Source: Acaryochloris marina MBIC11017 (GTDB lineage: Bacteria > Cyanobacteriota > Cyanobacteriia > Thermosynechococcales > Thermosynechococcaceae). Taken from it: a stretch of 32,000 nt of DNA. A program made the translations under genes and the position numbers. The notes beneath the pieces are model-generated. The model had not been told where the DNA came from. It did not search any database and saw only the letters and a list, made by a program, of their open reading frames with translations. Position 1 is the first letter of the stretch. Every line of letters starts with the position of its first letter. Shown piece after piece: positions 1 to 32,000 of the stretch. Where the stretch lies: the NCBI RefSeq assembly GCF_000018105.1, contig NC_009925.1, positions 4,170,001 through 4,202,000 of the forward strand, in the 5' to 3' direction.

Positions 1-1
1 G

Positions 2-475
2 CAAAAGGGCAATGCCTACTCCGAAATCTTGGCTCAGCACCAATATCAATATCAATTTCAAGGCCAAACGCTTCAAGTTGATATGAGCTATGTAACCGGT
101 ACCACGGGAGATTTACTCCGCTTTCTTGAGAGTTATCCCATTGCGGATCAAGTCCTCAAGCCACTGCCTAAACAACAGGTACGTCAGCAAGGCGCCCACT
201 ACTATGCCGTCTATACCTATGGAGATCGAGCGTACTTGAGTGCCTGTTTGGATCCAGGAGGATTCGCCACGGTTGAAGAAGGGCATTTTATCCACAATTG
301 GAATAGCCATTGGTATCTGCTAGGCCGAGACTATATTGACGATCGCTGTCTTTGGACGCATCTGTCGATGCCCTTGAATCAGCAGCCCCCTCAGCAAGTT
401 TTCTCTATTTTGGAATCAAATTGGTTATCCTGGCATGAATGGTGGCGAAATCGCATGCCTAACCTGAGTCTTTAG
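2..475 (+). CDS. Hypothetical protein, 5' end probably cut by the window edge
   Basis: The frame of the listed 29..475 ORF stays open back to nt 2 (QKGNAYSEI before LAQHQYQ), so the TTG at 29 is probably internal. The C-terminus is Trp-rich (SNWLSWHEWWRNRMP). It lies directly upstream of an HpsJ-family gene. Membership of the cyanoexosortase-A-system-associated family is only a tentative recollection. Confidence 0.5.
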   Translation, partial: QKGNAYSEILAQHQYQYQFQGQTLQVDMSYVTGTTGDLLRFLESYPIADQVLKPLPKQQVRQQGAHYYAVYTYGDRAYLSACLDPGGFATVEEGHFIHNWNSHWYLLGRDYIDDRCLWTHLSMPLNQQPPQQVFSILESNWLSWHEWWRNRMPNLSL

Positions 476-523
476 CAAGTGAGGTGGCTTATCTGTCCTG
501 TACTGTACGAGAACTGATTATCC

Positions 524-1234
524 ATGGCAAAACAACAACCTGCTGCATCGACGTCTGCACCGCCCAGTAAGAATCAGTGGCTGTCTACCTTTGTATTGCG
601 GATCGCGGGCTATGGTCTGCTGCTATTGACCTTAGTGGATACCTTGGCTCTTCTGATTCCGCCCCAGCTGCAAGATCCAGCCTGGGAATTAGAAACCATT
701 GGTAGCTTGGTTGAGCGGTCTCCCGTGCCGCTGATTGGGTTTGCCCTGGTTATCTCTGGGGGGCGTCGATTCCGCCAGTCCCTGGATCGGTTCTGCTTTC
801 AGGTGATACCTGGTTTAGCCATCATTATTGGCGTGATTTACTGTCTGATGATTCCTTTAGGAATTTCCGATAGCCTCCGCTTAGGGAGACAGAACCAGAC
901 CACGAGCGCAGCCTTGGTGAAACAAGCGGCAGACATTAAAAATCTGGAGCAGCGATTGAGTGAGGCCCCGGCGGCGGAAGTGGCGGAATGGGCACAAAAA
1001 TTTCAGCCGCAGTTGACGGAAGGGCGGGATCAAGAAACGATTAAAGCGGGTGTCTTAGGGCAACTCAAATCGAATTTGGCTAGCTTGCAAAGCCAGATCA
1101 ATCGAGCGTCTGGGCAACCGGCTCAACTCCGCAAACAGACGATTAAATGGTTAGTTGGCGCTTTGATTGCGGGGCTGTCTTTTCTTTATATTGGCAATAC
1201 GGCTCGTAAATTTCCCAATGTGAGAACGAGGTAA
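524..1234 (+). CDS. HpsJ-family membrane protein (hormogonium polysaccharide locus family)
   Basis: 236 aa. The N-terminal pattern LRIAGYGLLLLTLVDTLALLIPPQLQDPAWELETIGSLVERSPVPLIGFALV matches my recollection of cyanobacterial HpsJ proteins. It has TM segments at both ends and a coiled, Gln-rich middle. Confidence 0.55.
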   Translation: MAKQQPAASTSAPPSKNQWLSTFVLRIAGYGLLLLTLVDTLALLIPPQLQDPAWELETIGSLVERSPVPLIGFALVISGGRRFRQSLDRFCFQVIPGLAIIIGVIYCLMIPLGISDSLRLGRQNQTTSAALVKQAADIKNLEQRLSEAPAAEVAEWAQKFQPQLTEGRDQETIKAGVLGQLKSNLASLQSQINRASGQPAQLRKQTIKWLVGALIAGLSFLYIGNTARKFPNVRTR

Positions 1235-1236
1235 GG

Positions 1237-2628
1237 GTGTTAACCCCCACGGATCAATCCTGTTTACACCAACGAAGACACCAGCTAGGACAGCAGTTTG
1301 AGGGCCAAGCACTGCTCTGGTCTGGCGTTGCCCCTTCCCGAAACTTTGCTGCCAATCAGTTTCCCTTTCGTGCCAGCAGTCATTTTTTGTACTTGGCTGG
1401 ATTGCCCCTACAAAATGCGGTGATTGGCCTAGAGGCGGGTCAGCTGACCTTATTTTGGGATGAGCCCCACCCCGACACCGCCCTATGGCATGGTCCGAGT
1501 TTAAGTCGAGCCGAAATCGCGGATCAGATCGGGGCTGAGACTCACTTACCTCTCTCTGCGGTCTCCAGCTGGGCAAGCCATGCAGCCACCTTGCCTGTCC
1601 CCTCATCAGCGACCCATCAACAGCAAATCGAGTGGCTAGGACGCCCTGTTCCGCCGATTCAAGGGAGTCAGGATCAGGAGAGCAACCGAGATCATCATCT
1701 AGCGAATGCCCTCATTCAATTGCGGCTACAGCAGGATGAGTTTGCTCTGGCTCAGCTACGGCAGGCGGCCGAAATTACGGTGGCAGCTCATTTGCGTGGG
1801 ATGAGGTCAACCCTTAATCACACCTCTGAAGCAGCGATTCGAGCCGAAATTGAATCCGTGATGATGGCCCACCAATGCCCGACGGCCTATGCCAGCATTG
1901 TCACAGTTCACGGCGAAGTCCTTCATAACGATGCTTATCCCCATGCCTTGGCACCGGGCGATTTGCTGTTAGTGGATGCTGGGGCAGAAACGCCCTTGGG
2001 CTGGGCTGCCGATGTCACTCGAACATGGCCAGTATCAGGACAATTCTCGGCCACCCAGCGCGATCTGTATGACCTGGTCCTGGCGGCTCATGATGCTTGT
2101 ATTGCCGCCATCCAACCGGGGGTAGAATTTCGCGATCTGCATCTGTTGGCGGCTCAGACCATTGCCTCGGGTCTGGTCGATATCGGTATTCTCAAGGGCC
2201 AGCCGGAAGCCCTGGTAGAACGAGATGCCCATGCGCTGTTTTTCCCCCATGGGATTGGTCACCTACTAGGGTTGGATGTGCACGACATGGAAGATTTAGG
2301 AGACTTGGCAGGTTATGCACCGGGGAGACAGAGATGCGATCGCAGGGGGTTACGCTATCTACGTTTAGATCGGCCCTTGCGCCCCCAGATGCTGGTTACC
2401 ATTGAACCCGGCTTTTACCAAATTCCCGCCCTGCTCCAGAACCCTGACCTCCGCCAGCAGTATGGAGATTGTGTCAATTGGGATCGACTGGCTCAATTTG
2501 AAGATGTCCGAGGGATTCGCATTGAAGACGATGTTTTGGTAACACCAGAGGGATGCCAGGTCTTAACGTCCGCTTTACCCACCCAAGCCCCTGAAGTGGA
2601 AGCCTATGTACAAGGCTCAACGGCTTAA
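1237..2628 (+). CDS. Xaa-Pro aminopeptidase / M24B metallopeptidase
   Basis: 463 aa with a GTG start 2 nt after the upstream stop. Pita-bread metal-ligand motifs are present: LLLVDAGAE, HGIGHLLGLDVHD, TIEPGFY and GIRIEDDVLVT. Confidence 0.85.
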   Translation: MLTPTDQSCLHQRRHQLGQQFEGQALLWSGVAPSRNFAANQFPFRASSHFLYLAGLPLQNAVIGLEAGQLTLFWDEPHPDTALWHGPSLSRAEIADQIGAETHLPLSAVSSWASHAATLPVPSSATHQQQIEWLGRPVPPIQGSQDQESNRDHHLANALIQLRLQQDEFALAQLRQAAEITVAAHLRGMRSTLNHTSEAAIRAEIESVMMAHQCPTAYASIVTVHGEVLHNDAYPHALAPGDLLLVDAGAETPLGWAADVTRTWPVSGQFSATQRDLYDLVLAAHDACIAAIQPGVEFRDLHLLAAQTIASGLVDIGILKGQPEALVERDAHALFFPHGIGHLLGLDVHDMEDLGDLAGYAPGRQRCDRRGLRYLRLDRPLRPQMLVTIEPGFYQIPALLQNPDLRQQYGDCVNWDRLAQFEDVRGIRIEDDVLVTPEGCQVLTSALPTQAPEVEAYVQGSTA

Positions 2629-2806
2629 TCCATAAGACTTTACCCGCACTTCCTTCACTGTCGGATGAGTGGTTCTCGTAGAAAGCAGTTCTAAACATTC
2701 CGACTTCCTGGTACTTTGAGAAGAAGGCCTAAAGGCCACACCGTATCCTGGAACGTCAGACTCTCTTCTGGAATGTTCCATTGCTCCTTTCGACGCAACT
2801 GTATCC

Positions 2807-3973
2807 ATGCGAATTGCCTTTTTTACCGAAACCTTCCTGCCTAAGGTAGATGGAATCGTCACCCGCCTCTGTCATACGGTTGCCCATTTACAACAAAACG
2901 GTCACCAAGTTTTAGTCTTCTCACCCGATGGTGGTATCACGGAATATAAGGGCGCTCAAGTTCATGGGGTGTCTGCGTTTCCCCTGCCCCTCTACCCTGA
3001 ACTGAAATTAGCGCTTCCTCGCCCCTCCATTGGAGATGCCCTGACTCGGTTTCAGCCCGATCTCGTCCATGTGGTCAATCCGGCGGTGCTGGGATTAGCT
3101 GGATTGTTCTTTAGCAAGATGCACCACATCCCCTTGGTGGCGTCTTACCATACCCATCTTCCCCACTATTTGAAGTACTACGGCTTGGGGATGTTTGAAG
3201 GGGTGCTGTGGGAAATGCTGAAAGCAGGCCATAATCAGGCCCTCTTAAACCTCTGTACCTCGAATGCCATGGTAGAAGAGCTGGGGGAACAGGGAATTGA
3301 ACGTCTGGCCCTGTGGCAGCGCGGGGTAGATATTGATACCTTTCAACCAGAGTTAGCGTCGGCGGATATGCGGATGCTGCTCAGTCAAGGGAATCCAGAT
3401 GCGCCCTTGCTTCTCTATGTGGGCCGACTCTCCGCAGAGAAAGAAATTGACCGCATCAAGTTGATCTTGGATGCCATGCCCTCGGCTCGCCTCGCCTTGG
3501 TGGGGGATGGTCCTTATCGCCAAGAGCTAGAAAAACATTTTGCGGGTACAAAGACCTATTTTGCTGGGTATATGTCTGGCAAAACCTTGGCCTCAGCCTT
3601 TGCCTCTGCTGATTGCTTTATGTTCCCCTCTCGAACCGAAACCTTAGGATTGGTGCTCCTAGAAGCCATGGCTGCGGGATGCCCTGTGGTGGCTGCTCGC
3701 TCTGGCGGCATTACCGATATTGTCGAAGATGAGGCCAACGGATATCTGTTTGACCCCAGCAGTGACCAAGACTTTATCCAAGCGACTCAGCGCTTACTTG
3801 CTAATTCCGATGAGCGGGAAACCATTCGCCGCAATGCCCGAGTAGAAGCAGAGCGGTGGGGCTGGGCGGCAGCGACTCGGCAATTGGAAGGCTATTATCA
3901 GACGGTTCTGGAGAAACAGTCCACGTCTACCGTAACGAGGGCTCCTTCTTCTGCTACGGCTTCTTCTAAGTAG
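2807..3973 (+). CDS. sqdX: GT4 glycosyltransferase, SqdX-like (sulfoquinovosyl-diacylglycerol synthase type)
   Basis: 388 aa. The N-terminus MRIAFFTETFLPKVDGIVTRL, together with VASYHTHLPHYLKYYGLG, LYVGRLSAEKEI and ETLGLVLLEAMAAGCPVV (E-x7-E GT4 motif), closely resembles cyanobacterial SqdX as I remember it. Confidence 0.7.
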   Translation: MRIAFFTETFLPKVDGIVTRLCHTVAHLQQNGHQVLVFSPDGGITEYKGAQVHGVSAFPLPLYPELKLALPRPSIGDALTRFQPDLVHVVNPAVLGLAGLFFSKMHHIPLVASYHTHLPHYLKYYGLGMFEGVLWEMLKAGHNQALLNLCTSNAMVEELGEQGIERLALWQRGVDIDTFQPELASADMRMLLSQGNPDAPLLLYVGRLSAEKEIDRIKLILDAMPSARLALVGDGPYRQELEKHFAGTKTYFAGYMSGKTLASAFASADCFMFPSRTETLGLVLLEAMAAGCPVVAARSGGITDIVEDEANGYLFDPSSDQDFIQATQRLLANSDERETIRRNARVEAERWGWAAATRQLEGYYQTVLEKQSTSTVTRAPSSATASSK

Positions 3974-4026
3974 CGGCGTCTACCGCTCCTATGTCAAAAT
4001 AATTATCTGCAAATAGGTAACCCGCT

Positions 4027-5457
4027 ATGTTTGAAGCCCTATCAGATCGGCTTGAATCTGCCTGGAAAACCCTCCGGGGTCAAGACAAAATCTCGGAGTC
4101 GAACATTCAGGACGCCCTACGAGAAGTCCGACGGGCGCTGCTGGAAGCCGATGTCAACTTGCAGGTTGTCAAAGATTTTATCGAAGAAGTACGGGAGTCG
4201 GCCTTAGGGGCCGAGGTGATCACGGGGGTGCAGCCGGATCAGCAATTTATCAAGATTGTCCATGATCAGCTGGTCGAGATTATGGGGGCAACCAATGAGC
4301 CCTTAGCGGAGTCCAACAAGCCGCCCACCGTGATTTTGATGGCGGGTTTGCAGGGTACTGGTAAAACCACGGCAACGGCTAAACTTGCCCTGCATTTGCG
4401 CAAACAGGAGCAGACGTCTCTCCTGGTGGCCACGGATATCTATCGGCCAGCGGCCATCGACCAGTTGGTGACTTTGGGTGAACAGATTGATGTCCCGGTT
4501 TTTCAGTTAGGGACGGATGCCAACCCGGTCGAAATTGCCCGCCAAGGTCTGGCGGCAGCCCGGGAGCAAAATGTAGATACGGTGATTGTGGATACGGCTG
4601 GTCGTCTGCAAATTGACCCCGAAATGATGTCTGAGCTGGCGGACATTAAAAAAGCCATCAAACCAGACGAGACCTTACTGGTCGTCGATGCCATGACGGG
4701 TCAGGAAGCGGCCAATCTGACCCAGACCTTCCACGACCAGATCGGCATTACTGGAGCCATTCTGACCAAGATGGATGGCGACACTCGTGGGGGTGCAGCC
4801 CTCTCGATTCGTCAAATTTCCGGTAAGCCCATTAAATTTGTGGGGGTTGGGGAAAAAGTTGAGGCATTACAGCCTTTCTATCCGGATCGCATGGCATCCC
4901 GCATTTTAGGGATGGGGGATGTGCTGACGCTGGTGGAAAAAGCTCAGGAAGAGTTTGACATCGCCGATGCGGAGAAGATGCAGAAGAAGATCATGGAGGC
5001 TCAGTTTGACTTCACTGATTTTCTCAAGCAAATGCGATTGCTCAAGAATATGGGCTCTCTCGGTGGGGTGATGAAGCTCATCCCCGGCATGAATAAGATC
5101 TCCAACTCTCAGCTCCAGGAAGGGGAAACCAAACTGAAGCAGACGGAAGCAATGATCAACTCCATGACCAAGGAGGAGCGCAAAAATCCCCAGTTACTCT
5201 CTAACTCCCCTAGCCGTCGTCGCCGAATCGCCAAGGGGTCTGGCTATACGCAAAATGATGTCGGTAAGTTAGTGACGGAATTCCAGCGGATGCGATCGAT
5301 GATGCAGCAGATGGGGCAAGGACAAATGCCCGGCATGTCTCCTGCGGGAGGAGGCAATCCGATGATGGGCGGTGGCCGACCTAGTCGCGGTGGCTGGCGT
5401 GGCGGGATAGGCAAGAAGAAGAAAAATAAAAAGAGAAAAGGATTTGGTGATTTGTAA
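4027..5457 (+). CDS. ffh: Signal recognition particle protein Ffh
   Basis: 476 aa. It has the NG domain with P-loop GLQGTGKTT, plus DTAGRL and TKMDGD, a Met-rich M domain, and the basic Gly/Lys tail typical of cyanobacterial Ffh. Confidence 0.97.
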   Translation: MFEALSDRLESAWKTLRGQDKISESNIQDALREVRRALLEADVNLQVVKDFIEEVRESALGAEVITGVQPDQQFIKIVHDQLVEIMGATNEPLAESNKPPTVILMAGLQGTGKTTATAKLALHLRKQEQTSLLVATDIYRPAAIDQLVTLGEQIDVPVFQLGTDANPVEIARQGLAAAREQNVDTVIVDTAGRLQIDPEMMSELADIKKAIKPDETLLVVDAMTGQEAANLTQTFHDQIGITGAILTKMDGDTRGGAALSIRQISGKPIKFVGVGEKVEALQPFYPDRMASRILGMGDVLTLVEKAQEEFDIADAEKMQKKIMEAQFDFTDFLKQMRLLKNMGSLGGVMKLIPGMNKISNSQLQEGETKLKQTEAMINSMTKEERKNPQLLSNSPSRRRRIAKGSGYTQNDVGKLVTEFQRMRSMMQQMGQGQMPGMSPAGGGNPMMGGGRPSRGGWRGGIGKKKKNKKRKGFGDL

Positions 5458-5492
5458 GCGATCGCAAATCTGCATTGCATCTGCGTAAGTCG

Positions 5493-5533
5493 CTAACGCA
5501 CCCTGCTGATATGTCCCAATTCCTGTGCGTTAG
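5493..5533. terminator. Candidate stem-loop between convergent ffh and GNAT genes
   Basis: There is a perfect 9-bp inverted repeat, CTAACGCAC (5493-5501) / GTGCGTTAG (5525-5533). The loop is 23 nt, which is long. It is followed on the + strand by GTTGGTTTGGG. There is no clean U-tract. Confidence 0.3.
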
Positions 5534-5558
5534 GTTGGTTTGGGCGTGGAGAGGCCGT

Positions 5559-5999
5559 TTATAGGGTTAAAGCAAAATGATTAAACGTCTGATCCAGCTG
5601 ATAGCCCAGGGACTCATACAGGGCTTGAGCTGCAGTATTGGTCTTTTCAGTAGCTAATACTAAGCGTATCGCTCCGGTCTCTCGGCCATAATTGGCGGCT
5701 GTCTGCATCAATTGGGTGGCAATACCTTGCTGGCGATGGGAAGGGAGCACAAATAAGTCGTTTAAAATCCATACCCGCCCCATTGAGACGGAAGAAAAAC
5801 TGGGGTAAAGCTGGGTGAACCCAACGCCACTGTCTTCATCTATGGCGAGGAAGATGGTGGAATCTTGATTGCGAAATCGGTCAGCGATAAACTCCTCGGC
5901 TGCATGGACATTGGAAAGCTGGTGATAAAACACTCGATAGTGGTCAAATAACATGGCCACATCAGCAAGATGGTCTGTATTGGCTAACACGATATTCAT
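5559..5999 (-). CDS. GNAT-family N-acetyltransferase
   Basis: 146 aa. It carries the acetyl-CoA binding motif A (HRQQGIATQLMQTA) and a C-terminal AQALYESLGY. Confidence 0.8.
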   Translation of the reverse strand: MNIVLANTDHLADVAMLFDHYRVFYHQLSNVHAAEEFIADRFRNQDSTIFLAIDEDSGVGFTQLYPSFSSVSMGRVWILNDLFVLPSHRQQGIATQLMQTAANYGRETGAIRLVLATEKTNTAAQALYESLGYQLDQTFNHFALTL

Positions 6000-6018
6000 A
6001 TGAAGAGACTCGTATCAG

Positions 6019-6654
6019 CTATTTTGTAAAGCCTTGTTCTAAGAGGATTCTAGCAATTTTAGCTTTGTGGGCTGCTTCCCATTCTTCGAGGGATTGAGAT
6101 GCATCTTTGACGGTTCTTTTGTAGGTGATCTCGTAAACATGGGCTTGGTCAGCCACTGGAATAACGGCTATTCCCTCTTCGTCCGCAACGATAATATCTT
6201 GAGGATGAACGTGTACCCCGCCACAATGAATCGGTTTGCCCAGGGTTCCCAAGGTTTGTTTGACGCCGGGGATGGGACTGACCCCTCTTGCAAAAACAGG
6301 GAATTGGGCTGCTCGAACTTCAGCGATATCTCGGATCACACCATCAACGACAAAACCAGCAATCTGCCTCCTTTGGGCAATAGCACAGACATTCCCGCCT
6401 GAAACGGCATAGTCTACATTGCCGGCTTCGACGACGATGACGCTCCCCGCTGGGGCACGGTATATTGCGGCATGGAGCATCAAGTTGTCTCCAGGTGGAC
6501 AGCGTACGGTGTAGGCGGGTCCTGCAATTCTCGGCATTTGAGGCCAAAGTTCTTTAATGCCAATGTCCATAAACTGCTCGCGGCCTAAGGCATCTGCATA
6601 GGCTGTTGGCGATAGTTTCCTAAGTTCAGTGTAATCAGGCATGTCTCGTTTCAT
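6019..6654 (-). CDS. RraA-family protein (4-hydroxy-4-methyl-2-oxoglutarate aldolase / oxaloacetate decarboxylase-like)
   Basis: 211 aa. It shows a typical RraA/DlpA pattern: GPAYTV, GDNLMLHAAI, GSVIVV, SGGNVCAIAQRRQIAGFVVDGVIRD, and ADEEGIAVIP. It lies 19 nt upstream of the GNAT gene on the same strand. Confidence 0.8.
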   Translation of the reverse strand: MKRDMPDYTELRKLSPTAYADALGREQFMDIGIKELWPQMPRIAGPAYTVRCPPGDNLMLHAAIYRAPAGSVIVVEAGNVDYAVSGGNVCAIAQRRQIAGFVVDGVIRDIAEVRAAQFPVFARGVSPIPGVKQTLGTLGKPIHCGGVHVHPQDIIVADEEGIAVIPVADQAHVYEITYKRTVKDASQSLEEWEAAHKAKIARILLEQGFTK

Positions 6655-6895
6655 TCAAGTGTGCTTGAAGTCGTGGAAATGGGTACTCTAATTGCAGTTA
6701 GGCATTGCTCCAATAAGGCTTCTCCCCTTCTTTAGGTTGTGCGCTACTTTCTACAACCATGAATCTAACTTCCAGGCCGACAATCGGTCTTTACCCGATA
6801 TTCATACCAATCTCTTGTGCGCTAAGCACCGCAAAAGATTGAGAGCTTGTTATAGTTAAACGGCTTTGTAATACTTTCAGGATATTAAATCAGAC

Positions 6896-7804
6896 ATGAG
6901 GCAGTTTTCGCCCTTGACCATTATTTCTTACATCATTGGCCCCATTCTGATTATCGTTAGTCATATTGGATCATTATTACTCTTCAATACGGGATTATCT
7001 TTTGGTGCCCTGGCATGGATCGTATTTTTATATCTGATCCGTATGTTAGCTACCACTGGTATTTATCATCGGCTCTTAACCCATAAAAGTTATCAAGCGC
7101 CAGCCCCTGTTCTATGGATTGGTTGTGTTGTCGCAGCGGCGGCAGGACAAATGGGGCCGAGTTGGTGGAAAGCACACCACCTTACCCACCATAAACATAC
7201 GGATCAACCGCAAGATCCTCATTCTCCTTATTCCCCAGTCCAGAAGGTTGGGGGGGTTTATTGGTCTCAAGGGGGGTGGCTTTTATCTTCTACGTTTTTG
7301 CCTGATCAGTTACCGAAAGATGTTGAAAGTGACGTAGTATTACGAGTCCTGGATCGTCTCCACTTTTTACCTGTTCTAGCCTTGGCCGCACTGTCCTATG
7401 GAATAGGAGGTATAGAATATTTGGGTGCATTTTTCCTCAGTACAACATTGCTATTTCATGGTGTTCAAACTGTGAATTCTCTCAGCCATATTGTGGGAGA
7501 ACAACCTTTCGCGACGAAGGATCATAGCCGGAATAATTGGCTAGTTGCCGTGTTGACTTTGGGAGAAGGCTGGCATAATTTACACCATGCATTTCAAACC
7601 TCTAGTCGACAGGGTATTACGATCAAAGGGGGTAAGGTTCGGTATTTGCCTGACCCCACCTTCCGCTTTATTAAAGGGCTGGAATCTTTGAAGTTAGCCT
7701 CTAAACTCAGAGTGCCAACGGAAACCACTTTGTTGGCTCGCGCCAAGCTTGTAGGCGAGCCTACAAGCTTGGCAGCCATCGTAGAGAGTCCAGCGCATTC
7801 CTAG
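6896..7804 (+). CDS. Membrane fatty-acid desaturase, Delta9 (acyl-CoA/acyl-lipid) type
   Basis: 302 aa. Three His boxes are present in the canonical order: HRLLTH, HHLTHHKH and GEGWHNLHHAF. The N-terminal half is hydrophobic. Confidence 0.8.
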   Translation: MRQFSPLTIISYIIGPILIIVSHIGSLLLFNTGLSFGALAWIVFLYLIRMLATTGIYHRLLTHKSYQAPAPVLWIGCVVAAAAGQMGPSWWKAHHLTHHKHTDQPQDPHSPYSPVQKVGGVYWSQGGWLLSSTFLPDQLPKDVESDVVLRVLDRLHFLPVLALAALSYGIGGIEYLGAFFLSTTLLFHGVQTVNSLSHIVGEQPFATKDHSRNNWLVAVLTLGEGWHNLHHAFQTSSRQGITIKGGKVRYLPDPTFRFIKGLESLKLASKLRVPTETTLLARAKLVGEPTSLAAIVESPAHS

Positions 7805-7997
7805 GGGATGTTAATAGGCGTACTGGTGCTGTACCCTTGTCGTTTCTGATTATTGATGACTACTATTGGGTATGGCAGGTTGCCTTGAAAAAGGTTGGAA
7901 ATACTGCTCCATAAGCATCGCTGACGTCAATGTCTAGACTTTTTAGGAATATTGAATGGATGAGAGCTATCCAGCTTTCTAGAAGAGTCCAAAAGCA

Positions 7998-8210
7998 ATG
8001 ACTCTGAACCGCTTTGATCGAGCATGGATTCAGTGTCGCTTAAAGTCACTAATGGCGGATGGCAAGCCCCTGGAGGATGCTATACGAATCGCCTTTGTGG
8101 AGGATGGCATTGGTATGATGCCACTTTGGCCAGCTGTTCAATCGGTTGCTCAAGTCAATGCACGAGAGGCGAAGCGAATTGTTATACGGGCTATTAGACA
8201 TAGGTCTTAA
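7998..8210 (+). CDS. Small hypothetical protein (70 aa)
   Basis: Support is an ORF only. The composition is plausibly helical and I recognised no motif. Confidence 0.3.
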   Translation: MTLNRFDRAWIQCRLKSLMADGKPLEDAIRIAFVEDGIGMMPLWPAVQSVAQVNAREAKRIVIRAIRHRS

Positions 8211-8259
8211 GGCTAAACAGTTGGGTTGGTGGTCAAGCAAAACTCATGCTACTAGGCAG

Positions 8260-8693
8260 ATGACGCTGTTCTTCATGTGTCTTTTAGTACTGTCTGGGTG
8301 CCGACCCAGCGTGGAATCTAGAGGTTCAACTGTTCCACGTAATGCAAGAGAGAAGGCTATTTTTGATTATTTCTCTGCATTGCGGGAGCAACGTTATGAG
8401 GACGCTTATCAACTCCGTACCTTGAACCTTAGCCCGTCTTCTCCTTCCCCCAAAGACTTCTTGTATTTCAAGAAACCTATCAAGAAAACCATGCGCCTTT
8501 GGCAACTCAAATTGCCGTTGGTGAGGAAGAACGGTGGTATGGAGATGGCCCCTGTGCATACATTTATACCGTTTATGCTGTTGAACCAGGACATACCACT
8601 TTAGTGAATGGTATGGTCAGTTTGCATTCAAAACCTGATCAATCTGAAGCGTGCCTTATTGGTTATAACTCTGCGTTTGGTTTTTCTCCTTAG
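8260..8693 (+). pseudogene. Small lipoprotein gene interrupted by a frameshift (or sequencing error)
   Basis: The ATG at 8260 gives MTLFFMCLLVLSGC, a signal peptide plus lipobox Cys. This frame becomes non-protein-like after ...FKKPIKK and stops at 8604. A second frame, open from 8433 to 8693, reads HAPLATQIAVGEEERWYGDGPCAYIYTVYAVEPGHTTLVNGMVSLHSKPDQSEACLIGYNSAFGFSP. The switch is most simply placed at the A4 run at 8485-8488. Confidence 0.5.
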
Positions 8694-8720
8694 GGACATC
8701 TCCTATAGCGATGGGGGCTG

Positions 8721-9036
8721 ATGAATCCTCCTGTTAAAGAAGAACTGATTACCCAACTGGCAAAGCGTTTGGCTATAGAAGTTCTGTCGATTGTGCATTA
8801 GTTTGAAGCAGATCATCCTTACGATCAGATGTATGCTTTTGCATTGATAGCTCCTGCTGAAGGGACATGTATTGGTGTTGCGATCGCAACTGAATAAACC
8901 TGAGCAACAGTCGCTCAATCCTATCTCCAGAAAGGCTATCAGGCATAACAGGCGATACGCTTGCCTGACTACGTTGAGTCTACGATGGTCCAAGTTGGTA
9001 TTACGAATATTTTCCTGAACCGTTCTCGTTGCTTGA
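8721..9036 (+). pseudogene. Decayed DUF4303-like gene with several in-frame stops
   Basis: The + frame from the ATG at 8721 reads MNPPVKEELITQLAKRLAIEVLSIVH*FEADHPYDQMYAFALIAPAEGTCIGVAIATE*T*ATVAQSYLQKGYQA*QAIRL. A shifted frame further on contains LRWS. The pattern (YAFAL..., ...TEE..., ...LRWS) resembles DUF4303 proteins as I remember them. The first stop is the TAG at 8799-8801. Confidence 0.45.
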
Positions 9037-9083
9037 GCAACATCAAAACACAAAAAATTAATTCTATCTACTCAGTTTGATGT

Positions 9084-9719
9084 ATGAATAAAGTGACAAA
9101 AGAACAACTTGAAATGCATATTGCTGAGTCAACAGTCCATGATGCTGGGCCATACTCTAATCTTGAAGTCCCAGTAGTGATGTCCTATCCTGAACCGGAA
9201 TTCATGGCGAAGTGGGTTCATCCGTTCTATCTGACAAGCACCATGACTCGGTTTACTGAGTTTCAACATTCTTATTCTGAAATACGAAGCCAGATCGATT
9301 CAGCTTTGATTAGCAAACTTCTCACATATTTTAATTGGCGTCCACGTAAGGTTGGCTCATACTTCGCAGCCATTGAAAATTCCAAGGAGCATTGCCAGCA
9401 TATCGGTAGATTACTCCTACGTTCTGATGTCCGTTATGCGGGTCAGGCCCATGCATTAGCACTGGCTCAATTCAATACAAACGATTCCATTTCATATTTG
9501 TGTAAATATCTAGACCACTATCTACAGCATCCAGAACTCCAATTCGATCAAGGTGCTGTATATGGCGCTGTAGTCTACTTAGATACCCAAAATGGAACGA
9601 AACTAGCGAAGAAATACACCGAGCAGTGGCACAAATTTGCAAAGGGCAGCTCAAACTGTGTTGATGGCATGGCCAAGCTGCTTGAATCTATTAGGGGTTT
9701 ATCCAGTGGTCCCGCATAA
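9084..9719 (+). CDS. Hypothetical protein (211 aa), no family recognised
   Basis: This is a clean ORF with an ATG start. It is AT-rich: a hand count of 9081-9140 gives 20/60 G+C. It has no TM segment or signal peptide. Confidence 0.65.
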   Translation: MNKVTKEQLEMHIAESTVHDAGPYSNLEVPVVMSYPEPEFMAKWVHPFYLTSTMTRFTEFQHSYSEIRSQIDSALISKLLTYFNWRPRKVGSYFAAIENSKEHCQHIGRLLLRSDVRYAGQAHALALAQFNTNDSISYLCKYLDHYLQHPELQFDQGAVYGAVVYLDTQNGTKLAKKYTEQWHKFAKGSSNCVDGMAKLLESIRGLSSGPA

Positions 9720-9825
9720 TGGGACAAACGAAAAAAGCAAGCTCCACACTCTGCTCAAGTGTTAGTTGTCCAACGCTTGACGGAACCTGACACCCCAAGG
9801 ATCAGAAAGCCGAATATTTTCTCAA

Positions 9826-10764
9826 CTACGATTGCCGTTCCCGACTGAGCAAAGCCACACTAAAGGTGACCAAAATAACGCCGAAAATTTGCAGAGGCTT
9901 GAGGGTCTCTTGAATGGCGAACCAGGCCAGAACAACCGTTAACGCTGGATTGGTAGCCCCGATAATGGATGCCGTGGTGGCCCCAATTAAACGAATGCCC
10001 ATATTGTTGAGCAGATGCCCACTAGATGTGGCAATCGCTGACAACAAGCCCCCAATCCATAATGGCCCCCACTCAATGGCCTCAGGCTGTGTCCAGAACA
10101 GCAAGCTTAAACAGGACAAGACCAGCGTAACCGCAAAGCTAATCCAGGTATAGGGAATAGGATGGACCTGCTCAAAGCTTTTTTGAGCGAGAACCGTATA
10201 GATGGCATAGGCAACCCCTGAACCAATTCCCAAGCCAACCCCCAACGCATTAGCCGTTAATCCAGTTTGAGGAACCGTAAGGGCACTGCCGACCAGGACT
10301 AATCCCATGACCGTCCAGCGAAATCGGGAGGGCGCAGTACCAAAGAAGTACCAGGAGAGAAGGGCTGTAAAAACGGGAAAGGTGAAAAATAGGGTTAGGG
10401 CAATTCCGGTTGGAATCAGCCCCACTGAGAAATAGAGCAGTGCCAGGTAGAGGTACATAAATACGCCACCCAACAGAGATCGCATTAGGTCAGGACGATT
10501 CTGCTTTTGAGCCAGCTTTCTTAAGTCCCACCACAACGAAGGGTAAAACAGCGGTGTCATGGCTGATACCAACGGCACCACCCACACCATCCGCATCGCC
10601 ATTAACAAAAAAGAGTTGGGGAGAGAAGGGGCAACGAACCCTCCCGTTTGCAGCAGGCCAGCAACGGTGTATTCGTTAAAGAGAATGCGGACGATAACGT
10701 TTTGAAAACAAAAAAAGACGGCGCCCAGTAAGACGATCAGAAAACCAATCATAGTCTGGGGCAA
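9826..10764 (-). CDS. DMT-superfamily (EamA-type) permease
   Basis: The protein has about 10 hydrophobic helices in two similar halves. The ORF begins at a TTG at 10764, but the ATG at 10752 (MIGFLIVLLG) is the more likely start. Confidence 0.85.
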   Translation of the reverse strand: MPQTMIGFLIVLLGAVFFCFQNVIVRILFNEYTVAGLLQTGGFVAPSLPNSFLLMAMRMVWVVPLVSAMTPLFYPSLWWDLRKLAQKQNRPDLMRSLLGGVFMYLYLALLYFSVGLIPTGIALTLFFTFPVFTALLSWYFFGTAPSRFRWTVMGLVLVGSALTVPQTGLTANALGVGLGIGSGVAYAIYTVLAQKSFEQVHPIPYTWISFAVTLVLSCLSLLFWTQPEAIEWGPLWIGGLLSAIATSSGHLLNNMGIRLIGATTASIIGATNPALTVVLAWFAIQETLKPLQIFGVILVTFSVALLSRERQS

Positions 10765-11066
10765 CTCATAAATCAGCCTTTACAAAGGTCGGCTTGATTT
10801 TAGGTAAGGCACCTTTTATCTTTTGCAAACAATCCATGGGGTGGAAAAATAGGTAGTCAAAATTTATTCTTGAGAGTATTTTTACAGAAAATTTTTCTGA
10901 ATATTAGTTGTATCGCGTTATAGGTACAACACATCAAAAATGAACAAAATAAATCTCTTAAAATCTTTACGGGAAGCGGATCGCAATAAATTTATTCTCG
11001 TAAGATGAAAGCCTAAAACAATGGTGTCAACCTAACGAGTCATTTTTAACCACTGAATATCTCTAG

Positions 11067-11097
11067 AAAAACTCATATATTTCTCATAAAAACTCAT
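11067..11097. promoter_or_regulatory. Phased CTCAT / AAAAACTCAT repeats upstream of the Cys-repeat gene
   Basis: AAAAACTCAT occurs at 11067-11076 and again at 11088-11097. A third CTCAT lies at 11083-11087. CTCAT therefore starts at 11072, 11083 and 11093, about one helical turn apart and about 90-115 nt upstream of the ATG at 11185. Confidence 0.25.
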
Positions 11098-11184
11098 TTA
11101 GTCTTCAGGCTACCCTTATTCAACTTCTTTTAACTATTTAAGAGTAGGTTTTGAACCGACCCATTGATTTCTGGAGTTCTATGT

Positions 11185-11508
11185 ATGAAAGTCAAATATT
11201 TAGCGTTACTGGCCTCTACCTCTATGTTGACCGTTGGGGTCGCCACAACAACTCTCATTTCTCCCCCAACCCATGCTAATCCTTGCGCTGCTGCCGTAGA
11301 TAATCCCTGTGCTGCCAAGAATCCTTGTGCTGCTAAAGACCCCTGTGCGGCTAAGAACCCCTGTGCTGCTAAAGACCCTTGCGCTGCCAAGAACCCCTGC
11401 GCCGCCAAAGACCCCTGTGCTGCCAAGAATCCCTGCGCTGCTAAAGACCCCTGTGCGGCTAAGAACCCCTGCGCCGCCAAAGACCCTTGTGCTGCTAAAA
11501 GCTACTAA
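11185..11508 (+). CDS. Secreted cysteine-repeat protein: signal peptide followed by NPCAAAVD + 11 x (N/D)PCAAK + SY
   Basis: The ATG at 11185 gives MKVKYLALLASTSMLTVGVATTTLISPPTHA, a Sec-type signal ending in an AXA-like THA. It is followed only by hexapeptide repeats. The gene has the same orientation as the downstream YHS-domain gene. Confidence 0.7.
   Translation: MKVKYLALLASTSMLTVGVATTTLISPPTHANPCAAAVDNPCAAKNPCAAKDPCAAKNPCAAKDPCAAKNPCAAKDPCAAKNPCAAKDPCAAKNPCAAKDPCAAKSY
11302..11499 (+). repeat. Tandem 18-bp (36-bp super-period) coding repeat, 11 copies
   Basis: The repeat alternates aaY ccN tgY gcN gcN aaR and gac ccN tgY gcN gcN aaR. The copies differ only at third codon positions. A degenerate leading copy lies at 11278-11301. 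Confidence 0.95.
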
Positions 11509-11622
11509 CTCATCTCTAGTAATGAGGGTGCTTTAAGTGCAGCATTATTCTTTGCTTATGTAAGTGCCCTCAAGTTGTTGAGTGGTCAGTCACAGCTGTT
11601 TTGAAATACTAAGTTTTGACTG

Positions 11623-12180
11623 ATGTATTGTTTTGGAGCAAAATCCGTGAACCCAAACCGTCTGCCTAAAATCGCCTTATCTTCTATCGTACTTTTGGGG
11701 GTGGTTTCTACCGTTCCCTCTATTACTCGCACCGGAGAAATAGCAACTGCTAATCCAGCATCTGAAGCTGCTGCCCCTACTGCAGCTATTTTTGCGGAAG
11801 ATGGGATTGCTATTCGCGGAACGGATCCAGTGGCATACTTTACAGAAGGTCGTCCTGTCCAAGGGGTCCAAGACTATGCCTATGAGTGGCAAGGGGTAAC
11901 CTGGCTATTTGCCAATGCCAAGCATCGAGACTTATTTGCGAGTAATCCAGAAGCCTATGCTCCTCAATATGGTGGATTCTGTGCCTATGGGGTGAGCCAA
12001 GGGGCGTTAGTTGCAATTGTGCCGGAAGCCTGGGCAATCGTGGATGGCAAGCTGTATTTGAACTTTAGTGCGGATGTGCAGCAGCTTTGGCAAGAAGATA
12101 TTCCTGGCTATATTTCCCAAGCGAATCAAACTTGGCCGACGTTAGCCTCTAAAAACGCCCAAAGCAACCTATCTTATTAG
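11623..12180 (+). CDS. Secreted/anchored YHS-domain-containing protein
   Basis: 185 aa. It has an N-terminal hydrophobic segment (KIALSSIVLLGVVSTVPS), followed by GTDPVAYFTEGRPVQG, WQGVTWLFANAKHRDLFASNPEAYAPQYGGFCAYGV and DGKLYLNF. This is typical of the family annotated as YHS domain-containing (seleno)protein. An alternative GTG start at 11647 is preceded by GGAG. Confidence 0.8.
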   Translation: MYCFGAKSVNPNRLPKIALSSIVLLGVVSTVPSITRTGEIATANPASEAAAPTAAIFAEDGIAIRGTDPVAYFTEGRPVQGVQDYAYEWQGVTWLFANAKHRDLFASNPEAYAPQYGGFCAYGVSQGALVAIVPEAWAIVDGKLYLNFSADVQQLWQEDIPGYISQANQTWPTLASKNAQSNLSY

Positions 12181-12263
12181 TCAGGGTTGGAGAAATCTGA
12201 ACAGCCCTTTTTAGCTATGGGGTGTAAGCAGTGAACTTTTTGCTCAAGATAGGGTTATTCAAT

Positions 12264-15200
12264 CTAACCTGCTTCTACTAAAGCTTTCTCGACTTCAGGT
12301 AAGGCACCCTTCATTTTGCCTAGCCAGTCGATCAGGCTTTCCAATTGGCGGTCGGCTTTCATAACGCCAAGCCCTCGGACCGTTACCTTACCGGGGAAGT
12401 ATACGAAACGCGATCGCAAATGTTCAGGTAGATTCTCCTTTAGTAACTTAAAGGCGGGTTCTTCCATTGGCGTTTCCAGCATCACATGCTGTTTATCCTC
12501 TGGTTTGATCCGCGAGAAGCCCAAGGATTTTGCCAACTGCTTAAGTTCCATAATCCGCAATAGCTGTTGGGCTGAATCGGGAATCGGACCATAGCGATCG
12601 TTCCAGTCCACGGCGGTTTGGGTAAGGTCGGCTTTGGTCTCTGCTGAAGCCACCGCCCGATAGGCACTCATCTTTTGATCCAAATCGGTAATGTAATCGG
12701 CGGGAATAAAGGCCGTCAGATTGAGATCCACCTGGGCCTCATCTACCTGAGGAATTTCTTGACCGCGAATTTCATTGATGGACTCGTCCAGCATCTCCAT
12801 ATAGAGGTCAAAGCCGATGGCCTCCATTTGCCCGGACTGTTCCGCCCCTAGCAAATTACCGACGCCCCGAATTTCCATATCCCGCACCGCCAACTGATAG
12901 CCGGACCCAAGCTGGCTAAACTCTTGTAGCGCCCGGAGCCGCTTGCGAGCCTTCTCCGTCAGTGAACTTTGATTGGGATAAAACAGCCAGGCGTGGGCTT
13001 GAATCCCAGCGCGCCCCACCCGACCTCGGAGCTGATAGAGCTGGGAGAGGCCAAACTTTTGGGCATCTTCGATCAAAATCGTATTGACGCGGGGAATATC
13101 CAGTCCCGATTCAATAATGGTGGTGCAGACTAGGATTTCGGCATCGCCATTGCTAAAGGTGAGCATCGTCGCCTCCAACTCCCCCTCTACCATTTGACCG
13201 TGGGCAATGGCAATCCGCGCACTGGGCACCATTTCCCGCAGCTTACCCGCCACTTCTTCGATTCCTTCCACTCGGGGCACCACATAAAAAATCTGGCCGC
13301 CTCGGTCTAGCTCTTGGCGAACAGCACTGCGAATCGATTCTGGATCGTAGGGAGACAGATGGGTTTTAATCGGACGACGAGAAGGGGGTGGAGTGGTAAT
13401 CAGGCTCATTTCTCGTACCCCAGATAGGGCCATATATAAGGTACGAGGGATGGGGGTGGCGCTAAGGGTGAGCACATCCACTTGGGTTTTTAGGGTTTTG
13501 ATTTTCTCTTTTTGGTTCACCCCAAACCGCTGCTCTTCGTCGATCACCAGCAGGCCCAAATCCCGGAAGTTGACGCTTTTGCCTAGGAGTTGATGGGTGC
13601 CAACGACAATATCTAACTCCCCGGTTTTGAGGCGGTTTTGAATGTCTTTGCGTTCTTCGGCACTGCGGAACCGATTGAGGAGACCGATTTGAATCGGGTA
13701 GGGGGCAAAGCGTTCTTTTAGGGTGTGGTAGTGCTGCTGGGTGAGAATGGTCGTAGGTGCGAGAAAAGCTACCTGTTTACCTGCAGTCACTGCTTTAAAT
13801 ACCGCACGGGTGGCTACTTCGGTTTTACCAAACCCGACATCCCCACACACCAGCCGATCCATCGGGCGAGGATTTTCCATATCCCGCTTGACGTCTTGGG
13901 CGGCTTTGAGCTGGTCGGCGGTGGGCTGATAGGGGAAGGAGTCTTCCATCTCTTCTTGCCAGGGCTGATCGAGGGGAAAGGTAAATCCCTCCTGCTGAGC
14001 CCGCTGGGCATAGAGCTTGAGCAGATCCACCGCCAGCTTTTTAATGGACTTGCGAACCTTATTCTTGGTTTTCTCCCAGGCTTTCCCCGACATTTTATTC
14101 AGCTGGGGGCGCCCTTCTCCGGTATTGCGAAATCGAGATAAGGAGCCTAATTGATCCGCCGCGACTCGCAAAGTGCCATCGGCGTATTGCAATACCAAAT
14201 ATTCACGGGTCTCGTGATTAAGAGTCAGACTTTCTAATTTCAGGAACTTGCCAATGCCATGATTTCGGTGAACGACAAAATCTCCCGGTTGGAGCTTGTT
14301 CGGATCGACTTTTTTAGAGGTGGCTCGTCGCCGTTTGCGAATATAGGTGGGAGTTGCCAGGGTATGCTGACCGAAAAACTCGCGGTCTGTAATCACCACC
14401 GTGCGGAAGGTGGGCAGCACAAAGCCTTCGAGTTCTGCTAACCCAGAATATTTAAGGGCAACGGGAGTGTGATACTCCTGCAATTTGTCGATGGCGAGGT
14501 AATCTTTGGGATTGGGTACAAACTGGGCAGGACAGTCATGCTCCTGCAACAGGGCCACGGATCGAGAGGGTTGAGCGGAGATGAGCCAGATACTGAATTT
14601 GCGATCGCGCTCCTCCCTAATAGTCTCGGCCAACTTGCCAAACTGGTGAGGCACTGCAGGCACGGTCCGACTGGAAAGGTTTAAGCCACCCTTCTCCTCC
14701 GCCAACTCCGACAAAAAGACTCGCTCAAACACTTCAATTTGATCCAGAGCGGCCTCGAAATCTTGGTGCAGCTTCGGCAGCGGAGCCTCCGGTAAACTCA
14801 CGGACTCCCATTGCTCTTGGGCATGTTCTACCCAGCGATTGCTATGAGGACGACATTGCATGGGTTCATCGACAACCACCAGCGTATTTTCCGGCAGGTA
14901 ATCTAATAGAGAAGCAGGCGTCTCAAAGGCCATCCCCAGGAACCGCTGACTACCTTCTAAGGTTCCAGTTTCTAAGAGAGCCAGTTCCTCTTCTGTTAAG
15001 TAGGCTTTGACTTGGGCCTGTTGGGCTTCACTTAGAGACGCTAAGGTAATCGGGGCAAAGCTAGTCGGCGTCAGAGTGAGCTTTTCACTACTATCCAAAG
15101 ACCGCTGACTGGTGGGGTCAAACTCCCGCATTTTATCCAGCTCATCCCCAAACCACTCCAACCGAATGGGCAGCTCGGAAGCCACGGGAAAAATATCGAC

Positions 15201-15758
15201 AATGTCCCCGCGCCGACTCCATTGGCCTTCAGTCTCCACTAGGGAGACCCGCTCATATCCAAGTCGCGCCAGCTTATCACTCAGGGTTTTCAGGTCTAGC
15301 TCAATCCCCGCTTCCAAGCTCAGGCAATAAGGTTCAAAGATCTGCACGGGAGGTAAGTGGGGTTGCAAGGCTCGTTCCGTGGTCACAATCGCTAAAGGCG
15401 CAGCCTCAGGATTGGCATTGAGCTTCAGCGTTTCAGCCAAGACCTGCAATTGCCCCCAGATCATCTCGGATTCTCGATCTAAGGATTCATAGGGAGAGGC
15501 TTCGGAGGTGGGATAAAAATAAACCGTCTGCCAGCCCATGGCTTCAAGCTGGGTGGCCCAGCGTCCAGCTTCTTCTAGGGTGGCGGTGACTACAAACAAA
15601 TGCTGCTGTCGCTGTTGGGCGAGGGCGGAGGCAACCAGTCCCTTGGGTAAGCGGGGCACACCACATAACTCTAAGACTCGCTGCTCTTTCAATTTCAGCA
15701 GCAATTCTTCCGATAGGCGAGAACGCCCCAAGGCTTGCACGATTGCAGAAAAACTCAT
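12264..15758 (-). CDS. mfd: Transcription-repair coupling factor Mfd
   Basis: 1164 aa. It has a UvrB-homology N-terminus, a CarD-like RNAP-interaction domain ([14 protein letters not shown]), SF2 helicase motifs ([27 protein letters not shown]) and a TRG-type region (QLRGRVGR). Confidence 0.97.
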
Positions 15759-15981
15759 GATTGCTTATTCCCCTGCTGCAGTCATCGGCAGCAGGCACCC
15801 TTTTTTCAACGCTTTACCAAACCATAGGATAACAAGGCTAGGTCAGCCATGTTGGAAATAATGGTCATCCTTCTTAGGCTACTGGTCAATCTAGTCTCTA
15901 AAGTAGCCAATACCTTTTGCTTACAAACTCTCTGGCATGGAAGTTTTTCTGTGACAGAGAACTATCTCTTCAGTTAAACGG

Positions 15982-16683
15982 CTATAAAGACCAGGAAATG
16001 GGCTCAATGCCATTCTTTTGCAAATACGCATTAGCTTTAGAAAAATGCTGGTTGCCAAAGAAGCCCCGATGGGCGGATAGCGGTGATGGGTGGGGCGAGG
16101 TTAAAACTAGGTGCCGTCGACGGTCAATGATTTTCCCTTTCTGTTGGGCATAACTGCCCCATAGCAGAAATACAAGATGTTCGCGCTGTTGGTTTAAGGC
16201 ACTGATAATGGCATCGGTAAATTGCTCCCAACCTTTGTTTCGATGAGAGGCAGCTTTATGCTGCTCTACGGTGAGGACACTATTGAGTAGTAAAACACCT
16301 TGGGCTGCCCAACTTTGCAGGCAACCGTGTCTAGGTGGTTTAATCCCCAGGTCTTGTTCAATTTCTTTAAAAATATTGACTAAAGAAGGGGGTGGTGCAA
16401 CGCCCTCTGGAACGGAAAAGCATAAACCATGAGCTTGCCTGGGACCGTGATAGGGGTCTTGGCCAAGAATCACAACTTTGACGTGATCAAAAGGGGTACT
16501 ATCCATGGCATTGAACATCAGTGAGCCACGGGGGTAAATCGTTTTGCCAGCAGCCTTTTCTGCCTTGAGAAACTGTTTTAGCTCCTGCATATAGGACATG
16601 GCAAATACATGCTCCAGCACAGCTTTCCAGCTGGGGTCAAGTTTAATCGTGCTGCTAGAGGAGGGAGTGGCTTCTGTTGTCAT
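15982..16683 (-). CDS. ung: Uracil-DNA glycosylase (family 1)
   Basis: 233 aa. It has the catalytic GQDPYHG motif, LLLNSVLTV, and the HPSPLSA leucine-loop motif. Confidence 0.95.
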
Positions 16684-16992
16684 AAGAGGATCTGTCTGTC
16701 AAAGAAGAAGGAAATTCACTGATTTGGGGTTGTTTGGCAAAGGCGCAGTACTAAGGCTATTCAGCACCAATTAGTTGAGCTGCAACTTGAGTAACGAAAT
16801 ATTCATTACAACTATAGGGCCTTATCGGTAGAGTCTTAATGCGATCTCACCTTCAAAAGCCTTCATTCGTAATCGATACTATATTGACTTAAAAGATAAA
16901 TTGAAGTGTTTTTTTAACAGTCTGGCGAAATAATTCCTGTGATTCTCTAATCAAGAGTCAAAAATAATAGAGTTAGTGATTAAATAAGACAC

Positions 16993-17607
16993 TCAAAAAT
17001 CGATTCCACTTTCAGCGACTTTTTTTGCAATGATAGACGATAAAAATTTATTTACCGTTATTTCCAAAGTTTCTGCTCGTCTCAATAACTCATGCTTTAT
17101 GCATGGACACAACTCGTTCATCTCTAAGCTCATGGTATCTTCATAAGCCTTGGCTTTTGATGGCTCTGGCGCCCAAAGACGGACTAACTTATATAAGTGT
17201 ACTTTACCATTGAGGAAAGAAAGTAATGTTGGCAGCTTATCAAGGTCACTGCGGAAGAAACCAATAAATCCATCTGAATTGCTAATAGATGCAAGCCATG
17301 GAAATAGCAGATACCAAACATTACTAAACTCATCATCACTAGAGAGTCTGCGAACAGTGAGTTGATTGTTGTGAAAAGTACTTCCAAAATGTCCAGGTGG
17401 ATATTGTTCTCCTGCGACTGGATAATTATTTAGTATGGTTCGCCAGGGAATCCAATGCAAAGTGTCTTGAAAAAGGGGATGATCAATCCTGGGAGTTTCA
17501 AAAGTATATTCCTCCGAACGGGGCATATAGCGGAGGGTATTGCCTATTTCTTGTGAGACAGTATTCTTGATGCTGCAATCCATCGCAAATTCATAACAGA
17601 TACCCAT
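16993..17607 (-). CDS. Hypothetical protein (204 aa)
   Basis: This is an AT-rich ORF with no family recognised. The C-terminal ~45 aa (ELLRRAETLEITVNKFLSSIIAKKVAESG) look like a short helical or RHH-like tail, which is speculative. Confidence 0.55.
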   Translation of the reverse strand: MGICYEFAMDCSIKNTVSQEIGNTLRYMPRSEEYTFETPRIDHPLFQDTLHWIPWRTILNNYPVAGEQYPPGHFGSTFHNNQLTVRRLSSDDEFSNVWYLLFPWLASISNSDGFIGFFRSDLDKLPTLLSFLNGKVHLYKLVRLWAPEPSKAKAYEDTMSLEMNELCPCIKHELLRRAETLEITVNKFLSSIIAKKVAESGIDF

Positions 17608-17671
17608 ATGTTCACTGTTGTTGACGTGACATCTATATTCTCTGAAGTAGCTAATCGGGATAGTTTCTTAC

Positions 17672-17947
17672 TCAACTTCTATCTTGAGATGCTTCCAAAA
17701 AATACTCATAACAACCAAAATCAAATATGACTTGACTAAGTAGCAAGCGACTCAAATATCTAACGTGCTCTTCTTTTAGTGGATAGACAAAAACCATCTC
17801 TGGGTCTCCAGAAAGATCGAGACCGAATTCTATACTGAAGCTTTTGGGGTCAAAGTTTATGAGCTTGTATTCTTCAATAAAACTGTCTCCTTGGCGTTCG
17901 TAGACAGATAAGTAATGACAAGCTTTATGGGCAGGAGACTTGAGCAT
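17672..17947 (-). CDS. Small hypothetical protein (91 aa)
   Basis: This is an AT-rich ORF on the same strand as, and closely spaced with, its neighbours. No family could be assigned with confidence. Confidence 0.5.
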   Translation of the reverse strand: MLKSPAHKACHYLSVYERQGDSFIEEYKLINFDPKSFSIEFGLDLSGDPEMVFVYPLKEEHVRYLSRLLLSQVIFDFGCYEYFLEASQDRS

Positions 17948-17998
17948 ATGCGTACAGTATCAACAGATATCGGACTTTAGCGTAGCTATTGGACAGGC

Positions 17999-18436
17999 TC
18001 AATCAGTGACTGTGAGTTTAATATTGGCACCGTCTGGCAAGTCTTTTATCTGTTCCGCAAGATCGCCTGAGTATGCGATGACTTCTGCACGAGTCATAGT
18101 GTCGATATTATCTCGACTATATGCCCCTCCCCAAATACTAGGAACCTTCAAACAATAACAGTGTTCAGGTGGGAGCTTGCCGTAGAGTTCTTGCCCTATC
18201 TCAATAAGTGTGGACATTTCCCAATCGGTACGAAACTCTTCGTCATTAGAGAGTTCGTCCATCTCTTCAGCATTTGTAGCAATGATTTCACAGTACAGAT
18301 CTTCAGGACAAATTCGCCAGTATGTACCTACATCATCGAGAACAATCAAATTTCCAAAGTCATTTTGCGCGACAATCTTAGCCGCTTGAATCCCACACCA
18401 ACTCCAAGATTTCTGAACTGTGACCAGTAAATCCAT
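17999..18436 (-). CDS. Tdi1/DUF1851-like (T6SS-immunity-type) small protein
   Basis: 145 aa. The pattern FGNLIVLDDVGTYWRICPEDL, then CLKVPSIWGGAYSRDNI, then ...YSGDLAEQIKDLPDGA resembles the DUF1851 / Tdi1 C-terminal domain as I remember it. Confidence 0.55.
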   Translation of the reverse strand: MDLLVTVQKSWSWCGIQAAKIVAQNDFGNLIVLDDVGTYWRICPEDLYCEIIATNAEEMDELSNDEEFRTDWEMSTLIEIGQELYGKLPPEHCYCLKVPSIWGGAYSRDNIDTMTRAEVIAYSGDLAEQIKDLPDGANIKLTVTD

Positions 18437-18471
18437 ATTCTGAACTCAGGTTACGTAAAAGAGTGATCAAC

Positions 18472-19341
18472 TTAGGTTGCTTCGGTTGGAGATTTCTCCA
18501 AAATGGCCAGTGCGATTCCTCCCAGAATGGCACTGGACGCCACCACTAGGCGTAGGGTTAGATTTTCACCGAGAAAAAGTATTCCTCCTGCAGCAGCAAT
18601 GACGGGAACACTGAGTTGGACCGTCGCTGCAGACGTTGCCGTCAAATCTTTTAAGGCCGTGTACCAAATGGTATATCCCAGACCTGACGTGACGGCACCC
18701 GCTGCGACTGCATATAGACAGCCTGCCAAGGTTAACGACGTTTCGGAAATCATCGATAGACTCAGTCCCACAGTAAATGGGACTGCTCTTAAAAAGTTGC
18801 CAGCCGTCATTTCCATAGGGTTGCTAGCCGTTTTGCCGCGTAAAGAATAAATCCCCCAGGCAATGCCTGCAGCGATCATCAGGGCAGAACTTTGGAGCGG
18901 GGGAGCCGAAAGACCCGGTAATAGAAATCCTACTAGACCCAACAGCGCCAAAATGAAACCAGCAATTTGCTGCTTGCTTAAACGTTCTCCAGTCCAAAAT
19001 CCATATCCGATCATGGTGATCTGTACTGCCCCAAAAAGCAGTAACGCCCCCGTACCAGCAGCTAGCTTGATATAAGCAAACGAAAAGCCTGCTGCATAGA
19101 TAAAAAGTGCTAATGCAGAAGTCCAACTGCCTTCAACTTTAAGGCTTCTACCCTTTATTTGTGTGATCAATCCTAGGATAATCGCACCGGAGATGAGCCG
19201 AAGTGATGTAAAGGTTGCTGCATCAATGGGCGTTTCTCTAAGCGCTAACCGACACAGGATAGAATTTCCGGCAAAGGCAAGCATCGCTAGTAAAGTCAGG
19301 GTAAAAACCCGTGGATGAGACATCCCATCAGTCCTCAGCAA
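18472..19341 (-). CDS. DMT-superfamily (EamA-type) permease
   Basis: It has ten hydrophobic segments and EamA-like halves. The ORF opens with a TTG at 19341, and the ATG at 19323 (MSHPRVFTLTLL) is the likelier start. Confidence 0.85.
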   Translation of the reverse strand: MLRTDGMSHPRVFTLTLLAMLAFAGNSILCRLALRETPIDAATFTSLRLISGAIILGLITQIKGRSLKVEGSWTSALALFIYAAGFSFAYIKLAAGTGALLLFGAVQITMIGYGFWTGERLSKQQIAGFILALLGLVGFLLPGLSAPPLQSSALMIAAGIAWGIYSLRGKTASNPMEMTAGNFLRAVPFTVGLSLSMISETSLTLAGCLYAVAAGAVTSGLGYTIWYTALKDLTATSAATVQLSVPVIAAAGGILFLGENLTLRLVVASSAILGGIALAILEKSPTEAT

Positions 19342-19483
19342 CCAATTTTTGAAAACGCTACGTCATTCAATCTTATAGAAGCTTCTTCCTGGGGTTGATG
19401 GGTAACGAATTGAGATACTGCTGCGATAGATGCTAATCCTGGAAGCAAGTAGTGATGAGGAAGCGCTTGTCAAACTTTGTTAT

Positions 19484-20152
19484 TTACTGAATGACTCGAA
19501 AAGTGAGGTTAATTCTTGGATCAACTGTCCGTCTAGTTTTGGGCACATGATGTTGCCAGAAATGCTGTGTTGGACCTTGCATCAGCAGCAAGCTACCGTT
19601 AGTCAGATTGAGTTCTACCTTGGGTATTGATTTATTCCCTTTATGCCTTAGTAAAAAGCGACGGCAGCCTCCCAAACTTACTGAACCAATGACCGGATTA
19701 GGTCCCAATTCAGGCTCATCATCGCTATGCCAGCCCATACTGTCTTGACCATGACGGTAGAAATTCAACAACACACTATTGAATTCCACCTCAGCAACCG
19801 TCTCAATGGCTACCTTGATCTGGCGCAACGTCGGTGTCCAGGGTAATGGCTCCATGGAGATACCAGAATAACGATAGGTTTTACCTGGATCGCCATACCA
19901 GGCTGTTAACCTAGGCAAAAGGTGATGACGGCCAAAGATGGTTGCTGAGTCTTGTCGCCAAGCAATTTCTGCTTCAAGGGTCGCAAACAACTGCTCACAG
20001 TCTGCAGCGTTAAATAGGCAAGGGTAAAACAACACCTCTGCATCAGGCATTTGTAGCGGTTGGACCTGATGATCTGAGGTGAATAGAGAAAGCTGCTGGG
20101 TTGGGGGATGGGGGTTGTGCATTTCGTTCAGCACCCTAATCTCTGCATTCAT
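19484..20152 (-). CDS. alkB: AlkB-type Fe(II)/2-oxoglutarate DNA/RNA dioxygenase
   Basis: It carries GWHSDDE (HxD iron ligands), WQHHVPK and RINLTFR. I trimmed the listed ORF (to 20254) to the ATG at 20152 because the longer form overlaps the upstream lipoprotein gene, which ends at 20178. Confidence 0.85.
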   Translation of the reverse strand: MNAEIRVLNEMHNPHPPTQQLSLFTSDHQVQPLQMPDAEVLFYPCLFNAADCEQLFATLEAEIAWRQDSATIFGRHHLLPRLTAWYGDPGKTYRYSGISMEPLPWTPTLRQIKVAIETVAEVEFNSVLLNFYRHGQDSMGWHSDDEPELGPNPVIGSVSLGGCRRFLLRHKGNKSIPKVELNLTNGSLLLMQGPTQHFWQHHVPKTRRTVDPRINLTFRVIQ

Positions 20153-20177
20153 GATCTTAGGGTGCCTGAACTCGCGT

Positions 20178-20903
20178 TTACGATTTGGGAACGACGATCT
20201 TAAATTCGTACCCTTCGAATTTATTAATGCTGTTGGTGAATTGAGCCGTGGCAAAGTTAGGCCCTACCCAAGTCACAATTTTCTTTTCAATTTTCTCAGG
20301 CTCGACCTCACCATACTTTTCAGCAAAAGCTAAAGCAACTTTTTGATAGGGATGGTCTTTTTTGATAGACGGGTCAAACAGTAGTGAAACACTGTATAAA
20401 GTGCGCTTTCCTTCAGGATCTTTTTTGTCTTTGAGAAAGCTGAATTTATACTTATCAACACCTGGGACACCCTTGGCTGGGACTTCGCTAAACCCAAACT
20501 TAGAAATCTTTTCTGCTCCAGGTAGGATCTTGCCCACTTCTTCAGGACTCATCCCTCGCTTGAAATCATATTCTGAGAGGGTTTTGGGGAGCCATCCATC
20601 ATCTTCAGTGCCAATGATAGCCGCCAGGTCAACTTTCCCTGAACTTGCGGAAGAGGCTAGGGTTTCGGTACCAGAATTGGAGTTGTCGGCAGTTTCATCC
20701 GTCGTAGAGCTGGGATCTGCAACTGAGCGGTCTAGGGAGTCTGTGGACGCGTCTGAGGCAGATGATTCAGCAGGGGTAGATGCTGGTGATTCAGTGTCTG
20801 AAGAGGTTTCTGTACTGCTGCAGCTCATTAATAACCCCAGACTAAGGGGAAGTAAGGCTAAAGCAATCGATTTTCGTTTAGGAGTCTGAGTTAAGCGATG
20901 CAT
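20178..20903 (-). CDS. Lipoprotein of unknown function
   Basis: It has a signal peptide and lipobox (ALALLPLSLGLLMSC). A ~70-aa Ser/Thr/Asp/Ala-rich linker follows, then a globular C-terminal domain. Confidence 0.7.
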   Translation of the reverse strand: MHRLTQTPKRKSIALALLPLSLGLLMSCSSTETSSDTESPASTPAESSASDASTDSLDRSVADPSSTTDETADNSNSGTETLASSASSGKVDLAAIIGTEDDGWLPKTLSEYDFKRGMSPEEVGKILPGAEKISKFGFSEVPAKGVPGVDKYKFSFLKDKKDPEGKRTLYSVSLLFDPSIKKDHPYQKVALAFAEKYGEVEPEKIEKKIVTWVGPNFATAQFTNSINKFEGYEFKIVVPKS

Positions 20904-21051
20904 GATGTACCGTTCAATCCTACGGTTCTAATTCTGGCAATCTTGAGTCAATTTGCCAAATCAAGACGAGTAGTTTACCGATGGCTAAATAGGCTGGTAT
21001 TCTCATACCTAATAGGACTGCCCTTTGCGAATTCTAGAAGGTAGACAACAT

Positions 21052-21330
21052 ATGGATAGCACTGCTATTTCCGTGGTTGAGTGGGTGATTAATCTGGTGC
21101 GAGCTTATGCGATCGCAGGTTTGATCTTCGCGCTTCTGTTCGTTACCTTTTTGGTCAAGCGGGTTGATTCAGGTGCTCAAGGTTGGGCCATTGGCTTCCG
21201 AATTCTGATTATTCCGGGGGTGGTTGCATTTTGGCCAATGTTCGCGGTGCGCCTGTTGCGCGGCAAAGGCCATCCCACCGAAAAGAACGCCCATCGCCTA
21301 GCTGCCAAGCAAAGTGCAGGAGCCTCATAA
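21052..21330 (+). CDS. Small two-TM membrane protein (92 aa)
   Basis: The ATG at 21052 is preceded by GAAGGTAG. There are two hydrophobic helices (AIAGLIFALLFVTFLV and FRILIIPGVVAFWPMFAV). Its stop overlaps the next start (TAATG). Confidence 0.6.
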   Translation: MDSTAISVVEWVINLVRAYAIAGLIFALLFVTFLVKRVDSGAQGWAIGFRILIIPGVVAFWPMFAVRLLRGKGHPTEKNAHRLAAKQSAGAS

Positions 21331-21848
21331 TGGTCATTTCTCGCCGGCAGGTTCACCTCTATTCCTTTGTGATTCTGGCGATTGTGCTGCCCCTCTGTTT
21401 TGTTGCAGGTTTAGTCTGGCGACCCACCTTTGCTCCAGTGGACGCCTCAGCGGATGCCTTATTTCAACGAGCAGGATTTGCCCCCTACTCCAGTTGGGAG
21501 AATCAGGAGTCGAAACGCAAACCCACGCTTCTCCAGCAAGAGAACATTCAACTCCAGATTGAAACCTTGTTTGCTCAAGCTAGCAACGATGTCTTTCTCA
21601 AGATTCAGCCCCAGTCAGATCTGCAGCTACCGGATGTGTTGGTGTATTGGCAACCCGGAACGCCACCGGAACAGTTGAGTGAGACTTCGATCTTATTAGG
21701 GGCGTTGTCGGGTGTATCGAATCGCCAATTCCTGATTCCAGAAGCCATGCAGGGGCAACCAGGGCACCTACTTCTATTCAGTCAGGCCACTAAAGAAATC
21801 ATCTCTGCGTTTCCCCTAGATCCTGATTTGACCCAACCTGAACGCTAA
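21330..21848 (+). CDS. Membrane-anchored hypothetical protein (172 aa)
   Basis: The ATG at 21330 overlaps the upstream stop. An N-terminal TM anchor (LYSFVILAIVLPLCFVAGLVW) is followed by a soluble domain. The longer listed ORF (from 21183) overlaps the previous gene in another frame. Confidence 0.6.
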   Translation: MVISRRQVHLYSFVILAIVLPLCFVAGLVWRPTFAPVDASADALFQRAGFAPYSSWENQESKRKPTLLQQENIQLQIETLFAQASNDVFLKIQPQSDLQLPDVLVYWQPGTPPEQLSETSILLGALSGVSNRQFLIPEAMQGQPGHLLLFSQATKEIISAFPLDPDLTQPER

Positions 21849-21871
21849 TCCATTCTGAGAGGAAGTTATCC

Positions 21872-22933
21872 GTGGGCGTTGCATATAAAGCGGTTCAGTG
21901 GAATCGGCAGAAGTTTGTTTACGACATTATTTTGCTGACCACGGTCGTTTTCTATCTCTTTTTCTTTGAGGGGATTAGCCTTCACTTTAGTAGTGATCTA
22001 GATATTAAAGGGATTTGGATTCGGGCCTTTGGCTCTGCTGCCTTTATCCTCCTCCATGTCATTCTGTCCATTGGCCCCCTCAGCCGCCTTAGCCCCAAGT
22101 TTTTGCCCCTCCTCTACAATCGGCGGCATATGGGCGTCACCATGTTTATTCTGGCTCTACTCCATGCTCGAGATGCTTTGGCCTGGTATCACGACTTTGG
22201 CAACCTAGAACCTATTGTCAGCCTGTTTGTCAGCAATACTCACTATGCTGATTTTATTCGTTTCCCCTTTGAAGCCCTGGGGGGTGTGGCCCTTGTTATC
22301 TTGTTTTTGATGGCGGCGACGAGCCATGATTTTTGGCTCACTAACCTGACCGCGCCTGTGTGGAAAGCCCTGCATATGGGAGTCTACTTAGCCTATGGCT
22401 TATTAGTGGGGCATGTGGTGTTAGGGGCCTTAGAAACCAATACCCATCCCTTGCTCACCTTGGCCGTTGGCGTTGGCTTTGTGTGGATTGTGGGGATTCA
22501 CCTGATCACTGCTCTGCGAGAAGCACAAAAAGATGGCGCACCGCTGTTTGGACCCCCGGCCCAGCCCCAAGTGGATGCGGATGGCTTTATCCATGTGGGC
22601 AGTGTGCAAGATATTCCTGAGAATCGCGCCAAAATTGCGGTCGTTGCTGGGGAGCGGGTGGCCATCTTTAAATATGAAGGCAAAATCTCGGCTATTTCCA
22701 ATGTGTGCCAGCATCAAAATGGCCCGTTAGGAGAAGGTAAGATTGTCGATGGCTGTATCACATGTCCTTGGCATGGATATCAATATTTGCCAGAGAGCGG
22801 GATTTCTCCACCACCCTTTACGGAAAAAATCCCTACGTTTAATGTCAAACTCCAGGGCGATCAGATTCTAGTCAGCGCTAAGCCTAATCTTCCTGGAACC
22901 CCTGTTGTCCCTGCTGTTATTGGCCAAGTGTAG
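21872..22933 (+). CDS. Fusion protein: ferric-reductase-like 6-TM di-heme domain + C-terminal Rieske [2Fe-2S] domain
   Basis: 353 aa with a GTG start. There are six hydrophobic helices. His pairs lie within helices 3 and 5 (HMGVTMFILALLH and HMGVYLAYGLLVGH, 12-13 residues apart), as in FRD/NOX/MsrQ-type cytochromes b. The C-terminus carries a canonical Rieske motif, CQH-x16-CPWH. Confidence 0.85.
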   Translation: MGVAYKAVQWNRQKFVYDIILLTTVVFYLFFFEGISLHFSSDLDIKGIWIRAFGSAAFILLHVILSIGPLSRLSPKFLPLLYNRRHMGVTMFILALLHARDALAWYHDFGNLEPIVSLFVSNTHYADFIRFPFEALGGVALVILFLMAATSHDFWLTNLTAPVWKALHMGVYLAYGLLVGHVVLGALETNTHPLLTLAVGVGFVWIVGIHLITALREAQKDGAPLFGPPAQPQVDADGFIHVGSVQDIPENRAKIAVVAGERVAIFKYEGKISAISNVCQHQNGPLGEGKIVDGCITCPWHGYQYLPESGISPPPFTEKIPTFNVKLQGDQILVSAKPNLPGTPVVPAVIGQV

Positions 22934-22935
22934 CG

Positions 22936-23700
22936 ATGAGTCGCCTCGATTCCCACGATGAATTTTTTATTGGCTATCTAGGGGTGCCGCCCCAATTAAA
23001 ACGATTTTTGCTGGGGTTGATTCCCGTCCTAGTGTTAGGTGCATTAGCCTTTGCCTTTATTCTGCCCCCCTTACATTTTGATCACTTCAATTTGGGTAAA
23101 CGGACCAAAGTCCCTGAATTTGAAGGACTGCTGGTCGGGGAACCCTCTCCCCACCTCTTGGTGCCCAGAACGGGAGGCGTGGGTACTGTGAGTGATTTTT
23201 CCCTCTATCTCCTATCAGGAACAGGCAAAACCTCCCCTAAGCCCAAGGTGCTGGAGCATGTGGATAAATGGGTGAAACTGAAAGGCACCCCTTTCCACCG
23301 CAATCACTTAACAGTGATTGCCACCAAATCAGCGGAACCAATCGACCGTCCGACCTCGAGACCGACCCAACCTGCGGAAGGTAGCTCTCTTGGCGAGTTT
23401 TCCCTAAAAGGAGAAATTGTAGATGGCAAATGCTACCCCGGTGTGATGAAACCTGGACGGACAAAAACCCATCGCTCTTGTGCTATCCGCTGCATCGCCG
23501 GGGGAGTACCTCCCGTGTTTGTGGTCCATAATTCGGCGGGGGATAAACTCTATTTTTTGCTGTCGGATCTGGATGGAAAAGCAGTTAATGACAAGGTTTT
23601 AGACAGGGTGGCCGATCCTGTACAAATTACGGGAGAAGTGGTTCAATATGCGGATGCTTTTGTTCTGAAAGCGGATCCAGCCACCTATCAACTGTTGTAG
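22936..23700 (+). CDS. Membrane-anchored protein of unknown function with a C-x17-C-x3-C motif
   Basis: 254 aa, starting 2 nt after the upstream stop. It has one N-terminal TM helix (FLLGLIPVLVLGALAFAFILPP). The soluble domain contains GKCYPGVMKPGRTKTHRSCAIRCIAGGVPPVF. Confidence 0.7.
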   Translation: MSRLDSHDEFFIGYLGVPPQLKRFLLGLIPVLVLGALAFAFILPPLHFDHFNLGKRTKVPEFEGLLVGEPSPHLLVPRTGGVGTVSDFSLYLLSGTGKTSPKPKVLEHVDKWVKLKGTPFHRNHLTVIATKSAEPIDRPTSRPTQPAEGSSLGEFSLKGEIVDGKCYPGVMKPGRTKTHRSCAIRCIAGGVPPVFVVHNSAGDKLYFLLSDLDGKAVNDKVLDRVADPVQITGEVVQYADAFVLKADPATYQLL

Positions 23701-24690
23701 ATGCCCTCACTGTCCTTCTCGGCGATTAATCCCAAACTTGCGTTAGTGATCTCCAGAGCCTTGGCGGCATTGCGGCCTTCTCTGATTGCTTTTTTGGTTG
23801 CCAATGCCATGTTGCTGAGTGGCGGCACCCAAACGCCCATCTCCTTTTGTAATGTCTTATTTGTGGGCAATTTATGCGCAGCCTTAGCTGTGGGAACCTG
23901 GTTTGGCTGGCGCTCTTTGATCCAAGATTGGCGGAGCCTGGATCGACGCATTCAGGTGGGGCTGTTTTTGAACGGCGGTTTAGCTGCCCTCCTTTCTTCT
24001 TTGATTTTTGTGGGATTGGCCTATACGTCCGTGACGAATGCGGTTTTGTTGGGACGTCTTGGCCCTGTCATCTATGCATTGGTTGGCACCCTGATTTTAG
24101 GCCGCAAAATCAAGCGATTTGAATGGATTGGGTTTTCCTTGATTATTGCGGGGGTATTGGCGATTGTGCTGAAGACCAGCAACTTTGAGATTAATCAGGG
24201 CGATCTATTCATTCTGCTGTCGGCCTTGGTCTATGCGGCCAGCTCCACCTTGGGGAAGCTGATGCTGTCTCAGCAGACGAATCTGCGCATTGTGGTGTTT
24301 AGCCGTAATCTTATTTCGGCCATCATCTTCTTTGTTATTGCTAATTTGGTGTTTGGCCCAGAGCATTTTATGGATGTGCTGGCAGGGCAACTGTGGATAG
24401 TGATGGTGGTCTATGCCCTAATCATTATTGTCTTGGCCCAATTTCTTTGGTATTCAGCCCTGGAGCAATTGAATTCGCAAACGGTAGGTAAATGGACGGC
24501 GTTGTCTCCAGTATTTGGGGTGACCTATGCCTTTGTGCTGAATGGTGAGCGGCCTTCCCTGGCTCAAGTTTTAGCGTTTCTGGTGATTATGGCAGGGATT
24601 TGTATAACGAGCTTTAATCGGCAGTCTTCTCGACCGATGGAAACTAACGAGATGGCCGATGGGGCTGAAAGCTGTATGTCTACGTCTTAG
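23701..24690 (+). CDS. DMT-superfamily (EamA-type) permease
   Basis: 329 aa. The ATG immediately follows the upstream TAG. It is a ten-helix hydrophobic protein with two EamA-like halves. Confidence 0.85.
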   Translation: MPSLSFSAINPKLALVISRALAALRPSLIAFLVANAMLLSGGTQTPISFCNVLFVGNLCAALAVGTWFGWRSLIQDWRSLDRRIQVGLFLNGGLAALLSSLIFVGLAYTSVTNAVLLGRLGPVIYALVGTLILGRKIKRFEWIGFSLIIAGVLAIVLKTSNFEINQGDLFILLSALVYAASSTLGKLMLSQQTNLRIVVFSRNLISAIIFFVIANLVFGPEHFMDVLAGQLWIVMVVYALIIIVLAQFLWYSALEQLNSQTVGKWTALSPVFGVTYAFVLNGERPSLAQVLAFLVIMAGICITSFNRQSSRPMETNEMADGAESCMSTS

Positions 24691-24726
24691 CCTAAGGCTA
24701 TCCCAACCGAGAGATCGCCCCAGGGC

Positions 24727-26112
24727 TTAGGGCTGCTGCAGTCGAGCGATTTGCATAGGGTAGCTATCTTTGATCTTCTTCAACGGAAATTGCACAAAGG
24801 GGGCTGTACCTTGCACCTGCCATTCAAACTGGCGAAGCAGATGGCTGCCGAAAATTTTGGCGATGGTCATGGCTAACTGCGCACCTAAACAAGCATGAAC
24901 CCCACCACCAAAGGGAATGTAAGCATATTTATCTCGGGCGTTGGCATTCTCCAGAAATCGATTGGGCTGGAAGGCATCTGGTTGAGGGAAATGCTCGGGC
25001 AGGATATGGGCAATGCGGGGCTCTGCAATTAAAGTCCATCCTTTCTCATAGAGCACACCGTCTAACACCACAGATTGAGTCAGGCGGCGGTTCGCGGTGG
25101 AGGAGGGAGGAAGAGTACGGAGGGTTTCTTGAAGGGTGGCGTCTAGAAAAGAGGTCGTTTTAAGTTGCTCGCTTGTAAGGGGCTGTGCTGATTGCGCTTG
25201 TATCGTGGCTTGTTCCCCACGGAGGTGGGCAAAATGCTCAGGATGACGACCTAGTTGGTATATCCAGGATGAGACCAATCCACTGATTTCATAGTGGGAA
25301 GCCCACAACTGCAATAAACATTGATTCTCGATCAAGGTGTTGCTAAAGACGCTCTCTGGATCTGTTTGTTGACTCACCAACATCATGGACAAGAAGTCGG
25401 CAGTGGGATCTAGATTAATCTCCGATTGGCGTCGATGGATAACAGCCTGCATAAATTTGATCAGGCGGGCACGGGCTTGTAGACCGCGGCCAAAGGTCGT
25501 GAAGGAGGAACGCCAGGGCAAGAGGCCGTAAAAACCATCAAAAAAGGTTTTGTAGACTTGTTTGAGTCCCGCTTTGGATGGAATGGGTAGCCCCTGAAAG
25601 CACCCATCGTCTAACTCAACGCCCAGCAAGAGGGGAACCAAGACATCAAAGCAGATCTGCTCTACGGCTGGGAATAAGGCAATTTCACCTTGGGCAGGCC
25701 ATGTTTGAAGACGTTGAATAATCACGTCATTGATTTTGGGTATATAGCCCTGGATGGCTTGTCCAGCTAAGCCCGCCCGGAGCGCACTCTTCCGTTGTCG
25801 ATGCAGGTCGGGGCGCTGAAACAGACTATATTCCCCAAACATGGTCATGGTGGTTTGGGGCAGGCCAATTTCGGTATAGCGGAGGTCACCATTGAGGGCC
25901 ATTTGCACTGCCCGTGATGAGCCGACAAAAATAGTGGTGCCTCCAAACACGCTCGTCCTAAAAATAGGACCGTGCTCTTTCAGGTTGTGGCGACAAAACT
26001 GATCGGGGTTAGTAATGTAAGCTAAGGTATCCGTCCACTTCGGTTGACGAGGAGGAAGCTGGGTTCCAGTTGGGGGAGCTTGCTCGGTCTCTAGCACCAA
26101 CACGTCACTCAT
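24727..26112 (-). CDS. Cytochrome P450 (cyanobacterial CYP120-like)
   Basis: 461 aa. It has the heme-thiolate loop FGGGVHACLGAQLA, the K-helix ETLR, and a PERF-like PNRF. Confidence 0.9.
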   Translation of the reverse strand: MSDVLVLETEQAPPTGTQLPPRQPKWTDTLAYITNPDQFCRHNLKEHGPIFRTSVFGGTTIFVGSSRAVQMALNGDLRYTEIGLPQTTMTMFGEYSLFQRPDLHRQRKSALRAGLAGQAIQGYIPKINDVIIQRLQTWPAQGEIALFPAVEQICFDVLVPLLLGVELDDGCFQGLPIPSKAGLKQVYKTFFDGFYGLLPWRSSFTTFGRGLQARARLIKFMQAVIHRRQSEINLDPTADFLSMMLVSQQTDPESVFSNTLIENQCLLQLWASHYEISGLVSSWIYQLGRHPEHFAHLRGEQATIQAQSAQPLTSEQLKTTSFLDATLQETLRTLPPSSTANRRLTQSVVLDGVLYEKGWTLIAEPRIAHILPEHFPQPDAFQPNRFLENANARDKYAYIPFGGGVHACLGAQLAMTIAKIFGSHLLRQFEWQVQGTAPFVQFPLKKIKDSYPMQIARLQQP

Positions 26113-26339
26113 TTGTCACATCCTCAGACATCATCACTAATCCACCTATTTATTGTGACGGTTTATTTGACGGTAGGAGACAGCCGTGACAATTAAGGTC
26201 CAGTCTTCGATTCAGAGGGTGAGGTTAGGGAAGCAGTTGAAGTATGCCGATCATTACGGTGTAATACTGTGGATATTAACCATACTGGACTGATCAACCT
26301 CAATGCATAACATTAGTCGTTTCCTGTCAATGACTGCCA

Positions 26340-26852
26340 GTGGGTACTAACGCTGTTTACTTAGCGATTGACGATTCCGATTTAGATGCCCTTTGGAAAC
26401 TTGAAGGCAGGCCGTTTCGCGATCGATTTATGGAGATCGAAGAAGAAGGCTGCTTGGAGACTCTCAACATAGGAAAGATTTGGGATGCCCTTCACTGTAC
26501 CTTGACAGGAGTGTCTGCCAGAACTCCCATTGATGGCAATAAACTAAGTGAGGCAATTGTTGGTGTGTATCCAAAGGTTTTCGATGATGAAGACTATTCG
26601 ATATATGTTTCCGCAATTGATAACGGAGAACTCGAAGACATCGTGATTGCACTCAAAACCTTCGATAGCCCGAAGTTAGCCTTGGCACTTGATCTAACGA
26701 ATCTGAAAAAGCAAAAGGTCTATCCATACGGAATCTGGCTTGATGAGGTGGAGGGCTATGTGCATGAAATGCACATAGCCCTCCAATCTATATGTGATTT
26801 TTTCCTTACAGCGAAGAAGAGTGGCAAACATATTCTTGCAACAGTGTTATAA
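26340..26852 (+). CDS. DUF1877 (YfbM-like) family protein
   Basis: 170 aa with a GTG start. The pattern LNIGKIWDALHCTLTG followed by ...DEDYSIYVSA resembles DUF1877 proteins as I remember them. Confidence 0.6.
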   Translation: MGTNAVYLAIDDSDLDALWKLEGRPFRDRFMEIEEEGCLETLNIGKIWDALHCTLTGVSARTPIDGNKLSEAIVGVYPKVFDDEDYSIYVSAIDNGELEDIVIALKTFDSPKLALALDLTNLKKQKVYPYGIWLDEVEGYVHEMHIALQSICDFFLTAKKSGKHILATVL

Positions 26853-27223
26853 GTCTGATTCATCAATGAAACTGACAACAAATCGTTGCATACTACGCGT
26901 CATCTTGAAATCAGCGTTCTTGACCACGGTTCAATGAATAAGAGTGTTTGTTGTCCAATTCTTACCTTTTGATTTCGGCTCACCCAAAGAGGCCAAAACC
27001 CCTTTTCTCTACTCCACAGCTCAGAAACATCGGTGGGTCAATCAGGCTAATCACCCAATTCTTCTTCCCCATTAACTGTTGGGTAGGGATTTAGGAGTCA
27101 TCCGATCAGCAACCCATCACTCATCCAAGCCTTTGATCCAAATTAGGATTTGAACATCATGGCTGGTCGTTTTCTACCCCAAGCGATCGCGCTTTACATA
27201 ATCAAAACGGATATTGTCTTTAT

Positions 27224-27250
27224 TGATTCATAAGTTTTTCTTTTGAATCA
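27224..27250. promoter_or_regulatory. Inverted repeat TGATTCA-N13-TGAATCA upstream of sbtA
   Basis: This is a perfect 7-bp dyad (27224-27230 / 27244-27250) in the AT-rich 700-bp sbtA upstream region, about 300 nt before the start codon. Confidence 0.3.
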
Positions 27251-27340
27251 GATTTGATATTACTTCGTTCATTCGAGGGAAAAACCGAGTAATAACGCAT
27301 TTTTTAGAATAGACTTAAGTATATAAAGATTTATTTCTTA

Positions 27341-27356
27341 ATAGACTCTAATCTAT
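27341..27356. promoter_or_regulatory. ATAG-N8-CTAT dyad (LysR-type box, candidate NdhR/CcmR-like site) upstream of sbtA
   Basis: The sequence ATAGACTCTAATCTAT lies at 27341-27356. A half-site-like AATAGACT also occurs at 27309-27316. The site is about 200 nt upstream of the sbtA GTG. Confidence 0.35.
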
Positions 27357-27518
27357 TTAGGGCAACTACAGAACAGCATCTCCTTTCAACAGGGTTTAGA
27401 GAATGGCCATCTCTGAAACGCCTATAGGCTTTGGTGTAACACCTGCTGCTGTAGGGAGGATGAAGCGCTTCGTCCTAACTTTCTTCAACCTTTAATAGCT
27501 CACTAATCACATTCACCA

Positions 27519-27545
27519 CTCCTCCTGAGAGGAGGAAGAAGGAGG
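27519..27545 (+). promoter_or_regulatory. Anti-SD / SD-like hairpin immediately upstream of the sbtA ribosome-binding site
   Basis: TCCTCC (27520-27525) can pair with GGAGGA (27531-27536) across a TGAGA loop. Alternatively, CCTCC can pair with the real SD, GGAGG (27541-27545), which lies 9 nt before the GTG at 27555. Confidence 0.3.
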
Positions 27546-27554
27546 TATTTTAAA

Positions 27555-28649
27555 GTGGAATTTTTGACCAATTTTATGACGCTCTTCCTGTCGAAGTTGC
27601 AGTCGCCAACCCTAGGCTTCCTGATCGGTGGTATGGTCGTTGCCGCCGTCCATAGCCGCCTACAAATCCCCGATGCGATCTACAAGTTCATCGTCTTTAT
27701 GCTGCTGATCAAAGTCGGTCTGAGCGGTGGGATTGCGATTCGCAATGCCAATTTAGCGGAAATGCTATTGCCTGCAGTGTTCGCCATGATAGTAGGGATC
27801 TTGATCGTGTTTATCGGGCGCTATACCTTAGCGAAGATGCCAAACGTCAAAACCGTTGATGCCATTGCCACCGCAGGTTTGTTCGGTGCCGTTAGTGGTT
27901 CTACCCTTGCCGCCGCCCTGACGTTACTGGAAACAGAAGGTATCACCTACGAACCCTGGGCCGCCGCCCTCTATCCCTTTATGGATATCCCAGCCTTGGT
28001 GACGGCGATCGTCTTGGCGAGTGTTTATCTCAGTAAGCAGCGTGATTTCGCAGATGAACCCCTGAGCAAGCAGGAGTATCTCGGCACTCCAGGCGGTACC
28101 GCCGTCGAGTATCGGCGTAAGCAACGCAGTACTGCCCCCAAGCGGGTTAAAGTATGGCCCATTATCAAGGACAGCCTTCAAGGCTCTGCCCTATCAGCCC
28201 TGCTGCTGGGCCTCGCTTTAGGTATACTTACACGGCCAGAAAGTGTTTATGAGAGTTTCTTTAATCCCCTCTTTCGCGGCCTGCTTTCGATCCTAATGTT
28301 GGTTATGGGGATGGAGGCAACGGCCAGAATCAGCGAGTTGCGTAAGGTGGGCCAGTGGTATGCCCTATATGCCTTTGTGGGGCCGCTTGTTCATGGGTTG
28401 ATTGCTTTTGGACTTGGTTGGATTGCCCATATCATCACAGGATTTAGCCCCGGCGGCTGTGTGATTCTAGCCGTTATCGCGTCTTCCAGTTCAGATATCT
28501 CAGGGCCGCCCACGTTACGGGCGGGTATTCCGTCAGCGAATCCCTCCGCTTATATCGGCTCGTCCACTGCCGTCGGCACACCGGTTGCACTGGCTTTGGG
28601 AATCCCCCTCTACATCGGACTTGCCCAAGCGCTGATGGGGGGGAGCTGA
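27555..28649 (+). CDS. sbtA: Sodium-dependent bicarbonate transporter SbtA
   Basis: 364 aa. It is near-collinear with Synechocystis SbtA as I remember it (MEFLTNFMTLFLSKLQSPTLGFLIGGMVVAA, GLFGAVSGST, YPFMDIPALVTAIV). The GTG start has a GGAGG SD. Confidence 0.93.
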   Translation: MEFLTNFMTLFLSKLQSPTLGFLIGGMVVAAVHSRLQIPDAIYKFIVFMLLIKVGLSGGIAIRNANLAEMLLPAVFAMIVGILIVFIGRYTLAKMPNVKTVDAIATAGLFGAVSGSTLAAALTLLETEGITYEPWAAALYPFMDIPALVTAIVLASVYLSKQRDFADEPLSKQEYLGTPGGTAVEYRRKQRSTAPKRVKVWPIIKDSLQGSALSALLLGLALGILTRPESVYESFFNPLFRGLLSILMLVMGMEATARISELRKVGQWYALYAFVGPLVHGLIAFGLGWIAHIITGFSPGGCVILAVIASSSSDISGPPTLRAGIPSANPSAYIGSSTAVGTPVALALGIPLYIGLAQALMGGS

Positions 28650-28677
28650 TGTCAGACAGGATCGACTCAGCGACTAA

Positions 28678-29094
<417 letters not shown>

Positions 29095-29164
29095 ATCAAG
29101 ACGACGCAGCTTCAAACAGTAAGAGCCGGTTGTTTGGGGCTGCATCCCCTCAAGATATTGATGC

Positions 29165-30542
29165 TAGTCCTAGATTTTGAAGATAACCCATCAGTTATGC
29201 AAAATTGTACAGACATCAGATAGTTTCAGAGAAACCCTCTTGTTCAAGATCCTTTCTCTGCCAATGCCAACTCCCAAAGCCACTCCTATTGAGCTATCAC
29301 AGCAACAACACCATTGTTTGCTACAAATTGTTCGACAAACCATCAATCCTTATCGCTTGGTGCGTCGAGCGAGCATCATCCTATCAGCCGCCTCAGGCAA
29401 AAGTAACACCCAGATTAGCCGTCAATGGCAACTCGACCGCAACCAAGTTCGCTATTGGCGTCAGCGCTGGGTAGATAACCAAGAGCGTCTTGCCCTTTGT
29501 GAGCAAGTAGACGACAGCAAACCAGCATTGAACCAGCAAGTGTTGGCGACCTTAACAGATGCCCCACGTCAAGGTGTCCCACCCACCTTTACCCCAGAGC
29601 AGGTGGTCCAAATTGTGGCCATTGCCTGTGAATCTCCTCAGAACTCAGCCCGGCCTGTGAGTCAATGGACGCCTGAAGAGATTGCTGATGAAGCGATTAA
29701 ACGCGGCATCGTCCCTCACCTGTCGGCCAGCAGTGTGAGACGTTTTTTGGGGAGAGGCTGAGCTGCAGCCTCATCGGAGTCGCTATTGGCTCAATGCTAA
29801 CCCTGAGGAACCAGAAGCGTTCGAGGCGAAAGTGCGCCAGGTTTGCCAACTGTATGAATCAGCAGCTGAACTGGAAGCTCACCAGATTCACCTTGTTAGT
29901 ACGGATGAAATGACTGGCATTCAGGCGCTTGAACGACTGCACCCAGACCAAGCTATGCAACCAGGTCAACCGCGTCGTTTGGAATTTGAATATGAGCGGC
30001 ATGGTACCCTCAGTCTCATCGCCAACTGGCATGTGGCTCTGGGAAAGGTGATTGCGCCTTCTATCGGACCCACGCGAAAAGAATTTGACTTTGCCAATCA
30101 TATTGCCAAGACAGTTGAAACAGCACCGGACGATGGGTGGGTTTTTCTGCTCGACCAGCTCAATACCCATCGATCTGCTTCCCTTGTGCGATGGGTCGCT
30201 GTCTGTTGCGGTATTGATTCAGATTTAGGCGTTAAGGGTCAATCTGGTATCCTTCAATCGATGGAAACTCACACGGCCTTCTTGAGCGACCCCAGCCATC
30301 GGATCCGATTTGTTTATATCCCCAAACATACCTCCTGACTCAATCAGATTGAATGCTGGTTTAGTATTTTGGTGCGTCGATTGATTCGTCGAGGAAATTT
30401 CACCTCCACGGATGATTTGCAACAGCGCATCCTCGATTTTATTGAATATTTCAATCACACTATGGCCAAACCTTTCCAGTGGCAATTTAAGGGATTCACG
30501 CCGCATGGATAACTGATGAACTATTTACAGATCTATGGACTA
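29165..30542 (+). mobile_element. IS630-family insertion sequence with flanking TA duplication
   Basis: The imperfect terminal inverted repeats are about 34 bp: TA|GTCCTAGATTTTGAAGATAACCCATCAGTTAT at the left and ATAACTGATGAACTATTTACAGATCTATGGAC|TA at the right. About 23-25 positions match by hand alignment. TA lies at both ends (29165-29166 and 30541-30542), and the element encloses a DDE transposase. Confidence 0.8.
29264..30512 (+). pseudogene. IS630-family transposase, disrupted (1-nt frame shift near 29743-29752 plus an in-frame TGA at 30336-30338)
   Basis: The N-terminal HTH part ends ...SVRRFLG, then the frame is lost in a T6G4 run. Removing one nt restores RRFLGEAELQPHRSRYWLN. Downstream, ...FVYIPKHTS*LNQIECWFSILVRRL continues in the same frame to PHG* at 30510-30512. 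The TGA sits where IS630 transposases have the conserved Trp of S-W-L-N-x-x-E. Confidence 0.8.
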
Positions 30543-30665
30543 GTGAAGTATTCATGGGCCGAGACCGATAGCCAAGGAGCGATTGAATCCCGTACTCCAC
30601 AATGATCCGTAGGCTGACGATGGTGCAACCTGATTGCCTCTCTAGTATCCTTCTCACAGACAACA

Positions 30666-30953
30666 ATGGTGACAATCATGAGCAAAGTTAAACATTCGCT
30701 GCAAGATTGCGATCTCAGTTGGTCCATCCATATCTATAACGGTCGTCACTTGATGGGCTCCCTTTACCCGTCCCATGCGTGGATCTTTTTACTGGGTGCA
30801 ACCTTGAGCGGACTAATTATTTTTGCCAGTTCTCAAGTGTCCAATTGTAGGGCTCAACCTTCAAACCTTGACTCCTCAACTCCATCTCCCACCCCAGGGT
30901 CATCTCCAACCCTACAGCCTTCTCAAGTCACTCCCTCGTTCCAAGTGGATTAG
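30666..30953 (+). CDS. Hypothetical small membrane protein (95 aa)
   Basis: Support is an ORF only. It has one hydrophobic helix (AWIFLLGATLSGLIIFA) and a Pro/Ser/Thr-rich tail. Internal ATGs such as 30678 are possible starts. Confidence 0.3.
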   Translation: MVTIMSKVKHSLQDCDLSWSIHIYNGRHLMGSLYPSHAWIFLLGATLSGLIIFASSQVSNCRAQPSNLDSSTPSPTPGSSPTLQPSQVTPSFQVD

Positions 30954-31007
30954 TGCCCAAAATCTTGATATTAAGGGGGACTTGCTGGCTAGCTTATGAT
31001 GCAAGGG

Positions 31008-31880
31008 CTAAGGCTGCATAAACAGTTGAATGACACCCGTAATGTTGTCATTGCCATATCCTTGTGCGATCGCATCCTGATACACATTTTGAACTGCCTT
31101 CAAAGTGGGCATCGGCTCCTCGACAGCATTTTTTGCTAGCTCCAGTCCATATCGAATATCTTTCTCGACTAAAGAAATTGGGAATAAAGGGGCATGGGCA
31201 TGGGTAATCATCAGATTACCGGCCCCTTGCACCGCTGGGCTGGTCACTGGCAGTTCCTTTAGTGTCGCCATAACCTGGTTGAGAGGTATACCCTGCTGAT
31301 TTAACAGGCTGATGATTTCGGCGACAGCAGCCACTTGCACCCCAAATAAGGCATTGACCGCCAGCTTCATCGCCATACTCTGCCCCACGGTTCCCACATG
31401 ATGAATTCTGGAGCTGGAGGCTGATAAAACATCTTGAACCTTGGCCAGAACTGGGGCTTTTCCGCCAACTAAGTAAATCAGTTGTTGAGCTTCGGCTTGG
31501 GGTCGGGAGCCGACCACGGGAGCTGCGAGAAAGGCAGCCCCACGCTGTTCAATTTCTGTTGCTAAGGTTTGGGTATGGCCCACCGTTAGGGAGCTAGATT
31601 CAATGGCAATGGCCTCTGGGGCTAACCCCTGGGCTGCCCCAGTTTCAGGATCTAACCAAACTGCTTGGGATGCTGGGTCATCCGTTACCATACTGATCAC
31701 AATCGAGGCTTGGACCGCCGCTTCTTGCGGGGAATCCGCTGCCATTGCCCCTGCTTGAACGAGGGTGTGCACAGCTTGGGGAGATCGGTTCCAGACAATC
31801 ACTTCATAGCCTGCTGCGAGCAAATTGATGGCCACGCGGGAACCCATTGCGCCTAACCCTAAAATCGCAATCTTGTTCAT
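31008..31880 (-). CDS. NAD(P)-dependent oxidoreductase, 3-hydroxyisobutyrate / 6-phosphogluconate dehydrogenase-like
   Basis: 290 aa. It has an N-terminal Rossmann motif (KIAILGLGAMGSRVAINL...VWNRS) and a HIBADH-type core (GGKAP..., MKLAVN, LVEKDIRYGLELA). Confidence 0.85.
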   Translation of the reverse strand: MNKIAILGLGAMGSRVAINLLAAGYEVIVWNRSPQAVHTLVQAGAMAADSPQEAAVQASIVISMVTDDPASQAVWLDPETGAAQGLAPEAIAIESSSLTVGHTQTLATEIEQRGAAFLAAPVVGSRPQAEAQQLIYLVGGKAPVLAKVQDVLSASSSRIHHVGTVGQSMAMKLAVNALFGVQVAAVAEIISLLNQQGIPLNQVMATLKELPVTSPAVQGAGNLMITHAHAPLFPISLVEKDIRYGLELAKNAVEEPMPTLKAVQNVYQDAIAQGYGNDNITGVIQLFMQP

Positions 31881-31902
31881 ATTTGATTTTTCCTCAACGT
31901 CT

Positions 31903-32000
31903 CTAGCTCATCGCCTCGAAGTCATCTACTCGGAGCTTAGCGGTACCATCGGCCTGGAGAACCCAAAGCTCTTTATGAATCACCCCTTGAGCGTTATTCA
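31903..32000 (-). CDS. 3' end of an unidentified gene running off the window
   Basis: The minus-strand frame reads ...NNAQGVIHKELWVLQADGTAKLRVDDFEAMS and ends in a stop (TAG at 31903-31905). It is open to the window edge and too short to classify. Confidence 0.3.
   Translation of the reverse strand, partial: NNAQGVIHKELWVLQADGTAKLRVDDFEAMS

Follow-up and report, generated by a model that had tools for sequence, protein, structure and literature searches.

A predicted periplasmic cysteine-repeat protein of Acaryochloris marina represents a large undescribed family and may be a metal-capturing thiol arm

Positions 11185–11508 on the plus strand of the window, the whole 32,000-nucleotide stretch of Acaryochloris marina MBIC11017 DNA analysed here, are a real gene, and its product is built almost entirely of tandem [N/D]PCAAK hexapeptides. 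By sequence comparison, this NPCAAK repeat is a large, unnamed and previously undescribed family. Our preferred reading, to which we assign a probability of about 0.4, is that the protein acts as a disordered periplasmic poly-thiolate arm that would capture thiophilic metals and be serviced by a Cys/Sec or thioredoxin partner. The features of the locus are as follows.

11173–11176, plus strand: GGAG ribosome-binding site, read from the sequence, 8 nt 5′ of the ATG
11185–11508, plus strand: coding sequence, stop included, of the 107-aa NPCAAK repeat protein (translation, orthologues and 457 related proteins)
11185–11277, plus strand: putative Sec-type signal peptide, 31 aa (sequence features and homology)
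11278–11301, plus strand: degenerate first unit NPCAAAVD (translation)
11302–11499, plus strand: array of 11 hexapeptide units [N/D]PCAAK (18-nt period, 36-nt super-period, variation at wobble sites only)
11523–11572, plus strand: conserved intergenic hairpin between the repeat gene and the YHS gene (alignment folding, four orthologues)
11647–12180, plus strand: YHS domain-containing periplasmic (seleno)protein with a conserved GGFCAYG Cys (NF041384 match and synteny)

The plus-frame translation reads MKVKYLALLASTSMLTVGVATTTLISPPTHA, then NPCAAAVD, 11 × [N/D]PCAAK and SY before the stop, leaving a mature part of 76 aa with 12 Cys. An MKVK n-region, a hydrophobic core and a cleavage site between THA and N suggest that the protein is exported and cleaved. 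An earlier description, the sequence-only reading, had proposed a secreted protein with no second domain, and these features agree with it, as do searches of Pfam and NCBIfam, which returned sub-threshold noise only. Two of its details need amending: the array does alternate between N and D, but units 1 and 2 are both NPCAAK, and ten Cys–Cys intervals are indeed six residues, whereas the first is eight. The C terminus reads ...DPCAAKSY, CxC and CxxC motifs are absent, and CAAK[N/D] (C-x3-[N/D]) is present in every unit of the array.

TRF assigns the array a period of 18 (10.9 copies) and also one of 36, and the degenerate pattern CCNTGYGCNGCNAAR, for which 0.02 occurrences would be expected in the window, is found there 11 times, always within the array. 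Nine distinct sequences are found among the 11 DNA units, which average 80% pairwise identity. Each of the six third-codon positions varies across the units and 11 other positions per unit are invariant, the sole exception elsewhere being an A/G that gives N or D. This 11-unit comparison upholds the earlier statement that the DNA copies differ only synonymously while the peptide is invariant, a sign of purifying selection. The corollary that the repeat reflects selection and not slippage holds for the conserved peptide, but copy number is still dynamic (five close relatives have 4, 9, 11, 11 and 11 units) and the pattern does not pick a strand.

Synonymous variation marks selection on a peptide and not the strand because the antisense frame shares the wobble positions. 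An antisense open reading frame (ORF) at 11130–11480 encodes an LAAQG[FS] repeat that is equally invariant, and RefSeq annotates an antisense ORF at the homologous locus of PCC 7002 (SYNPCC7002_RS16885). That this ORF is the true coding frame, or that the array is non-coding, is nevertheless scarcely credible: it begins at a TTG inside the array, and at one orthologous locus (L001) its 3′ part differs by a 1-nt indel. We chose the plus frame because it carries the Shine–Dalgarno (SD) sequence GGAG, an ATG and a signal peptide, because dozens of homologues continue in this frame into real domains (Trx, cytochrome c, DM13, YHS and BufA1), and because synteny is kept in the orthologues. Rfam, tRNA and promoter/terminator scans of 10700–12400 gave nothing informative; the hairpin at 11523–11572 has no Rfam match and no T-run 3′ of it, and was not called as an intrinsic terminator.

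A homologue search with tabulation of neighbours, suggested by the sequence-only reading, found hundreds of relatives and recurrent neighbours. Our searches gave 457 related proteins, 396 protein clusters defined at 50% identity, and 433 metagenome stretches that were confirmed. As a working definition, an NPCAAK module has an N-terminal Sec or lipoprotein signal peptide and at least three tandem x-P-C-A/G/S-x-x units at a spacing of about six residues; the window protein has this make-up and is also associated with a periplasmic Cys/Sec/haem redox partner, the YHS protein. The earlier statement that no characterised family could be recognised is thus correct in that no curated or characterised match exists, but the protein is not an orphan, being a member of a widespread undescribed repeat module. 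A PDB sequence search with the repeat protein gave nothing meaningful, and literature searches found no relevant paper on the NPCAAK, DPCAAK or KNPCA motifs or on the PCC 7002 locus tags G0158–G0162.

Retention in related genomes, also raised by that reading, was found: five Acaryochloris orthologues keep synteny with the downstream YHS gene. Orthologues lie at loci L005 (96%) and L004 (89%) as well as L001 and L118, and the 85 nt 5′ of the gene are conserved in four of them. The Picosynechococcus PCC 7002 orthologue, ACB01201.1, is carried on plasmid pAQ7. At least 177 distinct homologues stand alone, several of them in complete genomes, with a composition (n = 177) of 26% A, 16% P, 15% C, 14% N and 13% K and a modal Cys spacing of six. 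Enrichment in His or Met was considered as a metal signature and set aside, the signal being weak (0.7% and 0.8%, respectively, in the stand-alone homologues). Hundreds of proteins from different phyla retain the Cys without exception, with NPC as the constant core. An AF2 single-sequence model of the repeat protein reaches a pLDDT of 49.5 and suggests that the chain has no fold and is intrinsically disordered. The signal peptide has homologues in cyanobacterial forms of the protein, whether stand-alone, Trx-fused or YHS-fused, whose signal or lipoprotein peptides read MK[VIL][KN]YLAT...G; where relatives have a lipobox Cys (VATAC), the window protein reads VATTT.

The YHS gene, which the sequence-only reading did not mention, lies immediately downstream, 115–139 nt from the repeat gene depending on whether it starts at GTG 11647 (which has an SD) or ATG 11623. 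Its product matches NF041384 at 2e-48 and 163 bits (cutoff 70 bits). At least seven proteins fuse the two genes' products (P0126, P0172, P0281, P0285, P0288, P0291 and P0305), in the order signal peptide, [N/D]PCAAx repeats and NF041384 YHS domain (146–160 bits). Because of these fusions, a Rosetta-stone link, the repeat and YHS genes of the window probably form a functional pair, with the YHS protein in the role of partner. Pfam annotates YHS as a presumed metal (copper) binding domain. Both YHS NF041384 and DUF3179 have selenocysteine members, which are typical of redox catalysts (PMC9312934, PMC13188914). YHS was rejected as a universal neighbour, since a tblastn search of the first 29 loci detected it in Acaryochloris alone; it was also recovered as repeat fusions and at loci L076 and L108. 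An AF2 model of the YHS partner (36 sequences) has a pLDDT of 67.5, and a Foldseek search of the PDB with it returned nothing below E = 0.04, the only match to appear being the 27–34-residue YHS motif of toluene/phenol monooxygenase hydroxylases.

The fusions also bring in the idea that the repeat is a variant low-complexity tether between a lipid anchor or signal peptide and a periplasmic domain, the stand-alone gene being a fission remnant of a repeat–YHS fusion with little function of its own. In its favour, the fused repeat occupies the place of S/T/P/E/A-rich linkers in other cyanobacterial YHS proteins (P0319, P0353 and P0336), AF2 predicts no fold, the number of copies drifts between 4 and 11 in close relatives, and the window signal peptide resembles that of the fusion proteins. 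We nonetheless consider a mere tether improbable: the peptide is strictly conserved with synonymous changes only, its Cys and NPC core are constant across phyla, the stand-alone genes are numerous and can lie beside tailed paralogues in operons, and repeats are also found at C termini and flanking cytochromes on either side, positions that call for no tether.

Across loci, the repeat stands alone or forms an N- or C-terminal tail on periplasmic redox domains, namely thioredoxin-like lipoproteins, SoxA/TsdA-type His/Cys-haem cytochromes, P460, DM13, BufA1 and YHS, and stand-alone copies adjoin tailed paralogues in operons. Thioredoxin-fold proteins are the commonest neighbour of repeat genes, with DUF6969, DUF302 (28 loci), the YeeE/YedE sulfur-transport family (13 loci) and cytochromes also counted among the commonest; Trx/CcdA, ECF sigma factors, mer genes (five loci) and bufferin clusters (four loci) recur as well, and CMD/AhpD, DoxX, FGE-sulfatase, a CDO-like cupin and GGT are further neighbours. 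Cyanobacterial Trx-domain fusions are followed by CcdA/DsbD_TM, and Nitrosomonas and Gallionella loci have Trx with CcdA. A cyanobacterial cupin was tried as the counterpart of the proteobacterial DUF6969 and rejected as not homologous (hhalign probability 0.1). Literature searches on DUF6969 and on cysteine repeats of mer operons gave nothing specific.

In the preferred reading, the metal-capturing arm, cleavage of the signal peptide would release into the periplasm a 76-residue product, a lysine-rich chain kinked by prolines in which each [N/D]PCAAK unit presents one of the 12 cysteines. The thiolates would capture soft metals (Hg(II), Cu(I) and possibly Cd or Ag), and the arm would buffer them or hand them on, while a Cys/Sec or thioredoxin-type partner, in A. 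marina the downstream YHS (seleno)protein, would keep the arm reduced or unload it. Several lines of evidence bear on this.

First, genuine mer genes are found next to NPCAAK genes at five independent loci, where we estimate that chance would produce adjacency within 6 kb in about 0.2 of 73 loci. These are merR-merTPA (L009/L022), merR directly upstream on the same strand (L010; 157 bits against an equivalog cutoff of 150.85 bits), merR-merT (L109), a merA-like gene (L032), and a locus with merA, merP and merT on one strand, whose other strand carries merR and, 111 nt further downstream, a stand-alone repeat gene (L115). The repeat genes of L010 and L115 are located 3′ of merR and share its strand, so induction by Hg cannot be taken for granted.

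Second, bufferins are periplasmic copper-sequestering peptides (PMC11626156), and a BufA1–NPCAAK fusion lies inside the canonical cluster BufA1-MNIO-DUF2063-DoxX at locus L031. Bufferin clusters adjoin NPCAAK genes also at L076, L079 and L108; in the first two, MNIO lies within a few kb, paired with a separate BufA1 gene, and L108 has a BufA1 gene.

Third, the conserved peptide, the predicted lack of fold, the YHS fusions and the recurrent genes for reductive upkeep (Trx, CcdA) suit a metal arm, as do histidine kinases resembling heavy-metal sensors: those adjacent to the repeat genes of PCC 7002 and L003 align end to end with heavy-metal sensor TIGR01386, below its cutoff. The periplasmic thiolate metal buffer of the sequence-only reading is thus backed by comparison: mer operons, MerR, bufferin clusters and YHS speak for it, and from them we infer metal binding itself.

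Against the metal arm, mer and bufferin genes occur in a minority of loci, and profile searches of the 32-kb window found no metal transporter or metal regulator. DUF6969, DUF302, YeeE/YedE and the cytochromes are without an established metal role, and there is no clear enrichment in His or Met. Met and His are the usual ligands of periplasmic Cu(I) proteins, and thiols left free in the periplasm would be prone to oxidation. A Cys density of one in six without CxC or CxxC is unlike metallothioneins.

Among known metal-handling proteins, bacterial metallothioneins (SmtA/BmtA) and the copper storage proteins Csp1/Csp3 are likewise small and Cys-rich, with proposed or shown soft-metal sequestration, and Csp1 is exported. 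However, SmtA and BmtA are cytosolic, with CxC/CxxC clusters and a metal-cluster fold, whereas the NPCAAK protein has a signal peptide and no Pfam metallothionein match; Csp1 and Csp3 are Cys-lined four-helix bundles. Sequence similarity to either group is absent, and a Pro every six residues, the C-x5-C spacing and the AF2 model argue for no fold in NPCAAK proteins. MerP and the other Mer proteins that bind Hg(II) in the periplasm are thiol proteins too, and five NPCAAK loci are linked to mer genes, but MerP is a folded, ferredoxin-like HMA domain with one GMTCxxC site. NPCAAK proteins have no HMA match, no CxxC and no predicted fold, and mer genes are missing from most of their loci, including the window.

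That all fusion partners are redox-active is just as compatible with the main rival: a thiol/disulfide or sulfane-sulfur relay arm that binds no metal. Its cysteines would cycle between thiol, disulfide or persulfide/thiosulfonate forms, so that it would serve a catalytic partner as an electron reservoir or a carrier with many sites, by analogy with SoxY and SoxAX; this partner would be the Cys/Sec YHS protein here, and SoxA/TsdA-type His/Cys-haem cytochromes or thioredoxins elsewhere. We regard such a relay as a serious though tentative possibility. A repeat-flanked monohaem cytochrome is the commonest metagenome architecture (49 ORFs), often beside a stand-alone repeat gene. Its core scores 36–43 bits against Pfam SoxA-TsdA_cyt-c (cutoff 27 bits), its profile matches SoxA 1h31_A (E = 8e-8) and also the TsdA haem-1 domain, and the invariant Cys in EMVQxCMVxPM aligns with SoxA Cys114, an axial haem ligand. 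A plasmid tblastn with the cytochrome core gave one partial unannotated match, in Cupriavidus KK10, beside a CcdA homologue.

The neighbours suit sulfur or thiol chemistry (YeeE/YedE, DUF302, Trx/CcdA, CMD/AhpD, DoxX, FGE-sulfatase, the CDO-like cupin and GGT), selenocysteine members are found in two of the neighbour families (YHS NF041384 and DUF3179), and the fusion partners Trx, haem c, P460 and DM13 are all redox modules. The polysulfide or redox carrier of the sequence-only reading therefore gains comparative support from SoxA/TsdA-type cytochromes, Trx/CcdA and YeeE, with the carrier role itself presumed. Weighing against a relay, cyanobacterial loci, the window included, have no cytochrome partner, sox, dsr and sqr genes were seen in no locus, the mer and bufferin links and MerR regulators are left unexplained, and the notion of tail cysteines as haem-domain substrates is drawn by analogy. 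SoxY resembles the NPCAAK proteins in presenting Cys on a flexible arm to a SoxA/TsdA-type His/Cys-haem cytochrome (SoxAX, TsdA; here the tailed cytochromes of other taxa). By contrast, its single Cys lies within GGCGG at the C terminus of an Ig-like fold, where NPCAAK proteins have 3–15 Cys on a disordered chain, and it is encoded with soxZ and soxAX, where the window has neither sox genes nor a cytochrome partner.

The cysteines might also be modified, making the protein a RiPP precursor acted on by MNIO (thiooxazoles, as in bufferins and oxazolins) or by radical-SAM enzymes (Cys-to-Asp/Asn thioethers). CAAK[N/D] is kept throughout the array, and one BufA1–NPCAAK fusion adjoins MNIO (L031). 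Freyrasin-type ranthipeptide precursors have tandem C-x3-D motifs, to which the C-x3-[N/D] of every NPCAAK unit is alike; NPCAAK proteins, however, have a Sec signal peptide in place of a leader, and their repeats are also tails of large proteins. Sec-exported precursors with repeated single-Cys motifs do exist, namely bufferins and Buf_EGKCG/oxazolins (PMC11626156, PMC12452194). These resemble the NPCAAK proteins in the Sec signal peptide, in being small or of low complexity, in their many single-Cys motifs with Lys or Gly (EGKCG versus NPCAAK), and in periplasmic location, metal-stress genomic contexts and DoxX and ECF sigma neighbours, as well as through the one NPCAAK tail fused to BufA1.

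They differ in repeat sequence: the window protein has no BufA1 (PF10048) or NCBIfam match, and its motif is set apart by inspection from the Buf_6/12Cys and Buf_EGKCG signatures. The window and almost all NPCAAK loci lack MNIO (DUF692) and DUF2063, and NPCAAK is mostly a tail on redox domains, its Cys presumably unmodified and kept reduced by Trx/CcdA. Profile searches of the 32-kb window found no MNIO, DUF2063 or radical-SAM (including SPASM) gene, in agreement with the earlier remark that maturation enzymes are absent nearby. MNIO adjoins the repeat protein in 1 of 116 loci and is nearby in 3, radical-SAM genes are not recurrent (two ArsS-like and one MoaA in the 116 loci), and the repeats mostly decorate folded periplasmic proteins and not leader–core peptides. 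We therefore hold a RiPP precursor to be very unlikely, and the multi-core peptide precursor floated by the sequence-only reading is unsupported.

More broadly, and with considerable reserve, NPCAAK arrays may be an unrecognised modular poly-thiol swinging arm, free or grafted onto cytochromes, P460, Trx lipoproteins, DM13, BufA1 or YHS. Together with DUF6969, DUF302, DUF3179, YeeE and CcdA, they might define a new periplasmic pathway of cyanobacteria and proteobacteria that handles Hg/Cu or sulfur/selenium species by haem- or Sec-catalysed chemistry on protein-bound thiol adducts, beyond simple sequestration.

If the metal/thiol reading is true, hundreds of small ‘hypothetical’ genes, many of them assigned to the wrong strand or overlooked for their low complexity, would gain a role in envelope metal/thiol defence. 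The repeat ties YHS (seleno)proteins (at least 7,900 homologues), DUF6969, DUF302, DUF3179 and the SoxA/TsdA-like monohaem cytochrome into one testable system, for which the pAQ7 orthologue in Picosynechococcus PCC 7002 offers a tractable model. A genetically encodable, fold-free peptide with 12 thiols could also serve metal capture or biosensing. With this repeat, mercury-resistance islands would gain a candidate accessory component, and the recently discovered bufferin copper metallophores a companion.

The window carries the following features at and around the repeat gene:

11185–11508, + strand: ORF of the repeat protein, 107 codons
11130–11480, − strand: antisense ORF through the array, of the type LAAQG[FS]n, as invariant as the sense frame
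11523–11572, + strand: intergenic hairpin between the repeat and YHS genes, kept in four Acaryochloris orthologues with one-sided changes only
11647–12180, alternative start 11623, + strand: gene for a YHS domain-containing (seleno)protein, NF041384 (score 163 bits, cutoff 70 bits)

In translation, the repeat protein runs from MKVKYLALLASTSMLTVGVATTTLISPPTHA through NPCAAAVD and 11 hexapeptide units to a terminal SY. One NPCAAK unit is followed by five NPCAAK–DPCAAK pairs, and the description of a perfect 12-cysteine repeat in the sequence-only reading holds overall, except that the first two units are both of the N type and the first Cys–Cys interval is 8 residues, not 6. At the DNA level the array has a period of 18 nt and a super-period of 36 nt (TRF), and a degenerate PCAAK pattern occurs 11 times in the whole window against 0.02 expected. 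AF2 predicted no fold for the protein (pLDDT 49.5).

Among the 11 DNA units, 9 are distinct; all six wobble sites are polymorphic and the non-wobble sites are invariant, apart from the A/G change that switches N and D. Such wobble-only variation is strong evidence of selection acting on a peptide, as claimed from the sequence alone, but the pattern fits the antisense frame equally well, because the wobble positions of the two frames coincide. An antisense ORF of the same type is found in another repeat locus (L030, 6219–6515, − strand). The choice of strand must therefore rest on other evidence: the + frame has a signal peptide and a ribosome-binding site (GGAG, 8 nt upstream of the ATG), and in many homologues it reads on into genuine domains. 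These in-frame fusions contradict an antisense or non-coding reading of the array, which we consider extremely improbable. In Picosynechococcus PCC 7002, RefSeq/PGAP calls the antisense ORF (SYNPCC7002_RS16885) at the homologous locus, where GenBank has the sense product (ACB01201.1). The locus exemplifies how such repeat genes become mis-called, and strand mis-annotation may be systematic across the family.

Acaryochloris MAGs and the complete 'Moss Beach' genome (Acaryochloris sp.) are similar to the window, and the gene order is conserved: a fatty-acid desaturase ... EamA(−), then the repeat protein, the YHS protein and Mfd(−). Across five genomes the repeat proteins have 11, 11, 11, 9 and 4 units and vary in N/D order and C-terminal ends, which shows that the peptide unit is conserved while copy number turns over. 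The 85 nt upstream of the repeat gene are conserved. In A. marina the YHS gene is present and the repeat gene absent. Scans of the region around the repeat gene found no tRNA, no Rfam family and no canonical terminator. The intergenic hairpin lacks a T-run and matches nothing in Rfam; it could act in processing or stability, or serve as a partial terminator. Elsewhere the window encodes a DUF6000 protein (9084–9719, +), a protein whose C-terminal domain is of the T6SS immunity Tdi1 type (17999–18436, −), a 152-aa ORF that matches no family (8146–8604, +) and housekeeping functions (Ffh, aminopeptidase P, GT4, RraA, GNAT, desaturase, Mfd, UDG and 2OG-Fe(II) oxygenase).

The repeat protein is a member of a large family that lacks a curated model. 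Neither the protein nor its motif has a match in Pfam, NCBIfam or PDB, and the motif was found in none of the papers searched, in keeping with the initial impression of no characterised family. Homologues number 457 proteins in a set of 5.8 billion sequences, another search gave 396 clusters at 50% identity, and more than 600 metagenome stretches match (a lower bound), 433 of them confirmed. N-P-C is the constant core of the unit. A collected set of 177 distinct stand-alone proteins, each of at most 135 aa, was examined; they carry 3–15 cysteines with a modal spacing of 6, and their mature composition is 26% A, 16% P, 15% C, 14% N and 13% K.

Besides standing alone, the repeat serves promiscuously as a tail of periplasmic redox domains, being fused in frame to:

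WCxxC-bearing, thioredoxin-like (TIGR01068-like) lipoproteins of Pseudanabaena, Rivularia, Calothrix and Sphaerospermopsis
DM13 domains
monohaem cytochromes, tailed at one end or at both (49 such ORFs in metagenome loci)
cytochrome P460
BufA1
PDZ_2/DUF5666-like and TPR proteins

A linker-like position in such fusions suggests a passive tether, but this rather improbable reading is contradicted by the invariance of the cysteines, by tails at C-termini and by the large number of stand-alone genes. The tails are always present on a distinct and highly conserved monohaem cytochrome family, LSTNGLSCxTCH...PYPHxVxM...EMVQxCMVxPMAAKPLxWDSKELAALTAYT (L006–L009, L032, L034, L038 and others; alignment A5). 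Its core exceeds the Pfam SoxA-TsdA_cyt-c threshold, and its profile matches SoxA (1h31_A, E = 8e-8) as well as the TsdA haem-1 domain. Counting residues along the SoxA alignment places the CxxCH histidine at His80 and the invariant cysteine of EMVQxCMVxPM at Cys114, the residues that ligate SoxA haem 1 axially. In a Pseudanabaenales operon (L012, 6978–9539, +), a plain thioredoxin-like gene, a stand-alone repeat gene, a repeat–thioredoxin fusion and CcdA stand in tandem, an arrangement that suggests domain fission or fusion caught in progress; the stand-alone protein (73 aa) has lost the lipobox cysteine, as has the window protein.

The YHS protein has its own signal peptide and a conserved GGFCAYG cysteine, a position that is selenocysteine in some taxa (PMC13188914). 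Its start is ambiguous: ATG 11623 would give 185 aa, and GTG 11647, with GGAG 8 nt upstream, agrees with the 177-aa orthologue in 'Moss Beach'. At least 7,916 sequences match the family, no relative has a solved structure, and an AF2 model (pLDDT 67.5) had no significant PDB neighbour. At least seven proteins (P0126, P0172, P0281, P0285, P0288, P0291 and P0305) join a cyanobacterial signal peptide, similar to that of the window repeat protein, to [N/D]PCAAx repeats and then the NF041384 domain. Through these fusions the two window genes are joined by a classical Rosetta-stone link and hence very probably work together. Two loci from proteobacteria, L076 and L108, also have YHS genes close to tailed cytochromes.

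We surveyed 116 neighbourhoods, 73 of them at least 5 kb long. In cyanobacteria, stand-alone lipoprotein forms adjoin a cytoplasmic 3-His cupin weakly similar to CDO_I, often together with an OmpR-type regulator and a histidine kinase that aligns end to end with a heavy-metal sensor family at a score below the family cutoff. The cupin (SPIHNHxxWG...DAIH) usually occurs with a two-component system or an ECF sigma/RskA pair, and is conserved at:

L002, 5161–5766, − strand
L003, 5020–5676, − strand
L020, 7303–7905, + strand
L024, 5568–6200, − strand

Just upstream of the cupin and repeat genes in Rivularia and Calothrix (L017/L019/L020, ~5941–7117, +) is an unusual regulator architecture, a MerR-family HTH fused to a CbiC (precorrin-8X methylmutase) domain. 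Thioredoxin-fused forms in cyanobacteria are preceded by an ECF sigma factor and RskA anti-sigma factor and followed by CcdA/DsbD_TM.

A recurrent cluster in proteobacteria-like loci (L007, L032, L034, L068, L076, L079, L102, L109–L111 and others) combines a stand-alone repeat gene with a tailed cytochrome and, in 37 loci, the cytoplasmic, His-rich DUF6969 (QYYYHAHR...EHGHFHTF). The cupin and DUF6969 are not homologous. Further neighbours are:

DUF302, periplasmic: 28 loci
ECF sigma factor with DUF3379 anti-sigma factor: ECF sigma in 15 loci
DUF3179: 14 loci
multihaem cytochrome: 14 loci
YeeE/YedE: 13 loci
155-aa periplasmic protein with a YSCPLNPTPDY motif: 12 loci
CcdA: 6–10 loci
FGE-sulfatase: 8 loci
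DoxX: 4–5 loci
redoxins

FGE-sulfatase-domain or EgtB-like genes recur within a few kb of repeat genes (EgtB at L002 1–855; FGE-sulfatase plus Methyltransf_33 at L036 7610–9497; 8 metagenome loci), in some cases with ergothioneine-type, EgtD-like methyltransferases; this link may be chance or thiol-related. A peptide precursor of the RiPP type has the C-x3-[N/D] motif of each unit in its favour, but no maturase is linked, and we judge it very unlikely; the sequence-only reading had also ranked a multi-core precursor below its other hypotheses.

Five independent loci have genuine mercury-resistance genes next to the system; two MerR proteins pass the TIGR02051 equivalog cutoff, and repeat genes lie directly downstream of merR on the same strand in L010 and L115. 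The bufferin cluster BufA1–MNIO–DUF2063–DoxX is fused to the repeat in L031 and adjacent in L076, L079 and L108; bufferins are copper metallophores (PMC11626156, PMC12452194). These mer and bufferin links are functionally specific: by our estimate, chance adjacency would yield, for either kind, a small fraction of one locus in the survey sample.

From the observed anatomy and associations we infer function. All the evidence points to a thiol-based role in the periplasm, and our favoured reading, to which we give a probability of roughly 40%, is a disordered poly-thiolate arm. Its thiolates would capture thiophilic metals such as Hg(II) and Cu(I), and a dedicated partner, the YHS Cys/Sec protein in the window and Trx/CcdA elsewhere, would keep it reduced or unload it. 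This model alone covers both the reductive-maintenance genes and the links to mer, MerR, bufferins and YHS. The chief alternative, somewhat less probable, is a relay of the SoxY/SoxAX type that works without metal, through thiol/disulfide or sulfane-sulfur chemistry; fusions to SoxA/TsdA-type His/Cys-haem proteins, YeeE neighbours and selenoprotein families among the neighbours speak for it. The metal arm and the relay are not mutually exclusive.

The general kind of protein is known: secreted Cys-repeat proteins serve envelope metal or thiol stress (bufferins, oxazolins, MerP, Csp1). What is new is a repeat without a curated model or a mention of its motif in the literature searched. Unlike bufferins and oxazolins, it is not MNIO-associated, and it behaves as a modular tail that cytochromes, thioredoxins and Cys/Sec proteins carry. 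The proposal that it stands for a categorically new periplasmic pathway is tentative; we hold it to be possible and on balance doubtful.

Follow-up and report, generated by a model that had tools for sequence, protein, structure and literature searches.

A conserved four-gene bacterial cassette with a ferric-reductase–Rieske fusion, predicted to move electrons across the membrane

Among the closest known systems to the one reported here is MsrPQ (YedYZ in E. coli), in which the heme-b ferric-reductase-domain (FRD) protein MsrQ feeds the periplasmic molybdoenzyme MsrP; a proposed donor of MsrQ is the flavin reductase Fre (PMC5676040). The combination of an FRD with a Rieske domain is not new in itself, since it was already catalogued in 2013, when Rieske was listed among the electron-transfer domains fused to bacterial FRDs (Zhang et al.; PMC3591440). 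In the literature searched, no paper was found that describes the cassette presented below, which agrees with the statement in the initial annotation that no characterized system of such composition was known.

The window is a stretch of 32,000 nucleotides from Acaryochloris marina MBIC11017. At positions 21052-24690, it carries five co-directional genes on the + strand, here termed g1 to g5 (Table 1), and the ORF list, the sequence and a hydropathy scan bore out the first description of the genes, of how they adjoin and of five membrane-associated products. The GTG start of g3 corresponds to the same first residue in its homologues. A consensus scan for promoters and terminators yielded no signal exceeding the shuffled background, and therefore a single transcript, which we infer, rests on gene spacing and synteny. 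The palindrome GGTATTCTCATACC upstream of g1 is a candidate lineage-specific operator or promoter element: the window has a single copy and 100 shuffles have none, and the element lies inside a block conserved among Acaryochloris-type loci. It is exact in two of these (L006 and L007), appears as the variant GCTATTCTCATATC in a third (L008), and was not found in the other 163 loci examined.

Table 1. Coordinates of the genes, domains and motifs described in the text, numbered from the first letter of the window.
Feature	Coordinates	Strand	Description
14-bp palindrome (candidate element)	20996..21009	+	43 nt upstream of g1
g1	21052..21330	+	ATG start; GAAGG Shine-Dalgarno-like motif upstream; 92 aa
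g2	21330..21848	+	junction -1 (TAATG), ATG overlapping the TAA stop of g1 by one A; 172 aa
g3	21872..22933	+	GTG start, 23 nt after g2; 353 aa
g3 membrane domain	21920..22516	+	~residues 17-215; TM scan, conservation
g3 Rieske domain	22586..22879	+	~residues 239-336; Pfam, conservation
g4	22936..23700	+	2-nt gap from g3; 254 aa
g4 signature motif	23410..23511	+	residues 159-192; family alignment
g5	23701..24690	+	0-nt gap from g4; 329 aa

The first four genes occur in the same order and on the same strand in 76 of the 78 genome loci with enough upstream DNA to be informative, which is far beyond chance. The cassette-bearing loci span at least 12 phyla, including Cyanobacteria, Verrucomicrobiota, Acidobacteriota, Planctomycetota and Acidimicrobiia, and the ordered cassette is also found in about 25 metagenome loci. 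Counted per gene among all 85 genome loci, g1 is present in 77, g2 in 78 and g3 in 83, with g1 directly upstream of g2 in 77. In one locus (L038), g4 is present and g1-g3 are not nearby. In three loci (L051, L063 and L076; two Acidimicrobiia and one Nitrospirota), g3 and g4 form a single polypeptide of 569-607 aa, and further fusions of 563-631 aa were identified among the cluster representatives. The gene-neighbourhood test suggested with the initial annotation thus links g1-g4 strongly across phyla, but not the five-gene module first envisaged, as only 16 of 85 genome loci have an orthologue of the DMT permease g5 after g4. We regard g1-g4 as a probable membrane electron-transfer cassette of conserved order, with g5 outside this core. 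That the five genes are packed together but unrelated is extremely improbable; the promoter and terminator scan gave no signal either way and the DMT is separable from the cassette, but the conserved four-gene order and the natural fusions both speak against it.

Several families recur near the cassette: a signal-peptide DUF1223 protein with a CxxC motif (thioredoxin-like), secreted YHS-domain (seleno)proteins, DoxX, DinB_2 and ECF sigma factors, along with methionine sulfoxide reductases, as lipoprotein MsrA/B in Verrucomicrobia and as MsrA in Synechococcus WH7803. These neighbours appear to share an envelope-redox theme; since they vary by lineage, and since many cyanobacteria carry the cassette alone, they point only weakly to a substrate. 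The product of g5, a DMT/EamA permease with two EamA repeats (Pfam), has neighbours of another kind. In metagenome loci, its orthologues almost invariably have as neighbours ATP-grasp, GNAT and cysteine-dioxygenase (CDO)-like genes, a set that occurs together with the DMT with or without the cassette and was not found in this window. Because g5 orthologues are tied more closely to this separable set, the coupling of electron transfer to DMT transport, proposed at the outset, is plausible for certain lineages without being a hallmark of the system. Our findings show that g5 is accessory, and suggest that it belongs to a separate metabolite module that often adjoins the cassette: it would be the DMT carrier of a module comprising an ATP-grasp ligase, a GNAT N-acetyltransferase and a cysteine-dioxygenase-like cupin, probably transporting their amino-acid-derived product across the membrane, and in this genome the carrier alone would remain beside the cassette.

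Within the core, g3 combines two recognizable domains, Ferric_reduct (residues 54-178, 43.5 bits) and Rieske (residues 240-320, 56 bits), both above the Pfam cut-off. The best FRD-specific NCBIfam matches, to MsrQ (E 2e-8; 34 bits against a cut-off of 130) and to the FRD part of MamZ, are weak. The hydropathy scan identified five transmembrane (TM) segments plus one weakly hydrophobic helix bearing a histidine, and hence six in all. Four histidines, H86 and H98 in TM3 and H168 and H181 in TM5, are invariant in sets of 80 and 21 sequences, as is H152 in a cytoplasmic S-H-D-F-W loop. By its family scores and by comparison with E. coli MsrQ, the membrane domain is MsrQ/YedZ-like, and by analogy with its family it probably binds heme b. 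Two b hemes, as originally proposed, are plausible because the four histidines are invariant, although one heme has been proposed for the MsrQ/YedZ-like group (PMC3591440). In the Rieske domain, the ligands C279-x-H281 and C298-x-x-H301 are invariant among g3 homologues, and the domain lacks the additional cysteines that form a disulfide in the Rieske proteins of bc1/b6f. It is of the ferredoxin type, with NDO ferredoxin, BphF and CarAc as the best matches to solved structures (E down to 5e-12).

The partner encoded by g4 has one TM helix in the hydropathy scan and an N-tail with a D-E-F-Y-x-G-Y motif. This tail is predicted to lie in the cytoplasm, and the two tandem OB folds of the AlphaFold2 model (pLDDT 87) outside the membrane; Foldseek against the PDB returned only weak OB-fold matches, none of them significant, and there was no sequence match in Pfam, NCBIfam or the PDB. 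The family comprises 2517 clusters at 50% identity and is marked by the motif G-E-I-V-D-x-K-C-x-x-G-x-M-x-P-G-x-x-K-x-H-R-x-C-A-x-R-C-I-x-G-G-x-P, located in a helical stretch inserted into the second OB fold (model helices 166-170 and 177-188). All 234 family members compared carry C166, M171, H179, C182 and C186, and D163, K165 and K98 are ~99% conserved. In the g3-g4 fusions, the N-tail and TM helix of g4 follow directly on the Rieske C-terminus; given a six-TM, N-in FRD, this layout puts the OB domains on the side of the membrane opposite the Rieske domain. The Cys3-His-Met site is accordingly predicted to be extracellular. The topology given in the initial annotation, with the Rieske domain in the cytoplasm, the heme-ligand histidines in the membrane and the Cys-motif protein g4 outside, is thus backed by natural fusions. 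No twin-arginine motif was found in g4, which makes a pre-assembled Fe-S centre unlikely.

The remaining core subunits are small. The first, g1, is a two-TM hairpin protein by the hydropathy scan; a 24-sequence alignment shows that its loop (R-x-D-P ... G-F-R) is conserved, as is its basic C-terminal tail (P-x-E-R-N-A-H-R). The second, g2, starts with a basic stretch that is invariant (M-I-x-x-L-R-x-x-H), has one TM segment and carries an ectodomain with an Ig-like beta-sandwich fold, whose AlphaFold2 model (pLDDT 75) derives from a shallow alignment. Neither matched a Pfam or NCBIfam family. Both may be structural or docking subunits, with their conserved basic, His-containing tails on the cytoplasmic side.

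These features bear on whether the cassette could serve to acquire or detoxify metals as a ferric or cupric reductase, the metal ion being bound by g4 (through a Cys/His/Met site on an OB fold, like that of CusF-type Cu(I) binders) and by g2 (through its beta-sandwich) and reduced by the outer heme of g3. Cys, His and Met, invariant in g4, are typical Cu(I) ligands, and YHS-domain genes lie near several loci, but the latter match a (seleno)protein redox subfamily. The weak g2 fold matches in Foldseek include the copper-resistance protein CrdA, but none is significant (E > 0.01) and the g2 beta-sandwich alignment contains no conserved metal-ligand residues. The source annotation of a Synechococcus g3 orthologue reads "putative ferric reductase," and g3 belongs to a superfamily in which eukaryotic FRE and STEAP proteins reduce Fe(III) and Cu(II) (PMC3591440). 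Against this, Fe/Cu transporters (Feo, FTR1, ZIP, CopA, TonB-dependent) are absent from the identified neighbour families recurring in at least 7 loci, and we consider a metalloreductase unlikely.

The three outward-facing invariant cysteines of g4, together with a Rieske domain whose closest solved relatives are dioxygenase ferredoxins, could also suggest the opposite direction of flow, in which extracytoplasmic thiols (DsbB/VKOR-like) or another outside donor would be oxidized and electrons would pass inward via the hemes and the Rieske centre to a cytoplasmic acceptor or oxygenase. Rieske ferredoxins normally supply oxygenases, and the cysteine-dioxygenase-like, DinB_2 and Rieske-GltS-like FMN protein genes recur nearby. 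However, a Rieske centre of low potential is ill suited to accept electrons from thiols, the cysteine-dioxygenase-like cupin has, to our knowledge, no need for an external electron donor, and the core encodes no cytoplasmic acceptor. Electrons move outward in all characterized FRD proteins (PMC3591440, PMC5676040), and we judge inward flow very unlikely.

Outward flow could instead end on O2, the outer heme producing extracellular superoxide while g1, g2 and g4 act as regulatory or stabilizing subunits, as p22phox does for NOX. The cassette-bearing taxa appear mostly aerobic or oxygenic, and we know of no agreed enzyme source for the superoxide produced by marine bacteria and Synechococcus. 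The FRD fold is common to g3 and NOX enzymes, and O2 or cytochrome c can serve bacterial FRD proteins as electron acceptors in vitro (PMC5676040). Such an oxidase is nonetheless highly improbable: the g3 domain is MsrQ/YedZ-like rather than NOX-like and has no FAD/NADPH domain, the absolute conservation of the g4 site would be left unexplained, and the neighbours indicate repair rather than ROS production.

We therefore favour, at somewhat better than even confidence, a four-subunit membrane complex of g1-g4 that passes electrons from the cytoplasm to g4 and probably acts in envelope chemistry involving thiols or oxidative damage. What the sequences show directly is the order and synteny of the genes, their domains, the invariant residues and the g3-g4 fusions; from these we infer that cofactors bind, which way electrons flow, that g3 hands them to g4, and what the substrate may be. 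The low-potential Rieske [2Fe-2S] centre at the cytoplasmic C-terminus of g3 would accept electrons from a soluble cytoplasmic reductase, which would be encoded elsewhere, as the core cassette contains no such gene. Electrons would then reach one or more b hemes, ligated by the invariant histidines in the six-helix, MsrQ-like domain, and pass from the outer heme to the Cys3-His-Met site of g4, which may either work as a redox-active thiol/disulfide or bind a Cu or Fe ion. For transfer from a one-electron heme to a two-electron disulfide, we know of no good precedent. Finally, g4 would reduce an envelope substrate, the likeliest being periplasmic proteins with oxidized thiols, selenols or sulfoxides, or else a thiol metabolite that has been exported; periplasmic MsrP, which receives electrons from MsrQ, offers a precedent (PMC5676040).

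Compared with known systems, the cassette has only a functional analogy, the supply of reducing equivalents to envelope thiol proteins, with DsbD/CcdA/ScsB and with the cysteine-export systems EamA (YdeD) and CydDC. Thioredoxin-like DUF1223 and Msr genes lie near the cassette, but there is no homology, and the cysteine relays of DsbD and CcdA work without metals or heme; the DMT g5 shares a superfamily with the cysteine exporter EamA (a weak NCBIfam match, 33 bits against a cut-off of 472). Like bc1/b6f, g3 pairs a Rieske centre with a His-ligated b-type cytochrome in the membrane, but its cytochrome fold is FRD rather than cytochrome b, its Rieske domain is cytoplasmic and of low-potential type, without Tat signal or disulfide, and there is no sign of a quinol site. 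The Rieske ferredoxins of dioxygenases (BphF, NDO ferredoxin, CarAc) have identical ligands and likewise lack the bc1-type disulfide; the g3 domain, in contrast, is tethered to a membrane cytochrome instead of being a soluble shuttle, and the cassette has no oxygenase or ferredoxin reductase gene.

The NOX/FRE/STEAP proteins share with g3 a transmembrane heme-b FRD core, invariant His pairs in TM3 and TM5, and the fusion of the membrane domain to a cytoplasmic module through which electrons enter. That module is FAD/NADPH in NOX and FRE and an F420-type NADPH domain in STEAP, whereas in g3 it is a Rieske domain, so that direct electron uptake from NAD(P)H is not possible; the TM3 His spacing is 12 in g3 against 13-14 in NOX-type domains, and the three conserved partner subunits have no counterpart there. 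MsrPQ differs in that the cassette lacks a molybdopterin MsrP-like gene and has instead, in g4, a membrane-anchored tandem-OB-fold partner with a Cys3-His-Met site, carries two additional small subunits (g1 and g2), and has its Rieske domain fused at the cytoplasmic end of g3, while MsrQ depends on a separate donor. The two systems resemble each other in the six-helix FRD of MsrQ/YedZ type, in the dedicated extracytoplasmic electron acceptor encoded adjacent to it, and in the methionine-sulfoxide-reductase genes that recur near the cassette.

The five packed genes (g1 to g5) encode membrane-associated products with 2, 1, 6, 1 and approximately 9-10 transmembrane (TM) segments, respectively, as judged by hydropathy. 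The gene list, the junctions and the membrane association proposed in the initial annotation were confirmed by analyses of open reading frames (ORFs), Pfam/NCBIfam searches and hydropathy. The best homologues belong to Acaryochloris, with 83-97% identity for g2 and approximately 90% for g4. Neither gene flanking g1-g5 shares their direction: the upstream one, lipoprotein-like, is on the opposite strand, and the downstream one is a convergent cytochrome P450 gene. Because a promoter/terminator consensus scan of window positions 20700-24900 returned counts equal to the shuffled background, we infer the g1-g5 operon from spacing and synteny.

Coordinates of the five genes and of other features in the window and in the fetched loci (L numbers: loci of other genomes or metagenomes)
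Feature	Sequence	Coordinates	Strand	Remark
EamA/DMT gene	Window	9826-10764	-	
EamA/DMT gene	Window	18472-19341	-	
AlkB-like 2OG-Fe(II) oxygenase ORF and Ser/Thr/Asp-rich lipoprotein-like gene	Window	19484-20903	-	Overlap of ~75 nt at the end of the lipoprotein-like gene
Palindrome GGTATTCTCATACC	Window	20996-21009		14 bp; 43 nt upstream of g1
g1	Window	21052-21330	+	
g2	Window	21330-21848	+	ATG shares its A with the g1 TAA stop (TAATG overlap)
g3	Window	21872-22933	+	GTG start; 23 nt after g2
g4	Window	22936-23700	+	2 nt after g3
g5 (EamA/DMT gene)	Window	23701-24690	+	0 nt after g4
Cytochrome P450 gene	Window	24727-26112	-	Stop codon 36 nt from the g5 stop
SbtA-type Na+/bicarbonate transporter gene, then small PII-like (SbtB-like) gene	Window	27555-29094		
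g4 followed by OlsB/OlsA/DinB_2 genes	L038 (Cytophagia MAG)	1-4120		
Cupin-DMT-ATP-grasp-GNAT module	L037 (SynWH7803_1051-1053)	7760-10960		Also L089, L091, L096 and others
OlsB-like, OlsA-like, DinB_2, TANGO2 and DedA(VTT)-ATP-grasp-like run	L057	7875-13420		Also L058, L073, L082, L044, L070
Methionine sulfoxide reductase gene(s)	L039	9212-9910		
Methionine sulfoxide reductase gene(s)	L046	10319-11458		
Methionine sulfoxide reductase gene(s)	L068	3660-4598		
Methionine sulfoxide reductase gene(s)	L037	11639-12361		
Rieske-GltS-like gene	L001	12041-13074		Also L079, L075, L111, L118
Rieske-GltS-like gene	L024	1103-2716		

The remainder of the window is ordinary cyanobacterial chromosome, and includes the SbtA-type and SbtB-like genes, the usual carbon-concentrating pair of cyanobacteria. 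The Ser/Thr/Asp-rich lipoprotein-like gene is divergent from g1, and the AlkB-like ORF beside it probably starts downstream of its listed TTG. The top NCBIfam match of the P450 gene is the RiPP P450 ApyO, far under its cut-off, and this gene is not among the neighbour families recurring in at least 7 other loci. The palindrome upstream of g1 occurs once in the window and in 0 of 100 shuffles. The block around it is conserved among loci of the Acaryochloris type, where the palindrome itself is exact in L006 and L007 and a variant in L008; every other fetched locus lacks it. It was therefore rejected as a general regulatory motif and may represent a lineage-specific operator.

Beyond Acaryochloris marina, the conserved unit comprises g1-g4, hereafter the cassette. 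The contexts of distant g3 and g4 homologues contain the same four genes, encoding approximately 90, 165, 355 and 255 aa, and context look-ups recovered them without the DMT permease in Leptolyngbya PCC 7376, Acaryochloris thomasi and unrelated MAGs. A g4 profile searched against one genome per species matched at least 560 stretches, of which 80 loci were fetched; the g4 family itself forms 2517 clusters at 50% identity (E <= 1e-3). The fetched loci cover cyanobacteria (including Synechococcus WH7803, Moorena producens and Xenococcus), Verrucomicrobiota, Acidobacteriota, Planctomycetota, Gemmatimonadota, Calditrichia, KSB1, Kiritimatiellae, Cytophagia/Rhodothermia, Acidimicrobiia, Nitrospirota, Leptonemataceae and Chromatiaceae. 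The g2 homologue search matched Acaryochloris only, and distant relatives of g1 and g2 were found by iterated HMMs on the fetched loci. Scored in this way on ORFs, g1 was present in 77 of 85 loci, g2 in 78, g3 in 83 and g4 in all 85.

Among the 78 loci whose upstream DNA was sufficient, 73 retain the order g1<g2<g3<g4 on one strand, and three more have it with g3 and g4 fused. Two loci depart from this order: L012, where g1 was not detected, and L038, where g4 stands without g1-g3; the place of the latter three is taken by a permease and an aldo-keto-reductase/RidA fusion. In L041, a MAG related to that of L038, g3 and g4 lie 1.3 kb apart; together, these two arrangements indicate that the cassette can be split. 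The possibility that the genes form no functional unit is contradicted by these data for g1-g4, and we consider it extremely improbable. Thus, the neighbourhood conservation anticipated for all five genes held for g1-g4, which are ordered across phyla, and failed for g5, which follows g4 in only 16 of 85 loci.

These 16 loci belong to Acaryochloris, Moorena, Symploca, Caldora, marine Synechococcus, one Chromatiaceae and one MAG labelled Spirochaetaceae; in many cyanobacteria, the cassette stands alone. The g5 product belongs to the DMT/EamA family (two EamA repeats, PF00892, 89.6 bits over two stretches; 9 hydrophobic segments), and no NCBIfam equivalog reaches its cut-off. In a metagenome scan, approximately 25 close g5 orthologues (at least 370 bits) had g4 immediately upstream and six others with enough upstream DNA did not, while none of the distant DMTs (150-260 bits) adjoined the cassette. 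At nearly all loci, close g5 orthologues are flanked by a GshB/RimK-like ATP-grasp ligase, a cysteine-dioxygenase-like cupin and a GNAT most similar to arsinothricin/phosphinothricin N-acetyltransferases (ArsN1/PAT-like). Picocyanobacteria have all seven genes overlapping end to end, as in SynWH7803_1047-1053. This cupin-DMT-ATP-grasp-GNAT module, found both joined to the cassette and alone, resembles a route to an N-acetylated amino-acid or peptide metabolite for export, possibly thiol-derived. It is joined to the cassette often, not always. Given these flanks and the cassette-free loci, g5 is best read as the carrier of the neighbouring metabolite module. No ATP-grasp ligase, GNAT or cysteine-dioxygenase-like cupin was found in the window, and of its three EamA/DMT genes within 15 kb, only g5 adjoins the cassette.

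The g3 product combines a ferric reductase domain (FRD; Ferric_reduct PF01794, 43.5 bits against a cut-off of 28, residues 54-178) with a C-terminal Rieske domain (PF00355, 56 bits against a cut-off of 20.3). A TM scan detected five helices plus a polar, histidine-bearing TM3, giving the six helices of an FRD. Across 80 sequences and a second alignment of 21 sequences, the histidines H86/H98 (TM3), H168/H181 (TM5) and H152 (in an S-H-D-F-W loop) are all invariant; the TM3 spacing is 12, compared with the canonical 13-14. Nearest to the membrane domain are MsrQ and the FRD portion of MamZ, with scores far under both NCBIfam cut-offs, and a PDB-sequence profile search with g3 returned Rieske domains only and no FRD structure. 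We take g3 to align residue for residue with E. coli MsrQ at the R-R-(x12)-H stretch of TM3 and the H-(x12)-H stretch of TM5; the invariant H86 of g3, beside the arginines, would be an addition relative to MsrQ. YedZ-like short forms usually have three histidines and probably one heme (Zhang et al., PMC3591440). The four histidines of g3 would be compatible with two hemes. C279, H281, C298 and H301, the Rieske ligands, are likewise invariant in both sequence sets and lie within the boxes C-Q-H-Q-N-G and C-P-W-H-G-Y; bc1-type disulfide cysteines are absent, and the closest solved relatives are NDO ferredoxin, BphF and CarAc. These sequence features place the domain in the low-potential ferredoxin type.

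The other three cassette products are orphans. The window proteins g1, g2 and g4 have no Pfam-A or NCBIfam match at E <= 0.01, and family members tested singly (24, 20 and 39, respectively) gave no consistent match at E <= 0.1. A weak g4 match to ApyH, with E 0.0036 and 16.5 bits (cut-off 400), was taken as chance. Likewise, g4 matches no PDB sequence at E <= 1. Its structural model (pLDDT 87) comprises a TM helix and two OB-like barrels with a helical insert in the second, for which Foldseek returned generic OB folds only (best E 3.7e-3). Residues C166, M171, H179, C182 and C186 of the insert are invariant in 234 of 234 sequences. The g2 model (pLDDT 75), built from a shallow alignment of 11 sequences, shows an Ig-like sandwich in which no ligand residues are conserved; its Foldseek matches were generic beta-sandwiches only (best E 1.1e-2).

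In one Nitrospirota locus (L051) and two Acidimicrobiia loci (L063 and L076), g3 and g4 are joined in one ORF of 569-607 aa, in which the end of the Rieske domain continues directly as the D-E-F-Y-x-G-Y tail and TM helix of g4. Representatives of g4 clusters with 563-631 aa show the same fused arrangement. These fusions are Rosetta-stone evidence for a predicted physical complex, and they also fix its predicted relative topology. The g3 FRD has a basic N-terminus (K6, R12, K14), its first TM begins after 16 residues, and no twin-arginine motif precedes TM6. With six helices and this basic N-terminus, the Rieske domain is predicted to be cytoplasmic, as in other FRD proteins; the g4 tail would therefore be cytoplasmic and the g4 OB domains extracytoplasmic. 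Before its signal-anchor helix, g4 has one commonly conserved basic position, R23 (R in 137 and K in 24 of 234 sequences); no twin-arginine motif was found in g4, nor any RR in the fused forms, which does not fit Tat export. The beta-sandwich of g2 is probably outside too, since an invariant basic start, M-I-x-x-L-R-x-x-H, precedes its TM helix, and g1 is a hairpin with a basic, histidine-containing C-terminal tail. As the positive-inside count for g1 and g2 is not decisive, the cassette topology rests on the g3-g4 fusions and FRD precedent.

Building on the observed synteny, fusions, domain identities and invariant residues, we consider it on balance probable that the cassette moves electrons from a cytoplasmic reductant to an envelope substrate through g3 and then g4. 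In this scheme, whose cofactors, electron direction, heme-to-g4 step and substrate we infer, electrons would pass from the reductant to the g3 Rieske domain, to one or two b hemes, to the Cys3-His-Met site of g4 and finally to the envelope substrate, with g1 and g2 as putative structural subunits. A ferric or cupric reductase, in which g4 would be the metal-binding subunit, appears unlikely; the recurring neighbour families that were identified include no metal transporter. If the substrate were Fe(III) or Cu(II), the cassette would instead become a candidate for the enzyme behind reductive metal uptake in cyanobacteria.

In Verrucomicrobiota, Planctomycetota, Acidobacteriota, Gemmatimonadota and Cytophagia, genes downstream of or facing the cassette encode OlsB-like and OlsA-like acyltransferases, DinB_2, TANGO2, DoxX, ECF sigma factors, a DedA/VTT protein with a C-terminal ATP-grasp-like region, signal-peptide DUF1223 (CxxC) proteins, secreted YHS-domain (seleno)proteins and lipoprotein MsrA/B. 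The common theme appears to be envelope thiol/oxidative-stress chemistry plus envelope lipid modification, heterogeneous across lineages. Several non-cyanobacterial loci carry an OlsB-to-DedA run after the cassette, often with DUF1223, YHS and DoxX genes; a literature search with these gene names found no match for this envelope cluster, and no DinB, OlsB, TANGO2 or DUF1223 partner was found in the window. Methionine sulfoxide reductase genes adjoin the cassette in 7 loci, and the Verrucomicrobia copies, which have lipoprotein-type signal sequences, are probably extracytoplasmic. A highly conserved 537-aa protein (60-80% identity across phyla), with a Rieske domain at its N-terminus and an FMN domain resembling that of glutamate synthase (Rieske-GltS-like), is encoded near the cassette in approximately 11 of 165 loci and is a possible cytoplasmic electron donor. 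An inward flow of electrons from envelope thiols seems very improbable.

More tentatively, g1-g4 could represent a widespread, previously undescribed class of conduit, in which a Rieske-fed, MsrQ-like cytochrome would reduce a new type of tandem-OB Cys3-His-Met protein. If so, it would provide reducing power for envelope thiol, selenol or sulfoxide repair, or for an exported thiol metabolite, independently of DsbD/CcdA and molybdoenzymes. To our knowledge, few routes bring reducing power to the bacterial envelope (DsbD/CcdA thiol relays, MsrQ-MsrP and cysteine/glutathione export). The cassette would add one more, with an unusual Rieske entry point and a terminal protein family without a Pfam/NCBIfam model. 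Its breadth, its three sizeable orphan families, which gain a testable role, and the strictly conserved, predicted extracytoplasmic g4 site make it noteworthy. Its hosts include ecologically important lineages (marine Synechococcus, Moorena, Acaryochloris, and soil Verrucomicrobiota and Acidobacteriota), and Synechococcus WH7803 and Leptolyngbya PCC 7376 are tractable genetic hosts.

High-potential bc1/b6f Rieske proteins carry the boxes CTHLGC and CPCHGS, with disulfide cysteines, are Tat substrates and pair with a cytochrome b fold. Unlike them, g3 has different boxes, no cytochrome b Pfam match and a Rieske domain that follows TM6 on the predicted cytoplasmic side; a bc1-like reading was rejected on fold, Rieske type and topology. 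The FRD+Rieske architecture was catalogued in 2013 with no function given (PMC3591440), the sole relevant match in literature searches on domain combinations, neighbour combinations and SynWH7803 locus tags; these searches found no description of the cassette, g1, g2, g4 or the WH7803 genes. Unlike STEAP, g3 has no Pfam match to an N-terminal F420-type NADPH oxidoreductase domain. NOX-like superoxide production, which would share the FRD, is very improbable in our view: unlike the NOX/FRE long forms, g3 ends in a Rieske domain and has no FAD_binding_8 or NAD_binding_6 match. Unlike MsrPQ, g3 scores 34 bits against the cut-off of 130 for the MsrQ equivalog model (NF003831), and no Oxidored_molyb match indicative of MsrP was found in the ten proteins scanned at window positions 18472-26852 or in the scanned recurrent neighbour clusters. 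Like MsrQ-MsrP and NOX/FRE/STEAP, the cassette would nonetheless be, by the proposed model, an FRD-based conduit that carries electrons outward.

Follow-up and report, generated by a model that had tools for sequence, protein, structure and literature searches.

A conserved four-gene cassette of Acaryochloris marina encodes a putative MsrQ-type flavocytochrome fused to a Rieske domain and a candidate extracytoplasmic partner

To our knowledge, the ferric-reductase-domain (FRD) proteins NOX, FRE, STEAP and MsrQ represent the main known route by which cytoplasmic electrons travel outward through a single small membrane domain, and we know of no characterised one-domain bacterial member other than MsrQ. 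In NOX2, the paired histidines are spaced by 14 residues in transmembrane helix 3 (TM3; His101/115) and by 13 in TM5 (His209/222), and where NOX has an inner-heme ligand, 14 residues ahead of the outer His, the MsrQ/STEAP subgroup has an invariant Arg (PMC3591440). The cofactors of this subgroup are one heme and a flavin; for MsrQ, the FMN pocket (R77, R78, L131, S135, W147 and H151) and the heme ligands have been defined experimentally or by model, and the potentials are -340 mV for FMN and -256 mV for the heme (PMC12525009). The combination of an FRD with a Rieske domain was listed as Model M4 by Zhang et al. (2013, PLoS One 8:e58126), whose survey counts Rieske as one of the 'electron transfer agent' accessory domains to which bacterial FRDs are fused. 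The architecture described below is identical to that model, which was catalogued only, with no topology, cofactor register, gene context or partner.

The window analysed here is a 32,000-nucleotide stretch of the A. marina MBIC11017 genome, in which positions 21872..22933 of the + strand encode a 353-aa protein (FRD-Rieske). Its GTG start is plausible, since homologues of 344-384 aa span 97-100% of the protein. Pfam assigned a Ferric_reduct match (PF01794) to positions 22031..22405 (+; aa 54-178; 43.5 bits against a cutoff of 28, E 3.9e-11, HMM positions 2-120 of 121), inside a six-helix TM domain (aa 12-222), and a Rieske [2Fe-2S] domain (PF00355) to positions 22589..22831 (+; aa 240-320; 56 bits against a cutoff of 20.3, E 3.8e-15), so that the domain fusion claimed in the original prediction is real. 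The Ferric_reduct match is also above the Pfam threshold in fused relatives described below. Past TM6, Rieske families were the sole Pfam matches, and the scan found no FAD-binding or NADPH-binding dehydrogenase domain in this C-terminal part. All of the six helices that had been predicted appear in the AlphaFold2 model (residues 12-39, 45-73, 75-109, 132-150, 161-189 and 193-222; pLDDT 82.6 and pTM 0.76 for the full protein), and hydropathy gave five clear peaks (TM1, 2, 4, 5 and 6). A Foldseek search with the full-length model yielded Rieske-domain matches only, and none to the TM fold, among the best 50 listed, and a PDB sequence search with the TM-domain profile (alignment A4) returned nothing at E <= 10. 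The fusion was found in at least 588 species genomes from many phyla; given this number and the 2013 listing, the description of the fusion as unusual was overstated, though it is indeed uncharacterised, as literature searches gave no functional study of it beyond the listing by Zhang et al. Five close relatives seemingly devoid of the Rieske domain (P0199, P0202, P0206, P0215 and P0226) were considered as domain swaps and rejected as assembly frameshifts, because their C-terminal tails are Arg/Pro-rich out-of-frame translations.

The Rieske motif of the protein reads C279-Q-H281-x16-C298-P-W-H301, and its four ligands (C279, H281, C298 and H301; 22706-22774, +) are invariant. Foldseek gave target-normalised TM-scores of 0.77-0.89 to Rieske-type ferredoxins, among them BphF (1fqt), the NDO ferredoxin (2qpz) and CarAc, and phmmer matched the same PDB proteins with E-values of 4e-8 to 1e-3. 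High-potential Rieske proteins of the bc1/b6f type possess a disulfide-forming Cys pair (CTHLGC / CPCH), which is absent here (CQHQNGP ... CPWH). Judged by its motif, the domain would be of the ferredoxin type with a low potential, the closest relatives being the ferredoxins of oxygenase systems. Its placement on the cytoplasmic side is well supported, because all 24 of 24 sequences show a positive-inside bias (K+R 12.5 on the inner and 1.4 on the outer side), the membrane domain is homologous to MsrQ and fused relatives carry a seventh TM helix behind the Rieske domain. Six TM helices with both termini in the cytoplasm, as predicted here, are typical of the FRD superfamily. The cytoplasmic location, which is the position of the NOX/FRE dehydrogenase module and of the separate reductase Fre of MsrQ, is thus upheld.

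For the membrane domain, two stacked NOX-type b hemes had been proposed on the basis of His pairs spaced by 12-13 residues. The pairs are present as quoted, with H86-x11-H98 in TM3 (HMGVTMFILALLH; H86 at 22127-22129 and H98 at 22163-22165, +, both in the Ferric_reduct domain) and H168-x12-H181 in TM5 (HMGVYLAYGLLVGH; H168 at 22373-22375 and H181 at 22412-22414, +). The spacing of 13 in TM5 equals that of NOX2, but the spacing of 12 in TM3 does not correspond to the 14 of NOX2. The four TM His and the four Rieske ligands are invariant in sets of 18, 60 and (TM part) 24 sequences from many phyla, with H98, H168, H181 and the Rieske ligands kept throughout cyanobacteria, Acidobacteriota, Verrucomicrobiota and other phyla. 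When the TM domain was compared with E. coli MsrQ by hhalign (probability 82%, E 1e-5), H98, H168 and H181 were placed in register with MsrQ H91, H151 and H164, R84/R85 (22121-22126, +, Ferric_reduct domain) with R77/R78, S151 with S135, W164 with W147 and M147 with L131. All six positions of the MsrQ FMN pocket are consequently conserved in the family (R84, R85, M/L147, S151, W164 and H168), and all but position 147 (M/L) are invariant. R84 occupies position -14 from the outer His H98, where Arg replaces the first canonical heme His as in MsrQ and STEAP; the nearest His, H86, is at -12, opposite MsrQ Leu79, and is without MsrQ counterpart. The corresponding comparison of alignment A4 with NOX2 residues 1-295 (a sequence identical to PDB 8gz3_B) was not significant (probability 0.04, E 0.9). 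Two NCBIfam models gave 34 bits each, namely the MsrQ equivalog NF003831, below its cutoff of 130, and the MamZ C-terminus model, likewise sub-threshold.

The His in TM3 and the His in TM5 that would hold an outer heme in the FRD superfamily correspond to H98 and H181, and of the hallmarks of NOX/FRE enzymes, the His at -14, the FAD/NADPH module and a profile similarity to the NOX TM domain are all lacking. One outer heme (H98/H181) and an inner flavin-type site are on these sequence grounds more likely than two stacked hemes, since R84 stands where the inner His would be, the FMN pocket is conserved and H86 is two residues out of register. In this respect the original prediction was not supported. 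The further His that are invariant in the family (H62, H86, H107, H152 and H210) are left unexplained by a one-heme scheme and might belong to a second site for a heme or a metal.

The FRD-Rieske gene belongs to a conserved four-gene cassette, described here for the first time, with the order up2, up1, FRD-Rieske, down1, which is spread over hundreds of species in at least ten major lineages. The first gene, up2 (21052..21330, +), codes for a small two-helix membrane protein (about 92 aa); its ORF opens with TTG at 21025, and the ATG at 21052 is the start supported by homology. By tblastn it lies just upstream, in the same orientation, in 78 of the 80 best related loci, and residues Y19, G23, F26, F30, D39, F49 and W61 are invariant (alignment A6). 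The start of up1 (21330..21848, +; 172 aa) shares one base with the up2 stop, and in its product a TM anchor at the N-terminus precedes an outer domain of roughly 120 aa, with R6, H9, P21, W107, G124, G145 and S151 invariant (alignment A5). It was detected in 42 of the 80 best loci by tblastn and in 60 by clustering, and in every case it immediately precedes the FRD-Rieske gene. Down1 (22936..23700, +; 254 aa) begins 2 nt downstream of the FRD-Rieske gene and follows it in 77 of the 80 loci; its homologue in Leptolyngbya sp. PCC 7376 is Lepto7376_2303. Three of the four core genes are without Pfam family: scans with Pfam and NCBIfam of up1, up2 and down1, including every alignment member, gave none (Pfam scans covering 30 members for up2, all alignment members for up1 and 156 homologues for down1), and faint DUF5818 and DUF2970 matches were below threshold. 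A Rieske-domain reductase is not encoded in the conserved core, and MsrP is absent from the window and from all 80 related loci (tblastn with E. coli MsrP, E <= 1e-3). Scanning the cassette for promoters and terminators gave nothing above shuffled expectation.

Immediately after the down1 stop codon begins a gene for an EamA-family transporter (23701..24690, +; Pfam EamA, 89.6 bits), a lineage-specific accessory gene of the cassette that adjoins its downstream end in 10 of the 18 cyanobacterial loci as opposed to 1 of 62 others. Additional accessory neighbours encode GSH-synthase-like ATP-grasp, GNAT, OlsB-like, PlsC-like, DedA-like, DinB_2-like, MauE-like and TANGO2-like proteins, an SDR and a YHS protein; being lineage-specific and for the most part below the thresholds of named families, these are treated as leads only. 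The lipid genes among them (OlsB-like, PlsC-like and DedA-like) often adjoin the cassette in Acidobacteriota and Verrucomicrobiota, are present in less than half of the loci and occur in none of the cyanobacterial ones.

The partner protein down1 starts with the motif DEFFIGY, predicted to be cytoplasmic, followed by a TM anchor (aa 19-46; 22990-23073, +), beyond which the model suggests an extracytoplasmic tandem beta-barrel, periplasmic or lumenal (AlphaFold2, pLDDT 88, pTM 0.78). An invariant stretch (D163-K165-C166-G169-M171-G174-H179-C182-A183-C186-G190-P192; 23422-23511, +) contains an invariant Cys3/His/Met site (alignment A2). Foldseek against PDB and BFVD gave weak, generic OB-fold matches only (query-normalised TM-scores of about 0.2), and a PDB sequence search with the A2 profile found nothing at E <= 10. 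By analogy with the OB fold of T4 gp32, in which a Zn site is structural, the Cys3/His site could be a purely structural Zn site. Export of down1 by the Tat pathway, which if it applied would permit a pre-assembled Fe-S cluster, was considered and rejected, the RR/KR before the anchor in many cyanobacterial members not being conserved elsewhere.

The connection between the two proteins is apparent from gene fusions, which occur in many lineages. Fused relatives about 600 aa long end in a stretch of 240 aa to which down1 is homologous (BLASTP, 33% identity, E 1e-32), and long forms of 563-668 aa constitute 38 of the 150 best cluster representatives. In the five long forms inspected, the Rieske domain is followed by an extra TM helix and a down1-like domain, which was confirmed by BLASTP for one of them; among 78 genome loci, five carry such fused genes, from at least two phyla. 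Because this seventh TM helix joins the Rieske domain to the beta-barrel, the two must lie on opposite sides of the membrane, and their fusion into one polypeptide in relatives argues that FRD-Rieske and down1 work together. The existence of both fused and split forms leads to the testable prediction that they form a complex.

We have identified both domains and, by prediction, their topology, and have shown the MsrQ-type register, the conservation of the cassette and a gene fusion that links the partner; we infer the cofactor content, the direction of electron flow, a cytoplasmic donor and the substrate of the module in a relay model to which we assign a probability of roughly 55%. The six-helix domain would be an MsrQ/YedZ-type FRD member in which H98 (TM3) and H181 (TM5) ligate one b heme close to the outer face, and in which the six residues equivalent to the FMN site of E. 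coli MsrQ form an inner-leaflet cofactor pocket. The cytoplasmic Rieske domain would act as a built-in one-electron entry module, replacing both the FAD/NADPH module of NOX/FRE and the soluble Fre of MsrQ, and electrons would pass from its cluster to the inner cofactor, the outer heme and down1; presumably this protein, with its Cys3/His/Met site, then reduces a thiol/disulfide substrate or a metal ion that is bound. In such a scheme the four-gene module, of which FRD-Rieske would be the central subunit, probably carries electrons across the membrane to the outer-face protein down1. A typical Rieske ferredoxin has a potential of about -150 mV, and transfer to an MsrQ-type site with MsrQ-like potentials (FMN -340 mV, heme -256 mV) would hence be uphill.

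A NOX/FRE-like conduit, with H86/H168 binding an inner b heme, H98/H181 an outer one and the Rieske cluster feeding the inner heme directly, is an unlikely alternative that nonetheless accounts for the four TM3/TM5 His being invariant in all sequences examined, provides H86, a family-specific gain, with the role it needs and pairs a one-electron donor naturally with a heme; four His are also retained in some short bacterial forms (Zhang et al. 2013). However, at 12 rather than 14 residues before H98, H86 would in an ideal helix point about 200 degrees away from the canonical inner ligand, and the signature Arg at the canonical position, the intact flavin pocket and the non-significant NOX2 comparison all speak for the MsrQ-type site. 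The electrons might also run in reverse, with down1 oxidising a periplasmic donor and the heme delivering through the inner cofactor and the Rieske cluster to a cytoplasmic acceptor. With the three potentials given above the heme-to-Rieske step would be downhill, and no cytoplasmic reductase is conserved in the cassette, but redox potentials are readily retuned and Rieske ferredoxins are usually donors. Moreover, all characterised FRD members (NOX, FRE, STEAP and MsrQ) send electrons from the cytoplasm to the outside (PMC3591440, PMC12525009), which makes reversal improbable.

By analogy with Rieske oxygenases, the Rieske domain might instead feed a non-heme metal site (H62, H86, H152-D153 and H210) acting on a lipid or membrane substrate, given that the inner-leaflet half holds a group of five conserved His and one Asp and that lipid genes are frequent neighbours in Acidobacteriota and Verrucomicrobiota. 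This is very improbable, as the MsrQ heme ligands and flavin pocket are fully kept, the tightly linked and often fused periplasmic partner argues for outward electron delivery, and the lipid genes are missing from most loci and from cyanobacteria altogether.

Returning to the relay from the Rieske domain to down1, we tentatively suggest that the cassette constitutes a previously undescribed, phylogenetically widespread extracytoplasmic reductase, in which the cytoplasmic Rieske cluster drives an MsrQ-like flavocytochrome that reduces down1, a new periplasmic tandem beta-barrel whose Cys3/His/Met site would be a redox or metal centre. If this is true, down1 would be a third kind of dedicated FRD partner, beside MsrP and DOMON domains, and in cyanobacteria, Acidobacteriota, Verrucomicrobiota and other phyla the cassette would serve the reduction or trafficking of metals or thiol chemistry in the periplasm. 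The family would then show a different FRD wiring, combining an iron-sulfur entry module with a dedicated outer-face partner, and the substrate of the cassette, once found, would add a new periplasmic redox function. As the entry module is fused, FRD-Rieske would moreover lend itself, as a self-contained system, to studies of how electrons are supplied to the inner site of MsrQ and STEAP, be it flavin or heme.

Compared with known systems, the Rieske domain shares the C-x-H-x16-C-x2-H motif without bc1-type disulfide with BphF, CarAc, NDO ferredoxin, T4moC and mouse RFESD. The ferredoxins of oxygenase systems are free-standing soluble proteins that shuttle electrons between a flavoprotein reductase and an oxygenase, whereas the domain studied here is tethered to a membrane cytochrome, with no reductase or oxygenase conserved nearby. 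The NOX/FRE enzymes (NOX2, NOX5, SpNOX and yeast Fre1) likewise combine a six-TM FRD, with the outer heme His pair in TM3/TM5, and a cytoplasmic C-terminal entry module, but this is an FAD and NADPH module serving two hemes, with His at -14 in place of Arg.

STEAP1-4 fall into the same FRD subgroup, in which Arg stands in for the first canonical His and the cofactors are an inner flavin and a single outer heme; in STEAP2-4, too, an electron-entry domain on the cytoplasmic side is part of the polypeptide (PMC3591440, PMC12525009). Compared by description, this domain is an N-terminal F420-type NADPH oxidoreductase rather than a C-terminal Rieske domain, and STEAP has Gln where MsrQ and the FRD-Rieske family have His (H168). 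Moreover, the substrates of STEAP are free Fe3+/Cu2+ complexes, and no partner protein takes part in their reduction. The closest similarity is to E. coli MsrQ (YedZ), the flavocytochrome b of the MsrPQ methionine-sulfoxide reductase system, which has the same six-TM FRD fold with equivalent outer heme ligands (H91/H164), Arg pair (R77/R78) and other FMN-pocket residues. MsrQ lacks the extra invariant His of FRD-Rieske (H62, H86, H107, H152 and H210) and relies on soluble Fre where FRD-Rieske has its fused cytoplasmic Rieske domain. Both would feed a dedicated extracytoplasmic partner encoded next door, which is the molybdoenzyme MsrP for MsrQ and, as proposed here, the tandem beta-barrel with its Cys3/His/Met site for FRD-Rieske.

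The open reading frame at positions 21872-22933 (forward strand, GTG start, 353 aa), here called FRD-Rieske after its ferric reductase domain (FRD) and Rieske domain, matched Pfam Ferric_reduct at residues 54-178 (E 3.9e-11, 43.5 bits, cutoff 28) and Rieske at residues 240-320 (E 3.8e-15, 56 bits, cutoff 20.3), with Rieske_2 and Rieske_4 matching less strongly. All six helices of the original prediction were present in the AlphaFold2 model (pLDDT 82.6, pTM 0.76; residues 12-39, 45-73, 75-109, 132-150, 161-189 and 193-222, with a beta domain after them), while hydropathy gave five clear peaks, corresponding to TM1, 2, 4, 5 and 6. The His strings noted in TM3 and TM5 and the CQH-x16-CPWH motif (C279-Q-H281-x16-C298-P-W-H301) were likewise present, and did not vary in any of three alignments of sequences from many phyla (18 and 60 sequences, plus 24 covering the TM part). 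The architecture as first described is confirmed, far beyond chance.

The fusion had been regarded as unusual, which is an overstatement, as it is neither rare nor newly noticed. Relatives of FRD-Rieske occurred in at least 588 species when one genome per species was scanned, and Zhang et al. 2013 include Rieske (model M4) in their list of accessory 'electron transfer agent' domains that bacterial FRDs carry as fusions, stating that YedZ was the sole characterised bacterial member (PMC3591440). The architecture is thus catalogued and widespread, yet uncharacterised, no functional study of an FRD and Rieske fusion being found in full-text literature searches. A word-indexed search returned at least 8000 relatives at E <= 1e-5 (all 8000 scored candidates). 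The best 120 of these all carried PF01794 and PF00355 at 60-95% identity under generic names ('Rieske 2Fe-2S domain-containing protein' or 'ferric reductase-like transmembrane domain-containing protein'), and every one bearing an organism name was cyanobacterial. When representatives of clusters at 50% identity were searched exhaustively, 6384 clusters matched at E <= 1e-3, of which 232 reached E <= 1e-30. The best 80 of the at least 588 species spanned cyanobacteria, Acidobacteriota, Verrucomicrobiota, Gemmatimonadota, Planctomycetota, Nitrospirota, KSB1, Kiritimatiellae, Bacteroidota, Acidimicrobiia and one Chromatiaceae MAG, the closest among the matches listed being an Acaryochloris MAG (89% identity). 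Five public cluster representatives (P0199, P0202, P0206, P0215 and P0226) were rejected as Rieske-less relatives; they are assembly frameshifts, in which the Arg/Pro-rich C-terminal 100-140 aa are an out-of-frame translation of the Rieske region.

The cytoplasmic location proposed for the Rieske domain is well supported by predicted topology. Across 24 sequences, Lys and Arg residues averaged 12.5 in the predicted cytoplasmic segments compared to 1.4 in the outer loops, with an excess inside in 24/24. Among the best 150 cluster representatives, 38 were 563-668 aa long, and in 5/5 inspected long forms the Rieske domain was followed by a conserved [FY][FY][IV]G[YW] motif, then by a seventh hydrophobic helix and finally by a domain of ~230 aa; the Rieske domain and this last domain must therefore face opposite membrane sides. 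The homology to MsrQ argues for the same orientation, as does the lack of an export signal ahead of the Rieske domain in FRD-Rieske. In PDB sequence and Foldseek searches, this domain matched mouse RFESD and Rieske-type ferredoxins of oxygenase systems, including BphF (1fqt), NDO ferredoxin (2qpz), CarAc and T4moC (target-normalised TM-scores 0.77-0.89). A disulfide Cys pair in the Rieske boxes is a feature of bc1/b6f Rieske proteins, and its absence is a criterion for low potential. Since the boxes CQHQNGP and CPWHGYQY have no such pair, the sequence points to the low-potential class.

The last domain of the long forms has a counterpart in the window. Starting 2 nt past the FRD-Rieske stop codon, down1 (22936-23700, forward strand, 254 aa) shares homology with the C-terminal region of the fused proteins (33% identity to P0122, E 1e-32), which indicates that in the window a three-module protein is present in split form. 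Among the best 80 related genome loci, 5 were fused (Acidimicrobiia, Acidobacteriota) and 73 split. The down1 model, a confident one (pLDDT 88, pTM 0.78), combined a TM helix at the N-terminus (19-46) with two beta-barrels, and Foldseek gave it weak OB-fold similarity (query-normalised TM-scores ~0.2) and nothing stronger. Ahead of the anchor lies a conserved cytoplasmic D[ED]F[YF][IV]G[YW] motif (22954-22974, residues 7-13; F10 invariant, Y11 nearly so at 90% or more), which in the fused P0122, P0125, P0126, P0136 and P0156 directly follows the Rieske domain; it is probably a docking peptide joining the split subunits. An invariant stretch in down1 (D163, K165, C166, G169, M171, G174, H179, C182, A183, C186, G190, P192) recurs in the fused forms, and its site is a candidate for binding a metal ion or a Met/His heme, or for a redox-active CxxxC, with a structural Zn site as the dull alternative. 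A pre-assembled Fe-S cluster is unlikely, because members outside cyanobacteria do not conserve a twin-arginine motif ahead of the anchor.

Counted on the same strand and at tight spacing in the best 80 loci, FRD-Rieske was present in 80/80, down1 in 77/80 (at least 2/3 misses near a contig end), the small two-TM protein up2 (21052-21330) in 78/80, and the TM-anchored up1 (21330-21848) in 42/80 by tblastn and 60/80 by clustering. Scanning all alignment members gave no Pfam or NCBIfam family for up2, up1 or down1, and no MsrP homologue was found within the window or any of the 80 loci. What is new is this conserved four-gene module, together with its fused-or-split periplasmic partner.

The EamA transporter gene following down1 (23701-24690, forward strand) is conserved only in cyanobacteria (10/18 loci, compared to 1/62 others), which also had a glutathione-synthase-like ATP-grasp (9/18) and an ArsN1/PPT-like GNAT (8/18) as followers. 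Two further EamA-family genes in the 32 kb (9826-10764 and 18472-19341, both reverse strand) are not cassette-linked. Downstream of the cassette in the 62 non-cyanobacterial loci were OlsB-like GNAT (26), DinB_2-like (22), ATP-grasp (19), MauE/DoxX-like (16), TANGO2-like (16), DedA/VTT (15) and YHS (seleno)proteins (15), and an SDR lay just 5' of up2 in 18 loci. In Acidobacteriota/Verrucomicrobiota, an OlsB-like acyltransferase, YHS, MauE-like membrane, DinB_2-like, DedA/VTT and TANGO2-like proteins formed a recurring set after the core (L020, L038, L041, L047, L051, L052, L053 and L058; ~7.8-12.8 kb in each), the DedA/VTT protein sometimes being fused to an alpha/beta hydrolase and an ATP-grasp domain. 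These neighbours are lineage-specific and serve as leads only, suggestive of chemistry involving small thiols, aminolipids or metals.

A secreted 185-aa protein with a YHS domain is also encoded in the window (11623-12180, forward strand; Pfam YHS 24 bits, below cutoff) and shares 44% identity over 119 aa (tblastn E 1e-34) with the YHS (seleno)protein lying within the extended cassette of 15 non-cyanobacterial loci; the window gene adjoins mfd, ~10 kb from the cassette. Convergent with the cassette end is a cytochrome P450 gene (24727-26112, reverse strand; Pfam p450 180 bits), which probably does not belong to the system, since it was found by tblastn in only one related locus. Further along, an SbtA-type Na+/bicarbonate transporter (27555-28649, forward strand; Sbt_1 312 bits) and a P-II family protein (28690-29094, forward strand) look like a cyanobacterial sbtA/sbtB-like pair, and the HTH_32/HTH_23 (29177-29761) and DDE_3 endonuclease (29832-30338) frames, both forward, look like one transposase in two reading frames. 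At 16000-18500, G+C falls to 0.40-0.44 from ~0.50 elsewhere; this stretch holds a 204-aa frame without a Pfam family (16993-17607) and one with a match to the C-terminal domain of Tdi1, a T6SS immunity protein (17999-18436).

With domain identities, alignment register, topology, synteny and the fusion link in hand, we propose a four-step electron relay (probability about 0.55), whose cofactors, direction, donor and substrate we infer. A cytoplasmic donor would reduce the tethered Rieske cluster, from which the electron would pass to an inner-leaflet cofactor (a flavin by homology, possibly a heme), on to an outer heme (H98/H181), and finally to the Cys3/His/Met site of down1, which may then reduce an extracytoplasmic substrate, either a metal ion or a thiol/disulfide. 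Rieske ferredoxins lie near -150 mV. This is above the heme (-256 mV) and FMN (-340 mV) of MsrQ (PMC12525009), so the potentials would have to be retuned or the flow reversed; the offset favours reversal, which we consider improbable.

The FRD was originally read as carrying two stacked b hemes on His pairs in TM3 and TM5. In NOX2 these ligands are His101/His115 (spacing 14) and His209/His222 (spacing 13), whereas a conserved Arg replacing the first His is the YedZ/STEAP signature (PMC3591440). In the FRD-Rieske family, the invariant R84 occupies position -14 from H98, and H86, at -12, aligns with Leu79 of MsrQ and would point ~200 degrees from the canonical ligand direction on an ideal helix; two stacked hemes are therefore the less likely reading, and we regard a NOX/FRE-like di-heme protein as unlikely. 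Five His residues that are invariant or near-invariant in the family have no counterpart in E. coli MsrQ (forward-strand codons H62 22055-22057, H86 22127-22129, H107 22190-22192, H152 22325-22327, H210 22499-22501). Four of them, plus H168, fall in the half of the membrane domain that lies in the inner leaflet, and two belong to HDF motifs (YHDFGN, SHDFW). A non-canonical second heme or metal site is possible, while a catalytic inner-leaflet metal site seems more doubtful even than reversed flow. A TM-domain profile built from 24 sequences aligned with E. coli MsrQ (probability 82%, E 1e-5) and gave no alignment with the NOX2 TM domain (probability 0.04; sequence verified as identical to PDB 8gz3_B). 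The NCBIfam MsrQ model matched at 34 bits, under its cutoff of 130, and the FRD part of MamZ was also a sub-threshold match. In the profile alignment, H98 and H181 are equivalent to the heme ligands H91 and H164 of MsrQ, and R84/R85 to R77/R78, each essential for FMN binding (PMC12525009). H168 corresponds to H151, which stabilises FMN, and S151, W164 and M147 (Leu in some members) to S135, W147 and L131, which line the FMN pocket (PMC12525009). One outer heme with an MsrQ-type inner pocket is thus the better supported reading, and the cofactors should be reassigned to the MsrQ type, in which, as in STEAPs, one outer heme is paired with an inner flavin (PMC12525009).
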